Origin: Rotaria sp.
Taxonomy: Eukaryota
Assembly (NCBI GenBank): GCA_905250055.1
Contig: CAJNOF010000004.1
Span: forward strand, 839,250-903,249
Direction: 5' to 3'
Length of the DNA stretch: 64,000 nt
In this document: in pieces, positions 1-64,000 of the stretch
How the letters are laid out: each line of letters opens with the position of its first letter
How positions within the stretch are numbered: position 1 is the first letter of the stretch
Made by a program: the position numbers and the translations under genes
Notes under the pieces: generated by a model
Told to the model about the DNA's origin: nothing
The model's database searches: none
Seen by the model: the letters and a program-made list of their open reading frames with translations, nothing else

Positions 1-95
1 ATAAACTGGCATATGAGATGTATGAGATTTAGCTCCTATTCATTCGAAAAAAGAAAAAAAGAAGAATGTTTACGATAAATGTTTTGTGTTTTGGA

Positions 96-299
96 TCATG
101 TATAAATTTGTATCATGGAACGAACATGAACTGGAAGAAAAACTAAAGCCGAATAAACGGCTGTAGATATAATAGCAAATAATAATGTTGAAAAAAGTGC
201 ACGTTCCCATGGTTCAAGCATATACAATGCCGTATTAAGAAGATATTGAAGATATAACCAATGAATAAATTTGAAAAAACGACGCACACTTGATAACAT
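96..299 (-). CDS. Serine palmitoyltransferase small subunit (SPTSSA/ssSPT)-like small membrane protein, 67 aa, single exon.
   Basis: The ATG is confirmed as reverse complement of cat at 297-299. The protein MLSSVRRFFKFIHWLYLQYLLNTALYMLEPWERALFSTLLFAIISTAVYSALVFLPVHV matches the conserved core of ssSPTa as remembered (W-YYQYLLVTALYMLEPWER-FNS-L). It is hydrophobic with predicted TM segments. Confidence 0.55.
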   Translation of the reverse strand: MLSSVRRFFKFIHWLYLQYLLNTALYMLEPWERALFSTLLFAIISTAVYSALVFLPVHVRSMIQIYT

Positions 300-1325
300 T
301 CTTATTAATATCTTCTTAGAGTTGTATTAACTGACGTTAATCTAAAATGTAGAAATCAATTGGCACTTTTTAAATATTGTACTCTTTTAAATGGGTTGTA
401 GATATGTAATTTAGAATACAAAGATAAAATGACAAATAAAACGTTCGTATGATCATTACCCTATGCGTAATAGACGACAAATAGCGTAGGGGGGCAAATA
501 TATCTATATGATTAAATGACTCATAAATAACCAAATGAAAACGAACTGTCAATACCTCTATTGATATTTTTAAAAACAATAAATTAAAAAAAATGAAAAA
601 CATCGGCAAACAAAGATAGTAGATGGTCTAATAAGAAAATGTCAATAAAAAAAAATAGATGAGATTCAGGCAAACATATTATAGCGACCTCTAGTGAACA
701 ATACATATATTTATTGTAGATGAACACAATCTAGATCTCTCAGAAGAATTGATTTTTGAATTTCAATTTGCAACTTTGCATATAGACAATCTGTAATAGA
801 AATAGTTTCACATTTTATCGTTGTTCCTATTTTAAAATATAGGTATAGTAAAAGTGTCTTAACACATCGTGCATATTTAACAGTAAATTTGTTGCTCTTC
901 TTTCAAGATAGAAGCAAATCAAACGATCCGAAACTTCCACCATAAAATATTCTCATTAAGATATATATTGTTGTATAAAGTTTCAAGTCACTAATCAGTG
1001 TTGCCTGAGGAGAACTACGACATTCATTTAAAAACTATCATAGATTTGTAGTATCTCCGGATCAATAAACTAAGGGCTTCAATTCTCTTCAGAGTATTTA
1101 AAATTTATTTATTAATAGTTGAGTGCAGTTTAAAAGGAGGAACTGAAATCTCTTGTGGAAGCTTCACCACTCCATCTTCCACTTTTTTCTAGTTACGCAA
1201 CTAACAAGAGCACATTTGTAACTAATCAATCACTTTTGAATTTGTACTTTCTGTATAAGGTAAGCTCTGGAAAGAAATAATAAACTTCAACACGATCAGT
1301 TTCTTTAAGTCGTCTAAATAGAATA

Positions 1326-2367
1326 TTAATCCCTTTTATGTTTTCGTTGTTTTTTGCTTTTTCGTTTATGTGCTGATAGATAATGAACGTCGATTGTTTG
1401 TTCTTCAGCCGGTGTTTCATTTCTATCAATTGTCATTAATGAATCATCATTATTGATTGATGTTAGACTATGATTCGATGGTCGACGTACAATAATCTTT
1501 GGTGGTTTTGTACGAGAAAGTTTTTGGATAGAAGTAGATGATTGATCGGTCTGGCTGGTTGTCATCGATCCGTTGGATCTACTTGTCATTAATGGGTCAG
1601 TGTTGAAAGAATTTAATTTCGTATCACTAGATGTATCAATTAATGAAGAGGAAGTATTGATAGAAGGGAATGTTAAATTCGATGAAATATCATTTTTATT
1701 TGCTATAATAGTAGAAGACTCATCAGATGAAGCAGATGTTTCAATGTTTTCTATATCAGTAGAAATTGAATCAAATTTATTATCTGTTTGAAATGAGTCA
1801 TATGATGTATCTTCATCTTTCGTTTTGTTTAATGATATTGAAGTCTGTAAACTTGATTGATTTTCCTTTATTTGATCTTTCGCTGGTAGATTGTGATTTG
1901 ATTGAATAATATTCGAATCTTTCTCAACGTTGGATTGTCTATCATGAATCTGAAGAAGACCATTTTCTATTTCTGCCTTTCGCTATAATACAAACTTTCA
2001 GATTTTCTCTTCATTATTCATGATTTCAGCTTACTAATTTCTCGATGTTAAGTTGATAATATTTAAGTCCATATTTAACAGCATCTCGTCGTAAATCTTC
2101 AGGAAGTGATAATGGCTGTCATTTTTAGAAATAAACTTTGCATTTCTTCAAATTTTTATATTATATTACCTGTCTATTAAAAACTTGTTCGTAAGCTGCA
2201 AGTGATACTAAATGAAGTAAGGGTAAACGTTCTTTATAGTTCTCTTGAATTTCATCAGAAATAGTAGATAATTCTTGACGAAGATAGATATTACGTATGG
2301 ACATCAATCGACCGGCAGTGATTCCTGGTTCTGTACATGCTAGTGTGCTTTTACTCAAACTTTGCAT
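1326..2367 (-). CDS. 3' part of a multi-exon gene for a hypothetical protein with a long Ser/Thr/Asn-rich C-terminal tail, family not recognised. Exons at ~2161-2367, ~2044-2128 and ~1326-1990; 5' exons were not found.
   Basis: The minus-strand frame at 2161-2367 (…TEPGITAGRLMSIRNIYLRQELSTISDEIQENYKERLPLLHLVSLAAYEQVFNRQ) ends at a GT donor. A downstream exon reads PLSLPEDLRRDAVKYGLKYYQLNIEKL followed by gtaagc. A long open frame then runs to the stop near 1326, ending …KRKSKKQRKHKRD. Confidence 0.35.
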
Positions 2368-3653
2368 AAATAATAAAAGAAAAGTATAAATGAATAAATG
2401 ACATTAATAACATGCGACTGCTGAATAGCGGGAAGTTTTATTATGGAAATTGCGGTTAGAATTTTATGGTCATCATAATATTTAACGTAAAAAAGACGAG
2501 AGCTTTCTAATGGTATCAAAATATTTCAGTTACAAAACTATAGATTTTATACACAAGTTTTACTAGATTTTCCCTCTGTAACATCCAATGAAGTTTTTCA
2601 CATAATGTTTAATATTTAGTTGAATAAAATATACTTTTGTAGAGGGTTTACTTAACTCTAAAATGTCAGATTTCACTAACTTCTGTTGCTAGAAAAAGTC
2701 TTATTGTTCGAAATCACTTATTAGTTGTTAATAATTTTCTCTAACAAACGCCGTTAGAAAAAAAATTGACATTGTGTTTCATTTATTTTGCCCCATAATC
2801 ATTCACAGTTTCAATGAAAAATAAATATTGATACATCTTTAGTTAACTAAAGTAGTCGCAAAAAGTCTCACTACCAGATAAAAAGTACTTAAACTTTAAT
2901 CCTTTAGTTTCTTAAATTGACCATAAGTAGAGTATGTTGAATTCTAATTGCAAAGATTAATCAAGACTTTATTGACCTTCATACAAAGGAGCTAGAAGGT
3001 CAACATAGATTATTTCTTCAGACAAGGATATTTGAACATAGAAAAAAAATATCATCGCGTTAAGACGTTGGGTAGTTAGCACATGAGAGATGATAGAAAT
3101 CATCAAACAATGACCAATATCTCCATCTGATTTTAGCTACTGGTCTCGAAAATTTCTTGATCACAGTCATCAGCAGAGAATAAATCAATATTACGACTGC
3201 CTCCGATAATGAAGGCGTTTCCGTGCCTTAAGATTACAGCGAATTGAAGTGCTCTATCTATGACAAAAAACGGATATTCAAATCTTTCTTTCGTAATAAG
3301 AAAATGCAGATTAACACATTTAAATAGTGAAAAACCAGAAGAGTGTCAAAAAAGTCTTGTTTTGAACCCTAAAGAAAAAAACACAGTGTTTTCATCGTAA
3401 ACCCTTTGCATTAAGTCCTATCCACCTCGGATTACTGTTTGCAATCACGGTTTATCGAACTCGATTTGCAATCAAAATATCAGGCAAAATAGTTATGTAA
3501 TTTTTATCCAGTAGTGGAACTTCTATCGACTACTATGTATTTCGATAAATAACTGTTAGTAAATTATTTAATTATAGTCACTTGTCAAATAAAAAATGCG
3601 CATTTCAATCAATGTATTAAATCAATCATATTCTTCGATTATATAATGTGATA

Positions 3654-3690
3654 GAAAAGAAAAGAAAAGAAAAGAAATGAAAATGAAAAT
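3654..3690. repeat. Microsatellite (GAAAA)n / (GAAAT)n
   Basis: Direct reading: aaagaaaagaaaagaaaagaaatgaaaatgaaaatg. Confidence 0.6.
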
Positions 3691-3720
3691 GTATTATTTT
3701 CTATTTCTAATTGATTCATA

Positions 3721-5092
3721 TATATACAATTCAAAATTTATCAAATAAATCATATTCTTCTTGTGTACATTCTGGTGCTTGAAGAGGTTCGTCTTCAAAT
3801 AATTCAAAATTTTGTGTATCACCTGGATAATCAACTTTTGGTATAATTGGTGGCTGTACAAAGTAATAAAATTTTATTTAAAAAAAATCAAATTCCATTT
3901 TCTTTTACTTCAATTCTTCGTTCCATAATATCAGTCCATAAGATATGTTTAAACCATGGATGTTCTTTAATATCATTTGCTCCACCTGCCATACAGCCAA
4001 GACGACGTGTTCGATCTCGTTCGAGTAATTTTCGAATTAAACAACGTGCAACTCGATCAACAATTCTATATATACATACATGTACGTAAGTATAGTTAAG
4101 CAGTTTGATGCTGATGTTTTACTTACCCTTGTTGAGATGGCCAAGGAATAGGTGCATTTAAAATTTTAATAAAAACAAATGATGGATGATTTTGATGATC
4201 AGTTGGTGCAAATGGAGTTCGTCCTACGAGTAGTTCATAAATGAGAATACCTAATGCATACCAATCGACACCAAATGAATGGCCAACAGATGTGAGAATC
4301 ATTTCAGGTGCAAGATATTCAGGTGTACCACAGACTGTAAATGTTCTGTTGACAGACAATTTTCACATTGACAGTTCAAAATTTATACTTTATTTTTCTA
4401 TTTACCTATCTTGTACATATTTTGCAAAACCAAAATCAGTTAATTTGAGATGTCCTGTAATATCAAGTACGAGATTTTCCAATTTAAGATCCCTAAAATA
4501 GAAAAAAAAACAAATTATCGAATGAAAGAAAGAAAAATACTCTTGAGCTTTTATTTTACCTATAAACAATGGAGAGACTATGCAAATATTCCAAAGCAAG
4601 TATAATTTCACAAGCATAAAATCTGACAATCGGTCCTGTAAAACGGCCAACTTGACGAAAATAAGAAAATAATTCACCACCTGGCAAAAATTCCATCGAT
4701 AAATATAAATAGCGACTATCTCGATATGATCCATAACTAAAAATCATTATTAAATATTCTTAATATATTTCAATTTAGACTATATGAAGAGAAAAAACAA
4801 AAAAAATTGAATATTAAGCTTACAAACGAACAATAAAAGAATGATTAACATTAGCAAGAATTGTTCGTTCATCATTAACATGATTGACTTGTTTCATTTG
4901 TATTATATCACGTATAGCCATTATTTTCAATGCATGATATTCTTCATATTCATCCGTACATTGACGTGTCAAAATAACTCTACTAAATGTTCCTATTCCT
5001 TCATCGGGAAAAGAATAAATATTCGTATAAGATTTTCAACTTGACAAATAATGACAAATTTCGCTTACCAATAGTTGTTATTAGCTCCTCCA
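3721..5092 (-). CDS. cAMP-dependent protein kinase catalytic subunit-like AGC Ser/Thr kinase, 7 exons. Approximate exons: 5068-5092, 4871-4996, 4556-4744, 4402-4500, 4123-4330, 3895-4075, 3721-3855.
   Basis: Exon translations carry hallmark PKA-C motifs. Exon 1 is MEELITTIG, spliced into the Gly loop IGTFSRV…YHALKIM (VAIK lysine). Later exons give [55 protein letters not shown] and [30 protein letters not shown]. The C-terminal tail is [43 protein letters not shown] with the stop at 3721-3723. gtaagc and gtaag donors and pyrimidine-rich AG acceptors were seen at the boundaries. Confidence 0.8.
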
Positions 5093-5574
5093 TTACCTTG
5101 ATTCTCCCCAATAACACTCTGTTAGTTTCAAACAATACTTCTTGTTAATATTTATGCATCCCGACTACTAATAGAACAGGAAACAACAAAAAACGTATGA
5201 GATTATTATTATATGCCACTCTACTATCTATTTATCATTTCTGTATATTTTTGCTTCATGCTATTCAATGTCCTTGGAGAGACGTATGTCATCAAGAAAA
5301 GAAGAGTTCTTATGTCATCAGCAAATATATGCTGTAGCCATAAACATCATTTATTGTATAGTCAAATACTTTGGTCAAATATTCAAAGTTATTGAAAAAT
5401 TAAACACACACAAGAAAAAAAAGAAAAGAATGAACAAACACAACCCAAGGAAGAAAAAAAAAACTGGTAACTATTAATGAGACCAAAAAAAGAAAAACGA
5501 GTCGCTTAGCGAAATAATTATATTAAACTGAAATAACATTCACTTAAGTAGCAAGTTCTCGTTGTCGACGAATC

Positions 5575-6732
5575 AAATTCTATAGAAAAAAAGAAAAAGG
5601 TAAATAAATATAAATTCTTAATAAAACATTATACAAACTTCTTTAATAGCTGATAATTGTTGTAGAATATGTTCTTGTCTTGATTGTGATGCATTATATT
5701 GTGGTGATTGAACAAGCGGATATTGTCGACTTGTATTATCCCATTCTCGTTGTTGATGATAATTATCATTTGTATTAGTCTAAGATATTAAAATAATAAG
5801 CAAAATTCGAGCAAAATCATACAGCAAAAAAAAAAACATGAGCAAAGAGAATTTTGATTACTATTTACTATCAAAACTAAATATGAAATATAAAAATTGT
5901 TTAAATAGAAGATTTAATTAATTCTTATACGTACTTCTGTTAATTCTTTATGTGGTGATGTTTCTCTTGATTGTGATGATGGTGAATTAATTTTAGTTCG
6001 ATCAAGTATGTCATCATTTCTGGTATATGGTATATAACTTTCATATTTATCTAATGATGATCCATGATTAGAATTATAATCTTCATCAGTTTTTGTATGT
6101 ATTGATGATGGTTTTCTTGCACCAAAAGAATCTTGTTGATATTTATTTTGTACTTTAAGTAAATTCATAATACTTTCATCCTTATGATTTCCATATGTTG
6201 AAGTTTTGGATACTGTTGAACGTATACGATTTGTTGGTATGGATTTTTTTTGTTTTTGTTCTAATTCACTATCACTATTCCAACGATTATAACATGTCTT
6301 CTTTTGTACATCATCAATACGATCAAAATTTCCTTGTTCAAAATGTTTAAGACGTTGTCGTTTTTCATAATGTGGATCACGTTTAGAATTAGGAATATAT
6401 TCACGATGTTCAGGATTATTATAATTCCATAATGGACGATGATGAATATCAATTGGAACATGAGAACTATGTTGATTACTCATTTGTGATATTGTACCAT
6501 CATCATTTGAATTTGTTTGATAAATTGATGATGCACGTCGTGATGAATGATTATCATCAAGTGAACGCATACGAGGATTTTTTTTACCTGGTTGATTTGG
6601 TATATTACGATAACCTGCATTACGAAAATGATGATTTGGAACTTGAGGAGGTAAATCAGATTCTTCATAAGCATATGGATTTGTTTGTCGATTTGGTAAT
6701 GCTCGAAAATCAGTTTGAACACTATGATCACT
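5575..6732 (-). CDS. Partial gene for a low-complexity (N/S/H/R-rich) hypothetical protein. A large exon spans ~5934-6732, with a further exon at ~5575-5780 after a GT..AG intron.
   Basis: The 218-aa ORF at 5914-6570 extends upstream in frame to an acceptor (ttgtttaaag) at ~6732. The downstream donor ACAGAAG|gtacgtat lies at ~5934, and the downstream exon encodes …NYHQQREWDNTSRQYPLVQSPQYNASQSRQEHILQQLSAIKEV. No recognisable domain was found. Confidence 0.3.
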
Positions 6733-7872
6733 TTAAACAAAAATATAAATAATAAAAATTAATAAATCAACATTGAATATTAGTTCGATAGGCTATTATT
6801 TACAACACCGGTAAGTAGAAATCTTTTTGTGTAATGTAAGATACACCGTAATTCAATAACACTTTACTTTCCTTATGATACTGTTTCAATTAGAATAAAA
6901 GTTTTCAAGTTATATGTGTTGGAGATATTTCTGTATCTCAATTCAGAAGCATTTGCACTAACTGATTGTATGTTCCAGAGATGAAAAAAAAACATTCTCT
7001 GAAGATTTCGTCGATACAGAATAAGTACAACAAAGCGGCGATCAACTTTACTGAAGACACTTAGCATAAGAACAACAATTATTTCTTCTGAATGAAAACT
7101 TTTCTTATAAATTGATAGAACAGAAGTCCTAGTTTCAGACTATATACGATTTATTGTCCAACTCTTAAAACAGTGATGTGTTTCTTTGAAGGTACTGAAC
7201 TTTGATTCTTTTGCGACTAAGTTTTTTTTGCAATGAATTTAGCAGCTGTGACAATTTTTTTATCAAACACAGATTGGCAATCAAAGCATACATGTTATTA
7301 TTCAAATCTCGAACAAGCTCACTTTCATTTTTGCAGCTAATGTGCTATATGAAATAGTAACACAAATATTGAGTACCAAAATTGTTCAACAAGGCTTATT
7401 TTCAATTTTTCTCCACAGCCGTAAGCGCTAGAAAGCCTCCAAACAGTGAATCGAATAAAGAAAAGCGTAAATATAATTTTATTTAAACTACAAAAAAAAT
7501 GGTAGAACAAACAACTTTCTACAACATTTTTTGACTAAGATGCGACAATTTAGTTGAAGGTCAAAAGATTGTTTGTTATAAAAAACAGTAAGAGCACGAC
7601 TTCAGAGACTTTCAGAACGTTCAATGTAGTCCAAAAAAACGGTTGCTTCCGGATAAGATCGTAAGTCTGTCATCCTCGTAGATGTTATTTTCAACGGGTT
7701 CGAAAGATAGAGCATGAAATTCTACATTTTTCTGGCGTTTTCGATAATAACTATAGTAACCATAACCTTTTCTTTTGCAAACTCAGTAGGAAAATTAGAA
7801 ATGTAGATCAACATCGTTTTATTATGCTCTGCATATTGATATGTGAATCATATTTACTATTAATTTCTGTAT

Positions 7873-7923
7873 TAGATTATGTAGGATCATACATGACATC
7901 TGTATGATCCTACATAATCTAAG
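7873..7923. other. Perfect inverted repeat/hairpin with a 22-bp stem and 7-nt loop.
   Basis: ttagattatgtaggatcataca - tgacatc - tgtatgatcctacataatctaa. The arms are exact reverse complements. Confidence 0.65.
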
Positions 7924-9882
7924 ACACAAGTTAATCGTAAATATGAACACAATGCCAATTTACACTATTAGATTTCATACTGCGTTTGGAAAAGAAATAA
8001 TTATGATTACCATAGTTATTACCAAGTAAGCTCAAAACTGATAGATCATCTTTGATTATGTATATTTCGAAAACTTTTTTAGACATTCAATAAAACAAAA
8101 ACTAAATAGACGGAAAAACGCAGAACTTCATCTTCTCTATTTCTGATCCATCGAATATAGCACAAACGGGGGTGGCAGGTTTACGATATTATCTAGTAAT
8201 GTCCTTATATTTATGCGTTCTTGGAGCTGAAAAACTAGGGTCATGATTTTTTCTAGAGTCCTTGTCTTTGTGAACCAGATAATAAAATTTATTTGTCTAT
8301 CGTCTCATTGCTAGATTGTTATTCTATAAATAAACAATAATAAATTGACTATATTTATTTTATTCAATAAAAAATCTATTTCAATAATACTCTTTTTTAT
8401 TTCTGAAGCGTGGAATGATTGGTGAAAATTCAATATTTTATAGTTTTATTGTTTTTGTTTTTATATCGACTGAATATTTTTGATATATTTCTTTTCATTC
8501 CGGGACATTGCATGATCGAAGAAAATTGTTGAAAAAATGTTGTTTTTTTTTATTCAAGTATTTATTCAAACGGCAAGAGAATTGATGTAGACGGCTTTAA
8601 AGAACAAGGGTGTGTTGCACGACATGTGCGCCTTATAATTATGATATTAAAGCATAATAAATCGTTTTAAGCACGAAAGACATTGCAAGCTAAATTTGTT
8701 GTCTTAATAGTATAATCGATGGTGTATGATTCATAATCATTCTTAGCAAAGTTTGAATCCTTTGTTTTCGATAGTATAAGAAAAGAAAAAAATCCTTAGA
8801 AATCAGTCTGTTCATTTTGTTTATAAAGCTTTATTCCTATTATAAATTGTTCTCAATTAATTCATGAATTCTAAATTCAACTGAATTCTCGTGCGAATTG
8901 TGACAAAATGTGGGGAATCTGTTCGGAAATAAAAACTAGAAACAATTGTTAAAGGATTAAGTAATAAATTGGCTAATCAGAATGATTTTTTTGACTACCT
9001 CGTACATAGAAATAAAAGTGTATGTTTTGACAGTCGACATATATAAGTTTTCCAATCGTTTTAAGTATCGTAAAATAAGCTAAAAGCTTAGCAATTATTT
9101 TTTAAAAATTAGAATAATTACTAAGTTTTCTGTGCAAACAATCAACGTTCTCACAATCAGAAGGTTATTTTTCATCAAATATTGAATCAAGTAACCAAGA
9201 GAACCATAACTGTTTACAGATTGTGCTAGTTGTAATACGATAAATAAGAGGGATTAGCAATGTATATCATAATAAACATATTATAAAACTAATGAATAAT
9301 AGATATTCAGTTGATGAGAATGTTATTTTATACTACTAGTTCTATCTTAGAAATATGCAGAGAAGGATAGGATAAGGATTGGAAAATTTTTCTTAGACGT
9401 TACGAAGAAAATGTTTGTCCTGCACATCTGAACCGTGATACTATTTTGTTATTTATCAGTTTTAGAATTTTCCAATTAGGGTAGTTATTAAGCGAAAAGG
9501 AGATAAAAACTTCGTAGGGTAAGGTAAGAGTAAGAAAATTTTTCTAAATCAGGTTACAAGGTACGAAACAAGCTTACCCTGTACATGTCTAAGACACCTA
9601 AAAATACCTTAAACGTATAATTTCAATGTTAAAATATGATAAATAACATTGTATCTATGCTGGCTGTTATTACCCAATCCATACTAAAATTTTTATTTTA
9701 AAATGATTGATAGCTGAATAAAACACGTGCACAGTATGACATGAGTGCTAGGAATGATATTAGATTACGGTATATCTTATATTAAAATGACCAAAATTGA
9801 ACTCATTTGTTTGATTATTCACAAATGTATATATAATTTAGAAAACCAGAAAATTGTATTAAATGATAAGCATTCATTGTTT

Positions 9883-12040
9883 CTACCTTCGAAATGTTGA
9901 ATCAACTGTATTAACAGCTTCATCTCGACGTGCATCGTTTGGTCGATAAGCTTGTTGTCGATCGATAGCAACATTTAAATGTAATGGATCAACTTTATTA
10001 TTCATATTTTGTCCTGCTGGTGAATCATAATTTGGACCGAAAAGTTTTTCACCTGTTCTTTGATTCGATACTGAACCAGTTGATTTAGCATCTAGAAAAA
10101 ACAAAGAACGAAGTTGTTCAATAATATTATAGAACTAAACAAATCGAATGCATTACCTGAAATTGTTTTAGTTATTGAATCTATTGGATATCCATTACGT
10201 TTAAGTTTATCAATTAATTGAGATCGTTTATCATAGTTATTTGATTCATTTGTTTCAAAATTTTTTTGTACTAATGAATCATGTTGATTAAATCTATTTA
10301 AATCTTGTCCAGTATGATTCGTTTGTTGTTGATGTCTATAAGCAGCTTCTTGTATAAGTGGTTGAACATTTTCATGTAAAAAATCTTGTCGACGTTCAGT
10401 TTCTTGTTGAAAACTTTTTTTATGTTTATTGTCTTCAACTTGTTTTTGTAAATCTTCTAACCATTGACGACGTTCTATTTCTTTAGCAGTTTTAACATCA
10501 TCTTCAAAACGAACATCACCAAATAATAAATTTCTTCGCATTGCAGCTGGAATATGTGTTTGATCACTATGAATATTTGTAGATGGTAATGAATATGAAG
10601 AATTATCAGTATGTTGTGGAATTGGTGGACGATATGATACAGTATTTGATGGTATTTGCTAAAAAAATAAATAAATTAATCCCATTTGAATTCAATAAAA
10701 AGAAAATAGAAAAACAAACAGATGCTCGCGATTGATTTTCATTGATATTAGGTGCACCACCACCTGGACGACCAAATGGATTCCAAACTGGTGGTTTTTC
10801 CGCTAAAAAAATAAAAATTTAGATAAGGAAATCTTTCAATTTGTTTATAATATAAGGTTTCGGTAATTCGAAATTTGAGCAAATTTTTTTTTTGCCATGA
10901 TTGGATAGAGATCGTCGACAAAGGTATAAAAATGTTGCTTCTATCATATTCAGACAAAATCGATTTTTTTTGACATGATAGCAAAAAAGTCATAAAAGCA
11001 GCTTTGTATTTAGAGTCAGCAAGGCACAAACTCTTTTCAGGATATTCAAAACTCATTTGGGTCTACATCTATCATGTAGTTCCAAATCAAAAGCGATTTA
11101 TCAATTGGAAAACTTCATTTGTTAGATGAACCATATGTCAGGCTGTTCGAAAAAATAAGTAAGAGGGATGTAAGGATTGTAATTCAGTTTTGAGTATTAA
11201 GTATACTGTTCAATGCAGATTTTTGTAGCATGCATAGATTTTTTCCTTACTATATAATGAGTAAAAACAAAAAAAAAATTCAGATAAACTTGAGGGCTGT
11301 CGAAGCTTTATGTGTTTGGCGTTTATCAATTTTCTTACGTTTCACTTACAAAAACATCGTGTGAATATGTCAACAATGACCATTGTTTAGGTAATTTGAC
11401 GATCTCTATTCAAGCATGACAAAAATTTCTAATTGCTAGCTTCTTACAATTTTCTTGTTTCCATTGTTGTTGTTTTTTCTCCATTAGTTGTGTTTTCAAA
11501 GCATCATGATTTGGATCTACTAGAACAATACTCAATACTGAGTTTTCTCTTGGGTTTTTTTTATTTACTTTCGTTGACTTTTGGTGAAATATCATGTTGA
11601 TGATCATTAGATTTAAATGATTGTGGAACTGAGGGTACAGATGGTGGTTTATTCGTTGTTGGTGGAAAATCATATTGGAATGTTGATCGTTCTTAAAAGT
11701 CAGAAACAAAATATGAATTTAATTTCTTTTTGTATTTTGATGATACCAGGAGATACAGAAGTCTTTCTATGACGAGGTGATAATTGATGTTTAAGCTGAT
11801 CATATTCAATTTCTAATTGTAATCGTTCAATTTCAGCTTTTTCTCGAAGCCATTTTTGACGTTTTTTTTCAGCCATTACACTTAAAACTTGTTCTCGTGG
11901 TGTAACATGAACTGGTGGAGGTGGAAGAGGTTCAGGTGGTAAATCTAATTTAGGAACAAGGGGCGGAGCTGTTGTTTCAGTATATTGTCGTTGTTGCTGT
12001 TGCTGTTGTTGTGATGGTGGTGGTGGTTCTTCTACAACAA
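9883..12040 (-). CDS. Multi-exon gene for a coiled-coil protein with a duplicated KRQ(K)WL…EL motif and a tentative CCDC66-like domain. Main exons at ~11750-12040, ~11410-11709 and ~9883-10640, with small introns.
   Basis: Minus-strand frames read …PPPPVHVTPREQVLSVMAEKKRQKWLREKAEIERLQLEIEYDQLKHQ…, …LMEKKQQQWKQEN… and …AAMRRNLLFGDVRFEDDVKTAKEIERRQWLEDLQKQVEDNKHKK…RSQLIDKLKRNGYPIDSITKTISGN / AKSTGSVSNQRTGEKLFGPNYDSPAGQNMNNKVDPLHLNVAIDRQQAYRPNDARRDEAVNTVDSTFRR*. The charged heptad-like composition indicates coiled coil. The CCDC66 assignment rests only on remembered motifs. Confidence 0.4.
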
Positions 12041-12179
12041 ATTAAGAAAAGACTTTTTTTTTTAAATTAAAGATTTTCAATCTACGTTTGATTTCTGTGC
12101 TGGTTTTATTCTCGTCTAAAATATAGCTAAATTATTATTGAAAAAAAAATCTTTATTTTGCTTTACTTTTTGAGTTTTC

Positions 12180-12628
12180 TTTTACAGCTTTGACAAGTTC
12201 AGCTAATTCATCCATAGTCATATAAACTCCTAATGTTGAACCATCATCATTAACTCGTATTTTATTAGTTGATTGTTCAGTTTTAGTTTTTTGTTTATTT
12301 GTTCCATTTGGTATAGGAGATTTTTGATTATTTATTTTCGTTTTTTGTTGTTCTGTAAAACGATTCGCCGTATTTATTGCTCGACTCTTTCTTTTGGATT
12401 TTGTTTTTTTGGAAGACTCATCTTCAATAAATTAGTATTAAAATATCAACAAAAATAAATATAGTCATTAACAAACCATTCGTATCAAAAAATATTTGTG
12501 GTTTTCCATCGATAATTTGTGTACGAAATTTCATTTTATCGCTTTCTAATTAAATAAAATGAATATTAAAAACAATTTTTTTTTATTTCATACGAATTGG
12601 ATCAGTTTTAACAGTTGTAGCAGCCATT
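12180..12628 (-). CDS. Candidate 5' exons, either of the adjacent coiled-coil gene or of a separate small gene. Proposed parts: ATG at 12628, MAATTVKTDPIR | ESDKMKFRTQIIDGKPQIFFDTNG | DESSKKTKSKRKSRAINTANRFTEQQKTKINNQK…RVNDDGSTLGVYMTMDELAELVKAVKENSK.
   Basis: An ATG with a short exon is followed by gtatg. There is a second micro-exon and then a 245-bp open frame ending at a donor. The join phases were not rigorously verified. Confidence 0.25.
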
Positions 12629-13025
12629 TATACGATTTTACCAAGGTTTCAAAAATCTAAAAACTATTCATATGTTTTCATTTAAGTGGAGTTCAATGTC
12701 GACCTTCAAGTGGTGCAGTAAAATTTATTCCTCTTTGTTTATATTTTCAACGCGCATGCATGTTTTTTTCTTCATCCATGAGTACCTATTTTGGTCATGG
12801 TTACTTAACAATAGCCTTCATTTTGTTAGTAAAAATTTTTGTCTGTAAGAAAAAAAATATTTATTACGTTATTTTCTATTAAATTTTAAAAATTACTTCA
12901 TATTAATTATTGGAATTAATTAATATTGAATTGAATTATTTGTTCGTTGCTTAGCAACACAGTCACATCAAAGATCACCATCATTTTTATATCTAATTTT
13001 GTTTTGATCTTTTTTTCAGTGAGCT

Positions 13026-13876
13026 ATGGCATCGTTAACTGTAAAACGAACAACACCAACAATACAAAAGCGTATTGATAATCATGCACAATCATTTCCT
13101 CCGTTAGATTATTCGTTTCATAATGCACAAAAACTTGAAGGTAGAACAGTTGATTTTTGTTTCTTGTAGCATAAATTTTTGTTCTTTTGTTTATAAATAG
13201 ATGCGGTTGCTGAACCGCGTGTAGTACCAGGTGGACCAAAATTGATAAAACAAGGTGATCGATATCATTCGCATGGTATTAATTTAAATCATAATTCTTT
13301 AAATGGTCCTTTGGAAACATTTCCGGAATTTATACGAACGACACTTGTCGATCCGAATGCTCTTTCAACATTAGATTTATCATTTAATGAATTTGCAGAA
13401 ATTCCTACAGTAAGAAAAAAATTAAATAAAACAAAAAATTTTAATGACATCTATAAATGAGTGACTCAGATTTTCAATAGGAAGTAATAGATGTCTCCAA
13501 AGTTTTTTCGTCCTTCTTTATTCACTCATTTATTGGTATTTTTTTCTTTTTTCATACATCGATTTCTTTTTCTTTCTAGGTAGTAACACAATTTCCATCA
13601 CTAAAATATTTTTATTTTCATAAAAATACGCTTAGTGATGTAACCGAAGTACAAAAATTAGTATCATTAAAAGAATTGAAATATTTAACATTACATGGTA
13701 ATCCAATTGAAATAACTGTGCCTTATTTACGTTCATATGTTTTATGTTTATTGCCTGATTTACGAAGTTTAAATTGTACACCTGTAACCAAAGGTGATCG
13801 AAAAATAAGTGAGGTGTGGGGAGGCATGAATAAAAATTTACTTCCGAAAAACTTGAATAAAATTTTAAAGAAATAA
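13026..13876 (+). CDS. Leucine-rich repeat-containing protein 51 (LRRC51)-like, 3 exons: 13026-13140, 13201-13409 and 13580-13876.
   Basis: The spliced product is MASLTVKRTTPTIQKRIDNHAQSFPPLDYSFHNAQKLE/DAVAEPRVVPGGPKLIKQGDRYHSHGINLNHNSLNGPLETFPEFIRTTLVDPNALSTLDLSFNEFAEIPT/VVTQFPSLKYFYFHKNTLSDVTEVQKLVSLKELKYLTLHGNPIEITVPYLRSYVLCLLPDLRSLNCTPVTKGDRKISEVWGGMNKNL…*. Splice phases are consistent: phase-1 donor gaag|gt with acceptor aatag|at, then phase-0 aca|gtaaga with ctag|gta. Similarity to LRRC51 as remembered includes PPLDYSF, LHGNP…YVLC…VTKxDRxxAEVW. Confidence 0.7.
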
Positions 13877-13918
13877 ACATATATATATATCTACCATTTT
13901 TTAGATATAAATTAAAAA

Positions 13919-14374
13919 ATGGCAGCTGCTCCCAGTCGACAAACCCAACGCATAGAAAAGGATTTAAACGCATTAAATACCAACCCTTTACCATTTATCC
14001 AAAATTTAAACTTGGCATTTAACGATGGTGTTAATGAATTGACTGGCACATTAATTGGCCCTGATGAAACTCCATATGCTGGTGGTCATTTTCGTTTTAT
14101 AATAAAATTTCCTCCTGAATATCCATTTAAACCACCTGAATTTTACTTTATTACAGCGATGTGCCATCCAAATGTTCATTCAAAAACAGGCAATGCATGC
14201 CATGATCACCTTACTGCTACATGGGCACCAAGTATTACACTCGCTAAATTATTAACTGAAATGCATTCATTATTGGAAAAACCAAATTATGAAATACCTC
14301 TTGAAGATGATCCATTAAATGAGAAAAATGCAGACAAAGCTCGTCTATGGACAGATCAATTTGCTCAACCATAA
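13919..14374 (+). CDS. Ubiquitin-conjugating enzyme E2 (UBC fold, UBE2L3/UbcH7-like), 151 aa, intronless.
   Basis: The sequence runs from ATG to TAA. MAAAPSRQTQRIEKDLNAL… carries the UBC core: PYAGGHFRFIIKFPPEYPFKPPEFYFIT…HPNVHSKTGNACHDHL…WAPSITLAKLL. That is an HPN motif plus an active-site Cys 9 residues downstream, and PEYPFKPP as in UBE2L3. Confidence 0.75.
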   Translation: MAAAPSRQTQRIEKDLNALNTNPLPFIQNLNLAFNDGVNELTGTLIGPDETPYAGGHFRFIIKFPPEYPFKPPEFYFITAMCHPNVHSKTGNACHDHLTATWAPSITLAKLLTEMHSLLEKPNYEIPLEDDPLNEKNADKARLWTDQFAQP

Positions 14375-14816
14375 AAAGGAACTAATAATGCACAATGGTT
14401 GTGCACATTTAGTCGTTTATATATTCTTTTTTTTATTGTCTTCATTTCATTTTTTGTGAACAATCTAGCCGACTTTAATGATTGATCTTATTTGTCCCTG
14501 TGATTTTAATCGATACTTTTTTTTAAAGCCATTTATAATCAATAAATTTTATTCTAGATAGTTGCATTTACATGTATTCATATAAGATATACTCAAAATT
14601 GAATAGTAGAGAAAATTATGACGAATTAAATGTAAACATTCGTCATCATCTTGTGTTAGCTATACTTTCGTCATACTGGCAGAAATAGCTTGCGCTGAGT
14701 GTATAATAATATTATCTATGAAGTAACGTGAGATTATAAAAAAAAAAAAAAAACAGATAAAAGTTACGATATTTATCAATATTTGCTGAGTATTCTTTTC
14801 TCTTTTTTAAATAAAG

Positions 14817-15191
14817 ATGAAAACAATGGATAATTTTTATGATGATAAAACAGTACCAAAAATTATGAAAAATTTAAATACAAACTATTCAACTGAACTA
14901 GCAGAATTAGTTGATATGACTTTTGGTCCAAGACCAGAAGCTGAGCTTCAACGACTTACAACCGCTGAAGTTATTGCCATAGGTTCATTTGGTCTTCGAC
15001 TATTATGTAATTATCATCGATGGGAAACAGCCGAAAAAAATGATCGAATGTTTCATGAACATATTGATGCAACAACTCGAATTTTTACAATTCCATTTCC
15101 TATAGAATCTAATTCAAAAGAAGAGCTTTTATCAATTATTGACAAAATGATGAATGAAGCGAGGACAAGTTATTTAAAGGGTTTTAACTAA
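14817..15191 (+). CDS. Hypothetical 124-aa protein, family not recognised.
   Basis: The ORF runs from ATG to stop on the same strand as, and immediately downstream of, the two preceding genes. A pyrimidine tract plus AG sits just upstream of the ATG. The composition is not low-complexity: …FGPRPEAELQRLTTAEVIAIGSFGLRLLCNYHRWETAEKNDRMFHEHIDATTRIFTIPFPIESNSKEELLSIIDKMMNEAR…. Confidence 0.35.
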   Translation: MKTMDNFYDDKTVPKIMKNLNTNYSTELAELVDMTFGPRPEAELQRLTTAEVIAIGSFGLRLLCNYHRWETAEKNDRMFHEHIDATTRIFTIPFPIESNSKEELLSIIDKMMNEARTSYLKGFN

Positions 15192-15239
15192 ATACACAGA
15201 TGTTATAGTTATATTTTATTGCCAAAATAAATCTTTTTA

Positions 15240-15870
15240 GTGTACTCAAAAAGTGAGTACACTACTAAAATCGATCTGTGTGTCCGTCCGTCCGGCCGTC
15301 CGTCCGGCCGTTAACACGATAACTTTCGAAAGGAGAGTCAGATTGCGATGAAATTTTCTACACAGCTTAGTCTTGACAATATCTCGGTCGAGTTCGAATA
15401 TGAGAAGGATCCGCCAAGAAATGGCTGAGTTATCGAAAAAATTGTGATTTTTGACCAGACCACCCCTGAGGGGGGGTACGGAGATTTTTCGAAAAAAACA
15501 TTTTTGCTCATAATTATTCACAAAATATATAAATCGACTCAGTTTTTAACGCTGATTCTGAATCTGATATTAGTTTTGAACTGAATCATAGTTTTGTGTC
15601 CTCAAAAAGTGAGTACACTATAGAATAGTCAGTGTGTCCGTCCGTCCGGTTGGCTGTTTACATGATAACTTTTGACAGCAGAGTCAGATTGCGATGAAAC
15701 TTTCTACACAGCTTAGTCTTGACAATGTCTCGATCGAGTTCGAAGATGAGAACGATCGGCCGAGCCGTTCCTGAGTTATTGCAAAAATACCCATTTTTCT
15801 CTATAGCTTTCTGTGGAAAAATGGACCCATCGCGACTTTCGTAAAAGACTTTTCCTATCATAGTCAATTA
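15240..15870. repeat. Two tandem, diverged copies of a ~300-bp interspersed-repeat-like (SINE-like) unit, at ~15240-15530 and ~15597-15870.
   Basis: Both copies start ctcaaaaagtgagtacact…gtgtgtccgtccgtccgg…ataacttt(c/t)ga…agagtcagattgcgatgaaa(t/c)tttctacacagcttagtcttgacaat(a/g)tctcg(g/a)tcgagttcgaa(t/g)atgaga. Identity is ~85-90% over ~200 bp. The ORFs drawn through them repeat LIFELDRDIVKTKLCRKFHRNLTLLSKVI and are spurious. Confidence 0.55.
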
Positions 15871-17039
15871 AAACCCCAACTATTATATACCATTCGATAG
15901 AGAATTTCAAGAACTACAAAATGATATATAAAGCATAAAGAAACAAGAAGGTTGACTTACCAATGACAAGGATAATTAAAGAGAACTAGGTTATATTTTG
16001 GTCCACGATCTAATTGATCCACAAATAGAGCTTTATCTTCTGGTCACACTGATGATACTTCGAGGTTTTCAGATATGGAGAACTCGAATGTGTACTGCAC
16101 TTCCATCGAAATACTATTAGTTGTGCAGTGACCAATAGAAATGAAATTATAGGAAAAACGACTTTCTTAGGGTAAATCAAGGGAAAGAGTTCAAACTTGA
16201 GCTGTATTCGGTCCCATGTCCTATTGGTTTGGCAACGCGCAATAGAAATCAACATTTTAAATGGTAGATTTCACAGTATAATTTTGATATTCAGACAGTC
16301 TAGGATGATTGATTTGTATGATTCACTTTTTGAAGTACACATAACTCTCGGATTTAAATCCGAAGTTTCCGCATTTATTATTAGATTTAATCTTAGATTT
16401 AAGTAACGTTATTATTATTTCGGATGTATCAAAAACAGTGTTAGAAGTTTTTAATTTGCTTATTAAAAAAAAAACTTAAGAAAACTTTCACTCTATATGG
16501 TCTCATAGGATATACAATACTTTATATTTCTGTGATATTAGATCATTGTTCAACTAATATCGTAGTAATAAAATTTCGATAAGAGCTCTTTGTTTTGATA
16601 AAACAATTGATCAATTTTCTCAACGAAAGAAGATTATTAAAATAATGTGCCATAAATGAAATTAAAAAATGTAATTAAGTGTGAATAATCAGAAGGATGA
16701 TTTCGAATCTTTAATAAAGTTGTTTCTGCATTTATTCTAAGTTCCATCGACACCATTCCTTTTATATAATCTAATATGTATTACGCAGCTAGGGTTAATA
16801 ACAAAAAAAACATCAAGACAAGCATACGTATTGAAGACAAGATGTTTTCTAATATTTCCACCAGATATCATAACAAACAGCTTTTCTGGAGATTACATTA
16901 TTATGATATTTATTGAAGATAACTCCTACATTGTTAGAGAAGAAAAATGTCGATCTATTCAAACATCGAAATAATACAAATTAGTATTGGGTATTTGTAA
17001 AACAAGCGAACACCCACAAACACTGCCAAATCGGAAAGT

Positions 17040-18145
17040 AATACCACTAATAGATAGAGCTCCCCAATCAGACAAACATGTCACTTTTTGTACTCACTGT
17101 GGCTGAACAAATAGTGTCTCATTTTGTATGGAGTTTATTCCCTTTGTACAGATTTTTGACATTAAGAATATTAATGGCGAGAAATGCCCAATATTTGTCG
17201 CAAATAAACTGAAAAAATATTTAGCGGTTAAACGCGCTTAAAAACATAAAATACACGCCCAATTATGCTAATTTTTCTCACGATTGTTCATATTACTCTT
17301 CCCACTGCAAAGATATAGCCTTTCGCTACAAATACCCAGTCTTAATTCAACAAGTAATTATATTTTACTTTCGAAAAGGTATGATGTTCTGTTTTTAGTC
17401 TTTGCCACAGATTTGTCAAAAACGAATAAAAGTTATTTAAAATAAGGACTTTGAAAATTTTCTCGATTATCTATAAAGTTATGTAGTAATTTAGATTTTT
17501 CGTATAAACTTTTCTAAGTAGCATAACGATTGCATTTTCGATTACATATGAAAGCTTACTTAACATAAAATGACAGAACAGGAAATAAAAAAATCTAAAT
17601 TACTACATTATTTTATTTATACTTGAGAAAATTTTCAAAGTTCTCATTTTAAATAACTTTTATTCTTTCTTGACGAACCTGTGGAAAGACTAAAAACAGA
17701 ACATCATACGTTTTTGAAAGTAAAATATAATTACTTGTTGAATTAAGGCTGGGAATTCGTAACAGAAACCTATACCGCTGCAGTAAGAAGAGAACGAGCG
17801 GAAAATACGAAAATTTTTATAGTCTAATTGCATATATTTCCATCTCTCTTAACTCGAACGCATGAAAGGACTATCGATGGAGGTGTCTATCTTGTTAATT
17901 GCTCAGACTAGGCATACTCGACTAAAATTTAAGCTGGCACCGCGCCACGTTTCAATAGAGCCACTCAATTCACATAAGAAAAAGTATGTTTCAAATTAAA
18001 GGATAACATTTCACAAAACCATCCACGATACAATCGGTTTTCAACTTGTGAGAGCATAGAATCCAAATTCTAACTTTTGAAAACATTGTTTTTAATTTAA
18101 AACGCATTCTTTCGTATGTAAATTGGGGAGCTCTATCTAATCAAC
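17040..18145. repeat. Long foldback inverted repeat (~500-bp arms, ~90-bp central loop at ~17500-17590), mobile-element-like.
   Basis: Inner arms 17330-17500 and 17592-17762 are near-perfect reverse complements (cttaattcaacaagtaattatattttactttcgaaaa… vs …tttgaaagtaaaatataattacttgttgaattaagg). The outer arms are more diverged but still align (ctcttcccactgcaaagatatagcctttcgctacaaatacccag vs rc ctcttcttactgcagcggtataggtttctgttacgaattcccag). The termini are atagatagagctccccaat at 17050 and attggggagctctatctaat at 18121. Confidence 0.6.
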
Positions 18146-18519
18146 ACGAGGAGAAAAAGAAATCTACTGAAACTTTGTTTTGCGATTATCTTATCCATAT
18201 TGTAACTAGCCAAAAAATCGAATATCTGGGTTCCTGTATATCAATGACAACCTATATTTTTAAGTTTTTGATTTGGCGATCAGAGCTGTAATTTGACTCG
18301 AATATATTTAGTGTTAGCAACTAACAAGGTAAAACTCCCATTGCGTGACACAAAAAAGTATTTTATTCTTCATTTTGACATTAGCAATTTTCTAAAACAT
18401 CTGAACTCACTGAAAAAAGAATATATCTCTCTTTAAGGTTTAAATTTCTTCGCAAAAAATATATTTAAAAAAGAAAAAATCCTATCTCATATTCCAATAC
18501 ATAAACTCGGCACTAGTAC

Positions 18520-18660
18520 AATTCGTCGCACGACTATTCGTCGCAATCAATTCGTCGCCCGACAGTTCGTCGCGATCAATTCGTCGCAGAATATTTTCTT
18601 TCGTTCTGTTCATCGCGAACAATATCATTGCGATCAATATCAGAGATGCCAACAAGCCAC
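18520..18660. repeat. Left terminal/subterminal inverted repeat of the MULE, containing about 5 tandem CAATTCGTCGC subrepeats.
   Basis: acaattcgtcgc acgactattcgtcgc aatcaattcgtcgc ccgacagttcgtcgc gatcaattcgtcgc, then the segment shared with the right IR. Confidence 0.6.
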
Positions 18661-19189
18661 TTTTTTCCGGCCTGGCCTGATCTGATCTGCAGGCCAAACC
18701 AGGCCAATTGATGTTTCTGATTTTTCAAATCCATTAAATTCCATAACTCTACATTAATGCATGTTTCCAATTTTAATTATTTATTTAATTTATTTTCATG
18801 AAGATAATGAAATAACAAGTTTTTGCACAAAATAGCAAATTAAAACAAAGAGACAATCATCTTAAATATTTTTCATGCAAGAAAGACTTGAATTTACAAG
18901 ATTTTTTGATGATATCAGTACTTCTTCGCATAATCGAAAGATATTTAAGTATAATAACAAAAACAACATATGATTCGGGATACGACGAAGAATTAAAAGA
19001 AAATATAAATCCAAAAATAGATCAATATGAACCAACAGGAGATGATTTATTATTATCAACAATATCATATTGTTGTTTTTCATGTTTTAATAAATAACAT
19101 ATTCGTTCACTAGAATATGATAACGAGTTTGACGAAAAAGATGATGAAACATTTGTATTTGATGATGTAGTAGTAGATCAAACAGGACA

Positions 19190-19335
19190 GGTGGATAAAA
19201 TCTGTATATCATCAATTGACATTGTTGTTGAAATAGATGAAGCAGGAGAGATTGATAAGATATGAATATCATCAATTGACATTGAAGAAATATATGAAGT
19301 AGAAGATGTTGATAAACGATGAATATGTCCAGTTG
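19190..19335. repeat. Internal ~60-bp tandem repeat (about 2.5 copies) inside the MULE.
   Basis: …tatcatcaattgacattgttgttgaaatagatgaagcaggagagattgataag / atatgaatatcatcaattgacattgaagaaatatatgaagtagaagatgttgataaacg / atgaatatgtccagttgacattg. Confidence 0.5.
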
Positions 19336-20135
19336 ACATTGTTTGTTTAAGTTGTTGCCTATAAAAACAAATTGTAAAAAGAAATGTGTTTTGTCTTTCA
19401 ATTAAACAAAATCATTGTTTACTTTATTTTCGCTGAAATAAATCAACCATAAATATTGTCTCCTCTCCTTTATTCATTCAATTCGTTTACTCTTGTGGTC
19501 TATACTATTCATCAATTATGAATGACGAAGTTAAAAGTGAACAAAATCATCAACTTGTGATATCATCTCATGTTTCAAGATGACTACTAGAGAAATGAAT
19601 ATCATATCGCAGCCAGGCCACCCATTTTGGCCTGGCCTGGCCTCTTAACCAGGCTGAACATTATATGGACGGATCAGGCCAGGCCAAAATTTTAAAATTC
19701 AGCCTGGCCAGATGGCCTGGTCTGGCAGGCCACCCGGTGCCTGTCAGGCAGCAGGCCAGGCCGGCAGCTCTGATCAATATGTCGATCTCGCTCTTAAATA
19801 ATTTTTTTGTATTACCAATCCGAATAAAAAAAAAGAATGAAAAAATGTGAAAGATGTACTGAAGAAAAGATTGCACTGAAGATGATAACTTTAATTGGAA
19901 AAACGGATCAATAGAACATGTTAATCACGTGTAGTCATGATAGAGCTAAAGTTTTCGAAAAATAATTAGTTTTGTCAATCGTTTAATGAATTTCGATATT
20001 ATCTAGACTAACGATAACACTGATCCAATGTTCTTCATTATGTGACCGGGAAATAAAAAAAACAAATATTGATGATGTTGAAAATATATTTCATTTCTCA
20101 ATCTAAACGTTTGCTGTACACAACACTTCCAAAAA

Positions 20136-21625
20136 ATGTCTCAAATCCAGAAACTTCTTTCTGAAAAAGGAAAACCAATGCTCCTCCACGAAAGTTACAT
20201 CTACACTGTAGAATGTACAACAACGACGAAATTGATTTTTCGATGTCAGAATCGTGATTGTAAACGTAAATTCACTTTGGCTATCATCAATCAATTAATT
20301 AAAATGAAAACCATTTATCAATTAAGCACGTTGTCATATCAATTTATCCATGGACGTGTTTCTCTCTCAACCAACATCACATGGTCATGCTCCACAACCT
20401 GATCGTGTTCCAGCTATCCAATTAAAGAATGAAATTAAAGCTTGTGCTGCGACAACAGATGAATCATCGAGCTCAATTCTTCATTCGGCCTTACGAACAT
20501 ATCCTCTAAGTGCCGCTGGTCAACTTCCAAGAAGTGACGCACTTACACTCACAGTTCGACGACAACGTACTGCTGAAACACTCGATGCCAATGGTCGTTT
20601 ACCAGAAAAATTAAGAAAGACATATCGTGATGAAGATTTTATCTTGCACGACGACGAACATTTAATTATCTTTACAACAAAAAACAATTTATCTATTCTG
20701 AAGCAAAACAAAAATTGGTTCGCTGATGGAGCATTAAAAGTGAGCTATTCATTGAATGTGTATCTTTTTTTTTCTAATTATCTTTGATGTAGGTGTGTCC
20801 GGATAATTATTATCAACTGTTTGCATTACATGCAATGATGACGAATGCAATTATTCCTCTCGTCTATGGATTGTTAATTGGTAAAAGCAGCGATGATTAC
20901 AATCAATTCTTCGAAAAATTATTTGAACAAGACAATTTTCAACCTGAATCAATTATGACTGATTTCGAAACTGGTACAATCAAATCAGTCAAAGAGATGT
21001 TACCAAATGTTTTACACAAAGGTACGTTCTAGTCTATTCACAAAAAAAAGATAATTAAAATGTTTGTTATAGGATGTCTCTTTCATTTTTCACAAGCAGT
21101 ATGGCGACATGTTCAAAACAAAGGATTGGCAACCAACTATAGAGAAGATGAGTCTTTTTGTTTAAATATAAAAAAATTAATTGCTCTTGCTTTTGTTCCA
21201 GTAGATGAAGTTACAACTGCGTTTGACTTAATTGCCGATCAATTCGACGATGACACCGACGATTTACTCGATTATTTCGAAAAAACTTGGATTGGTGAAC
21301 CAAAACGAAGAGGTAATTTTTCTTCTTCATTCTTGAGAAATTTTAAATGTATTTGATAATCTTAGGAACTGGTCGGAAGAAACCTCAATTTGATCACAAA
21401 TTATGGAATATTCACAATCGTGTAATCGCTGGTGTACCTCGATCCAATAATTCAGTGGAAGGCTGGCACAATGCATTTGCCAATCGCGCCTCAATCAATC
21501 ATCCAAACATCGTGAAACTGGCAGACAAAATTCGTCGTGAACAATCAAAATTCGAAGTGGACATCGCAAAAATTCTCCAAGGCCACGATATCAAAAGACG
21601 AAGAAAGCATGTTATCGAAGATTGA
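20136..21625 (+). CDS. MULE transposase with an N-terminal FLYWCH-type zinc finger, split by at least 3 short GT..AG introns (~20760-20806, ~21022-21072, ~21327-21370) and probably another near 20274-20413.
   Basis: FLYWCH-like: KGKPMLLHESYIYTVECTTTTKLIFRCQNRDCKRKF. MULE core after splicing: …NWFADGALKV|CPDNYYQLFALHAMMTN…, …NVLHKG|CLFHFSQAVWRHVQ…, …AGVPRSNNSVEGWHNAF…. These match the conserved MULE blocks (FADGTFK-CP-FYQL-T-H, C-FHF-QA-WR, TNN-EGWH). Donors aaa|gtgagc, aaag|gtacgt and agag|gtaatt and acceptors with pyrimidine tracts were seen. The frame changes between listed ORFs are resolved by these introns. Confidence 0.65.
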
Positions 21626-21840
21626 ACGGACGAATTACTCGGTTGGTCAACGCATTTGACTCATCTGAACTGGATCAATGCTTAAAAAATATCGCAGTCA
21701 ACATTACTCTTTAGATTTTTTTTTCTTTCTTTTTTTTGTATATAATTTGTTTATCGTTATCTCATGTATAAGTACAATACACAAAATAAAAATGAACTAA
21801 TTGATCAATTTCACATCTTTGAAAAAAAATGTAATTAAGA

Positions 21841-21935
21841 GCGATATCGACATATTGATCGCAACGATATTGTTCGCGACGAACAGAACGAAAGAAAATA
21901 TTCTGCGGCGAATTGAACGCGATGAATTGATCGGT
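21841..21935. repeat. Right terminal/subterminal inverted repeat of the MULE.
   Basis: Reverse complement of the left IR at 18577-18655 with few mismatches. Confidence 0.6.
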
Positions 21936-22093
21936 CACCTACGATTCAACTGTGATCATGATATCAAAAGACCAGGACCAACATTCCACGAACGATGTAC
22001 TAAAAGTCCATTTCTTTGATACTCGAAATCAAAATAATCCGATATCTGTTTTATCTTACACGTTATTTCTTTTTTACGATCAATATTATCAAT

Positions 22094-23660
22094 CTAACAA
22101 TCAAGCGCAAAAACGACTTTCACTTCTTTGTGCGAGTGGCATGCTTCGACAAACTCAGAAGCACATGTTACATTATGATTTTCATTCAAATATTGGCATA
22201 TATTTGACTTAATAACAGCAGCATAATGGTGACAAGAGTCTTTGCCACCTTGTGGATCGCAAAAATCAATGCTTCTAATTGCTATGCTTGCCTTTTCCAA
22301 TATTTGTTTGGGCGACACAAGTGTGTTTACCGAATGATAGCAATCTGCGTTGTCTGATCGGATAAACGCTTTTTCTGTCTGTGGATCAGTTTTCTTGATA
22401 CGGCATAAAATGTCGTTCAAGGTAGCGAGGATCATTTCACTGTCCTGCGTACACTAATCGAAAACATGTACGAAGACCTTATAATTACAAGAATTTGTCT
22501 CTTTTTGATGATTGGTACTGTAATCATCTTCATTTTCTTGAAATTAATCAGTCATTTCATGTTCATTGACTTGTTGGCTATCATCTGAGAAATCATTCTT
22601 TTGGTCGTAATAGTTGCTATTACTTTCTACAATCACATGTTTTTTGCATAACAACAGTGATATGCCAACTGATGCCTCGTTTATCGAAAAATTCTGACTG
22701 TGGTTCTCGACTTTTGATGAGAAGAAATTTCATGGCTCAATCAAGATTGAGATAAATCTCATTATTGTGTAGTTGTTCAAGAAAGTACTCTCGACACAAA
22801 TCTTGATTGATAGATCTCAATAAGTGAACTTACCATTCTTCATTAGATTCATAATACAATCGGTATTTTTTCAAAGCTCGATCCAATAAGTCTTCTTTCG
22901 TTTCGGTTTTCTCGATTAGTCGTTCAATTTCATTCAGGGTGCTCGTTAGATTCGAACACTTAACATACGATTCATCGTGTTCATGATCACAGCCTTGGGC
23001 AAAATGACGTTGTTTTGGATCACTCAATATATAAATGGAGCAATCATCAGCGACATTACTCGATCTCGTTACGTACACTTTATAATCAGATTTCAAATAA
23101 AATCAAGCATGTTTTAAATTCTCAATAAATCGATCACTCTCAGTACATAGCATAGCGTTTTCTTTATTCATTTTTCCTGTATCGTCAAATGCTTCTCCAG
23201 CTTCAGCTACAAAGTAGTTGATACCTTGCGAAGACTTTCTTGTTGATGCTTTACATGTTTCGAAAATAGTAAATAGGCTACTCTTACCAAGTGATTCGAA
23301 ATGCGAACACATCTCATTACAGTAAACAAGATACTAATCAATAATATGAATTGGTCCCATGTTACTTATCATATTTGGAATGTACAGTTCAATTCCTGAC
23401 GACAGTTTCAAAACTTGTTCAGCACAAGGCAAATCTATACACACATGAGGCGAAACAATAAAGTCAACAAAGTGAGCGATTTGATGATCATCAAATCGTT
23501 GCAGAACCTTTGGAATTGTGTCTACTCTCGAATCGACACCATATTTGGCAGCATGCAAACATGCAACAGAAAATCTGTAACTAGTTAAACCTGGTATGAA
23601 GAACTGCATGAGCTTTAACGATATTTTCGATGGAACAATTGAAAGTAAATGGTGATCCAA
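22094..23660 (-). pseudogene. Chain of four consecutive minus-strand ORFs in shifting frames (23660-23334, 23312-23103, 23096-22830, 22435-22094). Likely a decayed or intron-containing coding region, possibly a second transposase remnant.
   Basis: The ORFs are long, non-low-complexity, collinear and separated by single stops or frameshifts. The last segment carries FIRSDNADCYHS…DFCDPQGGKDSCHH, faintly reminiscent of DD(E/D) transposase second-aspartate blocks. No confident family assignment was possible. Confidence 0.25.
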
Positions 23661-26051
23661 AGTTTTCGACGCCTCTCAGTAAATCGATGATATCTATAAC
23701 AAACTTATGTGAAGTTATTGATCAAATCATATCATTTTGCAGAGGAAGATTAGAGCTCTCATCTGGAAAAAAAATAGTTCAAAATACATAAATTTATTAC
23801 AATCTTATGGTCATTTGACTAATCTTGAGTGAACACTTTTGCGTTACATTTTTTGAAATAGTCAAAGAAATTTTTAATGTTTGAGTCGTTAAAGTCGAAC
23901 CAAATATTATTTTCTACATGTTTTTAATAGACATTTTTTTATAGTTCGATAGAGGTCAAAAAGCATTAGAAAAATGTGAATATCAAGAAAAATTCGAATC
24001 CTGTTTTCAACATAAAACTCGAATGATACCACGCAAACTAATAAAAATCTTGCATAGCTTTCATGAGATAGTATGCTTAAGTCCCAAAGACTTTAGCTGA
24101 TCGACTATTAATTGATGTTTCGAGATGCAGGGTTACACACTGAAGCAGGAAATAACTCTTCTGAGCTACCTGAATACATGGAATAGTCAACCAACTCAAA
24201 CTTTTGAAAAATCAACCTACTCTCTAATATTTTATATATGAAATTGTTCTTAGTTTTTCTGGTTTCCTTTAAGATTCATATTCAAAATAAGATCAAAAGC
24301 TTTGTAAACATACATATTCTTGTAGAGCTTATCGAACTCTCTCGAATCGTGGAAAAATGTCTAGAAAACAGTATGACACTTAAGATGTTACAAACGTATT
24401 TTGTTTATTTCAAAAAATGTAACGTAAAAATTTTCTCTCAAGATTGGTAAAATGACCATAAGATTTTAATAGATTTAGGTATTTCGAACTATTGTTTTTT
24501 AGCTGATAGCTCTAATCTTTCTCTATAAAATGACATAATTTGATCAATAACTTCGTATAAGTTTGTTATAGATATCATCGATTTACTGATAGGGGTCGAA
24601 ATGTTTGGACCACCCTTTAGATCTCATCTCATTTGCCATGATTCAGCATTGGTATATGCTTCTGAAATATCACTCACTACTAGACGAAAATTTCCATCTA
24701 AATCAATGTTCAATTCTTCAGTATTTACGTTGCTAAATGAGTCTTACATATGTATGTCAGCATCACTCGATGCCATCAACAATGTAGTTGATCGCGCTAT
24801 GAATTTTACCAAATTTACATATCTCAAAAAAGGCTGACATTTTTGGCATGTACCGAACTCAAGTAGGGCCACTCACTGTCAAAAGATATGGGTGTTCATG
24901 GGTCTTCGTTGATTCGAAAAAAGTGTACATTGGAAAATCACTCCTATATTTAAGCATTTTGGGTGTTCGTTGGTGCTCGTAGAATAAGCTCACTGAGCTC
25001 TATCTACTAGTGGTATCACTTTTCGATTTGGTATTATTCGCTTGTTTGACGACTACCCATTATCTTTTAGTGGATAATAAAGAATCCTGTATGTTTATTT
25101 CATTTATAGAATATATATGGATGAGAAAAATATTTATGAAGAGCAAAGTTGAAAAACGGAAAGAATTTAAATGAACAACTCAAATTGAATCATGAATATG
25201 TTTCTTATCAACTTTTTTGGAAATGTGATAAGGTAAGTGAAGAGAATACCCCGACGTAAATCTTGCTATGCCTTATAACGATTGATCCATAGCATCATAT
25301 TCATTTTAGTAATCGAGTGTTTATGTTTCAATTTTTGACGATAGCAATTTTAGGCATCAGAACTTTCATAAGAATAAAAATTTCGACATTAGTTGCATAA
25401 ATCTAGTTGAAGAATCATCAATTATCACAGAAATGTAAAGCTTTGTTTCTAATATCAGACCATATAGAGAAAAAGTTTCTTTCAGCTCTTTATTACAAAT
25501 TAAAATATCGTTGTTACTACTTTTGGCATGCCCTCTGTTGTTTACAATTTATACGAATATATTATTAGATTTTGGGGCATGAGTTTATGGTTCCATTCCT
25601 AGGAACCATGGCTTCTTATTCCTCAAAGCCTGCTCATGTCACGAAAACCGGATCAGTTTTAGCGGTAAACCATGGTTAACCGCCCGTTTTTGCCAGGTTT
25701 TCATTATATGGGTGGATATCCCTAGTTATAATATAACATTTTGTGCAAGATTGAAGTATTGGAATAGATGTGGTCTTTTCTTGAAAAAAAAAGTTTCCAT
25801 AGATTAAAATGCAAAGGATTTAATATGATGAATGAGATAAAAGAAAAAAATTTGTTTAAATCATAAAATAATCAAAATGTTTTATTCTTTCTACAAAACT
25901 TATAATATTGTAAGATTCTATTCTTTGCACTGAAAAATAAAAGATTTCATATTTTTTGAATTAAATGCTAGATACTTTGCCGAATATTCATATTATTTTA
26001 TTTGATATTAATCAATAATTATAAAAAAAAACTAGTGTAATTCATTGTTTT

Positions 26052-26765
26052 TTAATCATTTAGTTTAGATTCAAAACTCATAGAAAGCTTAAGCTGTTTT
26101 TGTTGCAAATTTCTTTTGATTCTGTTTATCACTGTAATCGTTGATGAATCAATTTTATCTGCATAATAAACTCGATAAATATAATAATTTGATGGATGTT
26201 GAAGAAGATATTCAACTTCACCAATAGATACTGGAAATGTATTTTGATCATAGGATCGAGTTGTTTTAACTTCAATAAATTCTTCTCGATGATTTTCTGT
26301 CTTAATAATCATATGAATATCATAAGGTCCACCTGATTCTCCTTGTTGATTGATCCATTTAATCTCTTCATGAGGATATTTCCATTTAAGATAACGAAAA
26401 ACGAATTCTTCACCTTGACGACCTGTAATGAGATCAGCTTCAATACCAATAGAACGAGATGAATTTGTCATGGATAGTTCATCAATTGAAGAAGACGTGC
26501 TTTGATCTATATTTGTCAGATTCGAAACAACAATACGTTCGAAATTAGCAGGTGGTAACGAAGTAACATCCGAAAAAACCATGGGAGCACGTTGTTGAAT
26601 AAATTGGCCTTTGGATGACCGTATCTCATCTTTATTTGATTCGTTGTTGCTCGAATTTACTGCGAAAAAAATAATATTCAATCTGTTGTTCCAATTCAAT
26701 ATATATATATATTGAGCCAAATCATTCGCTAGTAACATGTTGGAATACGAATATTCAAACAACAA
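26052..26765 (-). CDS. Terminal exon of the giant gene encoding the DUF3883-like domain.
   Basis: See the motif string in the parent feature. The exon ends at a stop with no downstream continuation found. Confidence 0.6.
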   Translation of the reverse strand: MLFEYSYSNMLLANDLAQYIYILNWNNRLNIIFFAVNSSNNESNKDEIRSSKGQFIQQRAPMVFSDVTSLPPANFERIVVSNLTNIDQSTSSSIDELSMTNSSRSIGIEADLITGRQGEEFVFRYLKWKYPHEEIKWINQQGESGGPYDIHMIIKTENHREEFIEVKTTRSYDQNTFPVSIGEVEYLLQHPSNYYIYRVYYADKIDSSTITVINRIKRNLQQKQLKLSMSFESKLND

Positions 26766-29700
26766 AAATGCTCTTATGACTCATATAGAGATGTTCAAAA
26801 CCCATTTGTAATTGGTACGAATTCTTCTTTAGAATCTCTAAAAAACCGATTTTTAAGGAAAAGTGTTTTCGAGTTCAATCTTGCTGAAAAGTTCATTATA
26901 GATGCAGTTCGTGCTATAGAGACTATCCTAGAGTTTTTAGTTTGTTTTCTCCTATTGTTAGAAAGATATTTGCTAATTAGTTGTAATTAATTAATAATCA
27001 TCTGAAAGAACGCACATTTTCCTATATGTCTGTGCTAAAAGAAATTAATCCGAAAAACCCTTGTAAAGAATCCGAGTTAAATGAAAGATGGATATGTGCC
27101 GTTCTGTTTGAAATGGCTCATATATATGCATTATATATGTTTCTCACCGTCAGTATGTTGGGTAATTATGCCCGTGGGTACTACATATTCGTTATCCTGT
27201 TGATCATGCTGTTGTGGAGCTCGATGGCTTTGATCATTCGAATGTGATTTTGATGATGCATTTTCTCCTTCAGCTGAATTATGTGGTTTTGTTTGTGTTG
27301 GTACTTTTGAAAGTCTTTTTTCAGAGATTTCATTCGATTCGATAGCGCCAGCTCTTGCAGGAAAACTGGTTAGGTGATTGGTATTTTCTTCGTTTGTTAC
27401 TTTTTTTGACGCAAGCTTTGGTCGAGCAGAAGGCTCCTCCATCAATCGTTCAATTTCCTCATATGTAACCTTAGGCTTCTCGTGCTGTATTCCTGGTGGA
27501 ATCGGAACATTGATTTTTATTTCCTTTGGAATAATCCATTTAGGTTCATAATTCTTTGTCCATGTTTCTCGTAACTTAGCTAGACCATCTTCACCATCGG
27601 TCTGATATCTTTGTAGAATCTTTTTGATACATGACGAAAGTTGTAATCGAGTCGTCTCGTCGTTTTCAACAATAAAATCAACCATAGCATCGATATAACG
27701 CATTTCAGATGTTTCATATTTTTTTAGGATATAAAATTTGCCTGATTCTTCATCAATATAAGTATCTCTACTGTACGATGTTGATGATGATTTAATTATA
27801 TTAGACCCATAACAATGTGATAAATGTATACGATCAACACAAACAAAATGCATGCGAGCAAATACAGACGATAAATAAGTGGATCGAGTAGTCGATATAA
27901 TGTCTTTGTTTAAAAGAAAATATTGAATAAGATCAATAGAACAACTGTAGAAATCAGTTAGATTTGTTGATGATTGTTCATTTTCAACATCAACTTTAGT
28001 TTGAATGATTTTATCAAGATTTTCAATAGAAAAAAGCGAACGGAATTGTTCTTGAAAATTAGTATCAATACCAAAACCTAAAAATAATAATGACATTAAT
28101 TAAATATTCAATTTGTTCAGATTACCGGGTAATTTAATAATTGATAAAATATCTGAAAACAGATTGGCAATGTCTATATCATGTGGATAATAGGGATGAT
28201 CGGTATATTTTACTAATTTTTGTTTATCACCCATGCATGGAATGAATGCAACATCAAGACATTTTTCTGTATGGAAAAAAAGAAAATATTTCTTTTGAAT
28301 TTTTTGTTTTTAAAAAAAACATTTTCTTTACCTCGAACGTCATTTTGTTTGTTCTGTTCTATGGCTAATTTTGTGATTATTTCAATTATCTGCCAAATCT
28401 TATTAATATCTTGCTCAGTTGATAATAATGGTAAATAATCATCCACTGTTGGATGTAATTCAACATGAAGTATTTTAAGAAAGAATGAATTTAAAATAGA
28501 ATCGTCATTATAATAGGATCTTATAGGAATACGACCATTTGAATCTGCAATTGTATCTTGTAATGACAATAGAGATATTGGATCATTCCAAAAAGTCTGT
28601 TGAACGAATAAGAAATCACCAGTAGTTTGATTTCGTGGAATAAATATGATTGGCCATAAACAAAAACGACTGAGAAGAGTACAAGTTTCATTGTTTGACG
28701 CAAGAAAACTATAGATTTGACGAAAATTTTCAATCGTGTCAAGACATGATTGACGAAATCCATTTGGAAGAGTGCAAGGAATACTGAAATAAAAGCCGTA
28801 TATTTAATGCATAATGTTTGCCCTGCGAAAACATTTTTCGTTCTTAAGAAACTGATTTCAATGATATTATGCTGACAGATATCACATAATGTTCTAATAA
28901 AAACTCTACAAGAATTCTGGTTCCTGTAATAAATATTTGACTTATCTATCGAATTTATAGTATTTGTATTTGCTAGAAACCCGTGTAGGATTTCAGATTT
29001 TTTGGAAAACTCATATTTCCAGATATTGAACTGATATTTTGTGAATGTAAAGAAATCAACTAGACTAGTTTCCATTAAACAATACAGAAAGTTTGAACAA
29101 AATCTCTTTGAAATATGAAGCTGTCAAAAATGCATGTGATATATGCTATCTATGAGAAAGAGTCTAGACCTGAATGGAAACCGATACCCTTTTAGAGTTT
29201 GTATTAGAATATTATGTAGTACCTATAGGGAAAATATCATTGAAATCAAAAGGAGCTACATGAAGAGGGTCTCTCATTAGTTATTAGAGTATTTCCTAGA
29301 CATCAAACATGTTATATGTCTGTATTAATTAAATGTCATCTATGTGAAATATATATAAATTTAAAAAGCCTATGTGTCAGACTTTTTTGCACATATATTT
29401 TCTTTCAACTATTGCATAAAGTCAATTCGATGACCTGTTAGTAATATTATACTATAATATAACCTTTAGTGTCCTCAAACCATAATTCGAGTATTGTGGT
29501 AAAATAATAAAAATTCGTTTCAGAAAAAGTCGTTACACAAATCATTCCTCAACCTAAATTCGAGACCAATGGACAATAGTTTAATAATTTTATTTTTTAA
29601 AATTTGTAGAATTCTCTATCCAATTGTTGTACTATATACTTACGTATCCAAAGTATTTGCCTGATTGACTAGGTTCCATAATGATTCACTATCAAGATTG

Positions 29701-32700
29701 CACGACCATTTCATAAGTAACTCGAACATAGTTCGATGTTCAACTTGCGATTTTATACCAAGAATATTATAGATAAAATCTACATCATTTAACGATACTT
29801 TTGATTCATCTAAATGAGGTATATATTGTCGAAAAACTGATGTCTGACTATTAGCTGGTAATAAATATACATCGCCAGGTTTAAGTAACGTATCACCATA
29901 AACGGGAATCCATGCATGTTGCTGTACTGACATACAAAATGAAGATTTTATACCTTTTATTGGTGTATGATGACCGAATTTATGTGCACGAGTCAGCATC
30001 ACCGAACCTGCATAATAGTTAGAGATATGTTTATGATGACGATCTAAATATCGAAGTAACTGAACACATAAATCGAGGTCAATTGTTTGACTTTCGTCAG
30101 ATGGTGATACAAGTTTATTGAACTCATCACAACAATAATCTTGTATTATAAATGGTTCATGAACCATTTCAATTAACTGTGGAATTAAATAGGCCCATTT
30201 AGTACCGGCAAGTTGTTGAACATCGATAAAAGCTAATGCAGAAGAATAGAGATTTATTAATAAATTAATTTTAATGGTATACTCACATTTTTCATCCACG
30301 TTTACGAGTAGAGAGTCGCTTATATTGAGGCCCTCAAGAAATTTGGCAAAAAAACGTATATCATGGTCACTATGAAATAATCCGATACGGCACAACTCAT
30401 TATAATAATCATCGGAAATGAAAAGAAATTGATAGTTGGATAAATTTAACGATTCAAGTGAATTTCTAGAACCATACGTTGATGTTAAATGAACAATAAC
30501 ATCAGGCGAGCCTAATGAAACAAATTTATTATCACGTGTTTTAATAATCATTTTATTTTGTAATGTTTTTAATTCATTTTCAAATATATCAGGATTAGGT
30601 AAGTAGAGGTATTCATAAATACATAAAAGATATGCAACTAATATTGATTCTGATTTTGTAGACCAACCAGTTGGATTTGCCATAATTGGTAACATATGTT
30701 GACGATATATTTCTCGAATATTATATTCCTTGCTGATACCTATATAAACAAAAGAATAAACAAGAAAGAATATTTGTCAATGCTTACCAAGATTTAAAAG
30801 TAGACGTCGAATTGAATCAACCCGTCGTGGATATTTATCTTCAATAAAATTAAGTAATTGTTCATCAAGTGTAGGAATATCATCAAGAACAAGTTTAAGA
30901 TGTTTTGAAAACGGAGTTGATTTGTTTGGTGGAAATGAGATAGTATGTTTGTCAAATTCATCAACAGATACTAAACGTGAATGATCTTTTAGTGGAATAA
31001 TTTTCAACTTTTTGAGTTTAGTAATTGTGTCATTTTCACGTTCTTTATAATTCATTTCTTCTCGTTGTTGTTGAAGACTATAGTCGAGACATACAAGCCA
31101 TTGAGCAACTAAAATGACATTATCAATAAAAGATTACAGTACATTTGATAATTTTCTTTTCTCGTGAAAAAAATAATCTACTATTTATTTCAAACTATAA
31201 TATGTTCCACTATATTTTGAATAACTTTTTAGAGGACTGCTCAAATATTTTTCTTTCAGTCCATGCAAGGCCAACATTCTTAGGGAGTTCCATTGGAGAG
31301 TTATAAAACTTTTCCTGAGACTCCAGAAGTCTCTATGACATTCATATTAAAAATTTATCCAAAAAGTAATGAAGCATGGTATATTTTGAAATGGATAGTA
31401 GTTCGGATCTCTAAAACTTACTCTGTTCTATAGTTGATGTTGTTTTAAGATGTTGTTGTTCATTTTGTTTATATGATGCTTCAATAAGTCGTGTAATATC
31501 TGAAAAATCAAGTTGACGACAGCCTAATTTCAATAGAATTTGTTCATCACATTCATGGACTAATTGTTCATGAACATAATAACTATTGAAATGAGATAAT
31601 AATAAATCTTGTGACAGAATCTTTCGAATAAATTCATCTCGTACAATAACACATTGAGAAGGTGAAACCCAATTGATAGCTATGTCTTCGTTTTCATTTT
31701 GATGTGAAACTGGTAACTTAATAATACCCATTAATAATTGAATACTTTTATCGACAAATGTATTAAAAAACGGTTTTGATTCATTTTGTAGAGGAACAAA
31801 TTTAAGAAAATATTTGATTATTTGTATTGGCGTTATTTGACAATTAAGTTGTGTATGTATGGAAGATGATGTAAGTAAATCAGGAAGATGTTGGAATTCA
31901 CAATAAGCTAAAGAAAGAAGACAAGTCATTTCTGATTTGAGCCATTCATTCCATAGATTATCATGAAGAATTTCTTGACGATTTGCTGGAACTTCAAAAT
32001 CAGCTTGCAGAATAAAACGAAACCCATATGAACAAAGTGGTAAATATGCAAAAACAGGCTGAGTTGGTGGAAATGATGATACAGAATCTTGAATACCATT
32101 GAGCGGATAAGCAATAGCAATGATTGTTGAATCAACATCGCCTTTTACATCACGTAATTTTTTCTGAAATAAAAATTCATAAGAACATATTTCAAGAAGT
32201 GTGAAATTTGTTTGTTTTTGTTACCTTAATATGGGCAGGTACTTCAATTTCTTTTTTGACTACAAGCCATAAATTGCTAATGATGGCTCCATTCATAATC
32301 TTTTCTTGTAATTCTATAATTTGTCCTTGAACATGATCAGTTCTAGTGAAAATTCGGTTATTATTATTAAGTGGAGAACTATCATGTTGATTTATGATTT
32401 CAATTTGTCGTAAGCGATTAAGAAAGAGTAAAAAAATTGATTCTATTTTCTTAAAATTTTCTTTCAGTCGAGCATCTTGTGCTTCTTTTTTAATTGGTAG
32501 ACGAATGCATGTTGCCCATTCATCAACATTTGGCAATTCCTCTTCGTACTGATCTATCCATATTGGCAATGTATATCCGATTTGTTGAGTTCCATTAACA
32601 GTATCAAAACGTAAGTGATAATTACGAGAATGAATTTCTGGTCGATGGGATATCATGAAAACTGATTTAAAGCCAATACCTTTATGACCAGCATAACCTT

Positions 32701-35700
32701 GTTTATGTTTTCCTTTAGTTGAAGCACCGACATTACAGATTGCTGAAATGTTACAAGGTTGAAATCCTATTTCATTGTTACACACAAGTATTCGTTCGGA
32801 TGAGAGAATAAAACGCAGAGTAGGCACACAATCTAATGTGTATTGATTGTCATCAGCATTTTGAATAAGTTCTAATACGAAATGACCTTGTTCCAAGTAG
32901 AGATCATTAGATAATCTTTCTAAACTTCGTTCAATCATGCCTAGAAGATTAGTGATTATTGATTGACTAGTCGGATCAAGACCGCTATCAACACCAAAAC
33001 CTCGACGAATTGATTCGATGTGTTCAAATGCAGCTTGAACTGAATCATTTGTATCACCGATATGGGCCGCAATTGAAGAAGTATGAGCAATAGAAGTTAC
33101 ATTAGTTGTCACAATCGCAAGTGATTCAGTAGCAATTGTCGTCATTAGAGCAGCGTTGGCTTAAAAATAAACCGGTACTGATAAATAGTATTAACCTATA
33201 TAGCTCTATTCCATGAAAAGAGATAGAAAACTGCAAAAGTGCAGGGTATGTACCAACCAAAAATTAAAAATAATTCGTTATTGCGGAGTGAGATCAGAAA
33301 GATTTCTTAAAAATATAAATTGTTTCGAATTTATTCTCCTTACTTCTCCAGATCTTCGAAATTTCGTTGATTTGGCTGTGAATTAGATGTCGATTAAAAA
33401 ATTTCTATCAACTACATTGATAGAGTATGTTCGTCTATGTCATATTCGTAACTTTTATATGATGTGTCAGGTAATAATTGCTTGATTAATGTCTGGCACA
33501 GCTTGCGCTACTGTATCAGGATCTCAGATCTTTGAAGGAACAACATTCCCAGAGAGTCCTGGGTACAGGCATGGGTTATAAAGAAAACTCAGCCACATAC
33601 AAAACACGATAGTCAGCTGATACAATCAAGTCTCTTGTTTATCTTGGTGAGGAACCAGTTCATGATGGAGGAAAAGAAAAGAAACGACAATGATGTTTCC
33701 AAACTAGACTTGTCACACTCATTGCCAGATAAGTATTATCTTATGCTTTCTTTGTCTTTTGTTTTCATATTATTCTCGCTTATATTAGAAAACAGCGAGA
33801 ATATGAGCTATGATATATATACTCTAGCAAGATTAGCTTCAGCGCTCACGTTTGTCTTATTTTAAAATTGTCTCGTAGTAATTTGCGAAAGTCCAACTTA
33901 TTTTCATCAACACGCCACGTAGTTGGTCCCGATGCCAATCAAGTCTAGATCCGAAAAATTTTGATCCGACAGACTCTACTCCTGGTGTTCGTCAAGTGGT
34001 GAAATTCGGGCTACATACAGCCGCCTCGTGCTACTTTTCAGAGAGAGATACAACTGTACTTAAAATTTAAATTTTCGTGTTTAACAAGAATATTTCTCAT
34101 CAAATACACTCAAAGGTAATATCAATTAATAATACATATAAAGCAAAGATTTTTTCAAAATAACCTACCAGCAGTAATATTTTGTTGTTGTTGGATGAAT
34201 TCATTTTCTGATTTTAGAATAGATTTCTCTTCCAATTCTTCACCTCCTGACCACTTTTTTTCATTTTTCCATTCGACAATATTTAATGTATGACCCCATA
34301 ATTCTAATTTTATTCTTTGTTGTACATTTGCTATATCCCATAGTCTTGTTCGTACATTAATTGGATTGTCGGAAATATCGTCGAACACCTTATCAAGTGG
34401 TACAAGAATAAGTTCTTCAATAATTCTGGATTGACCAATAAGTATTGGTAAATACATTAAAAAATCAAGTATATGTTGAATTGGATCGATATGATCATTC
34501 TGTAATGTAGCCAAAGATCTAAGATGACGGAACCAAGTATCCATAGATGTTCGATAAACATTAATTGGGAATCGTGTGATTAAACCTTCTTCAATAATTA
34601 ATGCACATAGATGTCCAACAGCTGAACGAATATGCGTTGCGTTGAGTTCATGTTCAAATGTAGCAAGACTGGCATCAATAGGTAAACGGTATACTTCTCC
34701 AGTTGATGCTTCTAGTAAGCGAAGATCTTTGAACTTACGTTCATGCTTAGTAATAAATGATTTGAAAGTACCATATTTTGGTTGAAAAAAATTTAACCAT
34801 TGAAGCCATGTGTATAGATTAGTCATCAATGGAGAATAAAGTATTAATTGACATAATTGAGTTTCATTAACATTCAATGATATTGGACACATATCTAATT
34901 GATTTAAACCATTTATATCTAATAACGATTCTTCAAAGCTAGAATCAAATAATGTATTTAATTTATATTATCAAATAGAAATAGAAATACTTTTTACCGA
35001 ATAATTGTGTGTTTATTTTTGCGAAATCGTTTTCTAGCTTTCTTTATTATTTGATTTCCTTTACGAAAATTAATTGATTCACCAAATTTATGTTTAACTG
35101 CTTTTTCTATTGCAGATAATGTTTCTGTACTTATATGAACTTGTTCAGTGTTTACATGCCCATGAATGAATGCTACAGATTGTGATTGATATTCTCCTCT
35201 TACTTCATCATTATTGATAATACTTAATTGTTGAACAAATGAATACAATTCTGTGCGATCGTCTGTTGATGTTGTTTGTTCATAAACAGATAATTCTTCA
35301 TGTGGATCAATTATTTCATGGTATTTATTTAGAAATGAAATAAAATTTGCAGAACTATCATCATTATCGTTCTCATCATAGGTTAATGCAGAAAAGTTAG
35401 TAACACCATATTGTGTACAAAGATCTTCATCAATTTTGAGAAGTTGTTTGATTGTGAGTAGCGTATCATAATGAATCAAATAAGCATAAATATCAGAGCA
35501 AAGCTGTTTGAGACATACTGGTGTTTTAGGTTTATGTCGATGAGATGTTAACAACGAACTTGAGAAAGATGTACTGAGTGGAGTAACGAATGTTGTGTTT
35601 GTTATTGGCTAAAATTGAACATTTATAAAAGTTCATTATATTTTCATTAAGAAATAAAAGACTTATATACAATGAAAAATAAACCAACCTATCTTAAGTT

Positions 35701-38700
35701 GTGTTTTGACTGATGAAGGAACTCTTCGAGCTCATAATCACCATTTGGGCTCATATTGAGTTCAAAAAGCGATCTCAGTAAGATAAGAAAGCTCCTACAA
35801 GGGTTCACATATAAGGATCTCTAGAGCTTAGTTACTGAGCTTTCGATTCAGGTTTAGGCATATTTATTGAAAAATTAAATAACAGTATTTCGACCGATCA
35901 TTTTGTCTACAACCACATTTAATGACTTGTAGAAAGTCTTGAAAGTTTTAGCCAAAAATATGCTACTTTGTCGAAATACTGAATTTCGTAAAAATGATCT
36001 TTCACTATAGATATTATACAAAAATCAAGTTTACTTAAAAATTCAATATCTTGGCAAAGGAACATGCTTCTTGGCTGAAACTTTCAGGACATTATATTAG
36101 TCATTCATCCTGTTTATGGCCGAAATTTAAGGTCAACATACAGTTATGTGGTTTTTCCGTAAATATCTAAAGCTAGATCGAAAATTTAGTTAAACGGTCA
36201 TAATTCGATTCCAGAGGATGATTGGCACGAGGTCTTTTAGGATTTTGCATGTCTTACAGAGATCTCTTTTTGAACCCACGATGATCTCGAACATCGAATA
36301 ATAATTCAGATAGTGCCCTCATGAGATGGGTTGTATAAAAACAAAATATTCATCAAATAGAAGAATTTCAAGTAATGAAAAAGAATGATTTTCTCATTAA
36401 ACTATGTATGCTCATTTTCTTGATTATTAAAATTTGTACCAACATACAGCGACTACAAGAATGGATCATTCAGAATCAGTTTCGATTTTTTTTCGGTAAT
36501 TTGGTAACTGGTTTTTGAAATCACACTGAGAGCTTTATTTTCTTTATATCTTTTATAGAAAAGAAATTTTCCAATCTAAGTTCCTATTTCGATTCTTTAT
36601 GCTAGTTACCACATTACGAGAAAAAACCGAAATTAAATCTATATGATCAACTTTGGAAGCCACTGTATGTTTGATATACATTTAGATTTAGTCTTCACTG
36701 GAAAAATGAGTAGCTATACTCAAAAAAAAGAAGAGATAAAAGTACTTTATTGCTATAATAGTTGTCTAAACCTATTATCTAAAAAATATTACTCTGACAA
36801 ATGTATGACGGATCAAATCACTGAGGAAATTTGAGATTTTCATCTCACGTATTCGCCTCATCATTTATATTATCAACAAATGTTACTTATGAATATGGTA
36901 AAGCTTACTATTTGTTCATCGATGCCTATATTTGAATACTCCATTTGTGATTGCTGTTGCTGAATCATGCGATTCATCATTCGGCGGTCTTTTTTGCTCA
37001 TTGTTTCAGTCATCATAGATAATTGCTGCATCATCATTGTTTCTTGTGCGGACGGAATTCTCTCTTGATGATCATAAAGTTTTTTAAGTTCTGCAATAAA
37101 TGTTTCCGGCTTATCGATAGTGCCTAGATAAATGCTTACGTTAAATAAACATCTTAACAATTCATCATCACGAAGTTGTGTTAGCATTGCAAAGAGTATT
37201 GATTGTTGAGGTATGAAATTCAAATACTTATCCACAATTGATATGAGATAATTGAATACAGCAGTCGGTGTTTTTTTCTTATTAAATGATGAAAGTTCTA
37301 ATTCATCATGCATTTTTTCTTTGAATTCAGTCAAATGTGTACGAACATCCTCAATAAGATCGTTTTTTGATTGTTCTTTTGCTTGCTGCATGTGCGACTC
37401 TTGATCTCGTCGTAGAGTATTGGTCACCTATGAAGAAAGAAAGAATTTTAACAGCTAATACAATGGGTATCATTAAGGTCTAAATTACCTGCACTAGATA
37501 TGGAAATGACTTGCAAAAAAGGCCTAATTCTTCACGTGATTGAAGGTTATGTTCTTCTACGAGATGATCGATAAATGCATCAAATGGAATTAATCGCTGA
37601 TGTCGATGTGCTTTTTGAAAGTCGATGAAACTTTTAATAACTTGCCCAGTGGTTATTTCAGGAATGGATTGATCAGGATTAGTTGGTTGATAATTAAATA
37701 TTCGTTGCACTTCTGGATTTTTCTCGAGTGGACCTAATCGAAGATCGTCGTATTTTTCCACTTCCAAGAATCTAGCAAGAAGTGATTCTAGATCATTTAG
37801 TGTACATAAATTAAATATCTGTTCAAAAACATGCATGTAAAACGTCACACTCTTTTGTCGATCAGTAAGTTTCATAAATGCATCAAACCTTGATGCTTGA
37901 ACTCTTAAATCATGCCAAGAGTTAACTTTATAATAATGAAATAATTCCCATTGCACTCGTTCACGCGATACAAATTCTTTGCTTTTCTGAATCATTAAAA
38001 TAATCTCACATATTTTTTTATAAATTTCATTTTCACGGGCTGTCAAAGGTTGTGGTGGCGGTGTTGACGATAATAAATTGTTATCTAAGAACGGAATAAA
38101 AGGAATTCATATGCTAGTTTCCTTCATTCAAATAGATTTGATCCAATATGAAGACATTTACCTGTAGTTATGGTCGAATTCATAACGACTGATTCCATCA
38201 TCGTTTCTGATGTTGATATATTATTTGGTGAGGTCGATACTAATTGTTTTGATTTAGTTGCTGGGATTTTTTCTCTCGCACTGGATCTTTTGACAATTGT
38301 AGTTTGTAATGGTAATTGAGTAGATGGCATTAGTGGCTGCAAATTATGGCTGATCATCCTAATTTCTGATTGCCAATTATTGTCTAAAAAAAACAAAGGA
38401 AAACATTAAAAAAACTTTTCATCAAAAACATGATTACTTGGTGCAAATGGTTGTTGTACATGTATACTTGATATCATGGGCTGCTCCTAATACAAATTTC
38501 AAGTGATACATTAAATAAAATATTAATAATAAGATGAATACTTTAGTCAGAGATAAAGCAGCAGCAGCAGCAGTTTGTTGAGGTGTTGATATATTAAATG
38601 CTGAGAGACCTGTGTGGAAAGAAGGTGGTTCCATTCTAAATTGTTCACTATTTACTGTTGTTGTTGTCTGAGTTGGATTTTGCTTGGGTTTTCGTTTCTT

Positions 38701-38751
38701 AATAGAATTTTTATTATTTTGTTGGTTGTTGGGCGGAGTTGCATTGTCCAT
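26052..38751 (-). CDS. Giant multi-exon gene (~12.7 kb, at least 14 exons, ~2,500-2,700 aa) with sacsin/NO VEIN-like architecture: an N-terminal basic region, a histidine-kinase-like ATPase (HATPase_c, sacsin-type) module and a C-terminal DUF3883 domain. Approximate ORF-supported exon blocks: 38434-38751, 38124-38396, 37480-38090, 36880-37427, 34994-35607, 34155-34935, 32192-33170, 31926-32138, 31411-31929, 30777-31055, 29640-30695, 28521-29075, 28213-28569, 27131-28096, 26052-26765.
   Basis: The ATG at 38751 opens MDNATPPNNQQNNKNSIKKRKPKQNPTQ (NLS-like). Verified splice joins have compatible phases: …NSTITT(g)|gtaaatg → ttcttag|(at)AACAATTTA…; FPYLVQ|gtaatt → catag|GTGACCAATACT; …GIDEQI|gtaagc → ttttag|CCAATAACA…; …NITA(g)|gtaggt → ttatttttaag|(cc)AACGCTGCTCTAATG…, which lands in the frame of the HATPase exon. 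The HATPase exon has …GHFVLELIQNADDNQYT…GYAGHKGIGFKSVFMISHRPEI. The last exon has GRQGEEFVFRYLKWKYPHEEIKWINQQGESGGPYDIHMIIKTENHREEFIEVKTTRSYDQNTFPVSIGEVEYLLQHPSNYYIYRVYY, matching the DUF3883 consensus as remembered. Confidence 0.6.
32192..33170 (-). CDS. Exon of the giant gene encoding the sacsin/NOV-type HATPase_c module.
   Basis: LELIQNADDN (Bergerat-fold N-box as in sacsin SRR, MORC, Hsp90) and GIGFKSVF (G-box). Confidence 0.65.
35700..36340. repeat. MITE-like element inside an intron of the giant gene, flanked by ~30-bp inverted repeats.
   Basis: gttcaaaaagcgatctcagtaagataag at ~35741 versus the reverse complement of gagatctctttttgaac…cttacagagatc at ~36250 (gttcaaaaagagatctctgtaagacatg). 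The interior is GC-richer than its surroundings. Confidence 0.3.
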
Positions 38752-41700
38752 GTTAGACAATAACGTCTGAAAAAAACGATCAAATGAAAACAACAAACGA
38801 GAAAGTGAAAGTCGACGGCTTATCTGAAGTGTTGTTTTTTGTTAGTCACCTTTGTGGGAAAAATGCCCAGTGATGACTCACACTCTATTAGATGTTGGCG
38901 ACAAAAATAACACCATATTATATAATGAGGCTATTTTCATAAAACGAAAGTAGTTGATGTGAGTTTTAAGTCATTATAATATTGTCTTTCATAATTTGAT
39001 ATAATTTTACAGACCTCTGAATTATCATGAATAAAAACAAACAAAATTCACGCAATTCTCAGCTACAAAGGAAATTGAATGTTCAAAAGTTTAATATCAT
39101 ATATAAAAATCTCTATCTATGATTGTTCCATGATGATGTGATATTCGATGATGAGTATGATAGAAAATGAATGGTTATAGTATATGGTTTCAATAAATCT
39201 CTCTTGGCCTTCTTTTTATAATACAGAACGAAATTCAAAACAGTCAAAAATTGATTTTGATCTAAGGAGAGAACCTGCCAAATTGTCAAATCATCTCTCG
39301 ATCAAGACAATGTTCATTTGATGAGTGTTAGAGGGTAATAAAAAAGTCTAGAATGGTTTGGGTCTTTCTTCCAGGAATATAGAAAATTTACTGGGCTTTT
39401 CAACAAAAAAATTTTTTTAGTTGATTGTGCTGCCAGCATTTACTTTCTGGAAATGTAAATATACGAACAAAATTTGCTTTTAAATTATAAGAGAGCTTTG
39501 AATACTCGATATCTTAGGATAGGAGAAAATACTCTAATGAATGTAATGAATTCGAGGCACCCGAAAAAGAACCTTGCTACTAGCATGCCACACGAACTTT
39601 ATGGTACTGAAGTACTCTAAAGAACTTTTCGATACTTGTGTAGTACTGAGATGGGTAGTCTGCTGAAGCCGTATCTAGTAAATAAGTACCTCAAGTTACT
39701 GGTCAGATACTCACTTGGATATTAGTGCGCAGTACTTCTAGGCACTCTGCTAGAAAAGTCTCAGTATGCTCGGTATCAAACCTGCCTCTGACTTTTTTCG
39801 CATTGCGCTTTCCTACTGCACTAATTCTCAGAAGTAAAAATCTTATGATTTATTATTTTAGTTTTCTTTTTATGAAAAACATCACGAATGTGTCTTCTTG
39901 AGGCAGTAGTATAAAAAAATTCATAAAGATGTAGAAATTTCGACATTGTTGTTTCGATATATCAGATTATATATAATTCAGAACGATTGAAGATAAATCT
40001 GAAATTAGAAAATAGTAGCTAAATAGAAAAAGTTACACTTGTCGAATCATACTATTGAATAAATCTTTCGATGAATAATAAGTCAATAATTTACAACAGT
40101 TTAACGAAACAATTAACTAAAATTACAAAAACTTGATAATTATCCCATAGGAATTATCCATTGATAATGAATTATCAGCATACCTTGTACACTGATAATT
40201 TACATCGCTTTTAAAATATAATTCATCGAAATCAGCAGTACCGTCTTCAAACTGCCATGATGTATAAGTAGCATTGTTTCGTTACTCTAAAGCCGGACTC
40301 CTGGTTCAAAACGTAGCTTATGTGCATGATTATCCATTAATCAATAATGAAATTTTATCGAATTAATTATATCATATTTCTATAGAACGCATCAGAATCA
40401 AAAATTTTAACAATATTTCTGAAAAAATAGAATAGCTCAAAATAAGATAATATTCATATTTCTCAATATAAATTTGATATTCCAGTTTGATTAGGAAAAC
40501 TTCGGAAGAAATGCATTAAAAATCTGAAAAAGGGAAAGGTATCAATTTATTTTTCTCCTGTAGCAATAAGCTCTTCCGCTTTGTTAGATAGTGTCAATTA
40601 ATAAAATAGTGATTAAATACTTATATTTCGTGGAACACCATAGCTGTGCTAATTTGTATTATCACTTTAAAATTCTCTCCATATTTATTACAATAAAAAT
40701 AAATAAATCAGAACGCTTTTGACTATTTCTCTATCAATAAATGGCAATCATCTTTATTAGTAAAAATTGTCAGGCGCCATTACATACGAACCAACGCCTC
40801 AATTTGTTTAATTTATGTCTGAACATCAAAAATATCTTCATGCAAAAGCTAATATAAACAATCTGAAATGTCTTTGGATTCATAGCAATCGATTTAGCTA
40901 ATGTGCATTGCTGTGTTTTTGCAATACACTGCATCATATAGAGACTATTAAGGTACTCTAATTGATTTTCGTCAGTATATTGAGTTGTATATGTACCCAT
41001 TCAAATTCTTCCTCAGTACGTGTACCGTTATGACTACTTTAAAAAGTATCTAAATCAGTGTAATTACTAGGAATTTTGAAATAAGGTTAAAACTGATTCA
41101 ATGCTCTGATTTTATTGATAACTTTGTTCCTGCAAACTTTGAATTCGAAACTCGAAGGTCGATTTTCCACGTAATCGAAAGCGGACTGTAGCTTTTTTTT
41201 TGAAAAACTCAGTGAATTTTCGATATTTCAAGAACGAAGGACCGAAAAATCAATTTATTCTAAACTTTTGTATAATCCATTAGTACTCGTCAAATGAATA
41301 TCATCTAGGTCGAAAAGCAATTTGATATCTGGAGAGATTCCTTCATGAATAGAAGCTCCTATATGATGCATACTGTCAATGTATGTAATTATGTTATTAT
41401 TGTTAAATTTTATTTTACTATTCTTTCATTAAAAGAGACTCATTGTTTGCATACAATATTCATTTCGTATTTTCCAATAAAAAAGAAACATGAAATTTAT
41501 TGTTGATCAAGTTATAAACTGGTTTCTTGATGAAATCTCTTGAAAGATAAGCAGGCCTTCAAAATTCGTTCGAAACATCTCAGTATTCGCATGTATATTT
41601 AGTCATAAGAACAGAAACATTTTCGAAAATTTTCTACACCACCTATCGGGTAGAGCGTTTGACACTGATGATTTTGGCAAAAAATTGTATTTCGCTTAAG

Positions 41701-42798
41701 GGTACTGTTTCACTTTAGTGTATTTTATCATTTTTACTCTAACTTCGTCATTTTGAATGAAAAATTGAGGCTTTTCACTAAAATGATCAGCATCAAAGGT
41801 TCTATATAGTAAGTGATGCAGAAAATTTTCGAAGACTGCTGCTTTTATGGCTGAGCGCGCATGAGAATATCAGGATGTTCCTAGACAAGGGTCTGGATCT
41901 TTTACAATTTACACACTCAAGTCTCGATTTTTACGTGGGCAAAGATGTATTTTGGTCACTTCCAATCTAATCAGCACGAAAAAAAAATAGAAAAGAAAAC
42001 TTTTCTTCATAAAGTGGAATTTTTCTCATACATATATTCAAATACGATTCAATTAAAATCATTCGCAGCAAAATTGTATTTATTTATAAGAAAAATCAAC
42101 TATTTGTCATTGAAATATCCATAAAAGACTAATAACTTAATCTAGGAATCCAACGGTGACCATACATTGATCTTATGTGCAGCTTTGTAGTGATCTAAAC
42201 ATGTATATATAACCTTACGGCGCACGCATAATAACACTATAGTTGTCTTGAATTAATTTCGATTTATTCGATCGGGAAAGCCATTTAAAAAAACTAGCTG
42301 AATTTTATGGACTAAAAATTTTCAGGATCCAGAAATCCAAATCTTTAGGAGGTTTATCGAGTTCAATTTTCTCATTCGAAAAAGACTTCGTTCTTACAGT
42401 TCAATAATGTTCTATAAAACTTAGCTATTTTTTTTTGAAATAGATCTCCTGCAATCGAAAAAATCTAAAATTACTGTAGTTTTATCATGTGTTCATCGTT
42501 CTTCTATATATGCATCTCTAGTCAAGTCGAGTTAGATGCCTCATAGATCTTTTCTCGATAACATTTATAATGAATTTAGAAAAGAACTTGTGAAATATTC
42601 AAAACAGATACATTTCTAATTTGATAATTTTAGACAAGCTGTATCTTGATTGAAATATAATGTCGATCGGTTACTTAAAAAGATAATAGAGCTCAATTTG
42701 ATAATTAGTTAAAATTTTATTGTCAGTAATTTATTAGAAAAACACCGTTATTACAATACACACTTTTCTCTCTTTTGTTTCACTACATATTATACATA

Positions 42799-45700
42799 TT
42801 ATCTATGTACATGAGGATAGATATACATGTCTGTATTTTGTATATGATTACCACATCGACAAGTAGAAGTAGGTACAAAAAGTGTTTCATTATTGCAATA
42901 ACGCATAATATTATTATCTGTTGTTATTGATGTTTGATCTTGTTGATTCGAAAGCAGACATTGTTGTAAGTGTTGTAATTCAGATGGAGAAGAATGTGTG
43001 ATACAATCACGACGATCAGGTGTATTTTGAGTTGGATAAAGTAATCGATTAGCCCATACAAGAATAGCAGCACATTGATGTTGTTGTGAAGTTGGTGTTG
43101 AATAACCTGTTGTTGTTGTTGTTGTTGTAGCATATTGATAGTCATGTGTATTTGTTGTTGGCGTATGAATTACATGACTTGTTGGATGACAACAAAAATG
43201 ATGACGAAATGTTGTTGTTGGATGTGGTGGTAGAGCTGGAGCTTTGGAAACATTTGACTTTTTTTCATTGTATAAAAATGGCTGTTCACTATCTGATGAT
43301 AGTGATGGTAATTGTTCATAGAGGCTATCATTGGTTCCTATAATACCATGATTATCAGTAGTTTTAGTCAATGGTTGATGCAATCTCGTATGATAATAAT
43401 AATGATGAGAACGTTGACGTCGAAGTTCAGCCGTTAAATGACGACGAAGTTTACGTCGACAAATAGCCAATGTAATCAGTAACATAAGAAACAGTAAAAC
43501 AAATAATAGAAGAAAAAAGAGAATTATAATAAGAGTTTGTTTATGTTGAATAAATGGTACATGTCGAATAACTGTCAATGCAGTAGACGGTATAAATGTA
43601 GTACATTCTCGTTGATATATAGATGAAATAAATTGAAATTGAGAATTATGTGTTGGACGATTCGTAGTAGGCATTAAAATAGATAAAAGTGTAGTACTTG
43701 ATGGTGTTACTGGAGAAAAAAAAATAAAACATTAATTGAACAATATAGAAATGATTCAACTTTCTTAACCAACCTGAAAATTTTTGTGTAACACGTGAAA
43801 GACGAACTATATTATCATTACTATTAGAAACAATCGCCCATCCATTACTTATTTGTTCTTTGTTATTAATTTGATCTTTTGATAGAATAATATGTTGTAA
43901 ATATTTTAAACATCCAAATAATTCATTTATAAATGGAAGTATTCGAATTAAACGTGTATTTTGACTAAGATTTAATTCATATAAATTTGATGCTGCACAA
44001 AATGTTTCATTTGTTATGTTTTGTAAATTATTTTTTGCTAAATTTAATTTTATTAATGATGTTTTACCAACGAATACGAATGGTTTTATATATTCAATAT
44101 TATTTTCTTCATAGTTAAGTTCAGTGATTGTTTGTGGTAAAAGTATATGGATATTTGATAAATTCGTTTGTGAACATTTAACAATATGACGTGTCCATTG
44201 AACATCATGTGAACATGAACAATCTGAAGGGCATACAGAATGACAATCACATGCTTCAAAGTCACAACATGAACAATCAGATGAACAATGACGTGAATAT
44301 GAACATAAAAGATCATTATGAGACATATCCATAATCGAATGTGAATGGCATTGAAGTAAATGTAAATCAGTAATAATTATAGAGGATGAAGATAAATCAA
44401 GCATAGCACTAAGCCAACAATCACATTTCAACGGATTACCATATAAAGAAAGTTGAAGAGTACGATCGATTGTTACCTAGATAAAAAAAAGAAAAGAAAA
44501 CCAATTGATTAAATTAAAAAATTCGATAGTCGTGGAAAAAATTTATAGAGCAATTGTAATTTTCAGTTTTTTTCTCGATAGGAATACCTAAGAAGAATCT
44601 GAAAAAATATTTAAGTAGTTAAAAGAATTTTCTAACAGGATCTATAATTAGACTTAAAGTTGTCAATGAAAATATTTTGATGACGATGTCTGAGGCAAAT
44701 CAAAACCTTATCAAAACTGCTTTTCCAGCATCCCTTGGAAGCTTTCTTGAAATAGTTTTTATGATAGAGCACAATGAGATATCGCGACTCTCTCTGTGAT
44801 GTTTTTTTATCGAAATACATACATTTTTCAGAAGAACCGAGAAACATTTTTCTTTTATTTTTATGAAAAATTTCAAAGATTTCTCTGTGCCTGATGCTTC
44901 GAAGCCATCTATAAATTAAATGCAATTCGATGAAGAATCATGAAGAAAGACAAGTCATCTCATTTTCCTTTGTCAAATAAAACTATTAGCAAAAATTTTC
45001 AAACGAATGCCAAAAAAATGATTTGAAGAAGATCTTGGTTTTCCAAGTATCTTCATTCAAGCAGTTTTTTTTTGAATTTTTTAGGTTGACACACCATAAA
45101 TTATCCTTAGGAAGTCTTAGCTTTCTTAAGGGTATCCCTCTTGTCTTTTGGATCACTTCTAGTTCTCTACGAAAGTGTAACAGATCGAGCTCAAATTTTT
45201 GCCATAGCCAAATTATCAAAAATAATAAAATCCATGTTCGAGGAAAAATTCTAAAAGTAAATCTTTAGAGTTTCATTGAATCTGCTGACGACTTCGGTTC
45301 TAATTTGTCAAATCGAGGTCGTAAGTAGATCCAATGGTTTTTTCTAGCCGTTCAAAAACTTCTGAAGATCTGCTTTTAAACTTTTTGCCTCGCACATCTG
45401 TTTCATCATTCTCTGTAATCTAGTTGTGGTAATAGTTTGAGCTTGACATGTTTTACTCTCACGAGCAAACAGAAGTGGTCCAAAAGAGGGTGGAGGATGC
45501 CCTTAATGCAAACGTATATATTATTTTTTTTCATAAAGAATTACATAATTTTCACAGTATTCGATTCATAATGAGTGAACAAGTGTATATTTTCATATTT
45601 CGCAAGAGTAAAAAAAAACAAGATTTTATAGATAATTTTCTTTTTTACGTACTTGATCATGATAATCATAAACTGATGATTGATTAATATTTAATTTATC

Positions 45701-46492
45701 TTTAAAAATTTCTAATGATTGTATTTGATTAAATGTAAGATCAAGTGTATGTAATTGTCGATGTAACCAGTTACTTTCAATATATGTCAAACTATTGTTT
45801 GATAAATTGAGATATTCAAGTTGTATATTTTCATTCAAAGAAGGCAAATCCTCAAGTTGATTGTCAACTAATGATAAATGAGTTAATTTTGTTAATGATA
45901 TTAACAATGGTAATATTGAAGATTCTAATAGATTACAATCGGTTAAATCAAGTTGTGTTAAATGAGGTGGTAAATATGAAATTTGCATTTTTTTATTATG
46001 GCGAAGACTAAGACCAATAAGTCGTTGTTGTACACGATTATTACCAAAATTAATATGAATTAAATTTGGATTTGAATCAAGATAAAGATATTTAAGATTT
46101 GATGGTAATGGAAATGAAAGAGTAAATGTTGACAATGAATTATAACTTAAATCAAGTATTTCAACTGATGATGGTAATGAAAATGGTAATTGATCAATTG
46201 CAGACAATTGACATGAATGTATTTTAAATGTTTGCATTGTATGATTTGACGACAATGATAATGGTGGTAGACTTTTAATTGCTAACGTATGTGTAATACA
46301 TTGTAGTTTTTCATTTTGACGATTTATATATTCAACTGTAATTGTACACTGTTCAGCAAATTGATCATTCGAAAAAAGAAAATATTTTTTTTTATCAATA
46401 GAATTCTTATTCATAGTACAATTCCAATCCAATGATAGACTATCGTCAATAAAAAGCAATATGAATAAAATCAATTGGAATATTTTCAGCAT
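42799..46492 (-). CDS. Leucine-rich-repeat transmembrane receptor-like protein: signal peptide, LRR block 1, LRRCT plus cysteine cluster plus LRRNT, LRR block 2, one TM helix and a low-complexity cytoplasmic tail. Three exons: 45660-46492, ~43768-44470 and 42799-~43712.
   Basis: The ATG at 46492 gives MLKIFQLILFILLFIDDSLS (signal). LRRs include LDLSYNSLSTF, LYLDSNPNL, LSLVDNQLEDL, LNLSNNSLTYI and LDLTFNQIQSL. The donor caa|gtacgt at ~45660 pairs with the acceptor ttatctag|GTAACAATC. Exon 2 reads …LYGNPLKCDCWLSAM… (LRRCT), then CSSDCSCCDFEACDCHSVCPSDCSCSHDVQWTRHIVKCSQTNLSNI (LRRNT-like), then more LRRs. Exon 3 gives TM LIIILFFLLLFVLLFLMLLITLAICRRKLRRH and a T/H/Q-rich tail to the stop at 42799. 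Confidence 0.7.
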
Positions 46493-46763
46493 TATTATTA
46501 TCTGAAATATATATGTAATATAAATTCTATGAAACGGAAGTTACGCTTTCACCTAAATACAAAGAATGAAATGAGAAGAAAAAAAAAGTTGGCAATTCCT
46601 ATTAAAAGTCTTTGTATATGTTTGAACAATGAAAACGTTGTGTGTTCGCTTACAACAGAGTAATTACACGCGCTGCATGCTTGCACGTCGTCCACATACA
46701 TATACACAATAGCAATATAGATTAATTCAAATAGCCTTACGCAATAGCAGGAAGGATGATAGT

Positions 46764-46786
46764 AGTGATGATGATGATGATGATGA
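46764..46786. repeat. Microsatellite (GAT)n
   Basis: gatgatgatgatgatgatgatg. Confidence 0.6.
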
Positions 46787-47476
46787 AAACATTTTTATTA
46801 ATATGGCCTGAATAGTTCTGTTGTTGTTTGTAGTTATGCTACGTCGTCAATTAGTAGAGCCGGAAGAAAGCACCTTGTCGATAGTGTTAGATTGCATCAC
46901 GCACCAAACATACAAAAGTCGATGATATTGATCGATGGAAAAAGAAGAAAGAAAAAGCGAGAGAAAAGCTCTAACTGACCTTGATCAATACCCTCTTGTT
47001 CTCTTTTTTTTTTGTTTCTTATCTATATAACCCAATCTATGTTAACGGTGTGTGTCGGATGTTCAAAGATTTATCAATCTATCTCTATGCATTGTTACTA
47101 ATCGCAGTAATAGTTAGTGAGTCTAATTTAAGAAGATCTAAATTTTCTTTTTTTTTTCTGTTATTCTAATGAACTATAAATGATGCTTATGATTGTATTC
47201 ATATGTATTGATATGAACGAATGGTATTTTATGAGACTCCTATGATTAAAGAAGCAAACTTGCTGTTTATAAATGTTTGTGTATGTATATATATGTCGAT
47301 AATCAACATATAGCCATCAAAAACTAATCAATACATCAAGCAGAGAGCAAACACAACAATATGAGTTAAAGAATAAACGAGCAAATAGGGAAATGAAGTG
47401 AAAAGACAACGATTCCCTATTGAATAGCAGTCTTTATATTAGACAGAAGAAAATTGAAAGAAAACGTGTGTACTAT

Positions 47477-47496
47477 TGGTGTGTGTGTGTGTGTGT
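47477..47496. repeat. Microsatellite (GT)n
   Basis: gtgtgtgtgtgtgtgtgtgt. Confidence 0.6.
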
Positions 47497-49189
47497 TCAT
47501 AGTTTAATTTTGGATGAGAGCGTGAAGCGTGACCGAGACTGTATTGATGATTAATCTCAAGAGAACAGCTTCATTCGTTTGAAGTCGTATCATTATTAGA
47601 TTGTGCTTTTTGACATATACTTCTCTTTTTCTATTCAAATGACTATTAAGACCTCGATTGTTGTTCGAAGAATGACGATGACGACTTCCGTCTTCACCAT
47701 CTGCTTGACCTCACTCACTCTTCATATTGATACACTATATGTATTTGCCTATAATGCCGACCTATCATCCTTCATTCGTGCAGACGATGCCATTAAATGA
47801 CTATTCACTCACACTTTCTATATGAAGGGCTCGTTCACAACAATTGAAAGAAATAAATTAAATCTAAACTTTTCAATTGTAAAGTGGGCGAGGCGAATGG
47901 TGACTGTGCCTAGCCTTTATAGGGCTACACATATAAGCGACATGCGCAAATGTGTAAACAAACGCACTATGCGACACATATCTAGTCAAGAAAAAAAAGA
48001 AGAAACGAGGGCAACAGACAAAATATTCCAATTCGTTTTGAGTTTTTGCGTGTCGACAGCTGTGTCTGCATATGCTCCAACAAACGATGTTTAAATTACT
48101 CAATTGACACTATATATATATTGATTCGAATGACAGAAAACACGGACATAAATACCCTAGAGTATATGCTATTCTGGTTTTGACTGACATGAATAAGAAA
48201 AGAAAATAATTCGTATCTTTGATCGAATCAATAAGATCTAATTCTTTTTTTTTTGTATTGTATTAGATATATAAGACGATGGTAACCTTGTAAATCAAAA
48301 TTTTTAATCGATGAAAAAAAAGAAATGAATGAGAGCATGATTGACAGTTAATCATATGAAAAAAGACTAAATTGTACATTCAAGAACAAATGATTGTTCT
48401 TTGATCTATTTCAATCGATCGATTTCATTCGAATACATGTATAAGCAGTGATGTGCATCTAACTACTTAGAAAATAATCGCACCTTCTTTTCTTCTCTAT
48501 TACGTGGACATTGCGCACACGCTCTTCACGATTACCTTAGACAGCATACGCACAGAGGGAGGGAGATCATTTCATATTAGATGATCACTCCATCACCAAT
48601 AACTCTATAGAACAAGGCATACATGTATATGTAAATGATTCAAGAGTCTACACACCTACCCACCTGTTCAAACCTTGTTACTGACAACAGTCAGTCAAAT
48701 AAGCGATCGTACTTCAACTGACCTCTTTCTTTCGTTAGTAATTCGATCTGCTGGAAAAAAAACGAGAAGAGAAGAGAGAAAGAGTAACAATGTGTAGCTA
48801 TAGATGTATATGTAATGATTATTGCTATACCTCTCTATTCCCTTCGTCTCGTTTGACAATAATGATGAATTGTGTTAGAAACAAAAGACTGAATAAAACA
48901 GACAAATAAAAAAGAAAAACAAAACATATGTCCAAGAACTATGGACGAACAAACTTACTATATAGTCACATCATCAAATCAATCGTGCAAAAAAGATTGC
49001 GTGCACGTTCACTATTAAAATGTAAATATGTCCACATCATACACTCGCTTGCTTTATAATGTATGTATATTCGTATTATTACTGTGTCGTCGTAGAATGA
49101 CTGACACACAAAGGAAGATGATTTTTTAACATGGTCTCCTTCTCCTCCTTCTTCCGTTCGATCATCGTCTTCCTTCTTTCCTTCTTTCC

Positions 49190-49212
49190 CTCTCTCTCTC
49201 TCTCTCTCTCTG
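49190..49212. repeat. Microsatellite (CT)n
   Basis: ctctctctctctctctctctctc. The ORFs through it (ERERERE…) are artefacts. Confidence 0.6.
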
Positions 49213-49568
49213 TCTTTCTGTCTTTTGCCTGCTGTTCAATCATCATGAGAAGTATGTCAATCATTGGTGTTCGAGTGCCAAATATACATACATACACACT
49301 CTCTCTTCTCAAATATCTGAAGAGTGCATGTGACAGTAGCAGTGCCTTGCGTACTTCGAGTCCAATAGCATCGGTAATATAGCGTGCTGTTAGATCATTA
49401 AAAGTTTGTGGTCACTTGGGTCCTATCTAATTGACGCGACATTGCATGCAATGTCCACAAAGATGGATTAATTTCAACAATTGTTAATAATGAGAAAAAG
49501 ACGAATGATGAGCTTTTCTACTTTGAATATACCTTTAAAGTGGCGCATGCAGCTGTCAATGTTCGCAG

Positions 49569-49592
49569 ACACACACACACATATATATATAT
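49569..49592. repeat. Compound microsatellite (CA)n(AT)n
   Basis: acacacacacacatatatatatat. Confidence 0.55.
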
Positions 49593-50930
49593 TAGACTGT
49601 TTTCTTTGAACTTCAAGTTCATTTTCTCAAAATGTATAGCTAAATCGAAAGAGTGTTTCTATTGAAATAAAAGCACACAACTATTTGTCTTCACAAAAAT
49701 ATATAGAAAGAGTGCACTTGTCATATGAATGTTTATTCAGCTTGTAATTCTCAAATATGTGATCCAGTGTTCAATTGAAATATAATAATCTTTTATTCTT
49801 ATTCAAACTTCAATCATCTTTGAAGTTTTCGAATCTATTACGTGTCAATAAATTTCTCTTATCTTATATAAGAAAAAAAGAAAACAAATGTAATATTTTT
49901 GAAATTTTTTTCTCAAAGAAAATATCGTTCATATGTATGATTATATTATTATAAGTAATTCAATTAAATATTCTGATTTTTATTCATTTTTTTAGCATGC
50001 CTCTTGATAAGTTGATAAATAGACTTTAGTTTTTGTATTCGTCCAAATCGTTAATTGATTTTACTCTCATACTCGACTCTACATTTTTCAAGGAAAACTT
50101 CAATCATAAATGTTCATTTTTAATGCGTTTATCATTACATTGATTTCGACAGTGTTCAATAGGAACAATGTCTTTTTAATCGATATATATATATATGTCA
50201 ATGATGATCGTTATAATTATTTATAATACCGTTTTTCTTTTCTAGATAGACATATGTAAACTTCTAACATTTGAGACGTACAAACCTTCTGGTATAGATG
50301 ATGGCGGGTGGTAAACTTCTGATGATATACATTCATGCTGATAGCAGTCAAGCGTAGAATGCCTCAAGTCGTGTAACTTATCATGAGTAAACTGGACAAA
50401 ATGTCACTGAGAGACAATAATGACGATTAAATGGGTAGACTTTCTCTTATGAATGCCGACTATTGCTTGTCTCATGAACAATTTCACGTCTGTGACTTTG
50501 AGTTGCCTTTGCATTAGTCGATATGAAAACGAACAAACAGATGTGTTCATATGCATGTATATATATATACAGCACATGTGGCGATAGTCTGCAATATTTA
50601 CTCAACCAATTTGTTCAACGATATTTTTCTTTTCTACTACTCTTATAAATACAAAAGAAAAGAAAAACTAAATTACCATTCGAACTTCCTACCTGTTCTA
50701 TATTACTATATATATTTTTTTGATTACCATGATGGTCATATATTTTCAATATTCAATTTCAATATTACAAATATATAAATGAAATGAAAAAAAAGATAAA
50801 TGAAGAATAGTTCTATGGATATAAATATGTATGTGCTTCGCTAGTTGATGTATACGCCTATACATGTATATATAATAAACAACGTTTATTAACGCAGATC
50901 GTATATGAATATATGTTAGCGCAGCAATCA

Positions 50931-50957
50931 TGATGATGATGATGATGATGATGACAT
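50931..50957. repeat. Microsatellite (ATG)n
   Basis: tgatgatgatgatgatgatgatgatga. The poly-His/Ile ORFs through it are artefacts. Confidence 0.6.
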
Positions 50958-53233
50958 ACATGATGAACAATGGATGCTGACAGCAAATGAGAGAAAGAAC
51001 AATCACCGTTCAAGGATAAATCATTAACGGGTGATAGAAAAAAAATGATGCTATAGTAAAGATGAGTAATGGTCAACATGAAGGATAAGAACTAAACAGC
51101 CGTTGTGTCCATCTGATTTGTATACGCCTGTCTGATTTTGATGAGTAAGAGATTAAATCAAACGTATAGTTTAAAAACTAATGAGAATTGATACATATTT
51201 CGAATGATAATAATAGATTTATTTGACTGATATAATGTGATTATAGAACCTGATTTTATAAATCATGTTCAATGATAAATTTGAGATTTATAATTTTGAT
51301 TATTGAAAAATAGCATGACCTTTGATTTTATATAAGAATTAATTATAATAGTACAAATAAGAACCTTACAATTTAATAAATTTGATTGGAAAAAAAAATC
51401 AATTGCGATTACTGTTCATTTTTCAATCGTAACTAAAATAATATCTGTATCTTAACGGTTTCAATTTCACATATATGTTCCAAAGTCATCAATAAACTTG
51501 AATAATTGGTTTGTATCAAACATTCAAAAACTGTCAATGATTAATTTAAGATAAAAGAATTCTAAATCAATAATCACCAACAGTTTTGAGATTATATAAA
51601 AAAAATTTTCATATGATTGAACAAAAATAAAAAAGCCTTTAAAAATCTCTCATACATTGCTACAATTGCATGAATGCATGTCGAAAGTACTTTTCATGAT
51701 GATCGCTTTTTCCTTTTTAAATAACATCTAGATTACATCATACGCAAAATTTTATCATTGTTATAATATTATATAGTAGCTCATCATTCACTCAAGTATG
51801 CAAATTAAATATGAAAAATTTTAATATTTGGTCAAGAGAGTTTTTCTTAAAGAAAGAAAAAAGCCAAATGCTCCATTTCACCTTTATGTAATCAAACATG
51901 TTGAATACTTCTTAAGTATATTGTTTACAAAAACACCTAGTGGAAATATAATTCATGCCAGAAGAATCATTGATCAGTATGACTTCGAGTGTAGTATTGA
52001 ATGATTTTTCTTTTTCTTTATTGTTGACTTAAAGCATACTACGATCAGGACAAACAATGTCAGTTTTACATGTTTATATTTTTCATTTGTATTTCTTCAT
52101 TTGAAGATAGATTAGAATATTTTAGTGTTTGAAATAAAATTGAAACTAAAGAAATATTCATTTGACGTTAAATGTTTGACAACTGCTCACATATTGACAA
52201 GCTTTTGATTGCATGTCAAAATAAACTTCATAATGGATAAATGATATTTGGATAAAAAATGATGGTTGAATGAATGAGATGAGAAAAAATGATCATGATT
52301 AGACAACAAATGTGGTTATATAACTTAGCATACGTAGATCTAAACGGTATTGTATCGATCAAAAATTGATTGAAAATATGTCATAATCTTGAAAAATAAT
52401 TTCTTCGTCTATATTCAACAATGAAATTAACTTCATTCTAACAAATTCTCGTATGATCATGACTATTCCTTATTAACAATAATCGTGATAACATTATACT
52501 TAATTGTCATGCAAGCTAACATTTATTATCAATGTACTTAAATCATTAGCTGCTGATATTTCAAATCTTATTTTAAACAACTTGACATTCTATATAAAAT
52601 CAAATTTGCCAAAATCTATTTCTCTTCTTCAAACTCACACTTAATTGATTAGACAATAAAATATTCTAGGAGATGTTTTATTGAAATAAAAAAAAAAAGA
52701 TTGAAATGTTTGATGGGAACATCGACACACTTATGTATATTATGCATATATTATAGAATACACAGAATAAGGGATGACAATGATTTTCATATTTAAAGGA
52801 ATACACATACATTGAAGACAAGCCCGTTTAACGAAATAAGGAATGTGTGTGGTATTTGACATACAAAGGATAGAACAAGAAAAGAGAAAAACGAACGAGG
52901 TTAGATGAGTAAATATACAAGAAAGAAAAGATTTTTTTCCGACTACTTATATCTACTCGTCGTTTATATTTCATTCAATAAGGAAAAAGAAGAAGGTTCG
53001 ATTCTCACACACAAAGAGATTCTCATACAAGTACACACATATAGTTTTTTTTATTGTTTTTGATACAATCAATGAAACAAAAAACAAAAAAAAGAATTTT
53101 TCATTTTGTTTTTGAAACATGACAAAAAAAAGGAAAAAAAAAAGAAAAGGTTTTGATATTTTTTTGATTATATCTCAAAGTTCATAGTTATTTTTGTTTT
53201 TGATTGAACAACAAATAATTTGGAAGGATTAAA

Positions 53234-54228
53234 TCACTTTTGCTCATCATCAACATCTTGAACTTCATTATGAGCATTATCACTATCACCCGGCATATCG
53301 GTGGTCCATAATGTTAGATTATCTCGTAGAAGTTGCATAATTAATGTTGAATCTAAATAACAATTTCAATACAAATTTATTATATCAAAATAATAAAATT
53401 CTAACCTTTATATGTATCTTCATTAAGTGTATCTAATTCAGCAATTGCATCATCAAATGCCTTTAAAAGAATTAAATAATTATTGTTTTTTTTTTTATTT
53501 ATTAAATAGTTTAAATAGAATTACTTGTTTAGCTAATCGACAAGCTCGTTCCGGTGTATTAAGAATTTCATAATAGAATACCGAAAAATTTAATGCTAAA
53601 CCAAGTCGTATTGGATGTGTTGGTGGTAATTCATTTTGTGCTATATCATTGGCTTTTGTATATGCAATAAGAGAATTTTCAGCTGCTTCTTTACGATCAT
53701 CTTGTGTTGCAAATTCAGCTTTATAACGATGATAATCACCTTTCATTTTTAAATAGAAAACTTTGCTTTCACCTGATGCAGCATTTGGTAAAAGATTTTT
53801 ATCAAGTAAATCAAGAATGTCTTGGCAAATATCACGTAATTCTTTTTCAACCTAAACATAATCAAGATTTTATTGATCAAAAGACAAACTAATGAAAACA
53901 TACCTGAGAACGATATTTTTTAATTAATGCCATTTTACTATTTTCCGATTTAGTTTCTTCTTTGCTTTCGATATTAGTAATTATACGCCATGATGCTCGT
54001 CGTGCACCAATTAAATTTTTATAAGCAACAGAAAGTAAATTACGTTCTTCAACTGTTAATTCTTGATCAATTTTTGCGACCTTTTTCATGGATTCAACCA
54101 TTTCTATTATTCAATAAGTCTTCTTTGTAAGATTTGAAAAAGAAATTATCTTTTTTACCTTCATAACGTTCGGCTTGTTCAGCCAATTTAGCTTGATAGA
54201 CATCATCATCACGTGAACTTGGCATGAT
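53234..54228 (-). CDS. 14-3-3 protein, complete, 5 exons: 54162-54228, 53904-54117, 53524-53853, 53407-53462 and 53234-53346.
   Basis: The spliced product is [72 protein letters not shown]…[172 protein letters not shown]. 14-3-3 signature blocks are present throughout. Donors are gtaaaa, gtatg and gtaatt, with clean AG acceptors. Confidence 0.85.
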
Positions 54229-57200
54229 CGCTAGTGACTATAGATTGGTGAGAAGATTGAAAAGAAAATAGACCAAACAACGCTTAAATAGACGGAGAAA
54301 TGTTAGACAATGAACAGTGCCTGTTGACTAGTAACCATATTGTTTCGTTGAACAATTCACTCATAATGAATGCGATAATAAGGCAGAGCAAAATAATATT
54401 AACATAATTTGAAATTTTGTTGAAAAATTTAATAAAGAAAAAAATTAATTAAGAAAAATAGTGTAGTTTTATCAAGAATTTTTTCTAACATGACATCTAT
54501 AGATGGCAGATGTCAACGAATTTTTTCTTTATATATTGAGAACAAAATTCAATTAATTGTAATTGAACATCGTCATGAAGTATTTTTTTCCCATAGGACA
54601 CTGCCTATAGTGATTTGCCTTTATTAAGTTTTCTATTTATTGATGTGATGAAAATGAAATATTTGTCAACGTTAATCGATTTTTTTTAATGAAGATAACT
54701 TATATTCTTCTCTATTTGTGTGAAGAAATTAAGTGCACATGATCTTCTCATATTCATCTTTTATTTGAAAGTTCATTTCACAATAAATCCGTCTAGAATA
54801 TTTTTTTTCCGCATTAAAATAATATGTCAGAATAGAATACAAGCAAGGATATTCTTCACTTCCTTTTTGTTATATTTTTAATGACTAATTCCATTAGTAA
54901 CTATGTCCTATGATTCGTTGTCTCAATTATGCTATGTATAATGACGCAGCAAATATTTGTCAGCAGTGATATTTTTCGACAAATGAATCTGTAATTGACA
55001 TACACCATCAAAATCATTGCATGAAAGATAATAGAAAAAGAATGTTTTGATTCATCAAGTAAAACTGATAATTATAATTTATTTCTATTTCAACTAACAA
55101 GTTTAACATAAATTTATTTATCTTATTGTGAAATTTGTAGATCATGACAGACTTTTTTTTTATGAGTGAAGAGTATAGTCATTGCAGCATTATGTTCGGA
55201 AAAGAAAAATGCATATAAGTCGAGTTCTACTCAAGTGATTTTGATAAGTATTCTTTTGTTTTACTTTGCTAAACATGACTATTCATTTCTGAAAAAAGGC
55301 AAGTTTCTAAAAAATCATAGCCACAATGTCCAATACTTAAACTCTAATGTCATGTTTTGGAACAAAGTCCATTTTTTTTATTCCATTCAGATATTTTTGA
55401 ATTATTTTTGCAGCTATTGTTGTAGAACTTTTCAAGACTGTGATGAAAATATCTTTACTTTTAGTTTTAAATGAAGTTTCATTAACGAAAAACTGTCAAT
55501 CATAAGCGTTAAGACACTTTTTTCATTTTTGTTTAGAGCGACATTAGAATCATTGGCATTTCGTTTGAAGAAATTTCATTTAATTGCATATAACAGAGAA
55601 ACAGAGGGAAAATAATTTTAGAAGTAAAAGAGATTTGCTTCATACAGTTTGATCATTCAAAAATTTCACACAGAAAAAAAAACAATGATGTTTATGCTGC
55701 ATGTAGAGTGACTTTTTCAGTTTTGTTATTGCTATTACTCAATGAAAACTGAATTATTATTGACCATAAATATTTTATCCTTTTTCCAGCTTCTACCGTA
55801 GAATGATATTCAAAAAAAAGTCAATGAAAAATATTTCTCTATCCGAGAAGAAATTTAGTTTTACTAGCAAAGTTTGGAGCGACATTTTTTCAAGCAACTA
55901 TACACAAAGACTGATTGATATATGTAAATAGCACATAGATAACGACTTTGTATCGAGAACTATTGTGCAATATCATCATTTTTAAACCTTTATTACTTCT
56001 AAAAAAGTATCTAGAGCTAACTTAAAACGACTTTCAATGAAAAAATGCACTCATCAACTGTTATCATCCATGATTACTGAAGTATCGTGTGGATTTCATT
56101 ATAATAAAAGATATGTATGTCGATTCAAACGCTAGCACAAAGAAGTGCTAGAAAAATACTATTTTCAAGCACATTTGATATTCCTCTATCAAATACGACC
56201 CTTAGTTTTCTTTTGTTAAGTTTATTTTTATCGATTTCTTTCGTCGAATAGTATAATAGCTGTGCTCTTCGCTCGTAAATGTGTTAGCATCCAGTCTGAG
56301 GTCCGAAATTAGATGGATATTAATTTAGACTATTCTCACATGAATCAGTTACAATAAGTTCAATCTCGCATAGGCTGACATATTACATTACAGCAAATTT
56401 TACCCAGACGTAGATATGGACAAATAAGTTCTGATCCTGTCGGGGCTGGAAACATGATCAGGACCAACACTTTTTTATTGGGAATGATATTTTGCATGAT
56501 CGTGTGAGATTTGAATCAAATATCATATTTTTACAACTCGTATATTCTAAAAGTCCATGTGAAAATTAATGAATAACGATTACTTCAATATTTGCTGTTA
56601 TGATTTGGATAATAACATCGATCCTTTCTGGTAAACAAAAGAGTTGTCGATTATATAAACTTGAAAAATAGACTAAGTGTATATCGCTCAACTGCCGGAA
56701 CAATCTATTTTCATAATTCATGCTACTTTTCTTCATATTCGAGTTATGATGTGATTTGACAAAGTTTGAAAAAAGCAACTCTACACTTTTTTTTCATACT
56801 GCCATTTGGAACCATATTTATAGTTTTATATTTAATAATCGAAAATATATTTCAAATACACGCAATGATAGACATTTCTTTGTTCTTTCGCAATGTTCGA
56901 TGCAGAATCAACACATAAATTCTTTAGAAATGAAGAAGAATCAGAAAACAATATTATTAATAAGGATACTAATAAAAAAAATCGATCTAGTCTTGAAAAA
57001 AAAGCTGAATATTATTTCAGATTAACACTTAATATATCTGCTTATTTTTGAGATTACTCGTCTTATCTTGGAACCTTTTTTGTAAAACTTTCTGTGTGCC
57101 ATTGTTAAGTTCTTTATACGATTTCTTCAAGAAGTAATAATGAAACAACTAGCAGAAAAAGCAATATAGATAATACGAGTGTGTGAGCTGTTAGACAGTA

Positions 57201-58765
57201 TCCAGATTATTTGATTAGATTCTGGCTTGACTCTACATTGTTTAAAGTTTGGTTTAGGAGAGCCTCCTTTCAAAATGTGAAACCTATAATTTTTTGAATT
57301 TAATCTTCTTCGGCGGTACGCAACCGAATTTGATAATATACATATAAATTGTTGAATAGAGGATGTCTTCCTCTACAAATCGATACATGCCTTGTTCTCT
57401 AGTCAGGGCCTTATAATTGCCTTTTAATTTCAACAAAATACTAAATGTAATCATAAGCAAGGAGAATAAGAAAAGTCAACGAAAGTTTTAGGTGTGAATA
57501 TACTTGTTCTCCTCATTCCACACCTACGATCGAGATATTAATTAATGTATTTTTTCATTTTTAGAAGTTAGTCTTAGCATAAATAACGATCCAAATTCAT
57601 GCACATCTTTCTGTTACAGTCTCGTATTAACCATTCAAAACTTCATTAGTCTAGATCAATCTGAGATTCTTCTAAAATATTCAAACGAATCTTAAATTGG
57701 ACGTATTGCAACTGATGAATACGAGAATAGCTTGAATTAATGTCCGTTCAATATCAGTTTTCAGATTGAACGCTAATATAAATGTATCATTTCTTTTATA
57801 AATTATTTAAAAGAAATTGAAACTTATGCCGTTGATTATTAGGCATATTTTTTCTGGGAAACTTTCTTGTTCAAAATAATGTGTAACACCAATTTTCGAA
57901 ATAATCTACATATGACATAGAAAATATTATAGAAGATAATAGAAGACATTATTCATAGTTTGTTTTATTCAAATAGAAAACGAAGACAATTATTTAGAAG
58001 TTTATATTGTTCTATTAGATTTTTTTATAGCGAGTATGCTTAACCAATACAACTCATAAACATTAGACCAAACATAGGTATGTATATGAATATAGTCAAT
58101 ATGTTTTGCTTTTATCTATGAAATGTAATATATTTGAGTTATACTTTTTTTCAAATATTTAAGAAAAAAAATAATATGCTTGTAAAAATAATTCACTATT
58201 TGAATTATCTAAATTAGAAAGCCAATCATCAAAATTTTTGTACTATTCTCTTATTTCAATTCCTATTGATGTTATTGGATATTTCATTTCATATCATATT
58301 AAATCTTCACACGCGTTAATACGTTCATCGAGTAGAAATCGTAATAAGATTTTAATCATTTGTTCTCATAGCATATTATCAAGTCGGAATAATAGATAAG
58401 ATCAATTATTAGTATCTCATAACACATTTTCTTAAATTACTATTGTTTTCTTTTTGTTTCAAAAACTATAAAGAACAAATGCTCGATTTGTTACCAATCA
58501 TCAATCATTGCAATGAAAAAAAAAGAATCTTGATATATGTAAAGTTATGATAAATGAGCTGACAATAAAATAAGAAAAAAACAACGACTATATACGTTTG
58601 TATGAACGTATACGATATATATATATATACGTAATTCTTATATGAATTAATTGGATGATTGATATTTTTTGACAATGCGATTATCAAGTAGAAACCAAAA
58701 TTTTATTTTTCTTATCTGAATTTATCTTGGATAAATAAAAGATGAAATTTTATTCTTCTACAAAG

Positions 58766-58794
58766 TGAATGAATGAATGAATGAATGAATGAAT
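58766..58794. repeat. Microsatellite (GAAT)n
   Basis: gaatgaatgaatgaatgaatgaatgaat. Confidence 0.6.
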
Positions 58795-58887
58795 AATAAT
58801 GAAATCCACAAAAGAAATTGAATTATTATCTGACTGAATAGTTCAACAGAAAATGCATTTTAATGTTTGTGTAAATTGATATTATTC

Positions 58888-60300
58888 TTAATAGACAAGT
58901 TGTTGAGCCATTGGATTAAACATTTGTGGTTGACTTGGAAAACGGCTTGCTGGTGGGACAAATGTATTACCAGCAGCCATCATTGGCATACCACTTGGAA
59001 TCATTCTACCTTGTTGCATCATTGGACGATAACCAAATGACATTCCTTGATGTCCTGGATACATATAATTTTGAGGGATATAATTTTGAGGAATATAATT
59101 TTGAGGAATATAATTTGATGATAATGGTGGAATTGATTGAGGTGCCATTTGTTGTACTGATGGTTGTATTTGAACTGGTCGATACATAAATTGTTGTACT
59201 GGTTGTGGTTGCATGACACCCATAGGTTGTGCTGATTGTTGTGGTTGCATGACGCCCATGGATTGTACTTGTTGTTGTGGTTGCATGACACCCATAGGTT
59301 GTACTTGTTGTTGTGGTTGCATGATACCCATGGATTGTACTGGATGTTGTTGTTGTTGTTGCATAACACCAATAGGTTGTACTTGTTGTGGTACTTGCAT
59401 CATCATCATTGCTGTTTGAGGACCCGCTGTTGTCATTGGTGCCGGTGGATTATATTCAAAACTTGATGCCGATGAAAAACTTGGGTTGTTATCAACTGCA
59501 GTATGATATGCAACTGGTCGTCCAACTGAACCTAGAATTGAATGAGTTCGATAAGGATTACTACCTCCTATAACACCATTAGAACATGAAGGTAATCCAT
59601 TAAATGCAGAATTAAATGGTGAACCTGGTTGACTATAAGCATTACACATTGGACGATCAACTTTGATAACTCTAATTAAAATAAGTTTTTTTTCTTTGAT
59701 TAATTCTTTAAAAGATTATAAGAGAGTATACCGCGTTCGAACAATTGGTGGTGGTGCTTCTTCTTGCATTTCTTTTTGAATTATACGTGGCGGTGGTGTA
59801 CGTGGTTGTTCAATAACACGTTCAACAATTTCCTGAGCTTGTGGACGAATGATAACCTTATAGATTAGAAATAGAAATCAAATAATGTTTGTTTTTGCTT
59901 AATAATATGTAATACATACTCGTTCCATAACAGGTGCTTCGGGTGTTGGAGCTCGTTCAACTACTCGTTTAATAATTGGAGGTGGAGTTGGTGCACGAAC
60001 TACATCACGTGGACATCGTGCATCACGTGTAATCATCCGTCCGCGATATTCATAGTCATCAGTACTTTCACTATCTGACGAAAATGATCCTGGTGAATAT
60101 GATCTAATAATAAAAATACTTAAAAAAAACCAATCAAACAAAAGAATAGTTTATTACCGTCGTCGACGATCATCATACATATTGGCTGCCACACCATTTG
60201 GATAACCAGCAGACATTACTCCCGGTTCAACAGTATAACCAGCAACAGGAGCTGCACCTACGGCTGTTGGTCTGTTTGAATACACATAACGGTAAGACAT
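58888..60300 (-). CDS. Gln/Pro/Met-rich low-complexity protein with internal coding tandem repeats, 4 exons (~60159-60300, ~59925-60112, ~59735-59858, 58888-~59680). Function unknown.
   Basis: The ATG at 60300 opens MSYRYVYSNRPTAVGAAPVAGYTVEPGVMSAGYPNGVAANMYDDRRR|gtaat. Exon 2 is …RSYSPGSFSSDSESTDDYEYRGRMITRDARCPRDVVRAPTPPPIIKRVVERAPTPEAPVMER. Exon 3 is VIIRPQAQEIVERVIEQPRTPPPRIIQKEMQEEAPPPIVRTR. Exon 4 is …VIKVDRPMCNAYSQPGSP… with (MGVMQPQQQVQP) x about 5 encoded by 27-bp repeats at ~59195-59345 and (NYIPQ) x3, ending at the stop at 58888. Confidence 0.5.
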
Positions 60301-61200
60301 TTCGTTTTGATATACAAATGGACAAAGTAATATGTATGTATTGATGAGAAAGAAAAAGTGTTGTTGAACAGATCTTTATTTCTTCTTATCGATCGTCTCC
60401 GTTCCGGTTCAATTCACTGTAGACATATGGACAATGGTCGTTTATATCAAAAAGCACACATCCAAATAAAAAAAAATATATATATACATATTAAGAAGAC
60501 GAGACGATGACCTCCTCAAATTTTCATATCATTCTTCTCATACGAACAAGACATAAGATGAAGACAGGATTGAATTTATTCATGGATAAATCAAAATTAG
60601 AAATATTGAACCATTCAAATGTCTCTTGTGTTCTCTCTTTCTCATGTTCAATTTTAAAAAATCTTGATGATACTATTACTTTTCATCATTTCTTGTAAAT
60701 TATTATTTATCTCTGATATAGATTATAAAATTCTTATAGCTAATGAAAGATGTTTATCGTTCATTTTAATGAAATATCACATAGAAAAAAAGATAATATC
60801 ATATATTCAAATTTACATTTTCCTTTGTTTCATGATTGATATTTGACATTTATAATAAGCATGTTTATAATGTAAATTTAAGTACATTTTCTGATCAGAT
60901 ACAATGAGACTCTTACAAAATGAAATTTGACTATTTTTCCATTTAATATTATTAAAATAAAAATTCAAGATTATTTATTTTTTTTGAAGGGGAGGAAGTT
61001 TTTTATTTGTAGTGAAGAAAAACTGGAGAAAAATTCCATCTGATGGTTCTATAATCCTTATCCATCTTATTCATCATACACAGGAGAAAAATCCTATACA
61101 CACACAGATATAGATAATGACATAATGAAAAAAAAAGTAACGTGTGTGTACGTATGTATAAATATATTGATAATTCATATAAGAGATATATTTTTTTATT

Positions 61201-61518
61201 TTATTTATCAACACTTCGTTTGCCCAAGCCTGATGCAAATTTCGCCGATGCAAGTCGTTTGCCCAAGCCGGAAGCAAATTTTGCCGATGCCAAACGTTTT
61301 CCAAGACCACTAGCAAATTTAGCTGATGCTAATCGTTTGCCAAGTCCACTGGCGAATTTTGCTGATGCAAGACGTTTGTATAAATCAAAATCTTCTGAGC
61401 TTACATCATCCCATTGTTCATCACTGTGTTCAAGAGATGTTGATTCTACAACAGTGTTGAAGTGAAAAAGAAACAGGACGGCTAGAAGACCAAAGATAAG
61501 AACGAATTTTGTCTGCAT
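61201..61518 (-). CDS. Secreted multi-copy peptide precursor with neuropeptide-prohormone architecture. A signal peptide and acidic spacer are followed by 4 x (KR-LASAKFASGLG-KR). Predicted mature products are 4 copies of LASAKFASGL-amide.
   Basis: Hand translation gives MQTKFVLIFGLLAVLFLFHFNTVVES|TSLEHSDEQWDDVSSEDFDLY KR LASAKFASGLG KR LASAKFASGLG KR LASAKFASGLG KR LASAKFASGLG KR SVDK*. The four copies are identical at the protein level but use different synonymous codons (ctt/tta/ttg/ctt; tca/tca/tcg/tcg; gcc/gct/gct/gca; agt/agt/tcc/tca; gga/ggt/ggc/ggc). The N-terminus is hydrophobic, the cleavage sites are dibasic and a C-terminal Gly is the amidation donor. Confidence 0.6.
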   Translation of the reverse strand: MQTKFVLIFGLLAVLFLFHFNTVVESTSLEHSDEQWDDVSSEDFDLYKRLASAKFASGLGKRLASAKFASGLGKRLASAKFASGLGKRLASAKFASGLGKRSVDK

Positions 61519-64000
61519 AGTTTTCGGCGATGAATATTAGAATAATGATGACAAAAATACAGATGATGATGATGATGACGACAATTGATTTGTAGGATCT
61601 GAAATAAAAATATAAAAGAAAATCTAAATCAAAATTTATTTGACAAAGCCACAATACTCAATCACTAATGTGTATGAAACAAAAAAAATGAGAAAAGACA
61701 TTAATATAGTAAGCGAATATGCACAAAGACTCCCTAGGGATAAGATAGAAATCGCACAGTAAGACACTCACTCTTTAGATTTTGAAATGTATATGTGTGA
61801 GCGATAATAGTGTATGAGTAGAGAGTGTTCGACACCAATTCTTCTTATAAAGGTTCTATATGTCGGTACCCGAAAAGATAAACAGCTTTACACGTTCTTT
61901 TTGTCTCTCTGTCTCTCTCTTTTACTTATTTATTCCTTTTTCTTCATTCTTACTGTAATGAAATGCAATAATAATAATAACAACTAAGGGGTATCCAATA
62001 AATTGAATATGAACGTCTCAATAAACGACATGAGTTTTGTTTTGTTTGCGCTCGTTCGTTCGTCTCCTTCAAGCTTTTCATGTTCGTTAGAATCATTATA
62101 AGACACATTCAGGCAAGTGTAAGCATCAGGAAAAAAAAATTCAAGGAAAGATGACATCTTAAAAAAAATATAAGAACTGATTATAAACGAGTGATTTACA
62201 TACATATCAAGAAAAATGGAAAATTGATGATGATTAATAGAAAAATAGTGAACGAAGTAGGTGATTGAATCAGTTGAATAGAATAAAAAAAATGTAGAAG
62301 TATCCTTTTATCCAAAGCTGGGAATATATAGAATGTATAATGAACTTCTTATGAAAGAGAAAGAACGACACCGAACATATTTTTTATTGTTCGTTCTTAG
62401 TTTAATTTGAGGAAGAATAATAAAAAAACCTAGAGTAAGGAAACAGAACACTTATTGTGTCATTTTTTTTGAAGTAGACGATGAAAATTGAATAGAAATT
62501 GATTGATTACGTTTAAAAATATGGTAAGAAAACAAATGTTATCATTTAATTTTGATATGAAAAAGTATTCTCATAAAACACAAGATTCGAAGCCAATATT
62601 TAATGAGATTTTGATATTGAAATTATTTTCTTTCTTCTAATTCGATATAACATTTGAGAATATAATTATTTATAGAAGAAAAAAATCGAACTTAAGGAAA
62701 AAGTTACTAGTCACCTTTGCTGTAAAAGTGTTTCACACATATACTGCTAAAAAAAGAACTTCCTCACGCATCCGAGTTATCGGAAAGAATCGAATTTGAT
62801 TGATCACTTTCTCTTCTTGGAGAAAGAAAGTAAAACAAGAAAAAAAAGACCTTAACCACACTTACATCTCTCATTTTTCGCTATACCTTAAATTGAATAT
62901 AACTATATATATATATAGTAGGACAACAATGAATAATTATCTAGAGCAGTGTTCATTGTTGATGTATATAAGAATATATGTAAAAACTACTATCATCTCT
63001 TTTTCGCCTCCGACAACACGACAATAGAATTGCAATGTGTAATGCACATGTCAAAGGACATCTACTCTTGCTTTGCTCGCCTGATCTGTTTCAGACAATA
63101 TCGATCATATAGATGCTTGCAGAAAAAGGAAATTAAAGAAAACAATTAGATTCTTCTTCTGCTTTTTCTCTCTAATCTTTCTTATTTTTTTTCATGAGCG
63201 ATGTTAGTCTTTTTATTACAGACATTATATTATATTTTCAGTAAATGTCAAATTTAATTATCTTAACAGTGTAAATACATATTAAATTGAATTTCGTTTA
63301 ATAAAATATGTTCATTGGATTTTACCATTAACGATAGAAATAATTGGTAAACTGATATGTAATCTAGTACAACTATTGTCAACTGAAGAGGAAAGTTAAT
63401 CCTTGCATGTTTCCTTGTTCTATCTTATTTGCTACAATCGTCTTTTTATATATTTTGCTATTCATAAAATAATAACAGCTGACAAACTGACTGTAATATT
63501 ATGTTTAATTTTATACAATAAACTCAATTTTCAATCAAGATCTTTAATGTACCTATGTCACAAAAGTAAACTTCTGTTAGAACAATGTCATATGCACTAG
63601 ATAGACATTTTGTCAACACCAGATACTAAACAAAATTTAATTATTTTGAACATAGACAACAATAACATGATACATCCGTTATTTTCTTATCTTACTGTTC
63701 ATTATACTTTTAATTCTGAACTTTCATCCGCATCATTGGATTTCAAAAATATATAAAGTAGTAATTATTAATTTTCATAGAAACTGATTTAGCAAATATT
63801 AGACAAGGAAACTCTCATTATGTCGTTAGTACACATAAGAGATCACAGAAATCTATTGTTTGCCAATTAAATCTTGAATGAAATTCATTTTTAAGTTACG
63901 ATTAGTGTTGTTTGAACGAAATATCGTAAGTACTAATTTAGACATTTTTATATTATCTTACTTCTAATTCTATTTAAACAGAAAACTCTTTTTCTGTTGC

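Follow-up and report, generated by a model that had tools for sequence, protein, structure and literature searches.

The window, a 64-kb stretch of DNA from the bdelloid rotifer Rotaria sp. Silwood1, contains a Mutator-like element (MULE) of probable Phantom/Muta type at positions 18509 to 21939 of the forward strand. Its boundaries were set by termini that are conserved across the family. They enclose 3,431 bp including a nested insertion, or approximately 2.3 kb without it, in agreement with the 3.4-kb unit between inverted repeats proposed in a preliminary description of this DNA. In the host genome, the copy is surrounded by remnants of other transposons. No other MULE fragments were detected in the 64-kb window by tblastn or self-blastn, and Rfam and tRNA scans of the same 64 kb returned nothing.

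The inverted-repeat arms at 18563 to 18640 and 21852 to 21929 span 78 nt with 92% identity (83 nt and 91.6% by blastn), close to the approximately 90 bp and 93% first estimated. A second pair of arms, at 19772 to 19808 and 21824 to 21860 (37 nt, 89% identity), extends the same inverted repeat, and approximately 115 nt align contiguously once the nested insertion is taken out. The complete terminal inverted repeats (TIRs) are 168 nt on the left, where the repeat is split by the nested insertion, and 116 nt on the right, and both are long TIRs of the kind found in MULEs. The outer part of the left TIR (18509 to 18640, forward strand) consists of a 10-bp terminal motif followed by a subterminal array at 18519 to 18587 of five 11-bp units of the CAATTCGTCGC type, set apart by 3- to 4-bp spacers with a period of 14 to 15 bp; TRF reported periods of 15 and 29 for this array. 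The inner part, which the nested insertion has displaced, lies at 19781 to 19816 on the same strand and pairs with 21824 to 21860. The right TIR (21824 to 21939, reverse strand) comprises the terminal motif GGTGACCGAT, subrepeats, and an inner block. The subrepeats reported earlier within the inverted repeats are thus present at both ends, five on the left versus two or three on the right, and their number differs among copies. Within the 64-kb window, the core octamer of the subrepeat, TTCGTCGC, is confined to the TIRs. Composite ends of this design, a 10-bp motif and then 11-bp repeats with 3- to 4-bp spacers, are the end architecture of Phantom, Muta, and Tm1 elements. The left terminus, GGCACTAGTAC, and the right terminus, GGTCACC (reverse complement, GGTGACCGATC), match those of six other loci (designated L003, L004, L006, L008, L009, and L015), and similarity among independent copies ends precisely at GG. 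Divergence between the two TIRs was rejected as a measure of age, since even the copies from Rotaria socialis that are 100% identical to one another show differences between their two ends.

The insertion that interrupts the left TIR is a nested, nonautonomous hAT-like element of 1,132 bp at 18641 to 19772 (CAGAGATGCC ... GGCAGCTCTG). It is flanked by a perfect 8-bp target duplication, ATCAATAT, at 18633 to 18640 on the left and 19773 to 19780 on the right. Its termini, CAGAGATGCC versus CAGAGCTGCC, match at 9 of 10 positions; hAT elements have YARNG-type ends, and the termini and the 8-bp duplication are both as in hAT elements. The nested element is missing from the independent copy L003, the TIR sequence of the window copy picks up exactly after the insert, and among the loci fetched the nested element was found only at this same locus. 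Two of its longer open reading frames (69 and 104 amino acids) gave no Pfam match. Tandem repeats of 57 to 60 bp, in approximately 2.5 to 3 copies at 19163 to 19341, lie inside it. The 60-bp repeats initially attributed to the MULE are real, but they sit in the foreign insert and not in the MULE proper.

The transposase gene and its product

The transposase gene is read on the forward strand in five exons separated by four predicted introns, all GT..AG, at 20266 to 20326, 20740 to 20792, 21022 to 21072, and 21313 to 21365, where at least three short introns had been expected. The prediction draws on a comparison of copies and on gene models of relatives. In alignments with seven other copies, indels are nearly absent from the exons except for one 2-bp insertion, the introns contain indels that are not multiples of three, and annotated homologs align over the intron junctions. 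Exon 1 (20136 to 20265) encodes the first half of a FLYWCH finger (C37 and C42), and exon 2 (20327 to 20739) encodes the remainder of the finger (H62 and H64), a linker, and the first catalytic aspartate, D177, in WFADG. The second catalytic aspartate, D238 in MTDFE, is in exon 3 (20793 to 21021), and a C(2)H motif, C259 plus H262 in CLFH, is in exon 4 (21073 to 21312). Exon 5, in its current reading (21366 to 21625), supplies W351 and the catalytic glutamate E369 in SVEGWH, and ends with a premature stop at 21623 to 21625.

All four of the conserved MULE transposase blocks singled out previously, FADGALKVCP, YQLFALHA, CLFHFSQAVWRHVQ, and NNSVEGWHNAF, were located in the spliced translation. 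The Pfam FLYWCH domain (PF04500), a zinc finger of the WRKY-GCM1 fold, matched residues 9 to 64 with 29.2 bits (cutoff, 23.6), as in Phantom, Muta, and Tm1 proteins, and the MULE domain (PF10551), diagnostic of the superfamily, matched residues 198 to 265 with 36.5 bits (cutoff, 27.6). With these matches and the four predicted GT-AG introns, the earlier reading as a Mutator-like DNA transposon whose FLYWCH plus MULE transposase gene is interrupted by spliceosomal introns holds. In an alignment of 49 sequences covering rotifers, crustaceans, molluscs, insects, and vertebrates, C37, C42, H62, H64, W174, D177, D238, C259, H262, W351, E369, G370, and W371 are invariant. The window copy keeps the entire DDE triad (D177, D238, and E369) along with C259/H262 and W351. 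The C259/H262 pair lies 21 residues past D238, and W351 is upstream of E369; according to PMC5499845, MULE and hAT transposases have a (C/D)(2)H motif 15 to 45 residues past the second D, and their E is preceded by a W. The best protein homologs are all from Rotaria species, with 81 to 99% identity. FLYWCH-MULE proteins from aphids show end-to-end similarity at 31 to 32% identity (E values of 2e-71 and 1e-76), and proteins from metagenomes match the transposase at 33 to 35% identity. A search of the PDB gave no relative at E values up to 1.

Other copies and the condition of the window copy

The same locus (L001) is present in a second assembly, GCA_905331515.1 (contig CAJNZC010000035.1), with 98.7 to 99.4% identity in both flanks. 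It was rejected as an independent copy for this reason, and its missing left end is an N gap in the scaffold. The searches retrieved no further locus above 90% identity; one match (P0010) is L001 itself, and another (P0021, L002) is a 1.8-kb contig that falls wholly within the element.

No target-site duplication (TSD) of 8 to 11 bp flanks the window copy, where CATAAACTC on the left faces TACGATTCA on the right. A scan at shifted boundaries yielded only 7- to 8-mers with one mismatch, at about chance level and in contradiction to the family termini. A search for a TSD displaced by a later neighboring insertion found no exact 9-mer and one 8-mer, in a host open reading frame at 26166, that we judged to be a chance match. 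L003 has no flanking TSD. At the family level, four copies have TSDs of 8 to 9 bp: L008 (GCTGCGATC/GCTGCGAGC, 9 bp with one mismatch), L013 (GATTCATA, 8 bp), L014 (CTGAAATTT, 9 bp), and L015 (AAATATTG, 8 bp). The preliminary description had looked to further copies and their TSDs for support; the same termini and 8- to 9-bp TSDs do occur in relatives, but the window copy is without a TSD. An empty-site comparison through a neighboring pseudogene family was dropped; the closest relatives have only approximately 70% protein identity, so the noncoding pseudogene flanks would not align.

A relative of 2,235 bp in R. socialis is 100% identical across four loci (L011 to L014) that represent at least three distinct sets of flanks. 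L011 and L012 have the right flank in common and not the left, and for that reason they were left out as evidence against TSDs; one of the two is probably a chimeric assembly over the perfect repeat. Relatives of the window copy are clearly mobile, and in R. socialis one subfamily seems to have been active recently. We infer the mobility of the window copy from that of its family, since neither it nor L003 has a TSD.

The one departure from the conserved exon structure is a frameshifting 2-bp insertion in exon 5, at 21593 to 21596 on the forward strand, where the window copy reads AAAA and other copies have two bases fewer; every comparison with the seven other copies shows the 2-bp gap. The insertion is also found in L001, which is the same locus in an independent assembly. 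It is absent from L003, L004, L005, L006, L007, L008, L009, L010, and L015, counted as eight copies, with L004/L005, L007/L008, and L009/L010 being same-protein pairs. The frameshift leads to the stop at 21623 to 21625, and the encoded protein has 423 residues and falls short of the full-length frame. The conserved C-terminal tail, KKACYRRLNGRITRLVNAFDSSELDQCLKNIAVNITL, followed by a stop codon (21601 to 21714, forward strand), is now out of frame and is kept in rotifer homologs and the aphid proteins. Because the insertion removes the last 36 conserved residues, including Y421 and N450 (at least 90% conserved), the window copy no longer makes the full protein; the conservation of the tail suggests that it is needed. 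L003, with identical exon boundaries, has an uninterrupted product of 452 residues.

The window copy also has the private changes T179A, F180L, and T192A at positions adjoining D177 that are at least 90% conserved. At family-invariant positions, it has 8 private changes in 133, compared with 1 to 10 in other Rotaria sequences and 35 in a sequence from Adineta steineri, a load that is not clearly higher than that of other copies. Given the frameshift, the split left TIR, the missing TSD, and the three private changes beside D177, the intactness claimed earlier could not be upheld, and neither recent activity nor domestication is indicated for the window copy.

Family assignment, alternative readings, and biological context

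We consider it very likely that the locus contains a cut-and-paste DNA transposon that was once autonomous and has since decayed, a member of the animal FLYWCH-finger group (Phantom/Muta/Tm1 type) within the Mutator superfamily. If the MULE were instead intact and currently autonomous, its 423-residue protein would be an active transposase, and the retained DDE triad, C(2)H motif, W351, and four zinc ligands, the canonical signals at the four introns, and the conserved terminal motifs would all fit. We find this improbable, since the frameshift loses a tail conserved from rotifers to aphids, with Y421 and N450, and the changes at T179, F180, and T192 sit beside D177. Moreover, an insert of 1.1 kb splits the left TIR, a TSD is missing, and a second locus above 90% identity was not retrieved. 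Somewhat less probable again is domestication, in which the host would have made the MULE into a gene of its own, such as one for a transcription factor with a FLYWCH finger or for a shortened transposase that serves as a repressor. An open reading frame that is mostly open speaks for domestication, as does the retention of the locus and its frameshift in samples that were assembled independently, but persistence across assemblies of one species is uninformative on selection. Family-typical TIRs still flank the gene, its neighborhood is made up of other transposon remnants, and it is one among hundreds of paralogs, several of which have TSDs; a TIR-less ortholog was not seen.

There is next to no chance that the inverted repeats arose by coincidence and do not delimit a transposon, an outcome that had been entertained at the outset. 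The absence of a TSD at the window copy would be consistent with it, but independent copies from four species end in these termini and subrepeats too, amid flanks that are unrelated and with TSDs of 8 to 9 bp, and these exclude coincidence. The suggested membership in, or close relationship to, the Curupira family of Schistosoma is just as hard to credit. It is favored by nothing more than that both are animal MULEs, a likeness to which Curupira-1 and -2 add a 9-bp TSD. According to Table 1 of PMC6446971, Curupira elements occur in platyhelminths, carry a SWIM finger, and lack TIRs, whereas in the rotifer element the finger is of the FLYWCH type and the TIRs are composite and 116 to 168 nt long. 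No SWIM match was found in the rotifer transposase with Pfam, the host is a bdelloid rotifer, and the close homologs are all from rotifers.

The placement of the decayed copy with Phantom, Muta, and Tm1 is suggested by its domain layout, its end architecture, and the similarity of its protein to those from aphids. Muta1 and Muta5 of Aedes aegypti are experimentally active MULEs (PMC5225508, PMC5499845) that Dupeyron et al. 2019 assigned to the Phantom family (PMC6446971). They have in common with the rotifer element an N-terminal FLYWCH finger, the DDE residues, a (C/D)(2)H motif, and the conserved W, as well as a size of approximately 2.3 to 3.5 kb and 8- or 9-bp TSDs. The likeness extends to TIRs of more than 100 bp that are built from a short palindromic terminal motif and 12- to 15-bp subterminal repeats with short spacers, and to a subrepeat number that varies between copies. 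Muta1 has 8- to 9-bp TSDs and a 145-bp TIR composed of a 10-bp palindromic terminal motif and 12-bp subterminal repeats with 3- to 4-bp spacers (PMC5225508). Unlike Muta1 and Muta5 as described in those papers, the element presented here has a rotifer host, four introns, and a defective copy; its two ends, furthermore, bear different terminal motifs, GGCACTAGTAC and GGTGACCGTAC. The Tm1 Mutator/Foldback elements of Meloidogyne root-knot nematodes likewise combine FLYWCH and MULE domains, contain nested insertions, and inhabit an asexually reproducing host (PMC3169594). Their asymmetric outer motifs (A1/A2) are followed by a variable count of 13- to 15-bp tandem repeats, and their 9-bp TSDs, which some copies lack, and TIR pairs with approximately 93% average identity are also reminiscent of the rotifer element (PMC3169594), which differs from Tm1 in phylum and repeat sequence. 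As characterized in PMC6446971 and PMC3169594, the Phantom subclass (Marquez & Pritham 2010) has TSDs of 8 to 10 bp and TIRs of 18 to 613 bp, and shares with the rotifer element animal hosts, a FLYWCH finger, and variable and Foldback-like termini.

By analogy with Muta1, the N-terminal FLYWCH zinc finger would bind the element ends, each of which in this family would present a short palindromic terminal motif and then an array of 11-bp repeats with 3- to 4-bp spacers. The DDE domain (D177, D238, and E369, with C259-x2-H262 and W351) may excise the element via hairpins on the flanking DNA, and the 3'-OH ends would be joined to a staggered target cut to give the 8- to 9-bp duplications. Since the outermost termini of the window copy remain family typical, an intact relative in the same species, for example L003, might mobilize it in trans. 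There is a slim chance that the copy is not simply dead, and acts as a tail-less FLYWCH-DDE regulator or repressor, comparable to truncated P-element and Ac products, or is moved by L003. If that were true, it would, taken with the R. socialis copies of 100% identity, point to a Mutator family that is active today and amenable to experiments, in an ancient asexual animal.

The assignment is thus corrected from a schistosome Curupira to a rotifer element of the Phantom/Muta type. The element is one ordinary representative of a many-copy family in bdelloid rotifers; it matters little alone and raises no new question. The FLYWCH-MULE family of bdelloid rotifers is diversified, and its end architecture is that of Muta1 from mosquitoes and Tm1 from nematodes. 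Because rotifers are not among the Phantom host phyla in Table 1 of PMC6446971, and because Mutator elements are unmentioned in the main text of a bdelloid transposon study (PMC7943196), the rotifer family could extend the catalogue slightly and could be a candidate for transposition assays.

Element ends, a nested insertion and the transposase gene

The inverted repeats claimed for this region in the preliminary description are real. The arms at 18563-18640 and 21852-21929 were 92% complementary over 78 nt, and blastn extended the pair to 83 nt at 91.6%. A second arm pair, 19772-19808 and 21824-21860 (37 nt, 89%), is the same repeat continued inward, the left pieces being parted by a 1,132-bp insertion. 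When the insert and one copy of its flanking duplication were taken out, the left and right arms were contiguous over about 115 nt. All copies compared begin at GG, and beyond the GG they share no similarity, so the termini are exact. With the termini fixed by independent copies, the element spans 18509-21939, a length of 3,431 bp that falls to about 2.3 kb once the insert is removed.

Two types of end were found. One reads GG[C/T][A/G]CTAGTAC followed by subrepeats and occurs at the left end of the window copy and in the independent copies L003, L004, L006 and L015; the other reads GGTGACCG[T/A/C][A/T]C followed by subrepeats and occurs at the right end of the window copy and in L003, L009 and L015. 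The terminal motifs, GTACTAGTAC and GGTNACC, are each palindromic. At the left end are five 11-mers of the CAATTCGTCGC type with 3- to 4-bp spacers (18519-18587) and at the right end two or three subrepeats, whose core octamer is confined to the element's ends within the 64-kb window. In a further Silwood1 copy, represented by L007 (3580) and L008 (2490 and 5055), the two terminal motifs have traded places with respect to the gene, with GGTGACC upstream and GGCGCTAGTAC downstream, as would be expected if TIR-TIR recombination had inverted the internal segment.

The insertion occupies 18641-19772, starting with CAGAGATGCC and finishing with GGCAGCTCTG; on either side of it stands ATCAATAT (18633-18640 and 19773-19780), a perfect 8-bp direct duplication. 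In L003 the outer part of the repeat joins the inner part directly, without the 1,132 bp, and the insert is therefore secondary. hAT elements typically have an 8-bp duplication and CAGAG termini, and we describe the insert, with its CAGAG...CTCTG ends, as a non-autonomous hAT-like element; a Pfam scan of two of its longer open reading frames (69 and 104 amino acids) gave no match. Its subtermini are rich in GGCCTGGCC. Between the window and L001, the same locus in assembly GCA_905331515.1, the nested element is 92% identical and differs in length, and the surrounding sequence is about 99% identical. The 60-bp tandem repeats first assigned to the MULE do exist (57 to 60 bp, 19163-19341), but they lie within this foreign insert.

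The predicted gene has five exons (20136-20265, 20327-20739, 20793-21021, 21073-21312, and 21366-21625) and a 423-residue product, in which the FLYWCH and MULE transposase domains proposed from the sequence both scored above their Pfam cutoffs (29.2 versus 23.6 bits and 36.5 versus 27.6 bits, respectively). The short spliceosomal introns noted previously are present in the model, numbering four rather than three, all GT-AG, with lengths of 61, 53, 51, and 53 bp. Annotated homologues align gap-free across each of the four junctions. When the nucleotide sequence was aligned with those of seven other copies, indels were nearly absent from the exons except at one 2-bp site, and every intron contained indels of lengths that are not multiples of three. 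Comparison of copies and homologues thus supports the four-intron predicted model. The codon split by intron 1 (20265/20327), Ala in most homologues, is CCA (Pro) here, changing CKARCH to CKPRCH; exon 1 ends in C, which weakens the context of the donor site.

Relatives and placement among MULEs

Every close homologue comes from the bdelloid rotifer genus Rotaria. Identity reached 97 to 99% for two partial proteins of Rotaria sp. Silwood1, one of which is encoded on contig CAJNZC010000035.1 of GCA_905331515.1, which is the window's own locus (99.4% identity over 11272-15726 and 98.7% over 18846-27442; the scaffold has an N-gap across 15727-18845). The host is accordingly Rotaria sp. Silwood1 or a very close relative and not Schistosoma. 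More distant full-length FLYWCH-MULE relatives, at 31 to 47% identity, were found in Adineta, crustaceans, molluscs, aphids, beetles, a butterfly, a pipefish, and a caecilian, and the aphid proteins align with the window protein end to end (31 to 32% identity; E values of 2e-71 and 1e-76). In a 49-sequence alignment, the zinc ligands C37, C42, H62, and H64, the DDE triad D177, D238, and E369, the C(2)H motif C259 and H262, and likewise W174, W351, G370, and W371 were invariant. MULE and hAT transposases have been described with these features, whose importance was demonstrated in Muta1 (PMC5499845).

Among known elements, Muta1 and Muta5 of Aedes and Tm1 of Meloidogyne are the closest. The Aedes elements have a FLYWCH finger, 8- to 9-bp TSDs, and TIRs of about 145 to 151 bp built of an 8- to 10-bp terminal motif and 12- to 15-bp subterminal repeats with short spacers (PMC5225508). 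Tm1 has asymmetric outer motifs, 13- to 15-bp repeats in variable number, 9-bp TSDs that are absent from some copies, a FLYWCH and MULE transposase, and nested insertions (PMC3169594). Muta and Tm1 fall inside or adjoin the Phantom subclass (PMC6446971). The suggested membership in or kinship with Curupira fails, since Curupira is described as a flatworm element that has a SWIM finger and lacks TIRs (PMC6446971, Table 1). On its architecture and sequence similarity, we file the rotifer element as a Phantom/Muta-type MULE. Rotifers are not included among the host phyla given in PMC6446971, and neither Mutator nor MULE is mentioned in the main text of the study of bdelloid transposons from which these genomes come (PMC7943196).

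State and surroundings of the window copy

The description of the window copy as intact was not borne out, given a frameshift, a split TIR, private substitutions, no TSD, and no sister copy among the loci retrieved. All homologues read ...GHDIK-TKKACYRRLDERITRLVN...NITL. In the window, an A-run at 21593-21596 has two extra bases, giving ...GHDIKRRRKHVIED and a stop at 21623-21625, and the conserved tail at 21601-21714 is out of frame. The same two bases are found in the independent assembly L001 and in none of eight other copies; being common to L001 and the window, they are a real mutation of the locus rather than a read error. Conservation of the lost tail, which includes Y421 and N450 (each at least 90% conserved), extends to aphids. 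The left TIR is broken by the 1.1-kb insert, and T179A, F180L, and T192A, at sites at least 90% conserved beside the catalytic D177, are private to this copy. Private changes affect 8 of 133 invariant sites, a load that is not exceptional.

No TSD was found at the window copy (flanks CATAAACTC and TACGATTCA) when alternative boundaries and displaced copies were also searched, and no second locus above 90% identity was among those retrieved. L001 was rejected as a sister copy, being the identical locus; L002, a 1.8-kb contig that lies wholly within the element, was not counted as a second locus. The preliminary description holds as an observation and in part as an interpretation: the type of transposon is a known one, the window copy is a defective member of it, and its host group is an unreported one.

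The MULE's right end lies 155 bp from a minus-strand pseudogene (22094-23660) with stops and a frameshift, belonging to a multicopy bdelloid protein family without a Pfam domain. Its relatives have 650 to 800 residues, some are named "C2H2-type domain-containing," and matches also occur in Nematostella and Actinostola; the pseudogene probably represents the transposase of another DNA transposon. Inverted matches enclose the region (16478-16556/25404-25481, 81%; 17026-17062/24995-25031, 92%), which also contains a 506-bp palindrome (17296-17792, self-complementary at 80%) and an inverted repeat (23646-23866/24400-24619, 86 to 87%). Remnants of transposons appear to be nested together between about 16.4 and 25.5 kb, with host genes, by the L001 annotation, on both sides (about 13000-15200 and 26050-28100). 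Those upstream encode an LRR protein, a ubiquitin-conjugating enzyme (UQ_con), and a 124-residue open reading frame, and downstream is a large SACS/NOV_C-type gene on the minus strand. An 88-nt direct repeat (15701-15788/15355-15442, 85%) lies at the start of the L001 scaffold gap.

Mobility of the family

The search for further copies with TSDs, proposed as a check, found 8- to 9-bp duplications at four other copies, though none at the window copy: GCTGCGATC/GCTGCGAGC at L008 (9 bp, one mismatch), GATTCATA at L013 (8 bp, perfect), CTGAAATTT at L014 (9 bp, perfect), and AAATATTG at L015 (8 bp). Judged from these sequences, the family is mobile. The 2.45-kb Silwood1 copy L003 (4339-6786), independent of the window copy, has an unbroken 452-residue FLYWCH-MULE frame with the same intron positions, and at its two ends it agrees with the window copy at 21 of 21 and 18 of 21 positions; it has no recognizable TSD. 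Flank decay, ectopic recombination between copies, or an adjacent deletion are possible reasons for the absence of a TSD at L003 and the window copy.

By analogy with Muta1 (PMC5225508, PMC5499845), we infer that the terminal motif and subterminal repeats would be the binding sites of the FLYWCH finger, that the DDE domain would excise the element via hairpins on flanking DNA, and that insertion would follow with an 8- to 9-bp stagger. What the sequences themselves show is that the residues concerned are present and conserved, how the ends are built, and how long the TSDs of the relatives are.

A 2,235-bp relative in Rotaria socialis is 100% identical at four loci (L011 to L014) with at least three different sets of flanks. 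L011 and L012, from two R. socialis assemblies, share an identical 600-bp right flank next to the same element and have unrelated left flanks, and a TSD was found at neither; either one assembly is chimeric across a perfect repeat or a rearrangement has taken place. The element has a full FLYWCH first exon, and its annotated protein (P0016) begins at an internal Met. Identical copies with differing flanks point to very recent transposition, and the 2,235-bp element is a candidate for an active autonomous MULE in an asexual animal.

What the first reader, a model, noticed from the sequence alone, without database searches (positions are those of the whole stretch)
26052..38751. Giant sacsin/NO VEIN-like gene (HATPase_c plus C-terminal DUF3883) in an animal genome
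Splicing-consistent exons over ~12.7 kb assemble into a protein of ~2.5-2.7 kb coding length. It carries a sacsin-type Bergerat ATPase motif pair (LELIQNADDN … GIGFKSVF) and a C-terminal block matching DUF3883, a restriction-endonuclease-like domain best known from plant NO VEIN and bacterial proteins. This HATPase plus DUF3883 combination is the NO VEIN architecture. Vertebrate sacsin has the ATPase repeats but a different C-terminus, so a metazoan NOV-type protein is uncommon and functionally uncharacterised. Four exon-exon joins were checked by hand and keep phase, which supports one transcription unit rather than several genes.
Basis: partly seen in the sequence, partly recalled or inferred. 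Interest (0 to 1): 0.7.

Follow-up and report, generated by a model that had tools for sequence, protein, structure and literature searches.

The report
Rotifer NO VEIN-family ATPase-nuclease gene
This is one real 16-exon bdelloid rotifer gene for a 2,715-residue protein that joins an Hsp90-like ATPase to a restriction-enzyme-like nuclease; the family is untested in animals but widespread there and already annotated, and its core matches the bacterial anti-phage protein Tiamat.

Summary
Window 26052-38751 (minus strand) holds one gene. My model has 16 exons, 15 GT-AG introns and 2,715 codons. It encodes a sacsin-type Hsp90-like ATPase (Pfam SACS) and a C-terminal NOV_C (formerly DUF3883) PD-(D/E)xK nuclease domain.

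The window comes from a Rotaria bdelloid rotifer. The same gene is already in GenBank as an unnamed product with both Pfam domains.

It is neither a contaminant nor a horizontal transfer:
- It has introns, and its LRR and UQ_con neighbours are the same in Adineta vaga and Rotaria sordida.
- It aligns collinearly along its length with "NO VEIN-like"/wu:fj29h11 proteins of a crinoid, molluscs and fishes, and with plant NOV.
- It sits in a 100%-bootstrap metazoan clade.

The claim that a metazoan NOV-type protein is uncommon is therefore not supported. "Uncharacterised" is correct.

Catalytic-type residues of both domains are invariant from rotifers to plants, and dN/dS is 0.27. The ATPase-middle-nuclease core matches bacterial Tiamat (TmtA); I found no paper making that link.

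The most likely mechanism, which is inferred, is a nucleotide-gated nuclease acting on nucleic acids.

The parts
26052..38751 (-). Whole gene from ATG to stop: 16 exons, 15 GT-AG introns, 2,715 codons
   Evidence: Spliced model built against P0001/P0002/P0004/P0006. No gap of 6 aa or more against the homologues within about 20 residues of the four largest-intron junctions. Same 12,700-bp span as the GenBank gene call.
38542..38751 (-). Exon 1 (aa 1-70), low-complexity N-terminus with an NLS-like KKRKPK at 38700-38683
   Evidence: The NLS reading is by eye only.
38438..38486 (-). Exon 2 (aa 71-86)
   Evidence: junction peptides match P0001
38162..38383 (-). Exon 3 (aa 87-160)
37489..38084 (-). 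Exon 4 (aa 161-359)
36909..37427 (-). Exon 5 (aa 360-532). GenBank model P0001 uses an earlier donor at 37140 and omits 77 aa that P0002/P0004/P0006 keep
34998..35608 (-). Exon 6 (aa 533-735), preceded by the 1,300-bp intron 36908-35609
34169..34938 (-). Exon 7 (aa 736-992), last exon of the 'upstream block'. Holds the pre-ATPase conserved block (aa 758-959, 34874-34269)
32225..33159 (-). Exon 8 (aa 993-1304), preceded by the 1,009-bp intron 34168-33160. Holds the ATP-binding half of the Hsp90-like module
31422..32163 (-). Exon 9 (aa 1305-1551), middle-domain-like half of the ATPase module
30788..31108 (-). Exon 10 (aa 1552-1658)
30287..30739 (-). Exon 11 (aa 1659-1809)
29644..30232 (-). Exon 12 (aa 1810-2005). 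The 54-nt intron 30286-30233 before it is in-frame and stop-free and is retained in GenBank model P0001
   Evidence: Removing it restores the K-S-F peptide seen in P0002 and P0004.
28332..28783 (-). Exon 13 (aa 2006-2156)
28126..28266 (-). Exon 14 (aa 2157-2203)
27148..28077 (-). Exon 15 (aa 2204-2513)
26052..26659 (-). Exon 16 (aa 2514-2715 plus stop), holds NOV_C
37083..38028 (-). N-terminal conserved block (aa 180-474, spans an intron). No Pfam family, but shared with animal and plant NOV proteins
   Evidence: BLASTP E down to 1e-22 (shark), 2e-12 (Musa). dN/dS for aa 1-992 is 0.27.
31456..33019 (-). Hsp90/sacsin-like GHKL ATPase module, N plus middle-like domains (aa 1040-1540, spans an intron)
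32846..32872 (-). N-box ELIQNADDN (E1089, N1093, D1096)
   Evidence: Invariant in 16 rotifer, animal and plant proteins. Aligns with the TRAP1 ELISNASD motif.
32762..32779 (-). G1-box position, N-N-E-I-G-F (no canonical Asp)
   Evidence: N-N-E-x-G-F is invariant in the 16 proteins. Aligns with TRAP1 D-T-G-I-G-M.
32657..32689 (-). G2-box GHKGIGFKSVF
   Evidence: Invariant. Aligns with Hsp90/TRAP1 GQFGVGFYS.
31972..31989 (-). P-A-N-R-Q-E loop with an invariant Arg, candidate equivalent of the Hsp90 middle-domain catalytic Arg
   Evidence: The Arg is invariant (R1374 in P0004 numbering). It lies in a coil before a long helix in the model. Equivalence to Hsp90 Arg380 / sacsin Arg474 (PMC9880540) is inferred, not superposed.
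27698..31455 (-). Middle region (aa 1541-2330, several exons)
   Evidence: Collinear with animal and plant NOVs. The rotifer profile aligns over positions 218-1068 with a TmtA-like protein. No direct PADLOC hit.
26430..27697 (-). Low-complexity linker (aa 2331-2590)
   Evidence: Least constrained part, dN/dS 0.36. Poorly conserved in the alignments.
26100..26429 (-). NOV_C PD-(D/E)xK nuclease domain (aa 2591-2700). Candidate catalytic residues: E2597/E2598 (26423-26406), D2627 (26327-26319), E2643-V-K2645 (26273-26265)

Best explanation
Shown:
- The locus is one intact, selectively constrained gene of a bdelloid rotifer. It is the vertically inherited orthologue of the eukaryotic NO VEIN / wu:fj29h11 family.
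- The 2,715-aa product runs in this order: a low-complexity N-terminus; two conserved N-terminal blocks shared with animal and plant NOVs; one sacsin-type Hsp90-like GHKL ATPase module (ATP-binding domain plus middle/transducer-like domain); a long conserved middle region; a variable linker; and a C-terminal PD-(D/E)xK nuclease domain (NOV_C).
- The catalytic-type residues of both enzymatic modules are invariant from rotifers to plants.
- The ATPase-middle-NOV_C core is homologous to, and in the same order as, the bacterial single-protein anti-phage system Tiamat (TmtA). Eukaryotes add about 1,000 N-terminal residues.

Inferred:
- The protein works as a nucleotide-gated nuclease. Nucleotide binding and hydrolysis in the GHKL module would drive a conformational or dimerisation cycle, as in MutL, MORC, SMCHD1 and Hsp90. 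That cycle would license the C-terminal nuclease to cut nucleic acid, most likely DNA, possibly branched or foreign.
- The biological role in rotifers is unknown. Nuclear genome maintenance or surveillance, possibly germline-linked, is the best guess.

The confidence of 0.75 is a blend: about 0.95 for identity, single-gene status and vertical descent, and about 0.5 for the gated-nuclease mechanism.
For: Gene structure: 15 GT-AG introns, all in phase. The model is 99.7% identical to the deposited Rotaria protein, and no gap of 6 aa or more lies within about 20 residues of the four largest-intron junctions.

One gene: single HSPs cross the exon 7/8 junction. The N-terminal blocks align with the same fish, mollusc, crinoid and plant proteins that align with the ATPase and NOV_C.

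Resident animal gene: the LRR - NOV - UQ_con neighbourhood is shared with A. vaga (13.9-Mb chromosome) and R. sordida. Metazoan clade 100% and rotifer clade 100% in an NJ tree with 200 bootstraps. Summed BLAST bits are higher to animals (526-621 for the nine full-length proteins) than to plants (359-408).

Constraint: dN/dS against R. sordida is 0.27 overall, 0.14 for the ATPase, 0.25 for NOV_C and 0.27 for the N-terminus. N-box, G2-box, the Arg loop and E...D...ExK are invariant in 16 taxa.

Folds: ATPase model pLDDT 88.2 matches Hsp90/TRAP1 N+M, sacsin SR1, MutL, MORC and topoisomerase ATPases. NOV_C model matches Hjc, a homing endonuclease, restriction enzymes and FAN1.

Tiamat link: TmtA profile PDLC03972 matches the ATPase block (E=4.9e-81, profile positions 25-463) and NOV_C (E=3.1e-22, positions 1136-1293). 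The rotifer middle+NOV_C profile retrieves proteins that are themselves TmtA matches.

NOV_C in bacterial defence: an NOV_C domain fused to a Snf2 helicase (HmaA) is reported, in the paper's title, to confer anti-phage defence (PMC11232893).
Against: - No biochemical or expression data exist for this gene. Exon junctions rest on homology and splice consensus, not RNA.
- The G1 box lacks the canonical adenine-contacting Asp. It reads N-N-E-x-G-F where Hsp90/TRAP1 has D-x-G-x-G. ATP binding and hydrolysis, and even the identity of the nucleotide, are therefore unproven.
- The Pfam SACS score for the full-length protein (28.6 bits) is just below the curated cut-off.
- The substrate is unknown: DNA or RNA, own or foreign.
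- The Tiamat mechanism is itself listed as unknown (PMC12926258), so the analogy adds no mechanistic detail.
- The N-terminal 1,030 aa and the middle region gave no direct PADLOC hit.
- The tree is NJ on a single block, and the deep branches between eukaryotes and prokaryotes are unresolved (19-41% support).
Confidence: 0.75

Rival explanations
1. Genome-defence reading. The NOV family, this gene included, keeps the ancestral job of its bacterial relative Tiamat. It senses and cuts foreign or selfish nucleic acids (viruses, transposons), rather than acting as a developmental or chromatin factor.
For: Strong TmtA matches at both ends of the core and through the middle by profile search. NOV_C fused to a Snf2 helicase is reported to confer anti-phage defence (PMC11232893). 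Bdelloids carry at least three divergent lineages of the gene. Vertebrate members add LOTUS/OST-HTH domains; those domains are typical of germline RNA-granule proteins (my own knowledge). An acanthocephalan NOV transcript is female-biased (PMC12690905).
Against: A dN/dS of 0.14-0.36 with invariant motifs looks like a conserved housekeeping enzyme, not an arms-race gene. Plant NOV is described as a nuclear factor needed for embryo and vein patterning (cited in PMC11232893 and PMC12289216). The gene's neighbours are an LRR gene and a ubiquitin-conjugating enzyme gene, not an obvious defence cluster. No rotifer LOTUS domain was detected.
Confidence: 0.22
2. Chaperone or scaffold reading. Like sacsin, the Hsp90-like module acts on proteins (folding, assembly), and NOV_C is only a binding or oligomerisation module.
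Confidence: 0.1
3. Two adjacent genes: an N-terminal gene at 34155-38751 and an ATPase-nuclease gene at 26052-33170, wrongly fused.
For: A 1-kb gap separates the blocks. Bacterial TmtA lacks the N-terminal 1,000 aa. An in-frame ATG lies near the start of exon 8 (ORF 32192-33145).
Against: The 34168-33160 interval has GT...AG ends and keeps phase. Denticeps, Anneissia and Diphasiastrum HSPs run across aa 992/993. The lamprey isoform P0132 carries both the pre-ATPase block and the ATPase. All bdelloid gene models, including one on an A. vaga chromosome-scale assembly, are single 2,500-2,714-aa genes. The N-terminus is under the same constraint as the rest.
Confidence: 0.03
4. Bacterial contaminant or recent horizontal transfer into the bdelloid genome.
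For: Bdelloids are known for foreign genes (my own knowledge). In the first search the ATPase block scored as well against cyanobacteria (236 bits) as against the few animal fragments then available.
Against: Fifteen spliceosomal introns. About 30% GC, like the rest of the window. Eukaryotic neighbours with conserved order in two other bdelloid species, one on a 13.9-Mb chromosome. The roughly 1,000-aa N-terminal region has no TmtA match but aligns with animal and plant NOVs. Metazoan clade with 100% bootstrap, separate from the prokaryote clade at 90%.
Confidence: 0.02

Closest known systems
Plant NO VEIN (NOV; the family that Pfam NOV_C is named after) and its orthologues in Musa, Riccia and Diphasiastrum
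   Same: Same size class (2,650-2,900 aa). Same order: N-terminal block, SACS-type ATPase, long middle, C-terminal NOV_C. Collinear BLASTP hits in the N-terminus (Musa, Riccia), ATPase-middle and NOV_C. Identical catalytic-type residues.
   Different: Only about 21-25% identity. The plant clade is separate (98% bootstrap). The plant protein has a genetic phenotype in embryo and vein patterning; nothing is known for the rotifer.
Animal 'protein NO VEIN-like' / zebrafish-named wu:fj29h11 proteins (crinoid, molluscs, brachiopod, cyclostomes, shark, ray-finned fishes, coelacanth, lungfish, acanthocephalan)
   Same: Closest relatives outside rotifers. Collinear from about aa 180 to the C-terminus, for example gar 1040-2705 in one HSP at E=5e-126. 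Same metazoan clade at 100%.
   Different: 6 of the 16 proteins scanned carry N-terminal LOTUS/OST-HTH domains (four in the shark protein, one in the teleost Denticeps). None is detected in rotifers, whose first roughly 170 aa are low-complexity. Bdelloids have at least three divergent lineages.
Bacterial Tiamat defence protein TmtA (PADLOC PDLC03964-03972)
   Same: Same two enzymatic modules in the same order. Strong HMM matches: 271 bits for the ATPase and 77 bits for NOV_C, to opposite ends of one 1,302-position profile. Middle region homologous by profile search.
   Different: TmtA profiles are 1,302-1,782 positions long and belong to a prokaryotic single-gene anti-phage system. The rotifer protein is 2,715 aa and intron-rich, has about 1,000 extra N-terminal residues and a longer middle, and sits in an ordinary eukaryotic neighbourhood.
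Sacsin (SACS, the ARSACS disease protein)
   Different: Sacsin has three Hsp90-like modules plus ubiquitin-like, DnaJ and HEPN domains (PMC3710099). This protein has one module, none of those domains, and a PD-(D/E)xK domain instead of HEPN.
MutL / MORC / SMCHD1 / topoisomerase VI-B type GHKL ATPases
   Different: No sequence-level family membership. The C-terminal nuclease fold differs. The G1 box is non-canonical.
HmaA (Snf2 helicase plus NOV_C) anti-phage protein of Halomonas
   Same: Same C-terminal NOV_C domain, reported there to confer anti-phage defence when fused to the helicase (PMC11232893).
   Different: The motor is a Snf2 helicase, not a GHKL ATPase.

Membership tests
NO VEIN / wu:fj29h11 family | Central sacsin-type Hsp90-like ATPase domain (Pfam SACS PF25794) | tested here: met
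   E=6.6e-10, 39.6 bits for exon 8. 28.6 bits in the full-length scan, just under the cut-off. All 16 family members scanned match. Fold confirmed.
NO VEIN / wu:fj29h11 family | NOV_C (PF13020) at the extreme C-terminus | tested here: met
   aa 2596-2682 of 2,715, E=6.1e-16
NO VEIN / wu:fj29h11 family | Collinear homology over the whole length, including the N-terminal region, with plant and animal members | tested here: met
   BLASTP blocks at aa 180-474, 758-959 and 1040-2705 with fishes, molluscs and a crinoid. Blocks at 168-381, 1033-1985 and 2592-2715 with Musa.
NO VEIN / wu:fj29h11 family | Phylogenetic position with members from related taxa | tested here: met
   Metazoan clade 100%, rotifers monophyletic 100%
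NO VEIN / wu:fj29h11 family | Nuclear localisation and a developmental role (as reported for Arabidopsis NOV) | not testable with these tools
   Only an NLS-like KKRKPK at aa 18-23, seen by eye
Sacsin | Three sacsin repeat regions | tested here: not met
   One SACS stretch only
Sacsin | Ubiquitin-like, DnaJ and HEPN domains | tested here: not met
   No such Pfam hit at E<=1
Tiamat TmtA | Match to the N-terminal ATPase part of the TmtA profiles | tested here: met
   PDLC03972 E=4.9e-81, profile positions 25-463 of 1,302; seven further TmtA profiles also match
Tiamat TmtA | Match to the C-terminal nuclease part of the same profiles | tested here: met
   PDLC03972 E=3.1e-22, profile positions 1136-1293
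Tiamat TmtA | Homologous middle region | tested here: inconclusive
   No direct PADLOC hit for aa 1500-2560. However, the rotifer profile aligns over positions 218-1068 with P0227, which is itself a TmtA match at E=2.5e-45.
Tiamat TmtA | Prokaryotic single-gene defence system of TmtA size (PADLOC profiles 1,302-1,782 positions) | tested here: not met
   Eukaryotic gene with 15 introns, 2,715 aa, about 1,000-aa extra N-terminus, ordinary eukaryotic neighbours
Tiamat TmtA | Protection against viruses | not testable with these tools
   -
GHKL (Bergerat-fold) ATPases | Bergerat fold plus second (middle/transducer) domain | tested here: met
GHKL (Bergerat-fold) ATPases | N-box E-x-x-x-N-x-x-D and G2-box G-x-x-G-x-G | tested here: met
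   ELIQNADD and GHKGIGF are invariant in 16 taxa and align with the TRAP1 motifs
GHKL (Bergerat-fold) ATPases | G1-box D-x-G-x-G with adenine-binding Asp | tested here: not met
   Invariant N-N-E-x-G-F aligns with TRAP1 D-T-G-I-G-M. Whether E1122 substitutes for the Asp is unknown.
GHKL (Bergerat-fold) ATPases | ATP binding and hydrolysis | not testable with these tools
   -
PD-(D/E)xK nucleases | [quoted passage not shown] | tested here: met
PD-(D/E)xK nucleases | Acidic residue at the start of strand 2 and (D/E)-x-K in strand 3 | tested here: met
   D2627 and E2643-V-K2645 sit at those positions and are invariant in 16 taxa
PD-(D/E)xK nucleases | Metal-dependent phosphodiester cleavage | not testable with these tools
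   -

The most novel reading that the evidence does not exclude
The whole eukaryotic NO VEIN / wu:fj29h11 family, from plants to fishes and including this rotifer gene and its bdelloid paralogues, is the eukaryotic descendant or counterpart of the bacterial anti-phage protein Tiamat. It still works as a nucleotide-gated nuclease that surveys nucleic acids (transposons, viruses, aberrant DNA structures), probably in the germline. That would add a conserved immune or genome-defence enzyme shared by bacteria, plants and animals. I found no paper linking Tiamat to NOV or sacsin: the only paper holding both 'Tiamat' and 'sacsin' mentions them in unrelated sections.
Probability: 0.22. Interest if true: 0.7.

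Novelty: new member of a known kind. Interest (0 to 1): 0.33.

Why it matters
As a genome-scan finding it is mostly a clean-up. The gene is real, single, native and correctly typed, but it is neither rare in animals nor new to the databases.

What remains of value is the family:
- It is a giant enzyme-like protein conserved between plants and many aquatic animals, with no tested function in any animal.
- Both enzymatic modules look catalytically intact.
- Its core is the same as a bacterial anti-phage protein whose mechanism is also unknown.

Work on either side would therefore inform the other: Tiamat biochemistry on one hand, NOV genetics in plants, zebrafish or rotifers on the other. Bdelloids keep several divergent copies and are studied for DNA repair and transposon control, so they would be a reasonable place to test a genome-maintenance role.

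Tried and rejected
- Rfam and tRNA scans of the window found nothing. There are no tandem repeats in 25-40 kb.
- The first homologue search with the rough 2,980-aa concatenate returned only bdelloid proteins.
- The third and last search used the lamprey isoform P0132 as query. Its acidic low-complexity stretch swamped the candidates and only cyclostome hits came back, so it was a wasted search.
I used an alignment of C-terminal substrings of six deposited rotifer proteins instead.
- PADLOC gave no TmtA or other credible match for the N-terminal 1,030 aa or the middle 1,500-2,560 aa; the only row was a chance-level Cas3b hit at E=0.016.
- phmmer of the single domains against PDB sequences gave only a marginal Hsp90 hit (E=0.004) and nothing credible for NOV_C. 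The profile and fold searches were needed.
- Literature searches on 'NOV_C' and 'TmtA' were polluted by Vibrio 'NOVC' and the trail-making test 'TMT-A'.
- The Tsugeki NOV papers are not held. The Millman 2022 preprint text does not mention Tiamat by name.
- A Biopython bootstrap run timed out. I replaced it with numpy distances plus NJ.
- I rejected the NicO hit on ORF 42799-43674 as below cut-off.
- I rejected the acanthocephalan fragment's position outside Metazoa as unreliable: it is a long branch from a 548-aa partial sequence.

Full report
**1. What is in the sequence**

The window is about 30% GC throughout. Between 26 and 39 kb the minus strand carries a chain of long stop-free stretches.

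Pfam finds NOV_C (PF13020, the former DUF3883) in the last stretch at E=2.3e-17. It finds the Sacsin domain (PF25794) at E=6.6e-10 in the stretch holding LELIQNADDN...GIGFKSVF.

No other Pfam family, including the classical HATPase_c models, was reported at E<=1. The full-length SACS score is 28.6 bits, just under the 32.8-bit cut-off, while the exon alone scores 39.6 bits.

**2. Source and gene model**

A search with a rough concatenate returned only bdelloid rotifer proteins of 2,499-2,714 aa plus one distant hit. All but one of them carry both domains in the precomputed Pfam column (P0006 lists NOV_C only). The best is an unnamed product of Rotaria sp. Silwood1.

I used that protein and three orthologues as guides to place every junction.
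- The gene has 16 exons and 15 introns, all GT...AG.
- The ATG is at 38751 and the stop at 26054-26052, giving 2,715 aa.
- The model is 99.7% identical to the deposited protein. No gap of 6 aa or more against P0001, P0002, P0004 or P0006 lies within about 20 residues of the four largest-intron junctions.
- The deposited model seems to have two local errors. It uses an early donor at 37140 that drops 77 residues kept in three orthologues. It also retains an in-frame 54-nt intron (30286-30233).

**3. One gene or two**

BLASTP HSPs to the teleost Denticeps (query 692-2274), the crinoid Anneissia (713-2126) and the lycophyte Diphasiastrum (892-2148) run through the junction at aa 992/993.

The upstream block is itself conserved. 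Residues 180-474 and 758-959 align with the N-terminal parts of the same fish, mollusc and crinoid proteins (E down to 1e-22), and residues 168-381 align with banana NOV. A lamprey 'NO VEIN-like' isoform carries both the pre-ATPase block and the ATPase.

dN/dS against the R. sordida orthologue is 0.27 for the N-terminal 992 codons, the same as for the whole gene. I put the two-gene alternative at about 3%.

**4. Native gene, not contaminant or transfer**

- It has fifteen spliceosomal introns.
- Its neighbours are eukaryotic: an LRR gene upstream on the same strand and a ubiquitin-conjugating enzyme gene downstream on the other strand.
- The same LRR - NOV - UQ_con order occurs around the orthologues in Adineta vaga, on a 13.9-Mb chromosome, and in Rotaria sordida.
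- A neighbour-joining tree of the ATPase block (443 columns, 200 bootstraps) gives Metazoa including rotifers 100%, rotifers 100%, plants 98% and a prokaryote group 90%.
- Summed BLAST scores are higher to the nine full-length animal proteins (526-621 bits) than to plants (359-408).

**5. How common the family is in animals**

A profile of the last 1,100 residues of six rotifer proteins was searched against 1.84 billion representatives. It gave 2,101 hits at E<=0.001.

I looked up the names of the long hits:
- Echinoderm: 'protein NO VEIN-like' of the crinoid Anneissia.
- Fishes named 'wu:fj29h11': a shark, gar, bichir and opah. Unnamed proteins of a pipefish, Denticeps and milkfish.
- Other vertebrates: coelacanth, lungfish, hagfish.
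- Lophotrochozoans: abalone, scallop, a freshwater mussel and the brachiopod Lingula.
- Plants: banana, a liverwort, a lycophyte and Stephania.
- A divergent third bdelloid lineage in Didymodactylos (29% identity).

All 16 full-length proteins I aligned have both SACS and NOV_C.

A 2025 transcriptome paper on the acanthocephalan Neoechinorhynchus reports a female-biased NO VEIN / wu:fj29h11 transcript. It states that no metazoan homologue has been characterised (PMC12690905).

So 'uncharacterised' is right and 'uncommon in Metazoa' is not. I did not test which animal groups lack the family.

**6. The ATPase module**

AlphaFold2 on residues 1033-1538, with a 61-sequence alignment, gave pLDDT 88.2 and pTM 0.88.
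- Foldseek's best PDB matches are full-length Hsp90-family chaperones (Hsp90, TRAP1, HtpG, GRP94), aligned over both N and middle domains at E about 1e-10.
- A profile search of PDB sequences finds TRAP1 (E=7e-9) and the sacsin SR1 crystal structures (E about 3e-8).

Across 16 rotifer, animal and plant proteins several elements are invariant: the N-box (ELxQNADDN), the G2-box (GYxGxKGIGFKSVF), a Thr in the fourth motif position, and an Arg in a P-x-x-R-x-E loop.

That loop resembles the Hsp90 catalytic-loop Arg and the Arg proposed for sacsin (PMC9880540). This equivalence is my inference and has not been superposed.

One defining GHKL feature is not met. Where TRAP1 has D-T-G-I-G-M, the family has an invariant N-N-E-x-G-F. 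Nucleotide binding, base preference and hydrolysis therefore need experiment.

**7. The nuclease module**

This agrees with the published assignment of DUF3883 to the PD-(D/E)xK superfamily (PMC3424549).

E2597/E2598 lie in helix 1, D2627 at the start of strand 2 and E2643-V-K2645 in strand 3. These residues are invariant in the 16-taxon alignment. dN/dS is 0.25 for NOV_C and 0.14 for the ATPase module.

**8. Link to a bacterial defence protein**

PADLOC places the ATPase block on positions 25-463 of the TmtA (Tiamat) profile PDLC03972 (1,302 positions) at E=4.9e-81. It places the NOV_C block on positions 1136-1293 of the same profile at E=3.1e-22.

The rotifer N-terminus and middle give no direct hit. 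However, the rotifer middle+NOV_C profile aligns over positions 218-1068 with metagenomic proteins that are themselves TmtA matches. The cyanobacterial ATPase-block relatives are TmtA N-terminal parts at E about 1e-141.

The NOV core therefore corresponds to a whole TmtA, with about 1,000 eukaryote-specific residues added in front.

Tiamat is listed among single-gene PD-(D/E)XK systems (bioRxiv 10.1101/2024.10.26.620412), and its mechanism is given as unknown in a 2026 review (PMC12926258). I found no paper that connects Tiamat with NOV or sacsin. The only paper holding both 'Tiamat' and 'sacsin' mentions them in unrelated sections.

A different NOV_C fusion, to a Snf2 helicase, is reported to confer anti-phage defence (PMC11232893).

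**9. How it most likely works**

Shown: the architecture, the folds, conservation of catalytic-type residues, purifying selection, and homology to NOV, to animal wu:fj29h11 proteins and to TmtA.

Inferred: by analogy with MutL, MORC, SMCHD1 and Hsp90, nucleotide binding closes or dimerises the GHKL module, and this conformational step controls the C-terminal nuclease, which cuts nucleic acid.

The biological setting is open. Plant NOV is described as a nuclear patterning factor (cited). 6 of the 16 proteins scanned carry LOTUS/OST-HTH domains, with four in the shark protein, and the acanthocephalan transcript is female-biased. Both hint at a germline or RNA-granule link. The Tiamat homology hints at nucleic-acid surveillance. 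I give the defence-type reading about 0.22, a sacsin-like chaperone or scaffold reading about 0.1, and leave the rest to a general genome-maintenance or chromatin role.

**10. Verdict**

The finding is real and correctly typed. It is an ordinary, vertically inherited member of a family that is widespread in aquatic animals and plants and already annotated automatically, including this very gene.

The interest lies in the family, which is untested in animals and related to Tiamat, rather than in this locus. I rate it a new member of a known kind, interest 0.33.

Noticed in passing
window 20136-21625 (+): A run of ORFs lies between the NOV stop codon and the UQ_con gene. It maps by coordinate arithmetic to the gene annotated with Pfam MULE (transposase) on the near-identical Rotaria sp. 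Silwood1 contig. UQ_con lies about 0.9 kb (A. vaga) and 2.4 kb (R. sordida) downstream of NOV with no MULE gene called between, versus about 11.7 kb here, so this looks like a lineage-specific insertion of roughly 9 kb.
   Followed up: partly
window 42799-46492 (-) and 13919-14374 (+): Leucine-rich-repeat ORFs lie upstream (LRR_8, LRR_4) and a ubiquitin-conjugating enzyme ORF lies downstream (UQ_con, E=5.8e-31). The same neighbours flank the NOV orthologue in A. vaga and R. sordida, so the microsynteny is conserved.
   Followed up: yes
window 37140 and 30233-30286 (-): The deposited GenBank model of this gene (P0001) probably has two errors. An early donor at 37140 removes 77 conserved residues, and an in-frame 54-nt intron is retained as coding.
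   Followed up: yes
window 32762-32779 (-): The G1-box position reads N-N-E-I-G-F instead of the canonical D-x-G-x-G. N-N-E-x-G-F is invariant in all 16 rotifer, animal and plant NOVs, and N-E-x-G-F is at least 90% conserved in the TmtA-like set. This may mean altered nucleotide recognition across the whole NOV/Tiamat group.
   Followed up: partly
related proteins P0223 (shark), P0241 (teleost): 6 of the 16 proteins scanned carry N-terminal LOTUS/OST-HTH domains: four in the shark protein (E=2e-34) and one in the teleost Denticeps (E=3.4e-05). UniRef also names the mussel protein P0273 'HTH OST-type', but my Pfam scan found no OST-HTH in it. No such domain is detected in the rotifer or first-listed proteins.
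   Followed up: partly
related proteins P0007-P0013 and P0290: Bdelloids carry at least three divergent NOV lineages. One is the window's lineage (56-92% identity), a second is at 42-48% and present in both Rotaria and Adineta, and a third in Didymodactylos is at 29%.
   Followed up: partly
related proteins P0227, P0232, P0274 (ENA metagenome contigs up to 4 Mb): Unnamed 900-1,000-aa proteins match only the middle and nuclease parts of TmtA and appear to lack the ATPase. They may be split or truncated Tiamat-like genes. Their source organisms are unknown.
   Followed up: no
related protein P0053 (595 aa, Logan assembly): An unnamed ATPase-block protein is the closest non-bdelloid relative (37% identity). 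It groups weakly (41%) with the rotifer clade inside Metazoa and may come from an unsampled relative such as a monogonont rotifer.
   Followed up: no
window 58888-59649 (-), 5914-6570 (-), 10092-10541 (-): Other long ORFs in the window have no Pfam match. I did not examine them further.
   Followed up: no
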